Part shown: positions 1-28,346 of the stretch, in pieces
Layout: each line of letters starts with the position of its first letter
Position numbering within the stretch: position 1 is the first letter of the stretch
Made by a program: the position numbers and the translations under genes
NCBI RefSeq assembly: GCF_900167395.1
Contig: NZ_FUWK01000008.1
Span: 43,942 to 72,287 of the forward strand
Length of the DNA: 28,346 bases
Reading direction: 5' to 3'
DNA from: Nitrosomonas europaea
GTDB taxonomy: Bacteria; Pseudomonadota; Gammaproteobacteria; Burkholderiales; Nitrosomonadaceae
Notes under the pieces: generated by a model
What the model saw: the letters and a program-made list of their open reading frames with translations, nothing else
The model's database searches: none
What the model was told of the DNA's origin: nothing

Positions 1-690
1 GACAACAGCACCAACACCAAAACTGTTGACAGCAACAACACCAGCACCAAAACTTCTGACAGCAGTGACAACAGTACCAACACCAAAACTGTTGCAAATA
101 CAGACAGCAACAACAGTGGTAAAGCATCTGCCGATGACAAGTCTGCTGCTGCTAATAACAATAGTACTGCCAGTGTAGACAATAGCAACAGCAGTACTAA
201 CAGCAAAGACAGCAACGATAACAACAGCCGTGCCAGTGCCAGCGCTAAAGGCGATGGCTCTGCTTCTGCCAACGGCGGTAGCACTGCTACTTCTGATAAC
301 AGCGATAACAGCGATAACAGCAGTGCCAGTGCCAAAGGTCAGGGTAATGCCTCGGCTAATGGTGGTGGTGCAGCAACCGTAACGGATAGCAGCGATAACA
401 GCAGCGCCAATGCACATGGTGGTAAAGGTAATGCTGTTGCAAATGGTGGTGGGGCTGCCACATCTACCTACGCTATCAATAATGCTGAGTTGAGCGGAAC
501 CGTAACCGGCCAGGCTGCTGAAGGAATTCCTTTGGTCGATGCCTCCGCTCTCGTTGGTGGTAATTTAAGCAATAATATTGACGGTTCACTGAATGGTGCC
601 GGCCTGAATCAGGTTGCTCAGAACATTGGGTCAAGCTCTTTGATTCAGCAGCAAGTATCTTTCCAGGGTAATGTGAACGTTAATCAGTAA
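1..690 (+). CDS. Secreted low-complexity repeat protein (5' partial); candidate fibre/cargo subunit of the downstream Fap-like cassette
   Basis: Frame +1 is open from base 1 to TAA at 688-690; the listed ORF 490..690 is only its tail. Composition is D/N/S/T/G/A-rich. A DNSTNTKTV unit at nt 1-27 recurs at nt 67-93 with one synonymous change. Three imperfect repeats SA[SN]A[KH]G.G.A.ANGG..AT lie at nt 235-291, 322-378 and 403-462. The Q/N-rich C-terminal motif is shared with the next ORF. Confidence 0.7.
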   Translation, partial: DNSTNTKTVDSNNTSTKTSDSSDNSTNTKTVANTDSNNSGKASADDKSAAANNNSTASVDNSNSSTNSKDSNDNNSRASASAKGDGSASANGGSTATSDNSDNSDNSSASAKGQGNASANGGGAATVTDSSDNSSANAHGGKGNAVANGGGAATSTYAINNAELSGTVTGQAAEGIPLVDASALVGGNLSNNIDGSLNGAGLNQVAQNIGSSSLIQQQVSFQGNVNVNQ

Positions 691-723
691 TAGCTTTATT
701 GGTTAATGTAATGTAGTACTTTC

Positions 724-762
724 AACTGGCAGGCAGTAGCAATATTGCTTGCCAGTTTTTTT
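724..762 (+). terminator. Rho-independent terminator or attenuator after the repeat-protein gene
   Basis: AACTGGCAGGCAGTA / GCAA loop / TATTGCTTGCCAGTT forms about 15 bp of stem (two G-U pairs) around a GNRA-type tetraloop. It is followed by a run of seven T (756-762) and sits 34 nt after the stop codon. Confidence 0.75.
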
Positions 763-805
763 ATCGGGATAGGAAAGATTACGTGAGTGACAAATGGAGA
801 TTTTT

Positions 806-1174
806 ATGAGAACCAGTATTAGAAAGGGTCTTGTTGCACTTGCGATATGGGTGCCTGTTGGTATGAGTTATGGAGCTTCCGGATCAGAATTGTTGGAGGG
901 AAAGGATATATATCTCCCTCATGCAGAGAGAGCAACTCTGGAAGAGCTGGATAATGCGACAGGCCGTGAAGGAGTGGATATAACCACACTAAATCGTATG
1001 AATGTCCGTGCATTTCTTGCCGATAATAGCGCAACCAATAATGTCAGCGGGTTTAATTCCATCGATAACGGTTCTTTTGTCGGAGCAAGCGGTATGTTTT
1101 CGGTAATTCAGAACTCAGGTAACAATGTTCTCATACAGGACTCGACAATAGTCAATGTGACCATATTACCTTGA
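806..1174 (+). CDS. Small secreted protein with Q/N-rich C-terminal motif paralogous to the upstream repeat protein
   Basis: ATG at 806 is preceded by GGAG at 796-799; the listed ORF starts at 794. The predicted signal peptide is MRTSIRKGLVALAIWVPVGMSYGA. The C-terminal NSIDNGSFVGASGMFSVIQNSGNNVLIQDSTIVNV aligns with NNIDGSLNGAGLNQVAQNIGSSSLIQQQVSF of the upstream ORF. Confidence 0.6.
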   Translation: MRTSIRKGLVALAIWVPVGMSYGASGSELLEGKDIYLPHAERATLEELDNATGREGVDITTLNRMNVRAFLADNSATNNVSGFNSIDNGSFVGASGMFSVIQNSGNNVLIQDSTIVNVTILP

Positions 1175-1297
1175 GTCTGGTATCAGTTTTTTGGATGGAG
1201 TGACGATAAAGAAATCATATTCAGGTCAATTTCTTCAGTTTGAGATTGGCTGCGTCGGTTATGCTAAGTGTTTTGGTTGTCTATCCAGAGATCAACT

Positions 1298-1993
1298 ATG
1301 AAGTTACCGCTGACATCATTTGCTGTTTTCCTGATCACTCAGACAGTCTGGGCTGGTGAGGTGTTTGCGCTGGATATGATTGGTGTGGCGGGTGGTGCCA
1401 ACTTCAATATACAAGGCAAGAGCTTTGCGGAACGCCGTTTTAGTACGGTTTACAGGCAGCAATTCGATTTCAGTTGTGGCTCGGCAGCTTTGGCAAGTTT
1501 GCTTACTTTTCACTATGACGATAGTGTGGATGAACAGTCTGTATTTGTTGATATGTTCCAGCATGGGGATCAGGAAAAGATCAGGCGAGAAGGTTTTTCC
1601 ATGCTGGATATGAAGCGGTATCTTGAACGAAGAGGGTATGGTTCAGATGGTTTCAAAATCAATTTAGATCAGTTGTATTCCACTGGCAGTCCCGCCATCA
1701 CTATCATTAATCATAATGGCTATATGCACTTTGTCATTATTAAAGGGGTGGATGAGGATAGAGTTCTGGTGGGGGATCCGGCTCAGGGCGTCAAATCCAT
1801 GGATCGCACTGAATTTGAAAGAATGTGGGGGAATCGCATTGTATTTCTGATTCATAATCATGTGGATCCTGAAGTAAGCTACCGGAAAATACATCAGGAG
1901 TGGTCGGGCAGGTTGGCCCCATTGGGAGAAGCAGTTGATCGGACGAGTCTGGGCGTTTTTAATGTACTGCGGCCAGGTCCTTGGGATTTTTGA
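1298..1993 (+). CDS. Periplasmic C39 peptidase-like protein (FapD-like)
   Basis: ATG at 1298 gives the signal peptide MKLPLTSFAVFLITQTVWAG. The motif QQFDFSCGSAALASLLTFHY is a C39 catalytic Cys context. DQEKIRREGFSMLDMKRYLERRGY and HFVIIKG..DRVLVGDPA carry the His/Asp region. It is a standalone domain with no ABC transporter fusion. Confidence 0.75.
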   Translation: MKLPLTSFAVFLITQTVWAGEVFALDMIGVAGGANFNIQGKSFAERRFSTVYRQQFDFSCGSAALASLLTFHYDDSVDEQSVFVDMFQHGDQEKIRREGFSMLDMKRYLERRGYGSDGFKINLDQLYSTGSPAITIINHNGYMHFVIIKGVDEDRVLVGDPAQGVKSMDRTEFERMWGNRIVFLIHNHVDPEVSYRKIHQEWSGRLAPLGEAVDRTSLGVFNVLRPGPWDF

Positions 1994-2018
1994 TGGTTTT
2001 TATGAGATGGGGCGAAAA

Positions 2019-2519
2019 ATGAAAACAGGACACTTTTATCTGATGGTAAAAAATATCCGATCCTGCCTTGTGCTAATGGTATTGTCCTGTTTTACGGTCC
2101 AAACATACGCCGAAGATGTAACTGTCAGGTTATCAGTACAAAATATTCATCACCCGGAGTGGGAACGCGCAACGGATGAAGAGCTCGCAGTATTGAGAGG
2201 GGGATTCGTTCTTCCAAATGGTGTACATATTGATATGAGTCTGGAAAAGTTTATCCACTTGAATGATGTGCTGGTGCATTCATCCTCTCTTCAGCTTCCG
2301 GGCGCAGGTGTGGTTTTACAAGCGGGTATGCAGAATATGGTGTCTGATTCTATCACCGTGCCGGAACTCAGTACCTTCGTTCAGAATACACTGGATAGTC
2401 AGCATATTGAGGCATTGACAACCATCAATATAGAAGTCAGCAATCTGAAAGGGATTGCAGCGAATGGCGGCGGTCAGCAGGTTTTTACCGAATTTTTAGC
2501 ACCAGCTTTGTTGCGGTAG
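2019..2519 (+). CDS. Small secreted hypothetical protein in the Fap-like cassette
   Basis: The ORF 1935..2519 overlaps the upstream gene. In-frame ATGs at 2007, 2019 and 2043 all precede the signal-peptide-like KNIRSCLVLMVLSCFTVQTYA-ED. The start choice is uncertain. No family was recognised. Confidence 0.5.
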   Translation: MKTGHFYLMVKNIRSCLVLMVLSCFTVQTYAEDVTVRLSVQNIHHPEWERATDEELAVLRGGFVLPNGVHIDMSLEKFIHLNDVLVHSSSLQLPGAGVVLQAGMQNMVSDSITVPELSTFVQNTLDSQHIEALTTINIEVSNLKGIAANGGGQQVFTEFLAPALLR

Positions 2520-2540
2520 CTATTCTGTACGCCATCAAGC

Positions 2541-3929
2541 ATGAGAAAAAATATATCTGAAAATAATGGTAAACGCCCCGGAAGTGTGAAAAGCAGATTT
2601 CTTGTGAGTGCTTTTGCAGTATTTCTTGTTGCTTATTCTCAGACAGGAAGATCTTCAGAAGAAGTCCTCGAACAATATAAATCCCTTTTTGCGCAGCAGC
2701 AAAAGGAGTTCGAAAAACAGCGGCAGATCATCATCGAGCAGGGGAAAGAAATAGAGAAGCTCAAATCCCGTCTGGACTCCCTGATTACTACGCAACCTAC
2801 CGATCGCAGCCCGGCCAGCAATGTAGCTGGCAAAGATGGGCAACGTCCCCCGCAGGTATCCTCACCCTCTACTCCAAAGACGGTAGTTGCCGGACCAGTT
2901 GGCAAAAAAAATGATCAGGTACAGACACGCACCGTGCCTGGTAATCTTCCTGCTGGGCCTGTAGGACAGGCGCCACCCAAGCAGGATGAGAAACCAAGAC
3001 CGCCTGAAATGCCTAGATTGAGTGATGCAGTAGGAGGAGTGCTGACACGTAAAGGCAAGATCGTGGTTGAACCTGCACTGGAATATGCTTTCACGGACAG
3101 TAACCGGATATTTCTGGATGCATTCACATTTCTCCCGGCGATTGCTATTGGTTTGATAGATGTTCGTCAAGTGGATCAGCACAGCCTTATGGCAAGTATT
3201 GGAGCTCGCTACGGTGTGACAGATCGTCTTGAGGTTGAAGCGAGAGTTCCCTATCGCGCGCGTTTTGATGAGCAACGCTCCAGGCCAGTCAGCATTGGAG
3301 CCGGGATCGATGAAACATTCAATGCATCCGGGAATGGCTTGGGGGACATTGAATTTGCCGCTCGCTATCAGCTTAATTCAGGAGCGGGAGGGTGGCCTAT
3401 TCTGGTGGGAAATATGCGAGCAACAGTACCTACAGGGAAGGGGCCCTTTGATATTAAATACGCACAGGCTCAAGGTGTTCCAGGTGCTGTATTTCCTACT
3501 GAAGTTCCTACAGGATCGGGTTTTTTCAGTTTTGAACCAAGCGTTACTGCACTCTATGCAACTGATCCGGCCGTATTCTTTGCAAATCTGGCCTATAACT
3601 ACAATATGGGTACCACGGAGAAGGCGCTTGATGGATCAGGTGATAAATTTAAGGTTGATCCAGGTTATGCAGTGGGTATGACTTTTGGTATGGGGTTCGG
3701 AATTAACGAGCGCTCTTCGTTCAATATCGGGTATGGTCATCGCCATATTTTTAATACCAAAATAAATAATCGTACATTGAAAGGTAGTCAGCTTGATATA
3801 GGGCAATTACTGCTCGGCTATGCTTTTAAATATTCACAGCAGACTACCTTGAATTTCTCCATTGCGATAGGAACAACCGATGATGCACAGGATGTCAGAC
3901 TCAGCTTTAGAGTGCCCATGACGTTTTAA
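2541..3929 (+). CDS. Outer-membrane beta-barrel with N-terminal coiled coil and Pro-rich linker (FapF-like / MetA-type transporter fold)
   Basis: It has a signal peptide and a heptad-like region EEVLEQYKSLFAQQQKEFEKQRQIIIEQGKEIEKLKSRLDSL. A P/Q/G-rich linker of about 80 aa follows, then alternating-hydrophobicity barrel strands with a GLGD motif. The C-terminus is the OMP signature ...RVPMTF. Confidence 0.7.
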   Translation: MRKNISENNGKRPGSVKSRFLVSAFAVFLVAYSQTGRSSEEVLEQYKSLFAQQQKEFEKQRQIIIEQGKEIEKLKSRLDSLITTQPTDRSPASNVAGKDGQRPPQVSSPSTPKTVVAGPVGKKNDQVQTRTVPGNLPAGPVGQAPPKQDEKPRPPEMPRLSDAVGGVLTRKGKIVVEPALEYAFTDSNRIFLDAFTFLPAIAIGLIDVRQVDQHSLMASIGARYGVTDRLEVEARVPYRARFDEQRSRPVSIGAGIDETFNASGNGLGDIEFAARYQLNSGAGGWPILVGNMRATVPTGKGPFDIKYAQAQGVPGAVFPTEVPTGSGFFSFEPSVTALYATDPAVFFANLAYNYNMGTTEKALDGSGDKFKVDPGYAVGMTFGMGFGINERSSFNIGYGHRHIFNTKINNRTLKGSQLDIGQLLLGYAFKYSQQTTLNFSIAIGTTDDAQDVRLSFRVPMTF

Positions 3930-4118
3930 TTCCATTTATAAATCAAAACTAAATTTGTCGGCTTCACCTTGCCGTATTATTTATACCGTCTGTGGCTCGC
4001 CTTCATGTCATTTTTGATTTGGGAATGGAATAAGTTGTTTTCCTTCTTTGCCTTGCCTTTGTTTTGTAGTATGACGAGAGTGTTGTAGCGGTTGGTAAAA
4101 AGAAGGCCGCCAAGTCGA

Positions 4119-4652
4119 TCATTGACAGCTATCCTTGTTTCCATCGCACCAGATTTTTCTGATTTTTTCTTCCATTCCGGCATTCATACCGGCAGCACGA
4201 CCTTCTTTGAAAGCGATTTCCGGGGCTATGCCTTCGCTCAGCCGGTAGGCAGTCCACATGGCACCAGCACGGTTACCGGTAGCACAATGGATCAGAACGG
4301 GGGGGGCTGCCTGCTCTAAAGCCTGTTTGAAGGCTGTTAGCTGTGACTCATTTACCCCTTCACCGGTGACAGGGATATTGATATAAGTTATGCCGACTGC
4401 TTCAACAGCTTTTTTCTCGCTTGGTGTCCCTTCTGATTCACTGCGCAGATCTATTACAGTCTGAAAACTGTGCTTGACGAGCTCCTGAATGCCATCTTTG
4501 GTAAGTGCTCCGGAAGTAGCAATATTGGGCGTGACGCGCAAATAACGCATCAGATCGTTAATCTGTGTAGCGTAGGGTACCTGATCTTTTGCAGATACCC
4601 AGCCTGATGACGATAAAGCGAGAATGATGATAAAAACTCTCACAAAAAACAT
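4119..4652 (-). CDS. Exported CX5R phosphatase-fold protein (DSP-PTPase-like / TIGR01244-type sulfur-transferase domain)
   Basis: The N-terminal signal peptide is MFFVRVFIIILALSSSGWVSA. The active-site-like motif HCATGNRAG matches HCxxGxR(S/T/A)G. Confidence 0.6.
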   Translation of the reverse strand: MFFVRVFIIILALSSSGWVSAKDQVPYATQINDLMRYLRVTPNIATSGALTKDGIQELVKHSFQTVIDLRSESEGTPSEKKAVEAVGITYINIPVTGEGVNESQLTAFKQALEQAAPPVLIHCATGNRAGAMWTAYRLSEGIAPEIAFKEGRAAGMNAGMEEKIRKIWCDGNKDSCQ

Positions 4653-4864
4653 TTTGACCTCCGATCATAATTGGAATGTGTAAAAATCGTAGCATGAATG
4701 CTCGGGTGGATAAAAGAGCAGATATGAGTTACGGCGAGGAATAACAATTTCTGGCCGATCCCGGCGTTTGATCACTCAAATCAGGGAAAGTCACGTTTGA
4801 TTGTGTTGGCAAGTATGGTGATTGACAACTGATTTGCCATTTTTTACTAAGGGTTGATGAACAG

Positions 4865-5956
4865 GTGTTCACCGCTTTGGATTATGAGTATATGTCCCAT
4901 GCGCTGCGGCTGGCCGAAAGGGGGCTGTTTACCACCAGCCCGAATCCTCGGGTAGGGTGCGTAATCGTCAATGGCGGCAAGGTAGTTGGAACAGGGTGGC
5001 ATGAGCGGGCAGGGGAGCCACATGCAGAAATTCATGCATTACGGAAAGCAGGGGATTTGGCCAAGGGCGCTACTGTTTATGTAACACTCGAGCCTTGCAG
5101 TCATCATGGCCGTACACCACCTTGCGTCGAGGCTTTGATTCAGGCAGGGGTGTGCAAAGTAGTCATGGCGATGAATGACCCTAATCCGCATGTAAACGGT
5201 CAAGGAAAGGAATGGTTGCAGAAAGCCGGTATCGCAATACAAGCAGGTTTGCTGGCTGATCAAGCAGAGCGATTGAATATCGGATTTGTTACCCGAATGC
5301 GACATGATCGTCCATGGGTGCGGACTAAGATAGCAGCCAGCTTCGATGGCAGAACGGCTCTGAAGAATGGAAAGAGCCAGTGGATTACCAGTGAGCCGGC
5401 TCGGCGGGATGGCCATAAATGGCGAGCACGTTCATGTGCGATACTGACAGGGATCAGCTCGGTCAGGAAGGATGACCCTCAACTGACGGTGCGGTATATT
5501 ACGGTCTCCAGGCAGCCAATGCGCATAGTGGTGGATTCGAACCTGGAAACTCCCTTGCAGGCAAAGTTGCTGCAGAATGCAGATACAACTTGGATCTTCA
5601 CGGCACAGACCAGCAAAGAAAAAATACACCGACTGGAAGATACCGGTGCTCACATCGTTGTTTTGCCTGATTTGGCCGGAAAGGTTGATCTCAAAGCCAT
5701 GATGGTGAAGTTGGCCGAATTAGGTATCAATGAGCTGCTGGTTGAAGCAGGCCCGGTACTGAACGGAGCGCTGGTAACAGCTGGGCTGGTGGATGAAATC
5801 ATTTTTTATTTTGCCCCCAGCCTGTTGGGTAATTCAGCACAAGCGATGCTGGCATTGCCTGAAATCGGGGATTTATCAGAGAAGTATGATTTGCAAATAT
5901 CCGATATTCGAAAAATCGGGATGGATGTCCGTCTGATAGCAAGGTTTATGAAATGA
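4865..5956 (+). CDS. ribD: Bifunctional riboflavin biosynthesis protein RibD (pyrimidine deaminase / uracil reductase)
   Basis: The start is GTG. Deaminase zinc motifs HAEIHAL and PCSHHGRTPPC are present. A C-terminal reductase domain is present, and the length of 363 aa is typical. Confidence 0.9.
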   Translation: MFTALDYEYMSHALRLAERGLFTTSPNPRVGCVIVNGGKVVGTGWHERAGEPHAEIHALRKAGDLAKGATVYVTLEPCSHHGRTPPCVEALIQAGVCKVVMAMNDPNPHVNGQGKEWLQKAGIAIQAGLLADQAERLNIGFVTRMRHDRPWVRTKIAASFDGRTALKNGKSQWITSEPARRDGHKWRARSCAILTGISSVRKDDPQLTVRYITVSRQPMRIVVDSNLETPLQAKLLQNADTTWIFTAQTSKEKIHRLEDTGAHIVVLPDLAGKVDLKAMMVKLAELGINELLVEAGPVLNGALVTAGLVDEIIFYFAPSLLGNSAQAMLALPEIGDLSEKYDLQISDIRKIGMDVRLIARFMK

Positions 5957-6047
5957 GGTTAGAAGTGCAGGGAATGATAAAGAGAAAAGGTTTTTTGCCG
6001 TTGGCAGAAGATATTGATGGTGCCACTACTGAATCATGAGCTGAATT

Positions 6048-7253
6048 ATGCGAATTCTGCACATTCTGGATCACTCTATTCCGTTACACAGCGGTTATAC
6101 ATTTCGCACGTTGGCGATCCTGAAAGAACAGCGCGACCTGGGGTGGGAAACGTTTCATGTTACCAGCGCCAAACATACCGGCTCGGTTGCGCTGGAAGAA
6201 GAAGTCGATGGCTGGCATTTTTACAGGACGCCGGAGCATTCCCGTTTTGCCAGCAGACTGCCGATTCTGAATCAGATCGCTGTGATCAATGGTTTAGCTC
6301 GGCGGGTGGCTGATATCGTGCGAATCATCAAACCGGATCTTTTGCATGCCCATTCACCGGCACTCAATGCGATTCCCGCTCTGATCGCTGCGCGTAAAGC
6401 TTCTATACCGGTTATTTATGAGGTGCGCGCCTTCTGGGAAGATGCAGCAGTGGACCACGGCACCAGCAGTGAATGGGGTGTACGCTATCGTCTGACACGC
6501 GGGTTGGAAAATTTTGCACTTCGGCGTGTAGATGCAATCACTACGATTTGTGAAGGATTGCGAAATGACATGATCGGACGGGGTATTGCACCGGAAAAGA
6601 TTACGACTATTCCCAACGCGGTCGATATCGAGAAATTTGCTGCAAGCCGTCCGGCGAATGAATCACTCAAGGAGCAGTTTGGATTAAAGAGCAAGCGCAT
6701 CATCGGGTTTATCGGCTCTTTTTATGCTTACGAGGGGCTGGATATATTGCTACGGGCTTTGCCGATCATGCTGCTGCAGCATCCTGATTTGCGTGTATTG
6801 CTGGTCGGTGGCGGGCCACAGGATGGGCAGTTGCGGCAACTTGCCAGCCAGCTTGGTATCGGGGATAAAGTCATTTTTACCGGCCGTGTCCCACACGATA
6901 AAGTGCAGGATTACTATGATTTGATTGACGTTCTGGTTTATCCGCGCCTTTCCATGCGACTTACTGATCTCGTCACTCCTTTGAAGCCGCTGGAGGCTAT
7001 GGCACAGGGCAGAGTGCTGGCTGCTTCGGATGTGGGAGGACATCAGGAACTGATTCGTGACAACCATAACGGTATTTTGTTCAAATCCGGTGATCCGAAT
7101 TCACTGGCGCAAAAAGTCGGAGAGCTGATAAACGTGCCAGGCCGGTGGGAAGATTTGCGCAGGGCTGGACGGGAGTTTGTCGAGACTGAACGTAACTGGC
7201 GGAAAAGTGTGGCGAAATATCAGTTTATTTATAGTAATTTGCTCAATAAATAA
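6048..7253 (+). CDS. GT4-family glycosyltransferase (resembles the PEP-CTERM/exosortase-associated sugar transferase subfamily)
   Basis: The N-terminus MRILHILDHS.P..SGY matches the family. The C-terminal GT-B region has the E..G....EAMA.G.PV..S..GG..E-type motif (PLKPLEAMAQGRVLAASDVGGHQELI). The subfamily call is from memory only. Confidence 0.75.
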   Translation: MRILHILDHSIPLHSGYTFRTLAILKEQRDLGWETFHVTSAKHTGSVALEEEVDGWHFYRTPEHSRFASRLPILNQIAVINGLARRVADIVRIIKPDLLHAHSPALNAIPALIAARKASIPVIYEVRAFWEDAAVDHGTSSEWGVRYRLTRGLENFALRRVDAITTICEGLRNDMIGRGIAPEKITTIPNAVDIEKFAASRPANESLKEQFGLKSKRIIGFIGSFYAYEGLDILLRALPIMLLQHPDLRVLLVGGGPQDGQLRQLASQLGIGDKVIFTGRVPHDKVQDYYDLIDVLVYPRLSMRLTDLVTPLKPLEAMAQGRVLAASDVGGHQELIRDNHNGILFKSGDPNSLAQKVGELINVPGRWEDLRRAGREFVETERNWRKSVAKYQFIYSNLLNK

Positions 7254-7405
7254 ATGTAGACTAAATATTGGGGCTACAGATATCGCCTGAGCTTGAATTT
7301 TCTAATTAATTGCGTGTATTAACCACTTAAAACGTTTCGCTGCGTGTTGCCCAGGGCGGCTTTTTATGGTTCCTGACAAATCTAGGGCGTGGAAATTTTA
7401 ACAGT

Positions 7406-8674
7406 ATGAAACTAGCTCCCGAGGAGACTGAGAACAAAGACAAGAAAGATACTAATAATCCCGGGATTGTTGTATTTTCTTCACTTTTTCCGCACTCGGG
7501 TCAGCCTAATGCTGGTTTGTTCATTCGTGAACGTATGTTTCGGGTGGGAAAACATCTTCCGCTCGTGGTGGTGGCACCCGTACCCTGGTTTCCATTTCAG
7601 AAAATTCTTCGCAGATGGCGCCCTCATTTCAGACCGGATGCTCCTTATATGGAGCTTCAGGAAAATATTGAGGTTCTCCATCCACGTTTTTTTTCCATTC
7701 CGGGATTTTTTAAGTTTCTGGATGGTTTTTTCATGGCATTAGGCAGCTTGCCTGTTTTGTGGCGGCTCAAGCGACGTTTCGATTTTAAGATTATTGATGC
7801 GCATTTTGCCTATCCGGACGGTTACGCTGCGAGCCTTCTGGGGAGATGGTTCCGGGTTCCTGTCACGATTACCTTGCGAGGCACGGAGGTACGGCTTTCC
7901 CACAGATTTTTATATCGAGATCTTATGCGTTCAGCCATGATACGTGCTGCGAAGATTTTTTCAGTATCGGATTCTTTGAAACAGGTAGCAGTGGCAATCG
8001 GAATCCAGGAAAGCAAAATACTCGTGGTGGGTAATGGTGTGGATCTTGATAAGTTTTGTTGTATTGATCGGTCTGAAGCGCGTAAGAGCCTGGAAATACC
8101 GGAAGATATACCGATATTGATATCGGTGGGTGGGCTTTGTGAGCGCAAGGGGTTTCATCGTGTCATCGCGTGTCTGCCTGACTTGATAAGTACTTACCCT
8201 GGTATTCAATTTTTGATAATCGGTGGTGCAAGTGCCGAGGGTGACTGGACTGAGCGTTTGCAACAGCAGGTTTCTGAATCGGGGTTTGAGAAAAATGTTC
8301 GTTTTCTGGGTGTCATGCCACCAGATCAGTTGAAGATTCCGCTTTCTGCTGCTGATTTATTTGTGCTTGCTACAAGAAATGAGGGATGGGCTAATGTATT
8401 TCTCGAAGCAATGGCATGTGGTTTGCCGGTGGTGACTACTGACGTAGGCGGAAATGCTGAAGTAGTCTGTCGTTCGGAACTGGGTAAACTGGTTCCTTTT
8501 AATGATCAGCAGGCACTTTGCCAGGCAATTGCCAATGCACTGGAAGTAAATTGGGATCGAGAAAAAATAATCATGTACGCTCACGCAAACTCGTGGGATC
8601 AGAGAGTAGCTGTCCTTGTAGAAGAATTTGTGAAGATCACCTGCCAATCTGAGTTGGCGGAACAATATCGTTAA
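7406..8674 (+). CDS. GT4-family glycosyltransferase
   Basis: Motifs are VVFSSLFP....PNAGLFIRER at the N-terminus and NEGWANVFLEAMACGLPVVTTDVGGNAEVV (the GT4 EX7E-type region). Confidence 0.75.
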   Translation: MKLAPEETENKDKKDTNNPGIVVFSSLFPHSGQPNAGLFIRERMFRVGKHLPLVVVAPVPWFPFQKILRRWRPHFRPDAPYMELQENIEVLHPRFFSIPGFFKFLDGFFMALGSLPVLWRLKRRFDFKIIDAHFAYPDGYAASLLGRWFRVPVTITLRGTEVRLSHRFLYRDLMRSAMIRAAKIFSVSDSLKQVAVAIGIQESKILVVGNGVDLDKFCCIDRSEARKSLEIPEDIPILISVGGLCERKGFHRVIACLPDLISTYPGIQFLIIGGASAEGDWTERLQQQVSESGFEKNVRFLGVMPPDQLKIPLSAADLFVLATRNEGWANVFLEAMACGLPVVTTDVGGNAEVVCRSELGKLVPFNDQQALCQAIANALEVNWDREKIIMYAHANSWDQRVAVLVEEFVKITCQSELAEQYR

Positions 8675-8676
8675 CC

Positions 8677-10032
8677 ATGGCTGGTATTTATACACATTTG
8701 ATATCCGGATTCCTGTTCCCGCTTCATGAACACCTCAAGCGGCACGCCAGTGTCAATGTGCGTAAATCCATGGAGCAGACTCAATGGTTTTCTCCTGAAA
8801 AGATCGTGCAGTTACAGACTGAAAAACTGCGTCAGTTGCTCATTCATATAAACACACATGTTCCCTATTACCGCACGCTGTTTGCTGAGTTGGGTTTTCA
8901 ACCGGAGGAAGCTGGTTCACTGGCTGATTTGCAATACCTGCCTTTTCTCGATAAATCAATCATTCGTACACATCTGGAGGAACTCAAATCTGATCAGGCG
9001 CGAGGGCTCGTTCGTTTCAATACGGGAGGATCCAGTGGCGAACCGCTGGTTTTTTTTATCGGCAAGGAACGTGTCAGCCACGATATTGCCGCAAAGTGGC
9101 GAGCTACACGCTGGTGGGGCGTGGATATAGGTGATCCCGAAATCGTTGTCTGGGGTTCTCCGATCGAATTGGGTGCGCAGGATACGTTGCGTTCATGGCG
9201 GGATCATTTGTTTCGCAGCAGATTATTGCCCGCATTTGAAATGTCCGACCAGAAGCTCGATGATTTTCTTGATACGATCCGCAGGTTTCATCCCAAAATG
9301 CTGTTCGGTTATCCCTCGGCTTTGTCGCATATAGCGAAATATGCTGATAAATCAGGTATTAAGATGTCCAATTTGGGAATTCAGGTGGCTTTCGTCACTT
9401 CGGAACGGCTGTATGATGATCAGCGCAGACAAATCAGTGACACTTTCGGCTGTCCGGTTGCAAATGGTTATGGGGGGCGTGATGCCGGGTTCATTGCTCA
9501 TGAATGTCCTGCAGGCGGAATGCATATCACCGCTGAGGATATCATCGTTGAAATTGTCGATTCTAACGGCCATCCCCTTCCATACGGAGAATCAGGCGAA
9601 ATTGTGGTGACTCATCTGGCAAGCAGAGATTTCCCTTTCATTCGTTATCGTACCGGGGATATTGGTATTCTGGATGACAGAACATGTGATTGCGGGCGGG
9701 GATTACCGCTGCTTCGGGAGATACAGGGCCGCAGCACCGATTTTGTCGTTGCGCAGAATGGTACAGTCATGCACGGGCTGGCACTGATTTATATTTTGCG
9801 AGACATGCCGGAAGTAAAAGTTTTCAAAATCATCCAGGAGAGCCTGGATTTCACCCGAGTTCAGGTCGTTGCAGAGACCGGCTTGCATCCGTCGCAGATC
9901 AGCCGGATCACCGAATCGTTTCAAACCAGACTGGGTCGGGATGTAAAGATCAAGGTGGAACAGGTATCTGAAATTCCGGCTGAGAAATCAGGCAAGTTTC
10001 GTTATGTGGTCAGTAAAGTGGCCGGGGTTTGA
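8677..10032 (+). CDS. Phenylacetate-CoA ligase / coenzyme F390 synthetase-like adenylate-forming enzyme (CapK-like)
   Basis: The P-loop-like motif TGGSSGEP, together with YGGRDAG and YRTGD, matches the PaaK/F390 family. The gene starts 3 nt after the upstream glycosyltransferase stop. Confidence 0.7.
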   Translation: MAGIYTHLISGFLFPLHEHLKRHASVNVRKSMEQTQWFSPEKIVQLQTEKLRQLLIHINTHVPYYRTLFAELGFQPEEAGSLADLQYLPFLDKSIIRTHLEELKSDQARGLVRFNTGGSSGEPLVFFIGKERVSHDIAAKWRATRWWGVDIGDPEIVVWGSPIELGAQDTLRSWRDHLFRSRLLPAFEMSDQKLDDFLDTIRRFHPKMLFGYPSALSHIAKYADKSGIKMSNLGIQVAFVTSERLYDDQRRQISDTFGCPVANGYGGRDAGFIAHECPAGGMHITAEDIIVEIVDSNGHPLPYGESGEIVVTHLASRDFPFIRYRTGDIGILDDRTCDCGRGLPLLREIQGRSTDFVVAQNGTVMHGLALIYILRDMPEVKVFKIIQESLDFTRVQVVAETGLHPSQISRITESFQTRLGRDVKIKVEQVSEIPAEKSGKFRYVVSKVAGV

Positions 10033-10033
10033 A

Positions 10034-10654
10034 TTAATCAGTCGATTGCACAAAAGGTATAGGTACTCCCATCCATAACAGTGCAACTACTATCAGCGCG
10101 ATTCCCACACCGGTAGTTCCCACGATCATCCCAGCAATGATGGTCAGACCATCCTTGCTGAGTAACCCCAATGACATGATGAGGATTCCCAGGCCGGGAA
10201 GAAAATTGATCAGGGGGACCGGCAGTGCAATGGAAATCGAGAAAATGAATGAAAAGAGGCCGATGATACGTTCCCAGGCATGTACACTGATGTAAGTCAG
10301 CCGCGGATGCATGTGGCTTTCAATTTTGCGTAACCATGGTGCTGCCTTGGTGATTAATTTGTCCAGTGTTCCCCTTTTTATGGTTTTTTTTGTCAACCAT
10401 TCTGGAATCCACGGCGCTTTCATGCCACATATCATTTGGATCGAGAAAATAAACAGCGGAATGGCAAAAACAGTAGTGTACCCAGGTGGTGCGGGAACAG
10501 GCAGACAGATCGGTAAAGTAGCAATGGCGAGCAGCACGGCAAAGCCACGCTCGTGCAATGAGTTTTTGATTTCGTCCACACTGATCACTGCATTGGTGTT
10601 TTGTACGACGATCAGTTGCAATAGTTCGGATGTATTTTTTTCCTTGTTCTCCAC
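10034..10654 (-). CDS. exoD: Exopolysaccharide synthesis protein ExoD family (membrane)
   Basis: ERGFAVLLAIATLPICLPVPAPPGYTTVFAIPL is the typical ExoD N-terminal signature. Several TM segments are present. Its stop lies 1 nt from the convergent upstream gene stop. Confidence 0.7.
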   Translation of the reverse strand: MENKEKNTSELLQLIVVQNTNAVISVDEIKNSLHERGFAVLLAIATLPICLPVPAPPGYTTVFAIPLFIFSIQMICGMKAPWIPEWLTKKTIKRGTLDKLITKAAPWLRKIESHMHPRLTYISVHAWERIIGLFSFIFSISIALPVPLINFLPGLGILIMSLGLLSKDGLTIIAGMIVGTTGVGIALIVVALLWMGVPIPFVQSTD

Positions 10655-10934
10655 TACCCTCTCCTTGGTTGTGTCGATATAAGATTCAAGGTGCTCAGAT
10701 TGCCGCGATGACTTATTTTGTCGGGTTTTTACAGTCTGAGCAGCACGGCACCCGGCAATTTACCATGTCTTTGACTGTTCTTACGAATCTGTTTCCTGTG
10801 AATGGATGAATATGAGGCATCAAGTCGTAAAGCATTGCGGCAGTTAGCGAGCTGTGGCAATATCGATCAATTGTGACGGCAAATACCGGTTATTTTGAAT
10901 GTTGTCTCTTAGATAGAGGAAAGTAGAGGAGATT

Positions 10935-11411
10935 TTGGATAAATTTATTGAGCAGGTATCGCTTTACATCCAGGAAGCCCCGGTCTGGCCATTTACATTG
11001 CTGGGTTTTATTCTGGTAGTGGGTGTGGCGGTGGATATCATCAATCGCCGGCGCCGTACCGCAGCGGTGGAATATTTTGATTTGGCTTTTCAGGAAGAAC
11101 TGACTGGCTTGTATCCTGCCGCCACCCGCTGGCCGGATGATCTGGCAGCTTATATGCAACCGCGTTTACCCATTCTGCGTGATGCTTTTGAAGTGCTGAG
11201 GAATTTCATTCCGCAGAATCAGTTGCGCGAATATAACGCTGCATGGAACAGGTTTTACCAGTTCTCGCGCACAGGTGGAAACGAGCGGCCAGTCTCCCTG
11301 GAAGATGCTGCACAGGAGCTCGCGGTTAACCAGCCTGATCTACAGCAGCAACAGGCTTTTCAGCAGATGATTTCAGATTTGCTGGCTTTTGCCACGCAAT
11401 TCAAAAAATAA
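10935..11411 (+). CDS. Hypothetical membrane-anchored protein
   Basis: TTG start with GAGGAG 5 nt upstream. There is one N-terminal TM segment (VWPFTLLGFILVVGVAV). No family was recognised. Confidence 0.45.
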   Translation: MDKFIEQVSLYIQEAPVWPFTLLGFILVVGVAVDIINRRRRTAAVEYFDLAFQEELTGLYPAATRWPDDLAAYMQPRLPILRDAFEVLRNFIPQNQLREYNAAWNRFYQFSRTGGNERPVSLEDAAQELAVNQPDLQQQQAFQQMISDLLAFATQFKK

Positions 11412-11498
11412 CCGGATTGCGGTAACAACCGTGAGATCCAACATCCCAGTCATCGGGCGGATTGTCTCGGCCATTCCATTTCTGCCAGGCCAGGGTTG

Positions 11499-12656
11499 AT
11501 GAAAATATCTCCGAGTCGTCAAGTGAAAGGGGAAATAGAAATTATCCCGGTTTCAGGCTTTCGTGGAATTGGAAAATTCATTGATGTTCCCTGGCGACTC
11601 TATGCGGATGACCCTTTGTGGGTACCGCCTCTCCGGCTGGAGCGACGATTGCATCTCTCCAGGTTCAATCCCTATTTCAGGCATGCACAATGGCAAGGAT
11701 GGATTGCCTGTCGTGATAATCAGCCGGTTGGCAGAATCAGTGCACAGATAGATGAACTGTACCAGCAACGCTACGGGACGGATACCGGGCATTTCGGGAT
11801 GCTGGAATCCATTCAGGATGAAGCAGTTTTCAGTCGGCTGATACAAGTAGCCGAAAGCTGGTTGGTTGAACGGGGAGTACGTCAGATCAGCGGGCCGTTC
11901 AATTTTTCTATCAATCAGGAATGTGGCTTACTGGTTCAGGGGTTTGATACACCTCCCGTTTTCATGATGCCTTATTCACCGGAGTGGTATACCAGCCTGC
12001 TGGAACAAAACGGCTATCAGCCTTGCAAGGATTTACTGGCCTACTGGCTGGTAACGGATTTTGACCCGCCTCCTGCCATGCAGGCGATCGATCGTAAGTA
12101 TCGGCATCAGATCCGAATCAGGCCACTGCAACGCAATCGATTCAATGAAGAAATAGAAACCATGCGAGACATATTTAATGATGCCTGGTCTGATAACTGG
12201 GGATTCGTTCCCTTTACGCAGGAAGAATTTGCCGAGCTGGGCAGTTCTTTGCGCTGGCTGGTCCCGGATGAATTTATCCAGATAGCGGAAATAGACGGGA
12301 GGCCCGTCGCCTTCATGGCGGTACTGCCGAATCTGAATGAGGTACTCCCGGCACTGAATGGAAAACTTCTTCCTCTTGGCTGGCTTCACCTGATCAATAA
12401 ACTGAAATCCGCTTCAATTACTACCGGTCGGGTTCCTCTGATGGGTGTCCGCAAGCAATTTCACCATACTCTTGTCGGAATAGCACTGGCGTTCAAAGTC
12501 ATCGATGCTCCCAGAAAAATGGTTAAATCCCGTGGTATCGGGCATGTCGAATTATCCTGGATACTTGAAGACAATCAATCCATGCGTGCGATTCTGGAAA
12601 AAATTGGCGGCAGGGAGTACAAGCGCTATCGTATTTACGATAAGACGCTGGCGTGA
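11499..12656 (+). CDS. GNAT-like acyltransferase-fold protein (large about 385-aa type)
   Basis: ATG at 11499; the listed ORF begins at TTG 11496. This is a long conserved-looking ORF. The C-terminal half (RPVAFMAVLPN...GIALAFKVI...SWILEDNQSM) looks like an acetyltransferase core. The assignment is by recollection. Confidence 0.5.
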   Translation: MKISPSRQVKGEIEIIPVSGFRGIGKFIDVPWRLYADDPLWVPPLRLERRLHLSRFNPYFRHAQWQGWIACRDNQPVGRISAQIDELYQQRYGTDTGHFGMLESIQDEAVFSRLIQVAESWLVERGVRQISGPFNFSINQECGLLVQGFDTPPVFMMPYSPEWYTSLLEQNGYQPCKDLLAYWLVTDFDPPPAMQAIDRKYRHQIRIRPLQRNRFNEEIETMRDIFNDAWSDNWGFVPFTQEEFAELGSSLRWLVPDEFIQIAEIDGRPVAFMAVLPNLNEVLPALNGKLLPLGWLHLINKLKSASITTGRVPLMGVRKQFHHTLVGIALAFKVIDAPRKMVKSRGIGHVELSWILEDNQSMRAILEKIGGREYKRYRIYDKTLA

Positions 12657-12705
12657 TCAGGGTGTAGTCGATCATCAGAAAAATTCAAACACTGTTCCGT
12701 CCGTA

Positions 12706-13524
12706 ATGAGCAATAACGATCAGTTTGCCGCCCTGGTACTGGCAGCCGACCGGGGCAGCCAGGATTCCGTGGCACGGTATGCAGGAACGGTATGCAAGGC
12801 TTATGCTCCTGTTTGTGGTAAACCTATGGTCATTCGTGTGCTCAATGCTCTGAATGATTGCCATAAAATAAAATCGGCCCTTTTATGCGGCCCGCCGGAA
12901 TCACTGCTTTCAGCTTGCGAGGAACTCGAACAGCGTATCGATACCAGGCAGGTGGACTGGATGGAAAATCTGGATTCACCAGCTCGCAGCGCTGCTCACG
13001 GGCTTTCACGTATCGACTCGCAACAACCGGTTTTATTGACTACAGCGGATCATGCACTGCTTACCTCGGAAATCGTGGAATATTTTTTGCAGGTTTCCAG
13101 TAATCTGGAGTGTGACGCGGTTGTCGGGGTCATCAGATATGAAACCCTGCAAGCCCGGTATGGTGATACCCGGCGTACGGTGATACGGTTGCAGGATGGG
13201 AATTTTTGTGGCTGTAATCTATTCGCATTCAATAATGTACGCGGGCGTACGCTGGTGGATTTCTGGCAGCAGGCGGAAGCATTGCGCAAGCGTCCGTGGA
13301 AGCTGATCAGCCGGGTACTGGGCTGGCAGGCTGTGTGGTCATACCTGCTCGGACGTTTGACGCTCGACCAGGCATTGCAGAAAATTTCCGGGAAAACAGG
13401 CGTTCGGGTGTGCCCGGTAATTTTGCCCTTTCCTGATGCCGGCATCGATGTCGATAAAGTAGAAGATCTGCAACTGGTGGAATCCATCCTGATCCGGTCC
13501 GATTCAACACGCCCCTTGATGTAA
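12706..13524 (+). CDS. MobA-like NTP-transferase family protein (nucleotidyltransferase)
   Basis: ATG at 12706 avoids overlap with the upstream gene; the listed ORF starts at 12505. The N-terminal AALVLAADRGS is a degenerate LAGG.S.R nucleotide-binding loop. TTADHALL and the C-terminal IDVD..EDL resemble the NTP_transf_3 family. Confidence 0.55.
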   Translation: MSNNDQFAALVLAADRGSQDSVARYAGTVCKAYAPVCGKPMVIRVLNALNDCHKIKSALLCGPPESLLSACEELEQRIDTRQVDWMENLDSPARSAAHGLSRIDSQQPVLLTTADHALLTSEIVEYFLQVSSNLECDAVVGVIRYETLQARYGDTRRTVIRLQDGNFCGCNLFAFNNVRGRTLVDFWQQAEALRKRPWKLISRVLGWQAVWSYLLGRLTLDQALQKISGKTGVRVCPVILPFPDAGIDVDKVEDLQLVESILIRSDSTRPLM

Positions 13525-13542
13525 GACGGTCGGCTGATTTTC

Positions 13543-14619
13543 ATGAAAATCATTGAAAGGTACATCACACGGGAACTGCTGTTTCCTTTCATCGTGGTGA
13601 CGGTCATCCTGATCGGGCTTTTCGTCAGTTTCAGTGTTGCACGGTTTTTGACCAGTGCCGTGACTGAAACGCTTGGTACTGCCGCCATGTTCAAGCTGGT
13701 CGGATTGAAAACCATCATTGCGCTGGAAGTGCTGGTTCCCATTGCGTTCTATGTGGCGGTCATCTATGGTTTGAGCCGGATGAACCGGGATCAGGAAATC
13801 AATGTACTGCGCACCGCCGGATACGGGGATAACCGGATCATCCGTACCGTTTTCGTGATTGCTCTGCCGATTGCCATTCTCAGCGGGATTCTTTCCGTTT
13901 ATGCCCGTCCGTGGGCTTATGCGGAAAGCTATATCATGGATGCGCAGGCTGAAGCTGAATTGAATACCAACCGGTTCCAGCCTGGAAGGTTTTATGGCAG
14001 TGAAAAAAGCGGTCGAGTGATTTTTATCCGGGGTAAAGATGATCTGGAAAAACGTATGGAAGGCGTTTTCCACTACATCAGAACGACTGAAGATAGAGAA
14101 ATCATTATTTCCAGGGAAGGTTATCAGCAGCCGATGACTGCAGAACAGTGGCCGCATATCGAACTGCGGGAAGGCCAGATCTATCGTCTCAGCTTTGATA
14201 CTGTCAAAGACAGCGCCATTCGTTTTGAGAAGATGATCTATTTCAATGAAAACGATCAGGCTCAGAACTATCGGCGCAAGGCGGCATCTACTCGTTCCTT
14301 ATGGGATTCTGAAGAACCGCGTGAAATTGCAGAGTTGCAGTGGCGGCTTTCACGGCCTGTCGCAACTGTTCTGCTTGCGCTGATCGCCGTTTCTTTTACC
14401 CGCACCGCACCACGCAAAGATAAAACAGACAGAACCTTTCTTGTCGCTGCACTGGTCTTTGCTGTTTATTACAATCTCAGCGGATTAGCCAAGACTTGGG
14501 TGGAGCAGGGCGTGGTAGCCGCCATGCCCGGAGTCTGGTGGGTATATGGATTGCTTATCATAATCGTTATGCTGCGCCTTCCCGAGCTCAGATCTTTATT
14601 GCCTGCAGGAAAACAGTGA
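13543..14619 (+). CDS. lptF: LPS export ABC transporter permease LptF
   Basis: MKIIERYITRELLFPF is the canonical LptF/LptG (YjgP/YjgQ) N-terminus. The topology is TM, periplasmic domain, TM. It pairs with the next gene. Confidence 0.85.
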   Translation: MKIIERYITRELLFPFIVVTVILIGLFVSFSVARFLTSAVTETLGTAAMFKLVGLKTIIALEVLVPIAFYVAVIYGLSRMNRDQEINVLRTAGYGDNRIIRTVFVIALPIAILSGILSVYARPWAYAESYIMDAQAEAELNTNRFQPGRFYGSEKSGRVIFIRGKDDLEKRMEGVFHYIRTTEDREIIISREGYQQPMTAEQWPHIELREGQIYRLSFDTVKDSAIRFEKMIYFNENDQAQNYRRKAASTRSLWDSEEPREIAELQWRLSRPVATVLLALIAVSFTRTAPRKDKTDRTFLVAALVFAVYYNLSGLAKTWVEQGVVAAMPGVWWVYGLLIIIVMLRLPELRSLLPAGKQ

Positions 14620-15683
14620 AGATCTGTCATCGTTATATCGCCTGGCAGGTTTTGACGGGAATGGTTATCGCTACTGCCATCCTGTTACCTCTGTTCAGTT
14701 TTTTTGATTTGCTGGATCAGCTTGATGACGTAGGGAAGGGGACATATACCACCTGGGATGCTTTTCTGTATACCGTCATGCTGATGCCCCGCAGATTCAT
14801 CCAGATTGCACCGTTCATCGCACTGCTGGGGACGGTGGGTGCGCTGGGTGCGCTGGCAGTCAATCTGGAACTGGTGGCGATGCGGGTGGCAGGGCTTTCT
14901 CCCTTGATGATCGGCCTTGCTCCGGTTGGAATTGGAGGATTACTCATTGCCTCGACGATAGCACTGGAGTATTTTGTGGCTCCTCAGTTTCAGCAGCAGG
15001 CAACGATATTGCGGGCAGTTGCACTGGAACAGGGGGCTGAACTGGGTAAGGGGCTCGGTATCTGGACACGAAACGAGCGGAATATATTGCGTATTGGTGA
15101 GATGTTGCATAAAGGGCGTGCTACGGATATCGAAGTCATCCATTTTGATGGAGAGGGATCCATGACCGCTCATGTCCATGCATGGTATGCAGATATTTTT
15201 GATGAGAGTTTATGGAAGCTGCATGACGTCACGATACGTACATTCTCCCCGGATCGCATCACTTCCAGGAAGGCACACATCCTTCAGTGGCATTCGTTTC
15301 TGGGCCCGGACGATATTGCGACACTGACCAAGTCGCCGGAAAGTCTGACGCCAATAGAGCTGGTGAAACATGCTGAATTTTTGAGGGCGACCGGCCAGAA
15401 AGCGGATGCCTACGTTATGGCGTTGTGGCGCAAGGTTGGCGGGGCGATCATGACAATTGCGATGATCCTGGTCGCCATTCCCTTTATCTTCGGCTCTGTA
15501 CGTGAAGGATTGGGGGGTAAACTGATTCTGGCTGCGCTCATGGGGATCAGTATTTACCTGTTTGATCAGATCATTGCCAATATCGGACTGGTATTCCAAT
15601 TGAACCCGATTGTCGTTTCGGTTGTACCCGGAATGGTTCTGATTGCTGTCGCAGCACATTGGCTGTTACGGCGCACTTTTTGA
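14616..15683 (+). CDS. lptG: LPS export ABC transporter permease LptG
   Basis: A GTG start at 14616 overlaps the lptF stop (GTGA). VKICHRYIAWQVLTGMVIATAILLPLFSFFDLLDQL is typical of LptG. The listed ORF start at 14496 would overlap lptF by 124 nt. Confidence 0.85.
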   Translation: MKICHRYIAWQVLTGMVIATAILLPLFSFFDLLDQLDDVGKGTYTTWDAFLYTVMLMPRRFIQIAPFIALLGTVGALGALAVNLELVAMRVAGLSPLMIGLAPVGIGGLLIASTIALEYFVAPQFQQQATILRAVALEQGAELGKGLGIWTRNERNILRIGEMLHKGRATDIEVIHFDGEGSMTAHVHAWYADIFDESLWKLHDVTIRTFSPDRITSRKAHILQWHSFLGPDDIATLTKSPESLTPIELVKHAEFLRATGQKADAYVMALWRKVGGAIMTIAMILVAIPFIFGSVREGLGGKLILAALMGISIYLFDQIIANIGLVFQLNPIVVSVVPGMVLIAVAAHWLLRRTF

Positions 15684-15684
15684 G

Positions 15685-16920
15685 ATGAATATGACTACTG
15701 CTTTCTTCGTTCACATTATCGGCAACAGTAAAACCAGTCTGTGGGGGATGGATGGGCGTACGCGCCTCGAGCGGATGCTGGGAACGATCAAGACGGTTGC
15801 AGTGGTGAAAGAGGTATCACAATTGACCGAAACGGATCCCGTGTTGCTGCTGCGTGCTGACTATCTGTTCGATAGCAGAGTGATCAGTGCGCTGATGGCA
15901 TTGCATGAACCGGCCGTACTCGTGGCTCCTATGGATGAGACTCCGGTTGCGATTCTGATTGACGGGAAAAATGCCGCTGCGATGTGTGAAGTACTGAACG
16001 AAAAAAGACCGGCACCTGACGATCTTCCCGTTCGTACCTTGAAAGACCTCCCGATTCAGGTACAGCAGAATCTGAAGAAGAAGGATCCGCCCTATGTATT
16101 GCCGATCCGGCGTTGTAACCAGGCCGAGCTTGAATCAGAGCTGTTTGCCGCATCCTATAAGGGTGTAACCGATCTGGTCACCAAATGGCTATGGCCCTGG
16201 CCGGCGTTTATGGTAACGCGCCTGTGTGTTCGACTGGGTCTGAAGCCCAATCATGTGACGCTGCTCAGTCTGGTTCTGGCGGTGCTGGCAGGCGTGGCAT
16301 TCTGGTATGGCGCGTTTGGTATCGGCCTGATCATGGCGTGGCTGATGACTTTTCTGGATACGGTCGATGGCAAGCTGGCGCGTGTCACGCTGACATCAAG
16401 CAAGCTGGGCGATGTGCTGGATCACGGTCTGGATATCATTCATCCGCCGTTGTGGTATCTGGCCTGGGGGGTGGGCCTCATGGCCACCGCCACACCTGTA
16501 GCGGATCTCGAATTGCTGGTCTGGCTGATGTTCATTGGCTATGTGGGGGGCCGTCTTTGTGAAGGCGCTTTCCAGTTCTGGCTGGCATCTTTTGATATTT
16601 TCATCTGGCGTAAAGTCGATTCGTTCCATCGTTTGATTACCGCACGGCGCAATCCGAATCTGATCCTGCTGACTGCCGGCTGGATGGCAGATCGGCCGGA
16701 TATCGGATTTATCTTGGTTGTATTGTGGCATCTGCTTTCAACTCTGTTTCTCGCTTACAGATTGTTCGCTGCCTGGCAAAGCCGGTCACAGGATGGTGTG
16801 CTTCATTCCTGGATGGAGAACATCGATCCCGTTCGGGACAGGCAGCAGCTTGCCGTCAGAATATTTACCCGGTTACCTTTTCCCCAACGGTATGTCAATC
16901 CCGCCGCAGATAACGAGTAA
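15685..16920 (+). CDS. CDP-alcohol phosphatidyltransferase family protein with an N-terminal extra domain of about 170 aa
   Basis: ATG at 15685 lies 1 nt after the lptG stop. The signature DTVDGKLARVTLTSSKLGDVLDHGLD matches D.(2)DG.(2)AR.(8)G.(3)D.(3)D. Multiple TM helices follow. The soluble N-terminal domain resembles a degenerate nucleotidyltransferase fold. Confidence 0.8.
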   Translation: MNMTTAFFVHIIGNSKTSLWGMDGRTRLERMLGTIKTVAVVKEVSQLTETDPVLLLRADYLFDSRVISALMALHEPAVLVAPMDETPVAILIDGKNAAAMCEVLNEKRPAPDDLPVRTLKDLPIQVQQNLKKKDPPYVLPIRRCNQAELESELFAASYKGVTDLVTKWLWPWPAFMVTRLCVRLGLKPNHVTLLSLVLAVLAGVAFWYGAFGIGLIMAWLMTFLDTVDGKLARVTLTSSKLGDVLDHGLDIIHPPLWYLAWGVGLMATATPVADLELLVWLMFIGYVGGRLCEGAFQFWLASFDIFIWRKVDSFHRLITARRNPNLILLTAGWMADRPDIGFILVVLWHLLSTLFLAYRLFAAWQSRSQDGVLHSWMENIDPVRDRQQLAVRIFTRLPFPQRYVNPAADNE

Positions 16921-17893
16921 CCCGGCGGTGGATCTGATCCCTGCCAGGATTGGCCTGATTTACAACCCGCTGGGAGGCTGGTTTCGCAAGCATACTGCGC
17001 GGATGCAGAGTCTTCTGGCAACATTACCGGAAATTAGACAGATTCAGGCAACCGATCAGATCGAGTTTGAACGTGCTGTCACTGTCGTAGTTGAAGCGAA
17101 GATCGGGTGGCTGATCGTTGTGGGGGGAGATGGCACTCTGCAAGGGGTAATGAGTTGTCTGTTTGAGTGCCTGCCACCGGACAGGTGGCCGGAAATCACC
17201 ATCGTGCCCGCTGGAACGACCAACATGACCGCACTGGATCTGGGAATGAATGGGCAAGCCGAGCAGATTTTGTCCAGAATCAGGCAACATCTGCAACGAC
17301 CCGGTGACATGAAACAGGTACGAAGACCAGTGCTGCGTATCGAGCAGACCGGTATGAGGAATGTGTATGGAATGATGCTCGGTCTCGGCCTGATTGCGCG
17401 TGGCGTAAAATTTTCACGCAGTCAGATCAAGCAATTGGGAATGACCGGTAACATTTTTACTGTCGTGATCGTATTGCGTTCGCTAATAGGCATGTTTCTG
17501 GGGCGTCCGCAAGCCGAATGGGCTCCGGTACGTGTTGCCCAAATAGATGAAACAGGGGTGTTGAGCGAGAAAGTGTATCTGTTCGCACTCATCAGTGCGC
17601 TGGAGAAGCTATTGCTCGGCATTCGCCCCTATTGGGGGCAGGAACCGGCACCGCTGCATGCGACATTTATCGGGCAACACAGTCGGCGGTTCTGGCGCGC
17701 TATCTGGCCCCTGATCGCAGGGCGTGGTCACCATTTGCAGAAGGAAGACGGCTATACCAGCTATAACACGGCTTCGATCGAGCTGTGGCTGGATGATGAA
17801 TATATCGTGGATGGTGAGCTCTACTATGCTTCCAGCCGGAATGGTCCGCTGAAAATTACAGCCGATGGCCCGATTCTGTTCCGCATTTTATGA
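16892..17893 (+). CDS. Diacylglycerol-kinase catalytic-domain (DAGK_cat / YegS-like) lipid kinase
   Basis: IGLIYNPLGG ... LIVVGGDGTLQGV ... IVPAGTTNMTA match the DAGK_cat motifs. The start is uncertain: ATG 16892 overlaps the upstream gene by 29 nt, and GTG 16928 is an alternative. Confidence 0.7.
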   Translation: MSIPPQITSNPAVDLIPARIGLIYNPLGGWFRKHTARMQSLLATLPEIRQIQATDQIEFERAVTVVVEAKIGWLIVVGGDGTLQGVMSCLFECLPPDRWPEITIVPAGTTNMTALDLGMNGQAEQILSRIRQHLQRPGDMKQVRRPVLRIEQTGMRNVYGMMLGLGLIARGVKFSRSQIKQLGMTGNIFTVVIVLRSLIGMFLGRPQAEWAPVRVAQIDETGVLSEKVYLFALISALEKLLLGIRPYWGQEPAPLHATFIGQHSRRFWRAIWPLIAGRGHHLQKEDGYTSYNTASIELWLDDEYIVDGELYYASSRNGPLKITADGPILFRIL

Positions 17894-17907
17894 AAAAAGG
17901 AATATGA

Positions 17908-18873
17908 ATGGGTACCGCTGATTTACCAAATATCCTTGATCTTCTGATACAGGAAATTGCAATTCAGGATGCTCGACCTGTACATCCGGCATTTCAGGTT
18001 TTTACCGATGCATTGAGACAGCGTTTCGGAGAGGCACTGGATGCAGTCGTTTTATATGGCTCCTGTCTGCATACTTCTGATCTGACTGAGGGTATTGCCG
18101 ATTTTTATGTGCTGGTCAGTGATTACCGGCTGGCTTATTCCGGTCGTCTGCTGGCCGGTCTGAATGCCTGGCTGCCGCCGAATGTCTTTTATCTGGAAGT
18201 TCCCGCTGCAGCCGGTGTGATGCGTGCAAAGTATGCGGTTATTTCGACGGCAGACTTTGAACGTGGCGCCCGGCAGTGGTTTCATCCTTATATCTGGGCA
18301 CGTTTTGCACAGCCGGCCAGATTGCTTTATGCCCGCGACGATCAGACCGGGAAGCGTGTTCATACTGCGCAGGCGAGTGCCGTACTCAAATTCATCAGTA
18401 CGACGCTGCCTGTACTTGAATCCGGACCCAGTGACTTGGAGATGATCTGGGCATCCGGTTTGATGCTGACTTATGCCGCCGAGCTGCGTGCAGAGCGTGA
18501 AGCGCGCGCGCGTCATCTGGTGCGGATTGATCCGGAAATTTACAGCCGGCTGACTGCGGCGGCCATGCCTGCCTTGATTCCGCTGCTGAGTTTACAGGCT
18601 GACGGACGATATCATATCGGGCCGATCACACCACTGAAAAGGTTGAGTGCACGTATCCACTGGCGTTTGCGGCGCTGGCAGGGCCGAGTGCTGTCGGTTC
18701 TGCGGTTGAGCAAGGCGACGATGACTTTCCGGGATTGTCTGGATTATGCTGCCTGGAAAATTGAACGCCATACCGGCATCAAAGTGGAAATTACGCCTAT
18801 GCTGAGGCGTCATCCGATTCTCTGGGGTTATAAAGTCATGTGGCAATTACTGCGGCGTGGTGTGTTGCGTTGA
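17908..18873 (+). CDS. Tam41/Mmp37-like protein (candidate CdsA-independent phosphatidate cytidylyltransferase)
   Basis: Motif order matches yeast Tam41 as I recall it. VLYGSCLH corresponds to FGYGSGVF, ADFYVLV to IDIILGV, and NVFYLEV...AKYAVIS..DF to GVYFNPF...KYGVVS..L. W..PYIWARFAQPARLL corresponds to W...YLAGRLQKPVKIL. This is not verified by search. Confidence 0.45.
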   Translation: MGTADLPNILDLLIQEIAIQDARPVHPAFQVFTDALRQRFGEALDAVVLYGSCLHTSDLTEGIADFYVLVSDYRLAYSGRLLAGLNAWLPPNVFYLEVPAAAGVMRAKYAVISTADFERGARQWFHPYIWARFAQPARLLYARDDQTGKRVHTAQASAVLKFISTTLPVLESGPSDLEMIWASGLMLTYAAELRAEREARARHLVRIDPEIYSRLTAAAMPALIPLLSLQADGRYHIGPITPLKRLSARIHWRLRRWQGRVLSVLRLSKATMTFRDCLDYAAWKIERHTGIKVEITPMLRRHPILWGYKVMWQLLRRGVLR

Positions 18874-18925
18874 GCGGATGCAATATCCGGGTATTTGCCG
18901 GGAAATTCATTGGGGAGTGACGATC

Positions 18926-19573
18926 ATGAAGTATTCAATCCGGTTCTTTGCCGTAATTTTTGCGATTTTCCTAACGGCCTGTTCCACCATGTATTACAGT
19001 GGACTCGAAAAAATCGGTATCCCGAAGCGGGATGTGCTGGTTTATCGGGTGGAGAAAGCAAGAGATACGCAGGAAGAAACCCGAGAGCAATTCAAATCTG
19101 CTCTGGAGCAGTTTTCTGCTGCTACCAATTTCAAAGGAGGGGATCTTGAGGGGATTTATAAAAAACTGAACGGTGAGTATGAGGCGAGTGTGAACAAAGC
19201 AAAGGAAGTCAGAAGTCGTATCGAGGATATCGAAAACGTCTCAGCTGCATTATTCAGAGAGTGGGAGCAGGAAATCACGCAATATTCAAATCCGGCATTG
19301 AAACGGAGCAGTCAGGACAGGCTGACTGAGACCAGGTCGTATTACAAGCAGCTCATTGCGGCCATGAAAAACGCAGAATCGAGGATACAGCCCGTATTGA
19401 CCGTTTTCAACGATCAGGTCATGTACCTCAAGCATAATCTCAATGCCCGGGCAATCGCCTCATTGAAAGGTGAATTGAAAACATTGCAATCGAATGTTTC
19501 GACTCTGGTTGCTGCAATGGAAAAATCCATCAACGAAGCTAATACATTTATCAGCAATATGGAGAAAAACTAG
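18926..19573 (+). CDS. DUF2959-family lipoprotein
   Basis: ATG at 18926 with GGGGAG upstream. The lipobox is FLTAC. YYSGLEKIGIPKRDVLVYRVEKARDTQEE..EQFKSALEQF matches the DUF2959 N-terminal pattern. The remainder is coiled-coil-rich. Confidence 0.65.
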   Translation: MKYSIRFFAVIFAIFLTACSTMYYSGLEKIGIPKRDVLVYRVEKARDTQEETREQFKSALEQFSAATNFKGGDLEGIYKKLNGEYEASVNKAKEVRSRIEDIENVSAALFREWEQEITQYSNPALKRSSQDRLTETRSYYKQLIAAMKNAESRIQPVLTVFNDQVMYLKHNLNARAIASLKGELKTLQSNVSTLVAAMEKSINEANTFISNMEKN

Positions 19574-19590
19574 GCAGTAACTGCTTATGG

Positions 19591-20046
19591 CTATTTGCGG
19601 CGGCTGTTCGCCAGCAAAGCTGCGAGAGAAGATTGAAGTGGAGACCCTGCCGGCAGTGAGTCGGATAGCTTGTCCAGATGTTCGATTGCAGTCTGACTCA
19701 GTGAACGTGTGATTTCGCGAACATTTCCGGATTCCAGGGAATGTAACTGTGGTTGGATGGAAAACCTGATATTCTCAACCTTGACGCCAGCATTGTTCAT
19801 TTTTTGCCGGATCGATGGAGCAAGGTGGCGTAACCGGGTGGCGGTGGTGCCATTACCTGCATAAATGACTAAGAGCCCGTCAGCGGTATATTGACCCACT
19901 GTACACTGATTTCTCAATTGGAAAGGAACGGCATTCAGCAGATGTTTTTGTACTTGTGCGAGATGCTCTGCTCTGGCAAATAACCGGCCATAATCGGGTG
20001 TGTTACCAAGAGCTGCCAGAAAGTTGTTCAGATTGAGGATGGGCAC
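19591..20046 (-). CDS. dciA: DUF721 / DciA-like protein (replicative helicase operator family)
   Basis: The pattern LAQVQKHL......LRNQCTVGQYTADGLLVIYAGNGTTATRLRHLAPSIRQKM...V..IRFSIQP fits DUF721. It is divergent from secA, as in many proteobacteria. Confidence 0.65.
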   Translation of the reverse strand: MPILNLNNFLAALGNTPDYGRLFARAEHLAQVQKHLLNAVPFQLRNQCTVGQYTADGLLVIYAGNGTTATRLRHLAPSIRQKMNNAGVKVENIRFSIQPQLHSLESGNVREITRSLSQTAIEHLDKLSDSLPAGSPLQSSLAALLANSRRK

Positions 20047-20563
20047 GTTGCTTCACCTTTTGGGGTCGTATGAATTCGAATGATGCAAACAGGAAATCAA
20101 GGTGTTGTTCGGACAGGTTTCAGGGTAAAAGGTTTGCAGGAAAGTGGGTGCCGTGGAGTCTGGTGCGACGTGAATCTGATATCGAGACGGCTTTTGTCTG
20201 TTCTGTTTACCATTTCGATTATGGTAGTATGACTGGGTTTTGCTATCCCGACAACGGGGCAAGTTACAGCAGCAAGTGTTCATCTTGGCTGCGAAGTGTT
20301 AACCGGTAAACAAAAAATGCAAACTATCCGCACTTCGCACATTACATTATTAAGTGCGCTGAACCCAAAGACATAATGTTGTATCACTCATCTCTTGCAC
20401 AGACGCATTCATTCGTATCATTGACAGTGTTTTCCAGATCGGGCCGCAAGCCGGCTCACAAACAGCAGCCTCCAGTATTCTTCTGTTATGAAATGGATCA
20501 AATTCGGCAGATGATCTGTAATACAGTACGTTTCTACATTAATAGACAAACAACTAATTTCCC

Positions 20564-23293
20564 ATGCTGAGTAATTTACTAAAGAGTATTTTTGGCAGCC
20601 GTAACGACCGGCTGATAAAACAGTATTTGAAGATCGTTCGCACCATCAATGAGCTGGAAGCCGCGATTTCACCACTGTCAGATGAGGAATTGCGCGCCAA
20701 GACAAGTGAGTTCAAACAGCGTGTCGCAAACGGAGAGAAGCTGGATCAGTTGTTGCCCGAAGCATTTGCCGTGGTCAGAGAAGCGGGAAAGCGTGTGCTG
20801 GGTATGCGCCATTTCGATGTACAGTTGATCGGTGGCATGGTTCTGCATGAAGGAAAAATTGCCGAGATGCGTACCGGTGAGGGAAAAACGCTGATGGCGA
20901 CGTTGCCGACCTATCTGAATGCACTATCGGGCAAAGGAGTGCATATCGTTACGGTCAATGATTATCTGGCAAAGCGTGATGCGGAATGGATGGGGCAGAT
21001 TTACCGCTTTCTCGGGCTGACTGTCGGCGTGGTGCTGTCACAAATGCCTCATGAGGAAAAACAGGCTGCTTATGCCGCAGATATAACCTACGGCACGAAC
21101 AATGAATATGGCTTTGATTATCTGCGTGACAATATGGTGGGACATAGCGCGGAACGGGTACAGCGCGTGCTGAATTTTGCAATTGTGGATGAGGTCGATT
21201 CGATTCTGATCGATGAAGCTCGCACGCCGCTCATTATTTCCGGTATGGCTGAGGGTGATACCGAAATCTATAAACGTATCGATACATTGATTCCCGGGTT
21301 GACCCGGCAGGAGGATGAAAAAAGTCCCGGTGATTACAGTGTGGATGAAAAAACTCAGCAGGTATTGCTGAGCGAGGAAGGATTCGAGCATGCCGAAAAA
21401 TTGCTGAGTGAAGCGGGTTTGCTGTCTGCCGGATCCAGTCTGTATGATCCGATGAATGTCAGTCTGATTCATCATCTCAATGCTGCATTGCGTGCGCGGG
21501 CACTGTACAACCGTGATCAGCATTACGTCGTACAGAATGGCGAAGTTATTATCGTTGACGAGTTTACGGGCCGTCTGATGCCGGGAAGGCGATGGTCAGA
21601 AGGTTTGCACCAGGCCGTTGAAGCCAAGGAAAACGTTCCGATTCAGAAAGAAAACCAGACTCTGGCATCCATTACCTTCCAGAATTATTTCCGGATGTAT
21701 GAAAAACTTGCCGGCATGACCGGTACTGCCGATACGGAAGCATTCGAGTTCCAACAGATTTACGGACTGGAGACAGTCGTGATTCCTACCCATCGCCCAA
21801 TGACACGGGAAGATCGTATGGATCAGGTTTTTCGTACACCTCAGGAAAAGTATCAGGCAATCATTGCAGATATCAAGGATTGTTACGAGCGTAAACAGCC
21901 TGTTCTGGTGGGAACGACCTCAATCGAAAATAATGAATTGCTTGCAGCTCTTCTGACAAAGGAGAAATTGCCTCATCAGGTGCTCAATGCCAAACAGCAT
22001 GCCAGAGAAGCCGATATCATTGCTCAGGCAGGGCAGCCAAAGATGGTAACCATCGCGACCAATATGGCTGGTCGGGGAACGGACATCGTCCTGGGTGGAA
22101 ATCCGGAGCAGGAGATCAACCGTATCCGGGCAGATGAAACGCTCGATGAAGCCGCCAAAAGTAAAAAAATAGAAGAAATTCATCAGGCGTGGCAGGCCAG
22201 ACATGATGAAGTGATCAAATTGGGCGGGTTACATATTATCGGTACCGAACGGCATGAATCACGCCGGATCGATAATCAGCTGCGCGGACGTGCCGGTCGG
22301 CAGGGGGATCCGGGTTCCAGTCGTTTTTATTTGTCTCTGGAGGATCCGCTCTTGCGTATTTTTTCTTCGGACAGAGTCGCGAATATCATGACGCGCCTCA
22401 AAATGCCGGAAGGAGAAGCAATCGAGCATCCTTGGGTGACACGTGCGATAGAAAATGCCCAGAGAAAGGTTGAAGCCCGAAATTTTGATATCCGCAAGCA
22501 GTTGCTGGAATACGATGATGTGGCCAACGATCAGCGCAAGGTGATTTACCAGCAGCGCAACGAACTGCTGGATGCTGAGCAGGGTGTTTCAGAAACGATC
22601 AGCGCTATTCGTGAGAGCGTGGTACATCAGCTCATCGATCGTTATATTCCTGAACAGAGTATCGAAGAACAGTGGGATATTCCGGGGCTGGAAAAAGCAC
22701 TGGCCAGCGAATTTCATCTGCAAATTCCTCTCCAGAAATGGCTGGAGGAAGATAGTGAGCTGCATGAAGAAAATCTGCATGACCGTATCATAGAGCTGGT
22801 GGATACGAGCTATCTGAACAAGGTTGAACAGGTGGGTGCGCCTATCATGCATCAATATGAGCGGATGATCATGCTGCACAGTATAGATACACACTGGCGT
22901 GAGCACCTGGCTGCACTGGATCATTTGCGGCAGGGGATCCATTTACGCGGCTATGCACAGCAGAATCCCAAACAGGAGTATAAACGGGAGGCTTTTGAGC
23001 TGTTCACCAGTATGCTCGATGCCATTAAAGCCGATGTGACAAAAATTCTCATGACGGTACAGATTCGCAGTGAACAGCAGGTTGAATCAGTTGCGGAAAC
23101 ATCAGCACTCAGAAATCTGGAATACCATCATGATACTCACAGTGAACTGGCGGAAGAGCAGCCACCAGTAGCAGAAAACCGCGAGAACAAGCAGCAGCCA
23201 TTTGTCCGTAAAAATGAGAAAGTCGGGCGGAATGATCCCTGTCCTTGCGGGTCAGGCAAAAAATACAAGCAATGTCATGGTAAATTGAACTAG
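20564..23293 (+). CDS. secA: Preprotein translocase ATPase SecA
   Basis: 909 aa. Motifs include MRTGEGKTL (Walker A), [20 protein letters not shown] (DEAD-like) and [10 protein letters not shown]. The C-terminal zinc motif is [14 protein letters not shown]. Confidence 0.97.
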
Positions 23294-23469
23294 TTTGTGT
23301 AAGCTTGGCAATCAATCTATCTCAGTGGACACAGACTGTGCTAGAATGGCCCCCCTTATAGGATTACCACTTTGAGAACTAACGTGCTCAGGTATTGATT
23401 TTGTTTTTGGTTTGTTAATTAAGTGCGTTGCTGGTTGACGGGAAATTAATGAAATGGAATTGTTAGAAA

Positions 23470-24075
23470 ATGACAGATAGTGGCGATAACGGAAAGATGA
23501 GCGGGCGCCGCCGCTTTTTACTGGTGGCTACTTCGGTTGCTGGTGCGGTTGCTGGTGCGGGTGTGGCGACACCCTTTTTACGCAGCATGATGCCAAGTGA
23601 GCGTGCCAAAGCTGCAGGAGCACCGGTCGAAGTGGATATCAGCAAACTGGAGCCGGGTATGTTGTTGACGGCTGAGTGGCGGGGAAAGGTTGTCTGGGTA
23701 CTCAAGCGCACCCCTGAAATGCTGGATAACCTGGAAAAATTGAATAGCCAGCTGGCTGACCCTGATTCACAACGGGATCAGCAGCCTCCTTATGCGCAGA
23801 ACCATACAAGATCGATCAAACCTGAGATATTGGTCGTTCTGGGAGTTTGTACTCATCTGGGATGTTCACCTGTATATCGAAAAGATATCGCACCTGCTGA
23901 TTTGGGTTCAGACTGGCTGGGAGGATTCTTCTGCCCTTGTCACGGATCCAAATTCGATTTGGCCGGGCGTGTCTACAAGAGTGTTCCTGCCCCTTCCAAT
24001 CTGGTAGTACCTCCTTATACCTATTTGAGTGACAACCGGCTTTTGGTCGGTTCAGACAGTAAAGAGTCCGCCTAA
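23470..24075 (+). CDS. petA: Ubiquinol-cytochrome c reductase Rieske iron-sulfur subunit
   Basis: The twin-arginine signal is GRRRFLL. The Rieske boxes are CTHLGCSP and CPCHGSKFD. Confidence 0.95.
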   Translation: MTDSGDNGKMSGRRRFLLVATSVAGAVAGAGVATPFLRSMMPSERAKAAGAPVEVDISKLEPGMLLTAEWRGKVVWVLKRTPEMLDNLEKLNSQLADPDSQRDQQPPYAQNHTRSIKPEILVVLGVCTHLGCSPVYRKDIAPADLGSDWLGGFFCPCHGSKFDLAGRVYKSVPAPSNLVVPPYTYLSDNRLLVGSDSKESA

Positions 24076-24076
24076 A

Positions 24077-25324
24077 ATGAGTAAACAGCAAAATTCAATG
24101 ATGGAATGGATAGACAAGCGCTTTCCTTTGACAATCACCTGGAAAGCGCATCTGTCCGAGTATTACGCTCCCAAGAATTTCAACTTCTGGTATTACTTTG
24201 GGTCACTGGCACTGCTTGTGCTGGTCAACCAGCTGCTGACAGGTATTTTTCTGACCATGAATTACAAACCTGATGCGGGAATGGCATTTGCATCAGTCGA
24301 GTACATCATGCGTGATGTGGATTTTGGATGGTTGATCCGGTACATGCATTCGACAGGGGCTTCCATGTTTTTCGTGGTGGTTTACCTGCACATGTTCCGC
24401 GGGATGATGTACGGATCTTACCGGAAGCCACGTGAATTGCTGTGGCTGATCGGGATGGCCATCTTCTTCGTACTGATGAGCATGGCGTTTACCGGATATA
24501 TTCTTCCATGGGGACAGATGTCCTATTGGGGAGCGCAGGTGATTGTCAGTATGTTTGGAGCGATACCGGTTATCGGAGATACGCTTTCAAACTGGATTCT
24601 TGGCGATTTCATGTTGTCGGATGCAGCTTTGAACCGGTTTTTTGCTTACCATGTGGTTACATTGCCGGTATTGATCGTCGTGCTGGTGTTCGTGCATATC
24701 ATTGCTTTACATGAAACTGGTTCCAACAACCCGGATGGTATCGAAATCAAAGCTAACAAAGATCCGCATACCGGATTGCCGGTCGATGGCATACCGTTTC
24801 ATCCGTATTACACGGTCAAGGATATTTTTGGAGTGGTCGGGTTTCTGATCGTATTCTGCGGAATCATTTTCTTTGCACCGGAGATGGGCGGGTATTTCCT
24901 GGAAGACAACAACTTTATTCCAGCCAATCCTTTACATACTCCCGATCATATTGCACCGGTATGGTATTTCACACCGTATTATTCGATGCTGCGTGCAGTT
25001 ACGGTAAATTTCCTGGGGGTGGATGCCAAGTTATGGGGCGTGATTCTGATGGCAGCATCAGTAGTCATATTCTGTTTTCTGCCCTGGCTCGATCGCAGCC
25101 CGGTTAAATCGATCCGCTATAAGGGTCCATATTTCAAATTTGCGTTGACCCTCTTTGTGATTAGCTTTTTTGTTCTTGGATGGCTGGGTACTAAGTCTCC
25201 AACCCCGCTGTATACATTGCTGGCACAAATTTTTACTGTAATTTATTTTGCTTTCTTCCTCCTGATGCCGTGGTACAGCAAAATAGACAAAACTAAACCA
25301 GAACCGAAGAATGTAACAAAATGA
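24077..25324 (+). CDS. petB: Cytochrome b
   Basis: ATG at 24077 lies 1 nt after the petA stop. Motifs are MEWIDKRFPL, IRYMHSTGASMFF and PEWYF-like APVWYFTPYY. Multiple TM helices are present. Confidence 0.95.
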   Translation: MSKQQNSMMEWIDKRFPLTITWKAHLSEYYAPKNFNFWYYFGSLALLVLVNQLLTGIFLTMNYKPDAGMAFASVEYIMRDVDFGWLIRYMHSTGASMFFVVVYLHMFRGMMYGSYRKPRELLWLIGMAIFFVLMSMAFTGYILPWGQMSYWGAQVIVSMFGAIPVIGDTLSNWILGDFMLSDAALNRFFAYHVVTLPVLIVVLVFVHIIALHETGSNNPDGIEIKANKDPHTGLPVDGIPFHPYYTVKDIFGVVGFLIVFCGIIFFAPEMGGYFLEDNNFIPANPLHTPDHIAPVWYFTPYYSMLRAVTVNFLGVDAKLWGVILMAASVVIFCFLPWLDRSPVKSIRYKGPYFKFALTLFVISFFVLGWLGTKSPTPLYTLLAQIFTVIYFAFFLLMPWYSKIDKTKPEPKNVTK

Positions 25325-26025
25325 GAATGATAAAATTTTTACTGCTGGCCATATTGTTGGCTCCGTTTGTCGCACATTCTTCCGGTCAGGAAGTTAAGTT
25401 GGACAAAGCTCCTATAGACAGAGCTGATAAGGAATCTCTGCAGCGCGGGGCCAAAGGTTTCGTGGAATACTGTCTCACTTGCCACGGTGCCAATTTCATG
25501 CGTTTTAACCGCCATCATGATATCGGGATGAGTGAGGATGATATTCGTGCTGATCTTATCCATACCGGGCAAAAGACGGGTGATCTCATGGAAGCAGCAA
25601 TGAGAAAGAAAGAGGCTGAGGGATGGTTTGGTGTAGTACCTCCCGATCTATCCGTCATTGCTCGAGCTCGTGGAGCGGATTGGCTGTACACCTACTTGCG
25701 TACTTTTTATCAGGATACTTCAACCTATAGTGGCTGGAACAACCTGATTTTTGACAAAGTTGCCATGCCCCATGTCCTGCACCATCTACAGGGATGGCAG
25801 GTGCTCGAACCCGGGACCGGAAATCTGGTGCAAACAAAGCCAGGTACAATGACCAAAGAGGAATACGATAGATTCGTGGCCGATTTGGTGAATTATATGG
25901 TTTACCTGGGTGAACCGCATGCACCTTATCGTAGGGAACTTGGAATTACTGTGCTGTTGTTCCTGTTTGGTATGCTGGGACTAACCTATCTACTCAAGAA
26001 AGAATACTGGAGAGATATACATTGA
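25321..26025 (+). CDS. petC: Cytochrome c1
   Basis: The ATGA overlap with petB suggests translational coupling. It has a signal peptide, the heme motif CLTCHG, PPDLS, and a C-terminal TM anchor. Confidence 0.9.
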   Translation: MRMIKFLLLAILLAPFVAHSSGQEVKLDKAPIDRADKESLQRGAKGFVEYCLTCHGANFMRFNRHHDIGMSEDDIRADLIHTGQKTGDLMEAAMRKKEAEGWFGVVPPDLSVIARARGADWLYTYLRTFYQDTSTYSGWNNLIFDKVAMPHVLHHLQGWQVLEPGTGNLVQTKPGTMTKEEYDRFVADLVNYMVYLGEPHAPYRRELGITVLLFLFGMLGLTYLLKKEYWRDIH

Positions 26026-26073
26026 GCTCCTCAAAGTCAGTTTCTGTGTAACCAGTTTCGTCTGACAGAAGCT

Positions 26074-26673
26074 ATGATGACATTGTATTCAACGGCAACT
26101 TGCCCTTTCAGTCACCGGTGCCGTATCGTATTGCACGAAAAGGATATGGATTTTCAGGTTATTGATGTCGATCCCAACAACATACCTGAGGATATTGCTG
26201 TAATCAGTTCTTACAGTAAAGTACCCATTTTGGTCGAAAGAGATCTCGTACTGTACGAAGCAAACATCATCAATGAGTATATTGATGATCGTTTCCCGCA
26301 TCCGCAACTCATGCCTGCGGAGCCGGTGATGCGAGCTCGTGCAAGACTATTGCTGCACCGGTTCGAGAAAGAGCTTTTCTGCCATATAGAATCTCTGGAA
26401 CAGGGAGATCATAAAACAGCAGATAAAGCACGTGCGGAGATAGCGGACGGGCTGACAATGATTGCTCCTATCTTCGAGAAGCAGAAATACATGCTTGGGG
26501 ATGAATATACCATGCTGGATGTGGCGATTGCTCCCTTGTTATGGCGACTTGATCACTATGGTGTCAAGCTGCCAAAGCAGGCGGCACCATTGCTGAAATA
26601 TGCCGAGCGGCTTTTCAGTAGACCCTTGTTTATTGATGCATTGACTCCATCTGAGAAGTTGATGCGTAAATGA
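26074..26673 (+). CDS. sspA: Stringent starvation protein A (GST-fold)
   Basis: MTLYS...CPFSHRCRIVLHEKDM.F..IDVD is the typical SspA N-terminus. It lies immediately upstream of sspB and downstream of petABC. Confidence 0.9.
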   Translation: MMTLYSTATCPFSHRCRIVLHEKDMDFQVIDVDPNNIPEDIAVISSYSKVPILVERDLVLYEANIINEYIDDRFPHPQLMPAEPVMRARARLLLHRFEKELFCHIESLEQGDHKTADKARAEIADGLTMIAPIFEKQKYMLGDEYTMLDVAIAPLLWRLDHYGVKLPKQAAPLLKYAERLFSRPLFIDALTPSEKLMRK

Positions 26674-27104
26674 GCGATGTTTCTTCAATCAAGCCTTATT
26701 TAATACGTGCAGTACACCAGTGGTGTACCGACAACATGAACTGCCCGCATGTTTCGGTACTGGAGAGCGGTTGCTCGGGTATTCCTGCCGAATTATTCAA
26801 GGATGGAGAAATAATACTCAATATAAGTTACCAGGCAACAAGTGACTTGCTGATCGATAATGAAACGATTCAATTTGTAGCACGCTTTAACGGAGTATCA
26901 AGGAAAGTCGAGATTATGATTGGAGCGGTGATTGCCATATTTGCCAGAGAATCAGGTCAGGGGCTTACTTTTACTCCGGAGATCAGTAAAACAGCTGTTG
27001 CTGATAAACAGGAAGGTGACGTGGATCACGCTGTTTCACAGGATAGCCAGGTTTTATCCATTGAAGGTAAACGGGGTAAACCTTCTCTGAAAATCATAAA
27101 GTAG
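26670..27104 (+). CDS. sspB: ClpXP specificity-enhancing factor SspB
   Basis: KPYLIRAVHQWCTDN is the SspB signature. The C-terminal tail KPSLKIIK resembles the ClpX-binding tail. The start overlaps the sspA stop (ATGA). Confidence 0.9.
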   Translation: MSDVSSIKPYLIRAVHQWCTDNMNCPHVSVLESGCSGIPAELFKDGEIILNISYQATSDLLIDNETIQFVARFNGVSRKVEIMIGAVIAIFARESGQGLTFTPEISKTAVADKQEGDVDHAVSQDSQVLSIEGKRGKPSLKIIK

Positions 27105-27121
27105 TTCGATTCTTTCCATTT

Positions 27122-27197
27122 GCCGGCATAGCTCAGTTGGTAGAGCAGCTGATTTGTAATCAGAAGGTCGCGAGTTCAATTCTTGCTGCCGGCACCA
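27122..27197 (+). tRNA. tRNA-Thr (anticodon UGU)
   Basis: I folded a 76-nt cloverleaf by hand. The acceptor is GCCGGCA/TGCCGGC and the D arm is GCTC-AGTTGGTA-GAGC. The anticodon stem is CTGA/TCAG with loop TTTGTAA, the T arm is GCGAG-TTCAATT-CTTGC, and CCA is encoded. Confidence 0.9.
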
Positions 27198-27238
27198 TTA
27201 AATCAATAGGTTACAAGATTATCTTCTGATTCGGATTC

Positions 27239-27430
27239 TTATCTGCCCCCAGAAACGTAACTATTAGTGGAGTTCACCGCTCGTTTCTTCCGCATATCTG
27301 GCCAGATGGCGCTGGAAAAATGAGCGTATTGCCTTACCATATCTGCCGACTCCCAACCCTCCAGTTCCTGCAGTGCGTCCAGATTTACTGCAAAAGGCCA
27401 AGGTTTATGCTTGAGGGAGCAAAGGGGCAA
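27239..27430 (-). pseudogene. Tyrosine recombinase (phage/island integrase) C-terminal remnant
   Basis: Only about 60 codons remain. ALQELEGWESADMVRQYAHFS matches the integrase C-terminal LQELLGH.S..MT.RYAH box with the catalytic Tyr. The upstream catalytic R/H/R region is absent. It lies 41 nt from the tRNA-Thr 3' end. Confidence 0.65.
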
Positions 27431-27565
27431 CTATTAATGTTCTGGATTGAATGTTAACCAAGTCACTCTGGATTATTACACATGGCCTCAGTTTTCTTGT
27501 TTCTACACCTTTCGTCGGCTCAAGATCAACCCAGTAAATATATCCAGTTGCTTGAAATCAGTCAT
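27405..27565 (-). pseudogene. MazF/PemK-family toxin remnant (frameshifted near the start, truncated after about 50 codons)
   Basis: My manual minus-strand translation gives GYIYWVDLEPTKGVETRKLRPCVIIQSDLVNIQSRTLIVAPLLPQA*. This matches the MazF/Kid N-terminal pattern G.I..V.L.P..G.E....RP.V......N......V.P.T. The ATG at 27563-27565, which overlaps the antitoxin stop, is in a different frame (MTDFKQLDIFTG...*). Confidence 0.55.
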
Positions 27566-27800
27566 TGATTAATCCATCTGACAGCGTACTGTCCCATGCC
27601 TGTAATTCTTCCTGATAGCTTGTATCCTCTGCCTCTTCCTGATTTACTTTGCGCAAAGCTGTCTGAAGGAAATTTTTGTGTTCCTGTTTTAAGAGCTGAT
27701 TAATGTAGGCGCTGTGATTGTTGCTTGCCACATTATTCAAAAAAGCAAAAGTTTCATCGTCGAGTGTAATAGTTACTCTATGTGTTTGCCGATGCAGAGG
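27558..27800 (-). pseudogene. RHH/CopG-like antitoxin-like ORF lacking a canonical start
   Basis: The open frame reads PLHRQTHRVTITLDDETFAFLNNVASNNHSAYINQLLKQEH...LIND*. (R)VTITLDDE..F..L......N.S.YI..LL is the ribbon-helix-helix N-terminal pattern. No ATG or GTG lies upstream of the beta-strand. The only listed start (TTG 27740) removes that strand. Confidence 0.45.
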
Positions 27801-28087
27801 TTAAAGCCGTACATTGATCTGCTATTGGTGTATTCGGTGCACTGGATGCTGAAGTAGTTTCTTGTTCAACATAAAGGAGCAGGAAGAAATCCCGGACGAT
27901 TAGGGGTGGGTAGAGAGACGCCCGGGATGAGGAGGGTGAGATTGCATGGAGAGAATGATTAATAATGAGAAGCAATCTCGTTGATGATGCTAATGATATG
28001 GATGATGGAAGTCAAGTGTCTTTATATGTAGTAGTTGAGATCTGATCTGACAGTTACCCGATTTGACGAGTGCCTGTTAGATCAGAT

Positions 28088-28346
28088 TCAGTTATTCAAT
28101 TCGGTAATTTTATCGTCCCATATCTCCTTAGCGTCAATTAAAGTTTGCATCGGGGTGCGTCCACAGCACATTTTTCCCTGGTGAGTCCGCACACTGTTGT
28201 AGTACGCCATCCAATCATCCAGATCGTGTTGTAACTCTTCAATGGACTGGTAAATCTTGCGCCGGAATGTCACCTGGTAGAACTCCTGCAAGATGGTTTT
28301 GTGAAAGCGTTCGCAAATACCGTTGGTCTGCGGATGATTGGCTTTC
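28088..28346 (-). mobile_element. IS481-family transposase, C-terminal part (gene continues beyond the window end)
   Basis: The minus-strand frame is open to the window edge. It reads KANHPQTNGICERFHKTILQEFYQVTFRRKIYQSIEELQHDLDDWMAYYNSVRTHQGKMCCGRTPMQT, the end of the rve integrase core (P.TNG..ER) plus the typical IS481 tail. Confidence 0.8.

Follow-up and report, generated by a model that had tools for sequence, protein, structure and literature searches.

A five-gene cassette for exported proteins

The window analysed here, a 28,346-nucleotide stretch of Nitrosomonas europaea DNA, carries five genes on its + strand within positions 1-3929, a segment matching N. europaea ATCC 19718 (AL954747.1) at 100% identity. 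Our reading of the open reading frames placed all five (g1 to g5) at the coordinates given in a preliminary description of this DNA, and direct reading of the sequences found a Sec-type n-h-c segment at the N-terminus of every product, bearing out its account of five co-directional genes for exported proteins. Public annotation of the cassette proteins is 'hypothetical' or spurious throughout.

The major cargo gene (g1, 1..690, + strand) is cut at the window edge, and only its 3' 229 codons are present in the frame-1 translation. The preliminary description had suggested extending the sequence upstream. This recovered the 5' end in AL954747.1, where full-length g1 encodes 465 aa, but no FapA-like gene was found at the cassette, or ahead of g1 in either N. 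europaea or N. eutropha. In that position both species carry a divergent 89-90-aa gene without a Pfam match, an aminotransferase gene and uvrB, and we rejected a FapA chaperone gene as head of the operon. The absence of FapA is one difference from the Fap systems of Pseudomonas and Aeromonas, and is shared with some true fap operons (PMC6173800).

Between g1 and g2 lies a terminator-like hairpin (724..764, + strand) with a 15-bp stem (dG -22.7) and a T tract behind it, a candidate intra-operon attenuator. The last cargo gene is followed by a hairpin and a T-rich tail in 30 of 64 related loci, with stem sequences that differ between lineages, as would be expected if the cargo gene encodes the major subunit. 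Across lineages, regulators, including VpsR-like sigma-54 activators at 10 loci, are the only conserved neighbours of the cassette; other neighbouring gene clusters are each limited to a single lineage.

A FapD-like peptidase and a FapF-like barrel

The third gene (g3, 1298..1993, + strand, with an alternative GTG start at 1268) encodes a standalone periplasmic C39 cysteine peptidase, as had been proposed: it matches Pfam Peptidase_C39 (PF03412; E 1e-18, 67.9 bits against a cut-off of 22) and has no ABC-transporter part. Its catalytic set comprises Gln (1457-1459), Cys (1475-1477), His (1727-1729) and Asp (1775-1777), and the corresponding Q64, C70, H154 and D170 each reach 97% conservation or more in a set of 75 sequences, Aeromonas FapD and FilB among them. 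The NCBIfam FapD model matches g3 at E 4e-40 with 137 bits, below the cut-off of 330, which Aeromonas FapD itself (249 bits) also fails to reach. On this match and conservation we conclude that g3 is FapD-like, with its predicted catalytic set intact as in Fap systems.

The fifth gene (g5, 2541..3929, + strand, 462 aa) encodes a FapF-like outer-membrane transporter, and both its sequence and an AF2 model uphold the architecture first described: a signal peptide with a hydrophobic N-terminus (2541-2651), a coiled coil (2655-2786; helix at residues 39-82), a Pro-rich linker (2790-3002; residues 84-154, 21% proline, disordered in the model) and a barrel (3060-3926; beta-barrel at residues 174-457). 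Conservation additionally marks a plug region with an invariant GGVLTRKG (3009-3056) and a PTG motif (3429-3449), all on the + strand. The N-terminal coiled coil, disordered linker, GG at the junction and PTG motif are all shared with the Fap barrel. Searches that could have failed to show any FapD or FapF similarity instead gave strong matches, that of g5 to NCBIfam FapF being E 1e-39 (136 bits against a cut-off of 700, with true Aeromonas FapF also below it at 371 bits). The match to the PDB structures of FapF (5o65/5o67/5o68; phmmer E 5e-26) covers residues 157-461, the entire crystal construct, and the best 18 PDB matches of the AF2 model in Foldseek are all FapF chains (target TM 0.70-0.76), from a model whose overall confidence is low (pLDDT 58). 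By sequence and fold search, g5 is a clear homologue of FapF, and it differs from known examples in being only ~26% identical to Aeromonas FapF, in forming a separate clade in a neighbour-joining (NJ) tree and in scoring far under the NCBIfam Fap cut-offs.

It is very improbable that the barrel instead takes up hydrophobic compounds, as a channel of the MetA/COG4313 type whose neighbours are unrelated. A precomputed PF13557 label is attached to some orthologues, one source calls a Neptunomonas orthologue 'MetA-pathway of phenol degradation', and the COG4313 channel 4rl8 is the structural match ranked directly after FapF. However, FapF is about a million-fold better (E 4.5e-15 versus 6e-9), g5 of the window has no PF13557 match at E<=0.1 and bears the FapF-type coiled coil and linker, and its synteny with the C39 peptidase and substrate genes is kept across classes and phyla. 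We therefore rejected g5 as a PF13557 channel, and the grouping with MetA-type channels in unrelated contexts that the preliminary description had allowed for did not emerge.

The Acinetobacter filABCDEF 'putative pilus' locus offers another comparison, as it too has a standalone C39 peptidase (FilB) adjoining a FapF-superfamily barrel (FilC), and the motif ALSAATGQ|DGINI after the FilA signal peptide looks similar by eye. A non-amyloid pilus system with a function closer to that of Fil is nonetheless improbable here. FilB is matched by g3 (E 2e-36) and FilC by g5 (E 1e-17; 26% identity, E 6e-21), but at bits far under the Fil cut-offs (126 versus 475 and 64 versus 630), and across the five products no other Fil model was matched at E<=0.1, on which grounds we rejected the locus as a Fil system. 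FilC falls outside the g5 clade, beside Aeromonas FapF in the NJ tree, and an HMM of the g4 leader motif fails to detect FilA. The fil locus also differs in having an extra large second barrel-like gene as well as FilE and FilF genes, and Fil is itself functionally uncharacterised.

Related candidate substrates with a common Q/N-rich unit

The gene that separates those for the peptidase and the barrel, the position of fapE in fap operons, encodes a putative FapE relative. This protein (g4, 2019..2519, + strand, 166 aa) has a motif, TDEELAVLRGGF (2172-2207), and a degenerate Q/N unit around 2370-2450 (both + strand), and R59, G61, F62 and N122 are invariant in its family of 71 sequences. The preliminary description had counted the gene at the FapE position as a difference. 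That it is much shorter holds, at about 166 aa versus about 215-250 aa for FapE, but it appears FapE-related: 21 of the 71 family members match NCBIfam FapE (best E 1.2e-5; g4 of the window alone E 0.04), and the family aligns with Aeromonas FapE by hhalign (P 3.5e-4), with similarity mostly N-terminal. The motif EL..LRG[GR] is common to both, and a g4-motif HMM scores Aeromonas FapE and g2 of the window above all 500 shuffles of each. By position and profiles, g4 is thus a candidate FapE relative, a short FapE-like protein. Pseudomonas FapE loses about 70 N-terminal residues, and FapD C38A blocks secretion (PMC5557850).

The invariant g4 motif EL..LRGG|F has canonical double-glycine leader spacing (S-11, E-8, L-7, L-4, G-2, G-1). 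Processing of such leaders is the classical role of C39 peptidases, and peptidase-containing transporters of this kind (PCATs) share the C39 fold and catalytic residues with g3. The cassette could then be imagined to mature bacteriocins or signal peptides, with the peptidase trimming leaders of g2 and g4 to release bioactive peptides. We consider this highly unlikely, because the locus has neither an ABC transporter nor an immunity gene, the peptidase is free and periplasmic, all proteins bear Sec signal peptides, and export would use an outer-membrane barrel. Unlike bacteriocins, moreover, g2 and g4 show strong conservation even in distantly related taxa, and both are paralogous to the 465-aa low-complexity protein g1.

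The second gene (g2, 794..1174, + strand) encodes 126 aa, or 122 aa with an ATG at 806, and its product is 100% identical to an N. europaea database entry, 'hypothetical protein'. It contains a leader-like motif, ERATLEELDNATGREG (926-973), and a strongly conserved Q/N-rich unit (1037-1171), both on the + strand; its putative cleavage site follows Arg in place of Gly. A profile of the family detects 1285 protein clusters at E<=1e-3 and 890 at E<=1e-10. The proposal that g1 and g2 have a C-terminal motif in common reflects a real resemblance and not chance, since a g1-tail profile matches g2 orthologues at E 1e-12 to 1e-19, and the g2 and g4 families align with a hhalign probability of 97.5% (E 8e-12). 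These profiles make g2 paralogous to both the cargo tail and g4, and not the "extra" small gene between subunit and peptidase that it had been called. It occupies the place of the second subunit gene (fapB or fapC) in fap operons, so that the gene layout mirrors fapBCDEF without fapA. Only 2 of 68 g2-family members reach NCBIfam FapB, both at E>=0.026. The AF2 model of the g2 monomer is disordered except for short hairpins, which is compatible with folding on assembly and is not evidence for it.

Full-length g1 consists of a signal peptide, MDQFSKKILAASIVLAFGFAGNVWA, tandem S/N/T/D/K low-complexity repeats that are also tandem at the DNA level, and a conserved tail. Alignment of 64 cargo tails defined a C-terminal module, YAINNAELSGTVTG ... 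NLSNNIDGSLNGAGLNQVAQNIGSSSLIQQQVSFQGNVNVNQ (469..687), containing a Q/N-rich "VxQNxGxNxLxQ" unit (562-687), both on the + strand; outside the N. europaea/eutropha lineage, g1 lacks the leader motif. Among 63 orthologues the median length is 382 aa (range 161-739), the D/N/S/T fraction 0.67 and the pI 4.1. The acidic, S/N/T/D-rich low-complexity region is hypervariable, with a composition that depends on lineage (Gly-rich in Cupriavidus). An Asp-rich, strongly acidic disordered region is atypical material for an amyloid and counts against a fibre.

The cargo was rightly described as a low-complexity protein unlike typical FapC. It matches neither FapB and FapC nor any other NCBIfam or Pfam model at E<=0.1-1, and its unit matches no PDB chain at E<=10, so we rejected its identification as a FapB or FapC with Fap repeats. 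The PDB includes fibril structures of FapC and curli. Profile-profile scores to Aeromonas FapB and FapC (hhalign P 0.002-0.01; 9.9 bits versus a best shuffle of 7.1) are only suggestive. In these searches the cargo family matches no described protein family, and we regard it as the main novelty of the locus.

These properties leave room for the same secretion machinery to have a non-fibre product, which we consider unlikely but credible. The g1 protein, soluble or tethered to the surface, would then be an acidic matrix protein forming a hydrated, cation-binding coat, and its C-terminal Q/N unit, instead of stacking, would serve as a tag for secretion or docking that the barrel or surface-bound g2 and g4 recognise. 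The acidic composition with very few hydrophobic residues, the undetectable similarity to FapC or curlin, the hypervariable low-complexity part and the single Q/N unit per protein in most lineages would all suit this. However, an alphaproteobacterial cargo protein (L069) carries the unit as a tandem array of 9 copies and a 1500-aa metagenome protein (P0510) as one of 17, and lineages with such arrays contain little low-complexity sequence, which is hard to explain as repeated tags. Conservation of the unit is also far above expectation for a simple export tag. The 9- and 17-copy arrays instead follow the same logic as the repeats of curli and FapC.

A proposed branch of Fap-type secretion

All five families occur together at 56 of the 80 species loci, and 65 loci retain the order (g1)n-g2-g3-g4, with the barrel gene adjacent, upstream or divergent, and the pairing of C39 peptidase and barrel with the same substrate genes is found in as many, across classes and phyla. 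With the barrel, this order matches the subunit-subunit-fapD-fapE-fapF arrangement of a true Aeromonas fap operon, including the pair of subunit-type genes that precede the peptidase gene. Here, unlike in Fap, the longer subunit gene lies ahead of the shorter, and the cargo has one unit, not three, after a 150-650-aa acidic D/N/S/T region. The Q/N-rich strand-turn-strand units nevertheless have the glycine spacing of the minimal Fap repeat (G-x4-x-x3-G). Curli (CsgA/CsgB, CsgG/E/F) are alike in logic, with major and minor subunits that share Q/N/G-rich strand-turn-strand repeats, cross the outer membrane unfolded and are nucleated extracellularly. They differ in having no sequence relationship to the cassette, a CsgG nonamer in place of a FapF-type barrel, and no peptidase.

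With g3 FapD-like, g5 FapF-like and g4 tentatively linked to FapE, we favour a FapD/E/F-homologous cassette that very probably exports its own co-encoded substrates. All five products would reach the periplasm via Sec, as read from their sequences. The g5 product would act as a barrel of the FapF kind, by analogy with FapF presumably trimeric, gated by a plug and bearing its coiled coil on the periplasmic side. The g3 peptidase, probably active given its conserved catalytic residues, would most likely cleave or dock g4, the FapE-like protein, at S..EL..LRGG|F, a site some 30 residues past the signal peptide, and might do the same with g2; this action may license secretion, as proposed for FapD on FapE. 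The paralogous substrates g1, g2 and g4, each with one predicted Q/N-rich strand-turn-strand unit (N.ID..SF.GA.G...V.QN.G.N.L.Q), would leave unfolded through g5. Outside the cell their Q/N units may stack between subunits into a cross-beta-like fibre, with g1 as the abundant subunit, g2 as a FapB-like minor or nucleating subunit and g4 as a FapE-like anchor or initiator; the acidic, disordered D/N/S/T-rich region of g1 would coat it. Counting against this scheme are the Arg ahead of the putative g2 cleavage site, the restriction of the g1 leader motif to one lineage, the missing FapA gene, the lack of a FapB or FapC match for the cargo and the low confidence of the barrel model.

FapD/FapF homology and synteny thus support the earlier suggestion of a divergent branch of Fap-type secretion. 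That the product is an amyloid-like fibre we propose tentatively, as a reading that falls just short of probable. On balance, we suggest that the N. europaea cassette represents a sister branch of Fap-type fibre secretion, widespread though still without a name, several steps of which are drawn by analogy.

The channel and the peptidase

The five co-directional genes at 1-3929 very probably constitute an export cassette, serving its own substrates, of the kind known from the Pseudomonas functional-amyloid system fapABCDEF (Fap). The window is 100% identical to N. europaea ATCC 19718 (AL954747.1), and this comparison places window position 1 inside the cargo gene, g1. The segment present (1-690, plus strand) encodes the 3' part of a protein of 465 aa, in which a signal peptide is followed by tandem S/N/T/D/K low-complexity repeats and then by a conserved tail. 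With g1 at full length, the cassette spans about 856,140-860,776 of AL954747.1; the upstream extension proposed in the preliminary description, made through AL954747.1, recovered this complete gene and found no fapA in the layout. On the same strand follow g2, a small secreted paralogue (starting at 794 or 806 and ending at 1174; 122-126 aa), g3, a standalone C39 peptidase (1298-1993; Pfam E 1e-18), g4, a secreted protein of 166 aa (2019-2519), and g5 (2541-3929; 462 aa), whose N-terminus is hydrophobic and precedes a long helix (39-82), a linker with 21% proline and a beta-barrel. Read directly from the sequence, all five products start with Sec-type signal sequences. The preliminary description was accurate. 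Several open reading frames of 50-66 aa nested in g1 (26-382, 476-634), in alternative frames and antisense to it, were rejected as by-products of the low-complexity repeats.

That description had also proposed a Fap-type system, and profile and fold comparisons support it, establishing homology of both the channel and the peptidase. Against NCBIfam, g3 matched FapD (E 4e-40) and g5 matched FapF (E 1e-39), with weaker matches to FilB and FilC from the putative pilus locus filABCDEF of Acinetobacter (Fil). Both scores lie below the respective equivalog cut-offs; the same holds for every protein of a true Aeromonas fap operon taken as reference (FapF 371 bits versus 700, FapD 249 versus 330). 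The g5 alignment spans the entire FapF crystal construct, including the PTG motif (E 5e-26). An AlphaFold model of g5, of modest confidence overall (pLDDT 58; 70-86 in most of the barrel), had FapF chains as its best 18 matches in the PDB (E 4.5e-15 to 1.6e-12, target TM 0.67-0.76), followed by the COG4313 channel 4rl8 (E 6e-9). Because FapF chains outrank 4rl8, the alternative that the barrel is a MetA-type channel fails. In a neighbour-joining tree, the cassette barrels group together, separate from Aeromonas FapF, from FilC and from a further barrel found in a metagenome-assembled genome (MAG; locus L042).

Gln64, Cys70, His154 and Asp170 of g3 are at least 97% conserved across 75 sequences, FapD and FilB included, and judged by these catalytic residues g3 is expected to be an active enzyme. 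The g5 segment preceding the barrel contains an invariant GGVLT[RK]KG; for the corresponding junction of FapF, GG motifs have been considered as a potential site of FapD action (PMC5557850).

A family of putative substrates and its cargo

An iterated profile search over open reading frames from 84 related loci established that the putative substrates are paralogous: the g1 tail, g2 and g4 match one another, and the g2 and g4 family alignments do so with an hhalign probability of 97.5% (E 8e-12). Common to all three is a C-terminal Q/N-rich unit, with the consensus N.ID.GSF..ASG..SVIQNSGNNVIIQDSTIVNVTI in g2, N.I..SFNGAAGINQ.VQN.G.NAL.QQQVSFQGNVNVN in g1 and a degenerate form, SVIQN.LDNQ.I...T.INI, in g4. 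The g2 profile collected 1285 clusters (50% identity) at E<=1e-3 and 890 at E<=1e-10; modelled by AF2 with a 46-sequence alignment, g2 reached a pLDDT of 46.6.

The cargo had been described as unlike a typical FapC, and this was borne out. Neither g1, g2 nor their multi-unit relatives matched any Pfam or NCBIfam model, FapB and FapC included (Pfam holds a family precomputed for FapB, PF27129), and PDB chains returned nothing even at E 10. By eye, the Q/N unit resembles the Fap repeat (Aeromonas FapC IDGSFKGASGNIGANIAAGDSNVQGN against g2 IDNGSFVGASGMFSVIQNSGNNVLIQ, both with G-x4-x-x3-G spacing). Comparison with Aeromonas FapB and FapC gave suggestive hhalign P values of 0.002-0.01, and a unit HMM scored 9.9 bits on the last FapB repeat against 7.1 for the best shuffle, which is likewise suggestive. 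A FapB database search yielded Aeromonas sequences only, so that a diverse Fap profile was not available, and Aeromonas FapF, run by tblastn against the plasmid collection, brought up no additional true fap operon. On these suggestive statistics we place the cargo in neither FapB nor FapC, and we take the likeness as resemblance instead of membership. Judged from sequence, the cassette is known machinery with an unrecognised cargo family.

In most lineages the cargo is a single unit placed after a hypervariable, acidic and nearly non-hydrophobic region (median length 382 aa, range 161-739; D/N/S/T fraction 0.67; pI 4.1), which is Gly-rich instead of D/N/S/T-rich in Cupriavidus. Seven species loci (L014, L033, L041, L053, L055, L067, L075) hold two tandem cargo genes with differing low-complexity regions. 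With such a composition, g1 might leave through the same machinery yet form no fibre, acting as an acidic protein of the matrix or surface with its tail serving as a docking tag; this is the main rival reading, which we consider unlikely. The repeat nature of the unit is evident from two other proteins, a 688-aa cargo in an alphaproteobacterial MAG (L069:10831-12897, minus strand) with 9 tandem units detected by HMM and a 1500-aa metagenome protein (P0510) with 17. Their units (R.N.I..SF.G..GV.TVQQNNG.ANV.G) recur with periods of 60-85 aa and little low-complexity sequence. Given these tandem arrays, the unit behaves like a stacking repeat, and the product may be an amyloid-like fibre, a reading we hold tentatively and place a little short of an even chance.

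A leader-like motif and the cassette layout

About 30 residues past the signal peptide, g2 and g4 share a motif. Across 71 g4 sequences (consensus asD.EL..LRGGF.LPNG), R59, G61 and F62 show no variation and conservation of G60 reaches at least 90%, and the positions S-11, E-8, L-7, L-4, G-2 and G-1 reproduce the spacing of a double-glycine leader, the classic substrate of C39 peptidases. The match of g4 itself to the FapE model is weak (E 0.04) and is located exactly on this motif; 21 of the 71 family members match the model, the best at E 1.2e-5. The g4 family also aligns with Aeromonas FapE (hhalign P 3.5e-4), with motif and Q/N unit colinear, and an HMM of the motif gives both Aeromonas FapE (LADGELAHLRG) and g2 of the window higher scores than any of the 500 shuffles made from either sequence. 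These similarities suggest that g4 is probably a FapE relative. In Pseudomonas, FapE is the sole Fap protein that loses its N-terminal ~70 residues, a C38A change in FapD abolishes secretion, and the substrate of FapD is still undetermined (PMC5557850, PMC6173800).

An 'ALVGG' ahead of the g1 tail unit was considered as a double-glycine cleavage site; it is limited to the N. europaea/eutropha lineage and absent from other cargo orthologues, and that reading was therefore dropped. In A. baumannii FilA (L086:4641-5480), MDDAALSAATGQDGINI follows the signal peptide and by eye resembles the g2 motif LEELDNATGREGVDI; the g4 motif HMM does not detect it.

Given the homology of g2 and g4 and the relation of g4 to FapE, the layout reads as subunit, subunit, FapD, FapE, FapF. 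This is the fapBCDEF pattern of the Fap operon, except that the long subunit gene precedes the short one and fapA is lacking.

The L042 locus, from an uncultured Gammaproteobacteria MAG, carries a second cassette (1617-5156) directly upstream of its copy of the cassette described here. It comprises three small signal-peptide proteins (1617-2066, 2237-2515, 2537-2914) ahead of a second, divergent C39 peptidase (3101-3889) and a coiled-coil barrel (3897-5156). Each small protein contains L[ST]DxQMDxVSAG, with perfect double-glycine-leader spacing and AG at -2/-1. The g4 motif HMM gave a weak signal, with 7, 48 and 500 of 500 shuffles scoring as well or better; it leaves two of the three undetected, and their resemblance is by eye. 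This cassette seems to represent a fourth class of cargo for pairs of the FapD/FapF type.

We propose that the products of g1-g5 would reach the periplasm by Sec export, where g5 would form a trimeric gated barrel and g3 would act on the RGG|F motif of g4, licensing secretion, perhaps with g2 and the GG of the barrel junction as further targets. Cleavage would leave g4 with a new start at Phe62 (FVLPNG...), whereas g2 may be cut after G-R or may escape cleavage. The g1, g2 and g4 proteins would then be exported unfolded, and their Q/N units would stack between molecules, building a fibre that bears the acidic g1 domain at its surface.

Distribution, genomic setting and significance

Scanning a single genome for each species yielded 80 loci and established conserved synteny: all five families occur in 56 and g2-g5 together in 65, the order of one or two g1 copies, g2, g3 and g4 is fixed, and the barrel lies downstream, upstream or divergent. 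Hosts include Nitrosomonas, Methylobacter, Methylomonas, Methylomicrobium, Neptunomonas, Paraglaciecola, Salinimonas, Cupriavidus, Chromatiaceae, Rhodocyclaceae, Pandoraea and Motiliproteus, as well as MAGs labelled Alphaproteobacteria, Cytophagales and Flavobacteriales. In C. metallidurans CH34 the cassette, with a Gly/Asn-rich cargo, is on the megaplasmid record NC_007974.2 (L087:2378-7996). Co-localised fapD/fapF homologues have been noted in five further phyla (Rouse et al. 2018), on which we found no later literature; for the cassette itself our searches turned up no paper dealing with Nitrosomonas, Methylobacter or Cupriavidus, and on Fil they gave next to nothing.

Public annotation of these genes is uninformative or wrong, with names such as 'hypothetical protein', 'C39 family peptidase', 'transporter', 'acetate kinase' (used by some sources for the CH34 barrel) and 'carbon storage regulator' (used in UniRef for the N. 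eutropha g2 orthologue); the last two appear to be annotation errors.

Between g1 and g2 lies a strong hairpin with a 15-bp stem and a T tract (724-764, the hairpin itself at 724-757; dG -22.7). Such a hairpin after a gene is typical of major-subunit genes expressed in excess. In 30 of 64 related loci an equivalent, its stem specific to the lineage, stands after the last cargo gene; where there are two cargo genes it follows the second when found, except in L053 (after both) and L014 (only after the first, more distant copy). The adjoining regulator varies by lineage (OmpR-type in 22 loci, a VpsR-like sigma-54 activator in 10). Eight Nitrosomonas loci have a divergent 89-aa gene upstream of the cargo gene (for example L088:3649-3918 and L005:4283-4552, both minus strand), whose product has no Pfam match and looks like a small HTH regulator.

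Downstream of the cassette, a sulfur-transferase-like gene (4119-4652, minus strand) and ribD precede polysaccharide genes (6048-10654) for a TIGR04063 PEP-CTERM/XrtA-system glycosyltransferase (648 bits), a second GT4 glycosyltransferase, a CapK-like AMP-dependent ligase and ExoD. No link between the cassette and the PEP-CTERM/XrtA-type glycosyltransferases was established. The rest is housekeeping (13543-27197: lptF, lptG, secA, the cytochrome bc1 genes for Rieske protein and cytochrome b, sspA), with tRNA-Thr(TGT) at 27122-27197.

In a wider reading, which we judge somewhat unlikely as a whole, a general outer-membrane secretion type, as yet unnumbered, would be built around FapD and FapF and would handle several classes of cargo, namely Fap, Fil, the Q/N-unit family and, from L042, at least one other. 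A periplasmic leader of the double-glycine type, S/T-x-x-E/Q-L/M-x-x-hydrophobic-x-G/A-G, read by the free C39 peptidase, would mark the substrates or the initiator subunits. The cassette cargo would be a new functional-amyloid class, with single Q/N units borne on hypervariable acidic disordered domains, and would supply nitrifiers and methanotrophs with a major fibre of the biofilm matrix.

Ammonia oxidisers and methanotrophs inhabit flocs, granules and biofilms, and to our knowledge the protein scaffolds of their matrix are largely uncharacterised. The cassette, present in two laboratory model strains, N. europaea ATCC 19718 and the genetically tractable C. metallidurans CH34, is a concrete candidate for a matrix protein of nitrifiers and methanotrophs. 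The g4 motif, recurring in Aeromonas FapE, is a precise candidate peptidase site that bears on the question of the FapD substrate, and the cassette suggests that FapF-type secretion extends beyond FapC-like cargo.

Follow-up and report, generated by a model that had tools for sequence, protein, structure and literature searches.

The C-terminal motif common to the D/N/S-rich repeat protein (rep) and the adjacent 122-aa protein (small protein) is probably a single copy of a FapB/FapC-type amyloid repeat, carried once per substrate near the C-terminus in a distant Fap-like cassette; we put the probability of this reading at about 0.6. Both proteins are encoded at the start of the window, the whole stretch of 28,346 nucleotides of Nitrosomonas europaea DNA that was analysed. 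Judged from sequence comparison, the cassette is a distant Fap-like secretion system without prior annotation, carried by Nitrosomonas and some 400 other species.

The shared C-terminal module and its carriers

The two tails are encoded at nucleotides 571-687 (NNIDGSLNGAGLNQVAQNIGSSSLIQQQVSFQGNVNVNQ, stop codon 688-690) in the repeat protein and 1055-1171 (NSIDNGSFVGASGMFSVIQNSGNNVLIQDSTIVNVTILP, stop codon 1172-1174) in the small protein. Both translations were checked, and they agree with the coordinates and sequences given in a preliminary description of this DNA, which had reported the shared tail. The features of these genes and of that of a third carrier, p4, are as follows:

1-690, + strand: 3' part of the repeat-protein gene (NE0787 by gene order)
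463-687, + strand: 75-aa C-terminal module of the repeat protein (block A, variable loop, imperfect-repeat core)
466-513, + strand: block A of this module, TYAINNAELSGTVTGQ
565-684, + strand: its imperfect-repeat core, LSNNIDGSLNGAGLNQVAQNIGSSSLIQQQVSFQGNVNVN, in which the tail at 571-687 is placed
724-764, + strand: terminator-like hairpin between the repeat-protein and small-protein genes (15-bp stem, 4-nt loop, T7 run)
806-1174, + strand: small-protein gene, 122 aa, from the ATG at 806 (NE0788 by gene order)
806-877, + strand: Sec signal of the small protein
932-973, + strand: leader-like motif of the small protein, ATLEELDNATGREG
983-1051, + strand: block A of the small protein
1049-1171, + strand: imperfect-repeat core of the small protein, which contains the tail at 1055-1171
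2043-2519, + strand: p4, FapE-like (NE0790, annotated with 158 aa; other possible starts at 2007 and 1935)
2169-2204, + strand: double-glycine-type leader of p4, after the Sec signal, ATDEELAVLRGG
2367-2447, + strand: degenerate repeat copy of p4, LSTFVQNTLDSQHIEALTTINIEVSNL

The full repeat protein (465 aa, L001:8500-9897) begins with a Sec signal, continues with a long D/N/S/T-rich region of low complexity that varies between strains, and ends in the conserved 75-aa tail; in a second N. europaea genome (L002) it has 406 aa and its repeat units differ. Among rep-type proteins the low-complexity region ranges from a few tens to several hundred residues and is almost absent from the shortest forms of 133 aa. 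Exactly one repeat match, ending 4-17 aa from the C-terminus, was found in 81 of 87 of these proteins. The small protein, whose annotation in CAD84699.1 begins at the ATG at 794, belongs to a family of ~120 aa identified in 415 of 185,579 species genomes, its hosts being ammonia oxidisers, methanotrophs and marine gammaproteobacteria. All 81 family members analysed possess one repeat match, and the small protein itself had no match in Pfam or NCBIfam.

Pairwise comparison of the two tails by BLASTP is not significant on its own (18/39 identities, E=0.13). At the family level, hhalign comparison of 74 rep tails with 81 small proteins gave Prob 95.4% and E=1.7e-8 over 49 columns. An HMM built from rep tails only scored the window's small protein at 27.6 bits, a value reached by none of 2000 composition-preserving shuffles of the C-terminal half of that protein (mean 0.7, sd 1.6, maximum 11.9 bits). 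Searched against the six-frame translation of the whole window, this HMM matched the rep ORF (4e-26) and the small protein (1.2e-7) only, the next hit having E=2.1. The reciprocal small-module HMM did not score the window's own rep protein above shuffles; with rep proteins from other loci it gave E-values of 1e-4 to 1e-6. The shared tail is thus real at the family level, and chance similarity of two Q/N/S/G-rich tails, a reading to which the pairwise E-value and the compositional bias of both proteins lend themselves, can be set aside as exceedingly improbable given the profile-profile E-value, the shuffle control, the matches in other loci and a register and position that are constant over 80 genome and 80 metagenome loci.

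The homology extends about 25 residues further to the N-terminal side than had been described (block A), with TYAINNAELSGTVTG of the repeat protein (nt 466-513) aligned to TTLNRMNVRAFLADN... of the small protein (nt 983-1051). In the third carrier, the 170-aa protein p4, the module is present in degenerate form (nt 2367-2447), and 23 residues follow it (~20-30 in other members of the p4 family). p4 is paralogous to the small protein over its full length (hhalign Prob 97.2%, E=3.4e-11, 118 columns), and its repeat copy is recognised only through this homology: hhalign of p4 against rep, the Fap repeats and the multi-repeat units described below gave nothing significant, and BLASTP of rep against p4 was uninformative. 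The third carrier, the N-terminal extension and the identity of the family had not been part of the preliminary description. A BAM-type C-terminal beta-signal was also considered for the tails and rejected, as they end in ...NVNQ and ...TILP and have no terminal aromatic residue.

Conservation is concentrated in the module. Mean pairwise identity in the small family is 0.69 over the last 45 columns against 0.43 in the N-terminal part, the module being nearly invariant across beta- and gammaproteobacteria; the last 40 columns of the rep module reach 0.66. Both values exceed those of the C39 peptidase (0.60) and the outer-membrane barrel (0.56) of the same cassette. The rep module and the small module covary weakly (partial Mantel r=0.21, p=0.004). 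AlphaFold2 monomer models of the small protein and the rep tail had pLDDT values of 46.7 and 52.0, without a confident fold and too low for a fold search; this may be taken as weak evidence that fits folding upon assembly.

A hairpin with a T-run was found by a crude scan at the site corresponding to 724-764 in 23 of 80 loci. In Nitrosomonas loci L005-L013 some of the stem bases are changed with pairing kept, and several Methylobacter loci have a stem of other sequence. If the hairpin acts as its form suggests, the transcript of the repeat protein would exceed that of the downstream genes. Together with tandem rep-type genes, which occur in seven loci, it gives a hint of stoichiometry.

Relationship to the FapB/FapC repeat

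Sequence comparisons through intermediates indicate that the shared motif is homologous, and not merely analogous, to the imperfect repeat of FapB and FapC. A profile of the rep tail searched against 1.84 billion representative proteins retrieved only 96 at E<=1e-3, and in the distant ones among these the shared motif recurs in tandem, with 4-9 units per protein. Of nine such multi-repeat proteins scanned, six matched the NCBIfam FapB and/or FapC models: P0331 (FapB/FapC 6.5e-14 and 2.3e-12), P0339 (4.2e-9 and 2.3e-12), P0297 (2.5e-7 and 1e-6) and, with weaker matches to FapB and/or FapC, P0290, P0283 and P0343. P0274, P0273 and P0294 matched neither model. By hhalign, the small module and the rep module align to the multi-repeat units at E=1.2e-9 and E=5.1e-14, respectively, and these units align in turn to the FapB/C repeats of Pseudomonas at E=1e-7. 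The step from rep to the intermediates is partly circular, because the intermediates were obtained with the rep-tail profile; those from the small protein to the intermediates and from the intermediates to FapB/C are independent.

Direct comparison of the modules with the Pseudomonas FapB/C repeats (hhalign, low-diversity alignment) is weak (P=0.004 and 0.011) with a shared register. Neither Pfam FapBC (PF27129) nor NCBIfam FapB/FapC matched the window's carriers or 50 rep tails at E<=1, and profile searches of the PDB with both families did not match the FapC chains 9u4u and 9nqd, which are present there. The link to Fap therefore rests on the multi-repeat intermediates. A further homologue search with the rep-tail alignment returned 20 short proteins only and missed known long carriers, which leaves it silent on other architectures.

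L169 (GCA_049325035.1) and L170 are examples of sister cassettes, in which the subunit gene is followed directly by a small-protein homologue, as in the window. In L169 the position of the repeat protein is occupied by a bona fide multi-repeat protein, with a recorded Pfam FapBC match for its second copy, and homologues of the other four cassette proteins (small protein, C39, p4, barrel) come after it. The subunit ahead of the small-protein homologue in L170 has seven repeats. The sister-cassette homologues match at 2.5e-25 and 4.4e-21 (small), 3e-88 (C39), 3.9e-30 (p4) and 2.9e-120 (barrel). The sister subunits have four or seven repeats with short linkers and are seen by Pfam FapBC, whereas that of the window has one repeat and a long acidic region.

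FapB and FapC typically possess three repeats of ~39 residues and match the FapBC model; each carrier in the window has one repeat. Each repeat of FapC has been described as one cross-beta layer of ~52 residues (PMC12392863), and a FapB with a single repeat has been reported in Vibrio (PMC3792158). The window repeat is far more conserved than the FapB/C repeats, in which only 4/39 positions are fully conserved (PMC3792158). The small-protein module differs from the FapB/C repeats in being nearly invariant, a trait that might indicate a dedicated partner, for instance the barrel.

Peptidase, barrel and linkage of the cassette

The cassette has the order repeat protein(s), small protein, C39, p4 and barrel. 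The features of the peptidase and barrel genes are:

1298-1993, + strand: periplasmic C39 cysteine peptidase, FapD-like, with a Sec signal (NE0789 by gene order)
1463-1495, + strand: motif FDFSCGSAALA with the catalytic Cys
1718-1735, + strand: motif GYMHFV with the catalytic His
2541-3929, + strand: FapF-like outer-membrane barrel (NE0791 by gene order)
2658-2783, + strand: N-terminal heptad-like helical stretch of the barrel, a coiled coil by eye only

The C39 protein matches Pfam Peptidase_C39 (8.7e-19) and, below both cut-offs, NCBIfam FapD (3.7e-40; 137.6 bits against a cut-off of 330) and FilB (1.8e-36). Its identity to a FapD of Pseudomonas is 40% (E=2e-40), and the two motifs with Cys and His (FDFSCG, GY.HFV) align. 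As in FapD, a C39 peptidase with catalytic Cys and His is predicted to be exported by Sec, the signal peptide having been assigned by eye. The barrel matches the PDB structures of FapF (5o65/5o67/5o68) at E ~5e-26 over residues 157-461, NCBIfam FapF at 1.1e-39 (136.4 bits against a cut-off of 700) and FilC at 1e-17. Compared with a FapF of Pseudomonas it shows 25% identity (E=2e-29), PTG motifs included. The barrel is of the FapF type by homology, the coiled coil being assigned by eye, and its score below the NCBIfam FapF cut-off makes it a FapF homologue and not an equivalog. The NCBIfam FapE model matched 8 of 46 p4-family members (best 2.2e-5) and gave only 0.044 for the window's p4. Comparison of the p4 family with two Pseudomonas FapE sequences by hhalign (Prob 83%, E=9.4e-6) was driven by the ELxxLRG region, and the C-terminal likeness of p4 to FapE was noted by eye only.

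Linkage was assessed over ±8 kb around each locus. In all but one of the genome loci (79/80) the gene immediately before the small gene encodes a rep-type protein, and the small gene is followed by C39 in 78/79 loci, by p4 in 72/73 and by a barrel within 8 kb in 46/50. In metagenome loci fetched via the rep tail, with room downstream, the small gene was next in all 67. The motif is conserved, therefore, in orthologous loci (79/80 genome loci and 67/67 testable metagenome loci), and its co-occurrence with the C39/barrel pair, a question raised in the preliminary description, takes the form of strict linkage to the cassette in both directions.

With the functional amyloid system fapABCDEF of Pseudomonas the cassette shares a FapD-like C39 peptidase, a FapF-like barrel, a putatively FapE-like protein with an N-terminal ELxxLRG, exported subunits with a Q/N imperfect repeat of the FapB/C type, and the gene order subunit, peptidase, FapE-like protein, barrel. 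It differs in having neither FapA nor a three-repeat FapB. FapA as first gene was not found beside the cassette in L001, where an unrelated 89-aa ORF on the opposite strand and an aminotransferase gene lie upstream of the rep gene. The major subunit of Pseudomonas has three repeats, whereas that of the window has one, at the extreme C-terminus beneath a D/N/S-rich region. The window also encodes, between the subunit and peptidase genes, the extra 122-aa protein with a FapE-type N-terminus and one repeat, which Fap lacks, and its proteins miss all NCBIfam Fap equivalog cut-offs widely (137.6 vs 330; 136.4 vs 700).

Curli offers a parallel in logic, which PMC3684753 draws as well: a minor protein (CsgB) carrying the repeat of the major subunit (CsgA) templates at the surface, unfolded subunits are exported through a dedicated outer-membrane channel (here predicted from homology), and the repeat is Q/N/G-rich with a strand-turn-strand form. 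The curli machinery CsgG/CsgE/CsgF, in contrast, has no homology to the FapF-like barrel and C39, and CsgA has five repeats against one. The curlin repeat was absent from Pfam scans of the two carriers and 50 rep tails, which returned no family at all, and the FapD- and FapF-like machinery sets the cassette apart from curli. In comparison with the putative pilus system Fil of Acinetobacter (NCBIfam pilus_FilB, pilus_FilC), the window's C39 and barrel score lower than with FapD/FapF and below cut-offs. The matches show that the combination of a periplasmic C39 and a barrel of the FapF type extends to a broader class of systems. For a second system, in L031, FilB (7.8e-31) is a better match than FapD, and the substrates of that system are without the repeat.

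A literature search found no paper on Acinetobacter Fil or on FapF in Nitrosomonas and no mention of NE0787-NE0791; Nitrosomonas combined with amyloid/Fap gave only work on Pseudomonas fluorescens biofilms. Published surveys of Fap demand a match to the FapBC repeat model (PMC12392863, PMC3792158). The Pfam/NCBIfam Fap repeat models miss the carriers analysed here, yet the small protein alone is encoded in 415 species genomes. Fap-type machinery thus appears to be wider than current screens show, in hosts whose biofilm formation and aggregation matter to wastewater treatment and methane cycling.

Possible roles of the module

The best reading of the module is that of a single cross-beta stacking unit used in common by three substrates: one major subunit, for which the long acidic repeat protein rich in D/N/S is taken, and two minor partners, the small protein and FapE-like p4. 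All five proteins would cross the inner membrane via Sec, as judged by eye from their N-terminal sequences. Both the small protein and p4 would lose a short propeptide at the N-terminus to the FapD-like C39, at ELxxLRGG / ELDxxRG, and the substrates, still unfolded, would leave through the FapF-like barrel, as its homology suggests. Outside the cell cross-beta layers may form by stacking of the single repeats. The small protein and p4, both of low abundance, would seed, cap or anchor, and the abundant repeat protein would polymerise by its tail, with the disordered acidic region projecting from the fibre. A nucleator/major-subunit pair had been among the first suggestions for the shared motif; the homology to the FapB/FapC repeat and the FapD/FapE/FapF-like cassette argue for such a pair, more strongly than was first suggested, with fibre formation and the choice of nucleator being conjectural.

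Against this explanation stands that one repeat cannot make an intramolecular solenoid as FapC does. We know of no functional bacterial amyloid whose major subunit supplies a single layer beneath a disordered stretch several hundred residues long. A functional amyloid of single-layer subunits, with a ~40-residue layer per subunit, an anionic brush of up to ~600 residues and C39-matured FapE-like seeds, is put forward tentatively, at somewhat worse than even odds. If true, it would also name a FapD-type substrate and its cut site, ELxxLRG|G in FapE-like proteins. As a natural minimal Fap repeat, one copy per protein suits the study of layer-on-layer templating and of nucleator versus subunit.

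The main function of the module could instead lie in export, with the repeat recognised by the FapF-like barrel or its periplasmic coiled coil and the substrate threaded out C-terminus first. The module alone is common to all three exported proteins, in each of which it occupies or adjoins the C-terminus; its conservation exceeds that of the peptidase and barrel, its near-invariance in the small protein fits a fixed protein partner, and no secretion signal for FapF substrates was found described in the literature search. The multi-repeat relatives, however, carry the unit 4-9 times along the protein and not only C-terminally, which is the layout of a building block and not of a terminal signal, and the copy in p4 is strongly degenerate and does not end the protein. 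We consider this reading unlikely. Under it, the likeness to an amyloid repeat could mirror channel recognition without implying fibre formation, and it would be compatible with the cross-beta stacking unit proposed above.

A role of the small protein as a periplasmic capping chaperone, which would mimic the repeat, bind that of the major subunit, block premature polymerisation and so replace FapA, is less probable still. It would suit the absence of a FapA-like gene beside the cassette (L001), the position of the small gene always directly after the major-subunit gene (L169 and L170 included) and the far stronger constraint on the small module than on the rep module. The small protein is, however, a paralogue of the FapE-like p4, with the leader-like N-terminal motif in common, and FapE is secreted and present in fibres (PMC3684753, PMC5557850). 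FapB, FapC and FapE are described as secreted fibre components, FapE having an N/Q-rich C-terminus like the repeats (PMC5557850, PMC3684753). Loss of fapA is moreover a common variation of Fap operons (PMC3792158), so nothing needs to replace FapA.

Substrates of C39 peptidases share a double-glycine leader consensus, with E at -8, L at -7, a hydrophobic residue at -4, G at -2 and G, A or S at -1. The leader of p4, EELAVLRGG|F, has E(-8), L(-7), L(-4), G(-2) and G(-1) behind the Sec signal, and in the p4 family L60, R64, G66 and F67 are invariant and G65 nearly so. The pattern E[LIM]xxx[RK]G occurs in 66 of 79 family members and the stricter GG pattern in 53 of 79. The small protein has a variant leader, ELDNATGREG, the pattern being found in 57 of 81 members. 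In both proteins these are candidate C39 cleavage sites, p4 having the full double-glycine leader. The leader here follows the Sec signal and is not itself the N-terminus.

The C-terminal motif had also been proposed as the recognition element of the C39-like peptidase, with the C39 gene of which it strictly co-occurs. This is now very improbable: the small protein and p4 have the N-terminal double-glycine-type leader instead (ELxxLRGG / ELDxxRG), and rep-type proteins, which carry the motif, have no such leader (0/87). The second C39 and barrel pair, in L031, has three accompanying small substrates; in these, L[ST]DxQMDxVSAG[GSA] follows the signal peptide and the C-terminal module is absent. 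C39 peptidases cut after the double-glycine leader, and the substrate of FapD was left unclear by Rouse et al. 2017 (PMC5557850). The leader of p4 offers a concrete candidate for a FapD-type cut site, with DAELAELRGRF as its counterpart in Pseudomonas FapE.

Gene content of the cassette

The gene of the repeat protein is cut by the left end of the window. Its full product of 465 aa is encoded at L001:8500-9897 (L001 and L002 are loci from two N. europaea genomes); behind a Sec-type N-terminus it has a long low-complexity stretch rich in D, N, S and T, and it ends in the conserved tail. Four further genes were identified on the same strand:

806-1174, same strand as the repeat protein gene: small protein, 122 aa
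1298-1993, same strand: C39 peptidase
2043/2007-2519, same strand: FapE-like protein p4 (NE0790), 158-170 aa
2541-3929, same strand: barrel protein, 462 aa

CAD84699.1 and the small protein have the same sequence (100% identity), and this region corresponds to approximately 847-868 kb of AL954747.1 (N. europaea ATCC 19718). All five products are hypothetical in public annotation, and a literature search found no mention of NE0787-NE0791. The start of p4 is ambiguous: its ORF opens with TTG at 1935, overlapping the C39 gene, two ATG codons follow (2007 and 2043), and the lengths annotated in public records are 158, 185 and 194 aa; the start at ATG 2043 yields a normal signal peptide. Adjoining the cassette, positions 4119-10654 encode a PTP-type phosphatase-like protein (minus strand), RibD, two group-1 glycosyltransferases, a CapK-like AMP-binding protein and ExoD, an exopolysaccharide-type context at this locus, with LptF/G and SecA located farther along.

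Sequence and profile comparisons relate this machinery to the functional amyloid (Fap) system of Pseudomonas, fapABCDEF. The C39 peptidase matches the NCBIfam models FapD (3.7e-40) and FilB of the putative Acinetobacter pilus system (1.8e-36); in an alignment with a Pseudomonas FapD (40% identity) the motifs of the catalytic Cys and His coincide. For the barrel protein, the solved FapF barrel (PDB accession no. 5o65) is matched at E ~5e-26 and a FapF of Pseudomonas at E=2e-29. NCBIfam FapE matches 8 of 46 members of the p4 family (best 2.2e-5), and hhalign of this family with Pseudomonas FapE gave Prob 83%, chiefly over the motif ELxxLRG. All Fap-model scores of the cassette are far under the NCBIfam equivalog cut-offs and, unlike the Fap system, it possesses neither FapA nor a three-repeat FapB. 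By these comparisons it is distantly related to the Fap system and lies outside the canonical operon family.

The shared C-terminal module and its relation to Fap repeats

A Q/N-rich motif common to the C-termini of the repeat protein and the small protein had been noticed in the preliminary description, and both peptides were found exactly in the positions and with the sequences claimed. Pairwise BLASTP of the two tails (18/39 identities, E=0.13) is not significant alone, so the similarity was tested at the level of families. Homologues of the small protein (~120 aa) occur in Nitrosomonas, Methylobacter, Methylomonas and Methylomicrobium, among others, and their last ~40 residues are nearly invariant. 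Alignment by hhalign of 74 tails of repeat proteins with 81 small proteins gave Prob 95.4% and E=1.7e-8 over 49 columns. A tails-only HMM scored the small protein of the window at 27.6 bits, against a mean of 0.7 and a maximum of 11.9 for 2000 composition-preserving shuffles, and matched nothing beyond the two proteins in a six-frame translation of the whole window. The shared motif is therefore real, reflecting homology and not composition. It also runs ~25 residues farther N-terminal than was first seen, hhalign pairing TYAINNAELSGTVTG of the repeat protein with TTLNRMNVRAFLADN of the small protein. No other part of the cassette is as conserved as the two modules (mean pairwise identity 0.69 in the small protein and 0.66 in the repeat protein; C39 0.60, barrel 0.56, p4 0.37), and a partial Mantel test gave a weak sign of co-variation between them (r=0.21, p=0.004).

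A one-genome-per-species scan with the small protein identified relatives in 415 species, and 80 loci were kept. A repeat-type tail protein is encoded directly upstream of the small gene in 79 of these (gap 11-196 nt). Downstream lie C39 in 78/79 loci with room and p4 in 72/73, and the barrel is found within 8 kb of the small gene in 46/50, sometimes upstream or on the opposite strand; in the single exception, L063, the small gene is truncated. Approached from the repeat protein, 80 metagenome loci were fetched by the tail pattern QQQV[SA][FV][QD]GN: 67 of these extend more than 600 nt downstream, and in every one the neighbour is the small gene, with C39, p4 and barrel behind it where the contig is long enough. 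This linkage is strict and holds from both sides: the motif is conserved in orthologous loci and co-occurs with the C39/barrel pair, so that the preliminary description stands on these points. In seven loci (L015, L019, L020, L033, L046, L054 and L067) two repeat-type genes in tandem precede the small gene, and each product has a single repeat at its C-terminus.

Neither Pfam FapBC (PF27129) nor the NCBIfam FapB and FapC models match the carriers, and profiles of the two families searched against PDB did not reach FapC. Direct hhalign of the modules with Pseudomonas FapB/C repeats was weak (P=0.004 and 0.011), in the register expected, SFxGxxGxxxVxQxxG. When 1.84 billion representative proteins were searched exhaustively with a profile of the repeat protein tails, only 96 scored at E<=1e-3, the match being C-terminal in most; the distant ones possess 4-9 tandem copies of the unit (for example the last unit of P0274, TNTITNGSFNSAKGITNVQQNNGANNVIQQAVSVTSVH, beside GFNSIDNGSFVGASGMFSVIQNSGNNVLIQDSTIVNVTILP of the small protein). 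NCBIfam FapB and/or FapC match six of nine multi-repeat proteins scanned (FapB and FapC respectively: P0331, 6.5e-14 and 2.3e-12; P0339, 4.2e-9 and 2.3e-12; P0297, 2.5e-7 and 1e-6; P0290, P0283 and P0343 weaker) and neither matches P0274, P0273 or P0294. The multi-repeat units align by hhalign with the module of the small protein (E=1.2e-9), that of the repeat protein (E=5.1e-14) and the Pseudomonas FapB/C repeats (E=1e-7), so that the likeness to FapB/FapC, first proposed as an analogy, is one of homology via these intermediates. The step from the repeat protein is partly circular, because its tail profile found the intermediates; the other two steps are independent. An HMM of the units finds exactly one in 81 of 87 repeat-type proteins, ending 4-17 residues from the C-terminus, exactly one in each of 81 small proteins and none in p4. 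A word-indexed protein search with the tail alignment gave only 20 short proteins and missed known long carriers; the exact 465-aa protein is absent from that collection, where long low-complexity carriers are under-represented.

The p4 family aligns with the small family over 118 columns (hhalign Prob 97.2%, E=3.4e-11), so that p4 is paralogous to the small protein over its whole length. As a third carrier it bears the module in degenerate form, ...LSTFVQNTLDSQHIEALTTINIEV..., and its direct hhalign with the repeat protein was not significant. Two sister cassettes were also identified:

L169:6001-12906 (GCA_049325035.1): sister cassette with a four-repeat protein in place of the repeat protein
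L170:6001-8005: seven-repeat protein, then a small protein homologue

After the first four-repeat protein, L169 encodes homologues of the small protein (2.5e-25), C39 (3e-88) and p4 (3.9e-30), then another protein of four repeats, recorded as Pfam FapBC, then the barrel (2.9e-120) and a sigma-54 activator resembling VpsR; a regulator of the same kind adjoins the fetched Pseudomonas fap operons. The gene order of both cassettes shows the small protein to be a regular companion of Fap-type subunits in one subfamily of systems. In the N. europaea variant the subunit has retained only one repeat and acquired a long low-complexity region of acidic character. The Fap system, its repeats and the variation in their number (mostly 3, up to 16) are already known (PMC3792158, PMC12392863), and for Vibrio a FapB with one repeat has been reported (PMC3792158). 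No description was found in the literature of a major subunit in which a long D/N/S-rich region precedes a single C-terminal repeat, of a small single-repeat FapE-like family (for which Pfam and NCBIfam hold no model), of a canonical double-glycine-type leader in FapE-like proteins, or of Fap-like machinery in ammonia oxidisers, methanotrophs and marine psychrophiles.

Possible roles of the module and double-glycine-type leaders

Each repeat of FapC has been described as a single cross-beta layer with a Greek-key fold, ~52 residues long (PMC12392863). The secreted fibre components are FapB, the presumed nucleator, FapC and FapE (PMC3684753, PMC5557850), FapE having an N/Q-rich C-terminus like the repeats and a processed N-terminus (PMC5557850). 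On the most likely reading, the repeats of the repeat protein, small protein and p4 would stack on one another outside the cell, the repeat protein as abundant subunit and the other two as minor partners that may seed, cap or anchor. The terminator-like hairpin behind the repeat protein gene (724-757) and the duplication of this gene in seven loci are hints of such abundance. AlphaFold2 gave no confident monomer fold for either module, which would be compatible, as weak evidence, with folding on assembly. The module could also target substrates to the barrel, perhaps alongside stacking: a fixed partner is favoured by the near-invariance of the module in the small protein, a building block by the 4-9 internal copies of the unit in relatives. 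That the small protein is a FapA-like capping chaperone is possible, though less likely because its N-terminus is of FapE type.

The following features bear on the C39 peptidase, the substrate of FapD being reported as unclear (PMC5557850):

2169-2204: p4 leader directly behind the Sec signal, ATDEELAVLRGG before F, with E at -8, L at -7, L at -4 and GG
932-973: leader-like motif of the small protein behind the Sec signal, ATLEELDNATGREG, with the variant ELDNATGREG
L031:3597-7136 (also L034:4889-6932): second C39 and barrel pair, immediately upstream of a repeat-type gene

L60, R64, G66 and F67 are invariant in the p4 family and G65 nearly so; at the aligned position Pseudomonas FapE reads DAELAELRGRF. 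The leader core pattern occurs in 66/79 p4 members and 57/81 small proteins, and in none of 87 repeat-type proteins. By sequence, this motif is a candidate cut site for FapD-type peptidases. The second pair in L031 consists of a FilB-like C39 of 262 aa (7.8e-31) and a FapF-like barrel of 419 aa. Ahead of the pair lie genes for three small Sec proteins of 149, 92 and 125 aa, in all of which L[ST]DxQMDxVSAG[GSA] follows the signal peptide and the C-terminal repeat is lacking. The earlier suggestion that the module is the recognition signal for C39 is therefore unlikely, given N-terminal leaders on p4 (canonical) and the small protein (variant) and repeat-free substrates in L031. The arrangement in L031 suggests a wider class of systems comprising a periplasmic C39, a FapF-like barrel and double-glycine-leader substrates.

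Low-complexity region and intergenic hairpin

The low-complexity region of the repeat protein (window 1-462) differs between the two N. europaea genomes (L001:8500-9669 and L002:970-1960), with proteins of 465 and 406 aa and different repeat units. Across genera its length ranges from almost nothing (133-aa proteins, L042 and L045) to ~600 residues of DNSDNS-type repeats (L061, L065 and L084). A run of N inside it in L008 suggests that the region breaks assemblies. Between the genes of the repeat protein and small protein lies a further feature:

724-764, + strand: terminator-like hairpin, 15-bp stem and T7 run, judged strong

A hairpin with a T-run was found in the same position in 23/80 loci by a crude scan. 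Some stem bases are changed in Nitrosomonas loci L005-L013 and the stem still pairs, and several Methylobacter loci possess a hairpin of other stem sequence.

Follow-up and report, generated by a model that had tools for sequence, protein, structure and literature searches.

A probable Nitrosomonas version of the Caulobacter ceramide phosphoglycerate gene cluster

Introduction

Genes for ceramide phosphoglycerate and ceramide diphosphoglycerate (CPG and CPG2) are clustered in Caulobacter crescentus, where the region CC_1152–CC_1168 (CCNA_01210–01226) encodes CerS, CC_1153, LptG2, LptF2, CpgA–CpgC, Spt, AcpR, CerR, AasR and CpgD. The Caulobacter literature covers the kinase CpgB, whose ceramide kinase activity was shown biochemically, the CDP-glycerate synthase CpgD, the genetics of cpgA and cpgC, and transport by LptF2/G2. 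The CC_1153-type nucleotidyltransferase is required there for CPG2. CerS is grouped with yghO in a literature listing as a dihydroceramide acyltransferase.

A counterpart in Nitrosomonas has been published: Olea-Ozuna et al. 2024 (PMC11324152, Fig 7 and table S2D) give Neut_1100–1106 of N. eutropha C91, by BLAST alone, as orthologues of the CPG/CPG2 cluster, the seven genes corresponding in order to CC_1154, 1153, 1156, 1155, 1159, 1160 and 1161. The spt, acpR, cerR, aasR and cpgD genes of N. eutropha are located away from Neut_1100–1106 (PMC11324152). A literature search for lipid analyses found none reporting ceramides or CPG in any Nitrosomonas.

Here we describe a block of seven genes, g1 to g7, in a 28,346-nt stretch of Nitrosomonas europaea DNA (the window). 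A sequence-only reading had proposed it as a self-contained pathway for a lipid head group, coupled to LPS-export permeases and matching no characterised pathway in its composition.

Results

One conserved unit of seven genes

Seven co-directional, closely packed genes had been claimed at 11499–18873; all seven + strand ORFs are present, and an independent gene caller recovers them on near-identical metagenome contigs. Read from the sequence, the junctions are a 49-nt gap between g1 and g2, missing from the earlier list; an 18-nt gap between g2 and g3, where 19 nt had been given; a GTGA start/stop overlap between g3 and g4; 1 nt between g4 and g5 with the ATG at 15685 as start; between g5 and g6, a 29-nt overlap if g6 starts at the ATG at 16892, or a 7-nt gap if it starts at the GTG at 16928; and a 14-nt gap between g6 and g7. 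The last four agree with what had been listed. The order g1–g7 matches that of Neut_1100–1106.

The gene-neighbourhood comparison that the sequence-only reading suggested finds the block conserved in Nitrosomonas, Nitrosospira and Nitrosovibrio, with variable flanks. Among 80 Nitrosomonadaceae species loci, picked by means of g7 and with many absences reflecting short contigs, 78 contain g6 and 66 contain g5; lptF and lptG each occur in 62, g1 in 60 and g2 in 52. The outer flanks (glycosyltransferases, CapK, ExoD, DciA, SecA) are retained in just 6–14. The arrangement is far beyond chance, and the seven genes are one conserved unit. The closest genome locus is 88–95% identical to the window over the seven proteins (g7, 93%), and two N. 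eutropha loci carry the same block at 78–85% protein identity.

The g6–g7 pair is nearly always retained, the two adjoining in 78/80 of these loci and in 24/31 distant metagenome loci; five Nitrosospira/Nitrosovibrio loci lack g5, and nine loci have lost g2 or keep it in decayed form. These loss patterns are consistent with a two-step pathway.

Just upstream, an ORF for a 158-aa protein with a single N-terminal membrane helix (10935..11411, + strand) has no Pfam match. It precedes g1 in 44 of the 80 Nitrosomonadaceae loci, lying 3 nt upstream of g1 even in L094, whose block is split, and was not found in the 31 distant loci. This ORF is perhaps an accessory gene specific to the lineage, outside the conserved module.

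Homologous loci beside sphingolipid genes

On Pseudomonas pPNP1, as in Roseomonas mucosa, homologues of all seven genes adjoin genes for Spt, ACP, CerR and an acyl-AMP ligase, and block homologues adjoin spt, acpR, cerR and aasR in many metagenome contigs too. A P. veronii plasmid and E. coli have spt loci with cerS (yghO) and an lptFG pair, without cpgA or cpgC. In the distant sample (31 metagenome loci, each of at least 9 kb, with a g7 homologue), the companions of that homologue are cpgB (24 loci), cerS (18), g2 (18), AasR (17), CerR (13), LptG (13), LptF (12) and Spt (8). The order cerS-NT-lptF-lptG-cpgA-cpgB-cpgC recurs in two loci, L163 and L167.

Given the published gene-by-gene orthology and the homologues adjoining spt, acpR, cerR and aasR in other genomes, we read the block as a CPG/CPG2-type sphingolipid module, and put at roughly 0.82 the probability that 11499–18873 represents, in Nitrosomonas, the proteobacterial phosphosphingolipid module known from the Caulobacter CPG/CPG2 cluster. 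A bacterial sphingolipid cluster of this kind is already described, and the block is most likely its Nitrosomonas copy, not an unknown phospholipid pathway.

None of spt, cerR, acpR, aasR and cpgD lies within the 28,346-nt window; from relatives, we infer that they are present in the source genome. In Nitrosomonas sp. Nm51 an aasR-cerR-acp-spt run begins ∼4 kb downstream of g7. As these five genes are encoded elsewhere in N. eutropha, the pathway of the block is not self-contained, contrary to what had been proposed.

Head-group transfer and activation

The predicted CDP-alcohol phosphotransferase g5 (15685/15691..16920, +), assigned as the CpgA orthologue, matches CDP-OH_P_transf (PF01066) at 33.8 bits against a cut-off of 22, and its translation shows the complete motif D-x2-D-G-x2-A-R-x8-G-x3-D-x3-D (LDTVDGKLARVTLTSSKLGDVLDHGLD). 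An N-terminal cytoplasmic domain of ∼170 aa has no known fold assigned. Homologues in two other loci (L086 and L087) are 42–47% identical to g5. The Nitrosomonas head group could in principle be something other than (di)phosphoglycerate on the same ceramide-based, Lpt-exported lipid: the best NCBIfam matches of g5 are inositol-phosphate transferases, though every one falls under its cut-off, and the cluster differs from that of Caulobacter, with cpgD unlinked and no CC_1158-type phosphoesterase in the 85 Nitrosomonadaceae loci searched. We think this unlikely, given that Neut_1104 is 41% identical to CC_1159 (CpgA) at 96% coverage (PMC11324152), and that N. eutropha has a good orthologue (Neut_0268, 44% identity) of CpgD, the enzyme shown to make CDP-glycerate.

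The adjacent g2 (12706..13524, +), a putative CC_1153-type (MobA/CofC-like) nucleotidyltransferase, matches NTP_transf_3 at 55.9 bits and the PDB entry 2DPW at E 1e-22; Neut_1101 is equated with CC_1153 (PMC11324152). We considered g2 as CpgD and rejected this, the pPNP1 match being the gene adjoining lptF, not the CpgD-like cytidylyltransferase.

Searched alone against Pfam, g7 (17908..18873, +) matches nothing at E ≤ 0.01. Yet 34/36 of its homologues touch PF09139, the family profile matches the Tam41 structure 6IG2 (E = 0.003), and the five best Foldseek matches of its AlphaFold model (pLDDT 82) are all Tam41 (E 5e-8 to 6e-7, TM 0.49–0.59). The call of g7 as a Tam41-like nucleotidyltransferase thus survives its own missing Pfam match. 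Its putative orthologue is CpgC: Neut_1106 is 32% identical to CC_1161, where a CDP-DAG synthase InterPro domain is present (PMC11324152).

A ceramide backbone

The remaining enzymes bear on the backbone. The g6 protein (16892/16928..17893, +) matches DAGK_cat at 70.9 bits, and Neut_1105 is equated with CC_1160 (PMC11324152). A weak GNAT match (23.8 bits) for g1 (11499..12656, +) is joined by a predicted model (pLDDT 81) with a tandem-GNAT fold, whose best Foldseek matches are tandem GNAT proteins (E 4.5e-15). Homologues of g1 in Roseomonas and Pseudomonas sphingolipid loci are 46–52% identical, and Neut_1100 and CC_1154 share 41% identity at E 5e-105 (PMC11324152). On this evidence g1 is assigned as a tandem-GNAT N-acyltransferase orthologous to the ceramide synthase CerS (CerS/bCerS, YghO family), which would make the backbone and not, as had been supposed, acylate a head group.

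By domain families alone, a self-contained glycerophospholipid route would be permitted, as the sequence-only reading had it: a DAG kinase making phosphatidate, the Tam41-like enzyme CDP-DAG (which Tam41 enzymes do make) and the CDP-alcohol transferase a new head group, the product being exported or decorating LPS. We regard this as very improbable, because g1 is a ceramide synthase orthologue, CpgB, the orthologue of g6, is a ceramide kinase, five independent lineages have the whole gene set together with spt, acp, cerR and aasR, and deletion of the Caulobacter orthologues abolishes sphingolipid species. Ceramide, not diacylglycerol, is the backbone that fits the sphingolipid module.

An lptFG pair of the spt-locus clade

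The permeases g3 (13543..14619, +) and g4 (14616..15683, +), the GTG start of g4 overlapping the g3 stop codon, match NCBIfam LptF (TIGR04407, 345.6 bits; cut-off 230) and LptG (TIGR04408, 310 bits; cut-off 240). These models do not discriminate, since the NCBI annotation pipeline PGAP also names spt-locus paralogues LptF/LptG. The g3 protein is 31.6–35% identical to LptF of E. coli and Pseudomonas spt loci versus 19–26% to canonical LptF. In 80/80 bootstraps g3 and g4 cluster with sphingolipid-locus paralogues, and canonical LptFG of E. coli K-12, P. aeruginosa, Ralstonia and Neisseria falls outside this clade. That g3 and g4 are instead the housekeeping LPS permeases, with the flanking enzymes decorating lipid A or the LPS core prior to export, is hardly credible despite their passing both equivalog cut-offs, given non-discriminating models, a clade whose members occur alongside a canonical pair in E. 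coli (and, by inference, Pseudomonas), and flanking enzymes whose orthologues are sphingolipid, not LPS-modifying.

Discussion

Proposed pathway

In the sphingolipid pathway that we propose, a sphingoid base from Spt, AcpR, AasR and CerR, encoded elsewhere, would be N-acylated by g1, and the ceramide phosphorylated to ceramide 1-phosphate by g6, by analogy with the Caulobacter enzyme. Addition of the first phosphoglycerate would need g7, whose probable product, going by the Tam41 fold, is CDP-ceramide. As the second nucleotidyltransferase, needed for CPG2, g2 would supply nucleotide-activated glycerate together with CpgD, encoded elsewhere. The second phosphoglycerate would be transferred by g5, a role suggested by Caulobacter genetics, with chemistry predicted from its enzyme family. 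Finally, g3 and g4 would form an LptFG-type permease that takes the anionic sphingolipid out of the inner membrane for delivery to the outer one, probably powered by LptB as for Caulobacter LptF2/G2.

The outline of the sequence-only reading, in which chemistry on a lipid head group is linked to the export of an outer-membrane lipid by Lpt-type permeases, stands. Its domain families for the seven genes are borne out by profile searches, structure models and homologue profiles, and its assignment of lipid phosphorylation, probable CDP activation and head-group transfer to the last three enzymes is supported, as is an outer-membrane destination from the Lpt-type permeases. The identity of the lipid, the LPS-export role of the permeases, which belong to a clade travelling with spt loci, and the novelty do not hold: the Caulobacter cluster has this composition, and its Nitrosomonas orthologues are published.

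Comparison with known systems

The Caulobacter cluster has a counterpart for each of the seven window genes, and shares ceramide synthesis, kinase, activation, CDP-alcohol-type transfer and an LptFG-type exporter. It forms one 17-gene region, whereas in the window a group of seven genes stands apart from spt, acpR, cerR, aasR and cpgD; CC_1158 and lptC2 orthologues are missing from N. eutropha. Identities to Caulobacter proteins are modest (CpgB 25%; LptF2 24%, E 1e-9; LptG2 33%, E 6e-15), the permeases of the block being ∼22–33% identical to the alphaproteobacterial LptF2/G2 type. N. eutropha C91 Neut_1100–1106 comes from the same genus and contains these seven genes in unchanged order, although the window belongs to another species within the europaea/eutropha group.

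The E. coli B/BL21-type spt locus (yghO region) and the Pseudomonas plasmid loci share cerS (yghO), spt, acp, cerR, aasR and an additional lptF-lptG pair, which falls into the clade of g3 and g4. pPNP1 also has cpgA, cpgB, cpgC and a g2-type nucleotidyltransferase, although its cerS is interrupted by an IS5 element, whereas the E. coli and P. veronii loci have no g7 (cpgC) match or annotated CDP-alcohol transferase, and yghR/S/T genes instead.

Compared with the canonical LptB2FG LPS extractor, g3 and g4 have the same family and architecture, yet form a separate clade, are not adjacent to pepA, and have relatives in sphingolipid loci of organisms that also hold the canonical pair. The mitochondrial Tam41 route, in which CDP-DAG leads through a CDP-alcohol phosphatidyltransferase to cardiolipin or PI, would share its chemistry with g7 and g5, CTP activation of a lipid phosphate followed by transfer releasing CMP, because g7 has the Tam41 fold and g5 the transferase motif. 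Unlike mitochondrial Tam41, to which it is ∼15% identical and under the Pfam threshold, g7 probably acts on ceramide 1-phosphate, not phosphatidate.

Identity of the block

The seven plus-strand genes at 11499-18873, here called g1 to g7 in order, are a known sphingolipid module of the ceramide phosphoglycerate (CPG) type. The sequence-only reading had taken them for an uncharacterised pathway; that claim falls, since the orthologues Neut_1100-1106 have already been published for the sister species N. eutropha (PMC11324152). In that work Olea-Ozuna et al. (2024) list orthologues of the Caulobacter crescentus cluster in N. eutropha C91: Neut_1100 corresponds to CC_1154 (CerS; 41% identity, 100% coverage), Neut_1101 to CC_1153 (a CofC-like nucleotidyltransferase; 33% identity), Neut_1102 to CC_1156 (LptF2; 24% identity, E 1e-9), Neut_1103 to CC_1155 (LptG2; 33% identity, E 6e-15), Neut_1104 to CC_1159 (CpgA; 41% identity), Neut_1105 to CC_1160 (CpgB; 25% identity, E 2e-22) and Neut_1106 to CC_1161 (CpgC; 32% identity). 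The gene order from g1 to g7 is identical to that of Neut_1100-1106.

The genes themselves are real: all seven plus-strand ORFs are found in the window, and an independent gene caller predicts the same set on five near-identical metagenome contigs. The families first proposed for g1 to g6 are likewise confirmed by Pfam and NCBIfam. The first gene, g1 (11499-12656), has a weak GNAT match and g2 (12706-13524) encodes a MobA-like nucleotidyltransferase. LptF is encoded by g3 (13543-14619; 345.6 bits against an NCBIfam equivalog cut-off of 230) and LptG by g4 (14616-15683; 310 bits against 240). In g5 (15691-16920, or starting at an ATG at 15685) a CDP-alcohol phosphotransferase domain occupies the C-terminal half only, g6 (16928-17893, or starting at an ATG at 16892) has a DAGK_cat domain (70.9 bits), and g7 (17908-18873) has no family match by itself. 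Read on the sequence, the junctions are essentially as first described: gaps of 49 nt (g1/g2) and 18 nt (g2/g3), a start/stop overlap GTGA (g3/g4), a gap of 1 nt (g4/g5), a possible overlap of 29 nt (g5/g6) and a gap of 14 nt (g6/g7). Simple scans find no more promoter and terminator sites in the block than in shuffled sequence, and so neither back nor contradict a single transcript.

Enzyme assignments

The predicted structure of g1 is a tandem GNAT (model and Foldseek). This fold, together with orthology to CC_1154 and yghO, marks g1 as a putative bacterial ceramide synthase (CerS/YghO); Padilla-Gomez et al. (2022) named Neut_1100 and E. coli yghO as dihydroceramide acyltransferase, and the cerS position adjoining lptFG on a Pseudomonas veronii plasmid carries a YghO annotation. 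By sequence comparison the predicted nucleotidyltransferase g2 is of the CC_1153 type, not the CpgD type.

The g5 product scores 33.8 bits with PF01066 (cut-off 22), and the motif D-x2-D-G-x2-A-R-x8-G-x3-D-x3-D is complete in the translation. The NCBIfam models for synthases of phosphatidylinositol phosphate (PIP), archaetidylinositol-phosphate and DIPP all score well short of their cut-offs, and we therefore do not name a head group from these inositol-type matches. Comparison of the N-terminal 170 aa with the g2 family by hhalign gave a probability of 4.8%, so that a degenerate nucleotidyltransferase domain of the IPCT/DIPPS kind is not supported there. Its neighbour g6 is assigned as a candidate CpgB-type ceramide kinase from its DAGK_cat domain, orthology and synteny with cpgC.

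The description of g7 as Tam41-like survives three approaches. Alone, g7 reaches 12.3 bits with PF09139 (Tam41/Mmp37), under the Pfam gathering cut-off of 24; of 36 homologues, 34 touch PF09139 with an E-value no higher than 1, down to 4.2e-6 for the best. The family profile matches Schizosaccharomyces pombe Tam41 in the PDB (6IG2, E = 0.003), in an alignment that takes in the stretch KY(G/A)V.S...W..Y.(A/W)(G/A)RF.(K/Q)P. Finally, the five best Foldseek matches of the AlphaFold model (pLDDT 82) are all Tam41 (6IG4, 6IG2, 7ECD; E 5e-8 to 6e-7, TM 0.49-0.59), and those that follow are ~200 times weaker. The model thus supports a predicted Tam41 fold, with a nucleotidyltransferase domain and helical domains; as substrate, gene context favours ceramide 1-phosphate over phosphatidate. 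Two relatives of g7, P0361 (662 aa) and P0470 (594 aa), have roughly double its length, their CpgC-like part being C-terminal; they may be CpgB-CpgC fusions or gene-calling artefacts.

Conservation in Nitrosomonadaceae

A sample of 80 species-level Nitrosomonadaceae loci was collected through g7. The closest named relatives of the block are Nitrosomonas of the europaea/eutropha group; in two N. eutropha loci it is 78-85% identical to the window. We take N. eutropha strain Nm57 to be C91. Members of Nitrosomonas, Nitrosospira and Nitrosovibrio share the block. Of the 80 loci, 78 contain g6, 66 contain g5, 62 lptF, 62 lptG, 60 g1 and 52 g2, and short contigs account for many of the absences. The window's outer neighbours (two GT4 glycosyltransferases, a CapK-like ligase, ExoD, DciA and SecA) are kept in only 6-14 of the 80 loci while the block recurs, so that the block is a unit and not background synteny; the gene-neighbourhood check proposed by the sequence-only reading thus came out in favour of conservation.

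Variants also occur. The pair g6-g7 is adjoining in 78 of the 80 loci, and in 24 of the 31 distant loci described below. In Nitrosomonas mobilis and on a 2.4-Mb chromosome of an uncultured relative, the g6-g7 pair is set apart from g1-g2-lptF-lptG-g5, which are still together elsewhere. Five Nitrosospira/Nitrosovibrio loci cleanly lack g5, and g2 is gone or fragmentary in nine loci, the N. communis group among them. Loci of the N. oligotropha group have an insertion of ~2 kb between lptG and cpgA (L030, 5570-7593; also L026, L037, L046 and L049-L051), with two ORFs whose translations, as read, suggest potassium transport proteins of the TrkA and TrkH types.

Two flanking genes often accompany the block. 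The gene at 10935-11411 codes for a protein of 158 aa that matches no family and has a single predicted membrane helix, at its N-terminus; the gene is directly upstream of cerS in 44 of the 80 loci, with a 3-nt gap in L094, a locus where the block is split. At 18926-19573 is a DUF2959 gene, which follows cpgC in 59 of the 80; its product looks like a lipoprotein, with a putative signal sequence ending ...LTAC. Both were considered as members of the conserved core and left out because neither occurs in the 31 distant loci. Further upstream, 1268-10654 holds genes for a peptidase C39-domain protein, a dual-specificity phosphatase-like protein (minus strand), RibD, two GT4 glycosyltransferases, a CapK-like AMP-binding ligase and ExoD (minus strand), with two unannotated ORFs; the region has the look of an exopolysaccharide locus, and nothing evident ties it to the sphingolipid block.

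Sphingolipid loci in distant bacteria

Homologue searches and a scan of a genome collection had only Nitrosomonadaceae among the matches listed, and so are silent on distant synteny. A literature search for lptF, lptG and a CDP-alcohol phosphatidyltransferase together also found nothing, and the link to sphingolipids came only through tblastn of g7 against plasmid records. Plasmid pPNP1 of Pseudomonas sp. JS425 and a Roseomonas mucosa replicon each have homologues of all seven genes in one region, the enzymes at 26-52% identity. These same regions also encode a PLP-dependent aminotransferase, an acyl carrier protein, an SDR/epimerase and a fatty acyl-AMP ligase, the set of proteins by which the ceramide pathway of Proteobacteria is recognised (Spt, AcpR, CerR and AasR). 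Related spt loci, in which a second lptF-lptG pair accompanies a gene for an acyltransferase of the YghO type, occur on a P. veronii plasmid and in an E. coli record.

On pPNP1, an IncP plasmid, the cerS homologue is interrupted by an IS5 transposase (L086, 3896-5916), and a class 1 integron integrase is encoded close by; the whole sphingolipid locus, including its own lptFG, is thus plasmid-borne.

A broader distant sample consists of 31 metagenome loci of at least 9 kb, from g7 relatives 36-46% identical to the query. The companions of g7 in these are cpgB (24 loci), a metallophosphoesterase (23), cerS (18), a g2-type gene (18), AasR (17), CerR (13), LptG (13), LptF (12) and Spt (8). Two of the metagenome loci (L163 and L167) have the order cerS-NT-lptF-lptG-cpgA-cpgB-cpgC (NT, nucleotidyltransferase), as in the window. 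By cluster look-up, one of ten distant g7 relatives is assigned to a Methylococcales bacterium.

The lptFG pair

Like canonical LptF and LptG, g3 and g4 both exceed the NCBIfam equivalog cut-offs. PGAP, NCBI's annotation pipeline, however, assigns identical names to the additional pairs in the spt loci of the Pseudomonas plasmid and of E. coli; these cut-offs therefore do not tell a sphingolipid-locus paralogue from a canonical protein. The E. coli case is the yghO region of NZ_MG591698.1 (L093, 10001-17780), where an intact yghO-spt locus carries a second lptF-lptG, named by PGAP as LPS exporter.

Window LptF shares 35% identity with its counterpart on pPNP1 and 31.6% with that in the E. coli spt locus, against 19-22% with E. 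coli K-12 LptF and 24-26% with LptF of P. aeruginosa, Ralstonia and Neisseria. In small neighbour-joining trees of LptF and of LptG (15-16 taxa), eight Nitrosomonadaceae sequences join three spt-locus sequences in 80/80 bootstraps. The window pair falls outside the canonical set, unlike other Betaproteobacteria (Ralstonia and Neisseria), which pair up within it; the alphaproteobacterial Roseomonas pair is about equidistant from the spt-locus and canonical groups. The identities and the trees together place the window pair in a lineage that keeps company with sphingolipid genes.

In E. coli a canonical lptFG demonstrably exists in addition to the spt-locus pair, and Pseudomonas sp. JS425 probably has one too. 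It is conceivable, and in our judgement rather unlikely, that the window pair is the only LptFG of Nitrosomonadaceae, the sphingolipid-lineage pair having replaced the canonical one and extracting both LPS and anionic sphingolipid. If so, the ammonia oxidisers would lend themselves naturally to testing whether Lpt transport can serve two substrates.

Proposed pathway and significance

In the pathway that we propose, g1 would N-acylate the sphingoid base (from orthology and Caulobacter genetics) and g6 would phosphorylate the ceramide (from the biochemistry of its Caulobacter orthologue). To judge from its fold, g7 would activate ceramide 1-phosphate, probably as CDP-ceramide, in a step towards CPG. 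Nucleotide-activated glycerate would be supplied by g2 and an unlinked CpgD, the role of CpgD having been demonstrated and that of g2 being a suggestion. From Caulobacter genetics and the chemistry of its family, g5 would then transfer a second phosphoglycerate, with release of CMP, and by analogy g3 and g4 would extract the anionic lipid for the outer membrane. Near-universal retention of g6-g7, with separate losses of g5 or g2, fits a two-stage scheme. The functional intuition of a lipid head-group pathway was good; the predicted lipid is ceramide-based.

The value of this result lies in annotation, not discovery. Apt names for the genes are cerS, CC_1153-type nucleotidyltransferase, lptF2/lptG2-type permeases, cpgA, cpgB and cpgC, rather than phospholipid genes and a housekeeping lptFG. 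So annotated, the block predicts anionic phosphosphingolipids in the outer membrane of ammonia-oxidising Nitrosomonadaceae, which if true would bear on envelope biology, polymyxin sensitivity and lipid biomarkers; the literature yielded neither a measurement of phosphosphingolipids in these organisms nor a lipidomic report of CPG or ceramide diphosphoglycerate (CPG2) in Nitrosomonas. Where cpgA has been lost, as in some Nitrosospira/Nitrosovibrio genomes, or g2, as in the N. communis group, the pathway is predicted to end at CPG. The Tam41 fold predicted for CpgC and the CDP-alcohol motif of CpgA also offer concrete, testable reactions for the corresponding Caulobacter steps.

Comparison with the CPG/CPG2 cluster

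In Caulobacter, CpgB is a demonstrated ceramide kinase and the product of CpgD is CDP-glycerate; the first phosphoglycerate needs cpgB and cpgC, and the second cpgA and cpgD. A CDP-DAG synthase domain was already noted in CC_1161, for which activation of ceramide 1-phosphate has already been proposed. The metallophosphoesterase CC_1158 has no N. eutropha orthologue and is dispensable for CPG2 in Caulobacter; a gene of this type had no match in 85 Nitrosomonadaceae loci and is present in 23 of the 31 distant ones. According to a 2026 preprint, the Caulobacter paralogues LptF2/LptG2 form a complex, bind LptB and are dispensable once sphingolipid synthesis is blocked.

The pathway is not self-contained, as had been supposed, because spt, acpR, cerR and aasR are all absent from the 28-kb window, as is any gene for a CTP:phosphoglycerate cytidylyltransferase of the CpgD type; in N. 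eutropha C91 these lie elsewhere in the genome, as Neut_0458-0461 and, for cpgD, Neut_0268 (PMC11324152). In Nitrosospira sp. Nsp14 a CpgD-like cytidylyltransferase gene is just downstream of cpgC on the opposite strand (L032, 11598-12298), matching in two adjacent pieces, which may reflect a frameshift. The genes aasR-cerR-acp-spt, reported at a distant locus in N. eutropha, are near the block in Nitrosomonas sp. Nm51, on the same contig ~4 kb downstream of cpgC (L054, 15132-19260). What the window shares with the CPG/CPG2 cluster is the linkage of cerS, cpgA, cpgB and cpgC orthologues.

Follow-up and report, generated by a model that had tools for sequence, protein, structure and literature searches.

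The window analysed here, a stretch of 28,346 nt, carries a block of seven genes on its forward strand (Table 1). Their order comprises a bCerS-like gene, a MobA-like nucleotidyltransferase gene, lptF, lptG, a cpgA-like gene, a ceramide-kinase-like gene and a cpgC-like gene, and matches that of Neut_1100-1106. The longest open reading frame of the MobA/CofC-like gene begins at 12505, with a likely start near 12709. Directly upstream of the cpgC-like gene lies a gene for a DAGK_cat kinase (E 9e-20), which is preceded by one for a CDP-alcohol phosphatidyltransferase (E 5.5e-8), so that the two neighbours named in an earlier note on this DNA are indeed in place. The kinase has its best PDB matches in BmrU and DgkB-type kinases. 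The cpgA-like protein combines a CDP-alcohol phosphotransferase domain, which harbors the complete DxxDGxxARx8GxxxDxxxD motif and is closest to phosphatidylinositol-phosphate synthases, with a degenerate N-terminal domain of the AF2299-type, cytidylyltransferase-like kind, for which neither Pfam nor NCBIfam gave a match. Within the 28,346-nt window, spt and the remaining ceramide-synthesis genes (acpR, cerR, aasR) were not found, and the bCerS-like gene is present.

Table 1. Genes of the seven-gene block and features within the cpgC-like gene (positions of the window; residue numbers of the 321-aa protein)
Feature	Position	Strand	Basis or remark
GNAT-like 386-aa protein (bCerS-like)	11496..12656	+	Neut_1100 position (orthologue of ceramide synthase CC_1154)
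MobA/CofC-like NTP transferase	12709..13524	+	Neut_1101 position (orthologue of CC_1153)
lptF	13543..14619	+	above NCBIfam equivalog cut-off; Neut_1102 position
lptG	14616..15683	+	above NCBIfam equivalog cut-off; Neut_1103 position
cpgA-like protein	15685..16920	+	Neut_1104 position (orthologue of CC_1159)
cpgB-like lipid kinase (DAGK_cat, GGDG motif)	16892..17893, start codon approximate	+	Neut_1105 position (orthologue of CC_1160)
cpgC-like gene, 321-aa Tam41/Mmp37-fold nucleotidyltransferase (predicted)	17908..18873	+	identical to N. europaea CAD84716.1
NTase core: G51-S52 of LYGS and single carboxylate D65	18058..18102	+	G51 and D65 invariant, S52 conserved in at least 90% (134 representatives)
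K108 of KYAVIS	18229..18231	+	aligns with S. pombe Tam41 K156 and human TAMM41 K109 (CTP-binding); invariant
R132-F-A-Q135-P136	18301..18315	+	aligns with Tam41 R-F-Q-K-P (human R133, K136, P137)
Y189-x-x-E192-L-R194-x-E196, helical (winged-helix-equivalent) domain	18472..18495	+	aligns with S. pombe Tam41 Y-L-G-D-I-R...E
Basic Trp-rich C-terminal helices (aa 241-321, net +15)	18628..18870	+	composition, model; compared with Tam41 C-terminal amphipathic helix

The cpgC-like reading frame opens with ATG and runs for 321 codons. It is separated from the stop codon of the kinase gene by a gap of 15 nt, and a Shine-Dalgarno-like AAGGA is located 8-9 nt 5' of the start. This is a genuine gene and not a chance reading frame, because it has thousands of homologues and conserved motif residues: at E<=1e-3, 3834 homologues were found among 90% clusters, and the family comprises 1368 clusters at 50% identity, 496 of them with E<=1e-30. 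Two reading frames on the opposite strand within the gene (18052-18516 and 18592-18846) were without support and were discounted.

No transmembrane segment is predicted in the protein, and since its highest Kyte-Doolittle mean over 19 residues is as low as 1.36, the label "soluble" given to it by the earlier note is fair, although the C-terminus is strongly basic. The last 81 residues include 19 K/R and 5 W and have a net charge of +15. In Tam41, a basic amphipathic helix at the C-terminus binds the membrane (PMC7018664), and this peripheral-membrane-binding feature is matched by composition alone (aa 241-321 helical, +15, 5 Trp, no transmembrane segment). By this analogy, the basic Trp-rich helices are probably the membrane-binding part of the protein.

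The earlier note had seen the characteristic blocks of Tam41 in order along this reading frame, and all of them could be located in the 321-aa protein: LYGS (aa 49-52), ADFYVLV (64-70), NVFYLEV (92-98), KYAVIS (108-113), DF (116-117) and WFHPYIWARFAQP (124-136). In database searches, the relationship emerges with the family rather than with the single sequence. Searched on its own, the protein gave no match in the PDB and none in NCBIfam, and with the Pfam model PF09139 it scored 12.3 bits (E 0.1) against a cut-off of 24. Its relative P0134 exceeds this curated cut-off with 34.3 bits, and 29 of 134 diverse representatives match PF09139 individually at E<=0.01 (best 5.7e-13). The Pfam check proposed beforehand thus came out positive for relatives but not for the protein alone. 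A profile built from 26 relatives placed S. pombe Tam41 at the top of its PDB matches (E 0.0067), as did one built from the 134 representatives (E 4.2e-6), positions 89-220 of which align with residues 137-265 of the S. pombe Tam41 chain (6IG2). A search for eukaryotic Tam41 sequences with a 71-residue fragment of 6IG2 retrieved one 92-aa protein only.

Structure comparison gave the same ranking. The AlphaFold2 model of the protein (pLDDT 83.5, pTM 0.84) was compared with the PDB by Foldseek, and the five best matches were all Tam41 structures (S. pombe 6IG4 and 6IG2; Firmicutes 7ECD), with E values of 9e-8 to 5e-7, TM scores of 0.50-0.61 and 14-16% identity over about 280 aligned columns. The next structural family was that of ANT(4')/kanamycin nucleotidyltransferase, at E of 1.5e-4 or weaker and TM scores of about 0.3. 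Tam41 thus lies far ahead of the KNTase/ANT enzymes in both measures, and therefore the protein does not resolve as a generic KNTase-like nucleotidyltransferase, the outcome that the earlier note had named as refuting its proposal. As judged from profiles and the predicted structure, homology to Tam41 is clear at the family level, in agreement with the earlier note.

The conserved residues were examined across the 134 representatives. Invariant positions are G51, D65, P91, K108, R132, Q135, E192, R194, E196, Y280 and K284; P136 is invariant or nearly so, and Y189 is conserved in at least 90%. The canonical [DE]h[DE] signature of the NTase fold is replaced by D65-F-Y and D65 is the one carboxylate. 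The single carboxylate left from [DE]h[DE]h is a hallmark of the MMP37/Tam41 group, which is unusual among NTase-fold proteins (PMC2794190; PMC11646218). Residue correspondences were derived from the HMMER alignment to 6IG2 combined with the human and S. pombe equivalences of PMC8935507, which also gives K109, R133 and K136 as the CTP-binding residues of human TAMM41 together with their S. pombe counterparts. Two of these three basic residues are kept in the cpgC-like family (K109 as K108 and R133 as R132), and P137 is retained as P136. The third, K136, is replaced by an invariant Gln135, and nucleotide binding may therefore differ. In addition, a C-terminal motif at aa 279-288, D-Y-A-A-W-K-I-E-R-H (DYxxWKIxRH), is invariant in the family and absent from the Tam41 crystal constructs.

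The protein has the same sequence as CAD84716.1 from Nitrosomonas europaea ATCC 19718, which UniRef lists as "Phosphatidate cytidylyltransferase". Its full-length identity to Neut_1106 of N. eutropha C91 (ABI59361.1) is 82%. On a contig encoding exactly the Neut_1106 protein, the genes follow one another as in the window: AMP-ligase, ExoD (minus strand), a 159-aa reading frame, a GNAT-like 385-aa protein, NTP_transf_3, LptF, LptG, CDP-OH transferase, DAGK_cat kinase, the Tam41-like gene, DUF2959, DciA (minus strand), SecA and cytochrome bc1. For N. eutropha, orthologues of Caulobacter genes have been assigned (Olea-Ozuna et al., PLoS Pathog 2024, PMC11324152). These are Neut_1100 for the bacterial ceramide synthase CC_1154, Neut_1101 for the MobA/CofC-like nucleotidyltransferase CC_1153, Neut_1102 for CC_1156 (LptF2), Neut_1103 for CC_1155 (LptG2), Neut_1104 for CC_1159 (CpgA), Neut_1105 for the ceramide kinase CC_1160 (CpgB) and Neut_1106 for CC_1161 (CpgC; 32% identity, E 2e-38, 86% coverage; S2D Table of PMC11324152). 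The link from the protein to CC_1161 therefore has two steps: that to Neut_1106 was computed here, like the fold, the conserved residues and the synteny, and that from Neut_1106 to CC_1161 is taken from PMC11324152, the genetics of Caulobacter likewise coming from the literature. The same work noted the Tam41/Mmp37 InterPro domain (IPR015222) in CC_1161 homologues, placed the ceramide-synthesis genes of N. eutropha at Neut_0458-0461 (spt being Neut_0461), and predicted this organism to be capable of synthesising ceramide phosphoglycerate (CPG) and CPG2. A report of sphingolipids demonstrated chemically in Nitrosomonas was not found in the cited literature. The literature already describes the cluster, the Tam41 domain and the orthologues in Nitrosomonas. 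The finding is therefore a known one, and the arrangement, collinear with Neut_1100-1106, is hardly the little-studied one that it had been taken for.

In Caulobacter, the genes have been ordered by mutant phenotypes. Deletion of cpgB abolishes ceramide phosphate, CPG and CPG2 (PMC9393093; confirmed in PMC11324152), and the ceramide kinase activity of CpgB has been shown biochemically (cited in PMC11324152 and JBC 2025). Deletion of cpgC (CC_1161/CCNA_01219) leaves ceramide and ceramide phosphate in place and abolishes CPG and CPG2, and deletion of cpgA abolishes only CPG2, CpgA not being needed for CPG (both PMC9393093; PMC11324152). CpgD (CC_1152) makes CDP-glycerate, and CpgA is proposed to act on CPG with CDP-glycerate (JBC 2025). 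CpgC is stated to convert ceramide-1-phosphate to CPG "through a yet unidentified mechanism" (JBC 2025). CPG and CPG2, anionic sphingolipids of the outer membrane, allow Caulobacter to survive without lipid A, are required for deoxycholate resistance and are proposed as a colistin target (PMC11324152; PMC9393093).

The family extends over a broad range of bacteria. A genome scan detected at least 595 loci encoding cpgC-like relatives. The best 80 of them are distributed over Nitrosomonadaceae, many gammaproteobacterial MAGs, Competibacteraceae, Thiotrichaceae, Desulfobacterales, Syntrophobacterales, Nitrospirales, Hyphomicrobiales and Gemmatimonadaceae. Gene context was counted among these best 80 loci wherever enough flanking sequence was available. 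A kinase gene is located directly upstream of the cpgC-like gene in 64 of 76 loci, and a CpgA-like gene (49 of 72), lptG (60 of 67), a bCerS-like gene (48 of 64) and a MobA-like nucleotidyltransferase gene (50 of 64) are found at the majority as well. Gamma, delta and Nitrospirales loci contain an extra metallophosphoesterase (compare CC_1158) and an IPCT/GlmU-type nucleotidyltransferase (compare CpgD). Two gene fusions were also detected, one of the kinase with CpgC (P0121) and one of a CpgC-like protein with a MobA/CofC-like nucleotidyltransferase (P0228). Many environmental Gram-negative bacteria, ammonia oxidisers among them, seem to carry the cpg gene set. There, the cpg genes are wedged against what are apparently standard lptF and lptG genes.

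Taken together, we favour, with moderate confidence, the reading that the gene encodes a CpgC orthologue, a peripheral-membrane nucleotidyltransferase of the Tam41/Mmp37 fold acting in the pathway of the CPG/CPG2 head group. The substrate, nucleotide and product that we infer would make it most likely a CTP:ceramide-1-phosphate cytidylyltransferase. In such a pathway, the upstream CpgB-like kinase would phosphorylate ceramide to ceramide-1-phosphate. The cpgC-like enzyme, held at the membrane by the basic helices of its C-terminus, would bind CTP-Mg between the NTase and helical domains by means of D65, K108 and R132. It would then move CMP to the lipid phosphate, with the chemistry that Tam41 applies to phosphatidate, yielding CDP-ceramide and PPi. 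A phosphotransferase would subsequently swap CMP for glycerate or phosphoglycerate to give CPG, and the CpgA-like CDP-alcohol phosphotransferase would add a second phosphoglycerate from the donor CDP-glycerate. This scheme has three weak points. As CpgA is dispensable for CPG in Caulobacter, the enzyme consuming CDP-ceramide has no assigned gene; one CTP-binding position carries Gln in place of Lys throughout the family; and the cited literature yielded no chemical evidence for sphingolipids in Nitrosomonas. CDP-ceramide as a metabolite was not found reported there either.

The strongest alternative is that no free CDP-lipid is formed at all. The Tam41 scaffold would then join glycerate or phosphoglycerate directly to ceramide-1-phosphate in one step (Zik et al.), or another nucleotide or an NDP-glycerate donor would be used. 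The genetics indeed give the whole step from ceramide-1-phosphate to CPG to CpgC, with no second enzyme known and CpgA dispensable. Moreover, the change from Lys to Gln and the invariant C-terminal motif would permit an altered reaction, and the fusion P0228 with a MobA/CofC-like nucleotidyltransferase is also in keeping with it. However, energetics speak against joining the two directly when neither is activated (PMC11324152), and the invariance of the catalytic Asp and of the Lys and Arg that bind the triphosphate in Tam41 fits the use of an NTP. As for an NDP-glycerate donor, the cpgD (CC_1152) and CC_1153 mutants both still produce CPG (PMC11324152; JBC 2025), and NDP-glycerate from either enzyme alone is thus not required. 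We therefore regard this alternative as unlikely.

A less probable reading, and one we consider distinctly doubtful, is that of the earlier note, in which the protein is a CdsA-independent soluble phosphatidate cytidylyltransferase. With a diacylglycerol kinase as supplier and the phosphatidyltransferase as consumer, it would form a salvage module from DAG via PA and CDP-DAG to phospholipid. This reading is consistent with the Tam41 fold and the conserved CTP-site residues, with the UniRef name, with the resemblance of the adjacent CDP-alcohol transferase to phosphatidylinositol-phosphate synthases, and with BmrU and DgkB-type enzymes as the top PDB matches of the kinase. In addition, the summary given in PMC11646218 describes a Firmicutes Tam41 homologue as reported to make CDP-DAG (Kimura 2022). 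Against it, loss of the Caulobacter orthologue leads to a build-up of ceramide phosphate and a specific lack of ceramide phosphoglycerate, and the Caulobacter counterpart of the kinase phosphorylates ceramide. For the counterpart of the CDP-alcohol transferase, the proposed reaction is one of CDP-glycerate with CPG and does not involve CDP-DAG (JBC 2025). The ceramide-synthase-like gene, moreover, is linked at three quarters of the loci scored for it. As the locus is collinear with Neut_1100-1106 and given the phenotypes of the Caulobacter mutants, ceramide-1-phosphate is the more likely lipid substrate than phosphatidate. The orthologous genes thus point to ceramide phosphoglycerate synthesis instead of the CdsA-like role first suggested, and the database name "Phosphatidate cytidylyltransferase" is probably wrong on the substrate.

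Three further ideas were rejected, as each fits the Caulobacter genetics and the bCerS linkage less well. One was a salvage route from DAG via PA to CDP-DAG tied to LPS modification. Another was phosphatidylinositol-phosphate synthesis, with a PIPS-like transferase and the metallophosphoesterase as PIP phosphatase; an inositol-phosphate synthase was seen neither in the window nor in the inspected loci. The third was an analogue of the ynbA/ynbB pair of E. coli, which is tied to the glycolipid MPIase. The connection of YnbB with MPIase is mentioned in PMC7018664.

A non-catalytic role in the pathway, as a lipid binder or scaffold built on a degenerate NTase fold, is very improbable: the protein has one of the three canonical NTase carboxylates and the MMP37 group was once predicted to be inactive owing to the missing ones (PMC2794190), but Tam41 is catalytically active with just the same one carboxylate (PMC7018664; PMC11646218), and the equivalents of its active site are invariant across the 134 representatives.

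Returning to the cytidylyltransferase reading, its extension to the entire family would make the CpgC proteins CTP:ceramide-1-phosphate cytidylyltransferases that provide the missing activation step by forming CDP-ceramide, in a pathway spread far more widely than Caulobacterales and Sphingomonadales and usually encoded beside lptFG. We consider this generalisation evenly balanced between being right and being wrong. A suggestion that CC_1161 might produce an NDP-activated ceramide is already in print (PMC11324152), and novelty would lie only in demonstrating it. The principal gap left in the CPG pathway concerns the chemistry of the CpgC step. The evidence from fold and residues backs the treatment of CpgC as a Tam41-like lipid-phosphate cytidylyltransferase, which is directly testable, and together with the breadth of the family and the persistent linkage to lptFG it sharpens this hypothesis.

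Compared with known systems, the locus is closest to that of CpgC in Caulobacter. Both have cpgB, cpgA, lptF/G, bCerS and the MobA-like nucleotidyltransferase gene as neighbours and apparently share the Tam41/Mmp37 InterPro domain, although the identity of the two CpgC proteins is only about 32%. The Caulobacter cluster additionally includes spt, acpR, cerR, aasR, cpgD, lptC2 and a phosphoesterase, which in Nitrosomonas are located elsewhere or absent. Furthermore, lptF and lptG of the window score as standard LptF/LptG and not as divergent second copies. The cpgA-like protein resembles the AF2299 and IPCT-DIPPS-type enzymes in that a cytoplasmic cytidylyltransferase-like N-terminal domain is joined to a membrane domain of the CDP-alcohol phosphotransferase type, whose signature motif is complete. 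Unlike these, it lacks a recognisable NTP-transferase glycine-rich loop in this domain and shows WGLxGRxRLxR instead.

Among nucleotidyltransferases, the ANT(4')/KNTase and AadA enzymes have the same succession of NTase and helical domains as the cpgC-like protein but match it much more weakly in structure. These enzymes carry the full NTase carboxylate set. [quoted passage not shown] The nearest relatives in structure are Tam41/TAMM41 (6IG2, 6IG4) and the Firmicutes Tam41 (7ECD), with which the protein shares the NTase and helical domains, the single catalytic Asp, the CTP-binding Lys and Arg, the GRFxxP-type motif, a basic C-terminal region and the lack of transmembrane helices. It differs from them in the Gln at the position of K136 and in the invariant C-terminal DYxxWKIxRH, and the genetic roles are distinct, that of CpgC lying in sphingolipid synthesis and that of Tam41 in cardiolipin/glycerophospholipid synthesis.

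Natural fusions were found in two homologues of the CpgC-like protein, P0121 (662 aa), in which the CpgC-like domain is joined to a DAGK_cat kinase, and P0228 (594 aa), in which it is joined to a MobA-like NTP transferase. These protein architectures support a functional coupling of the CpgC-like protein with the kinase and with the MobA-like enzyme, both of which are enzyme types encoded by its neighbours. In eight gammaproteobacterial loci (L056, L058, L061, L062, L065, L066, L073 and L077), the CpgC-like gene directly follows the CpgA-like gene or lptG and the kinase gene between them is missing; here, the kinase must be encoded elsewhere or be absent.

The gene lptG is located upstream of the CpgC-like gene in several phyla (60 of the 67 loci with enough flanking sequence among the best 80 of 595). 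The lptF and lptG products of the window score 345.6 and 310.5, above the respective NCBIfam equivalog cut-offs of 230 and 240. The copies in the Caulobacter cluster are termed second versions, LptF2/G2. At the other end, the DUF2959 lipoprotein gene keeps its position solely in Nitrosomonas-type loci (n = 21 among the best 80 of 595). A gene of the PF05118 Asp/Arg beta-hydroxylase family adjoins the CpgC-like gene downstream in L048, L058 and 11 other gammaproteobacterial loci. The family includes the lipid hydroxylases LpxO and OlsC, and the product of this gene may act as a hydroxylase on the lipid. CofD- and CofE-like genes lie nearby on the opposite strand in L058. Upstream of the bCerS-like gene, the AMP ligase matches the NCBIfam DVU_1553 family with a score under the cut-off.

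Features in the window and in related loci
Feature	Location	Position	Evidence
Two GT4 glycosyltransferases, PaaK/F390-synthetase-like AMP ligase, ExoD (minus strand)	window 6048-10654	just upstream of bCerS-like gene	
lptF and lptG	window 13543-15683	within sphingolipid head-group cluster	NCBIfam equivalogs
CpgA-like N-terminal region (~190 residues)	window 15685-16260		
Family motif (aa 279-288)	window 18742-18771	C-terminal in CpgC-like protein	
DUF2959 lipoprotein gene	window 18926-19573	immediately downstream of CpgC-like gene	E 1.8e-83
PF05118 family gene	L048 7968-8738	directly downstream of CpgC-like gene	
PF05118 family gene	L058 8155-8886	directly downstream of CpgC-like gene	

The N-terminal region of the CpgA-like protein gave no Pfam or NCBIfam matches and aligns weakly to the cytidylyltransferase-like domain of AF2299. 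As a conserved WGLxGRxRLxR occupies the usual position of the nucleotide-binding loop, the domain looks degenerate. One Nitrospirales MAG locus (L072) harbors two paralogous CpgA-like CDP-alcohol phosphotransferases (4734-5963 and 8173-9414).

Within the CpgC-like family, conservation is strongest in a C-terminal motif, [DS]Y[AIV][ALV]WK[IL]xRH. The region holding this motif is absent from the truncated constructs used for the Tam41 crystal structures.
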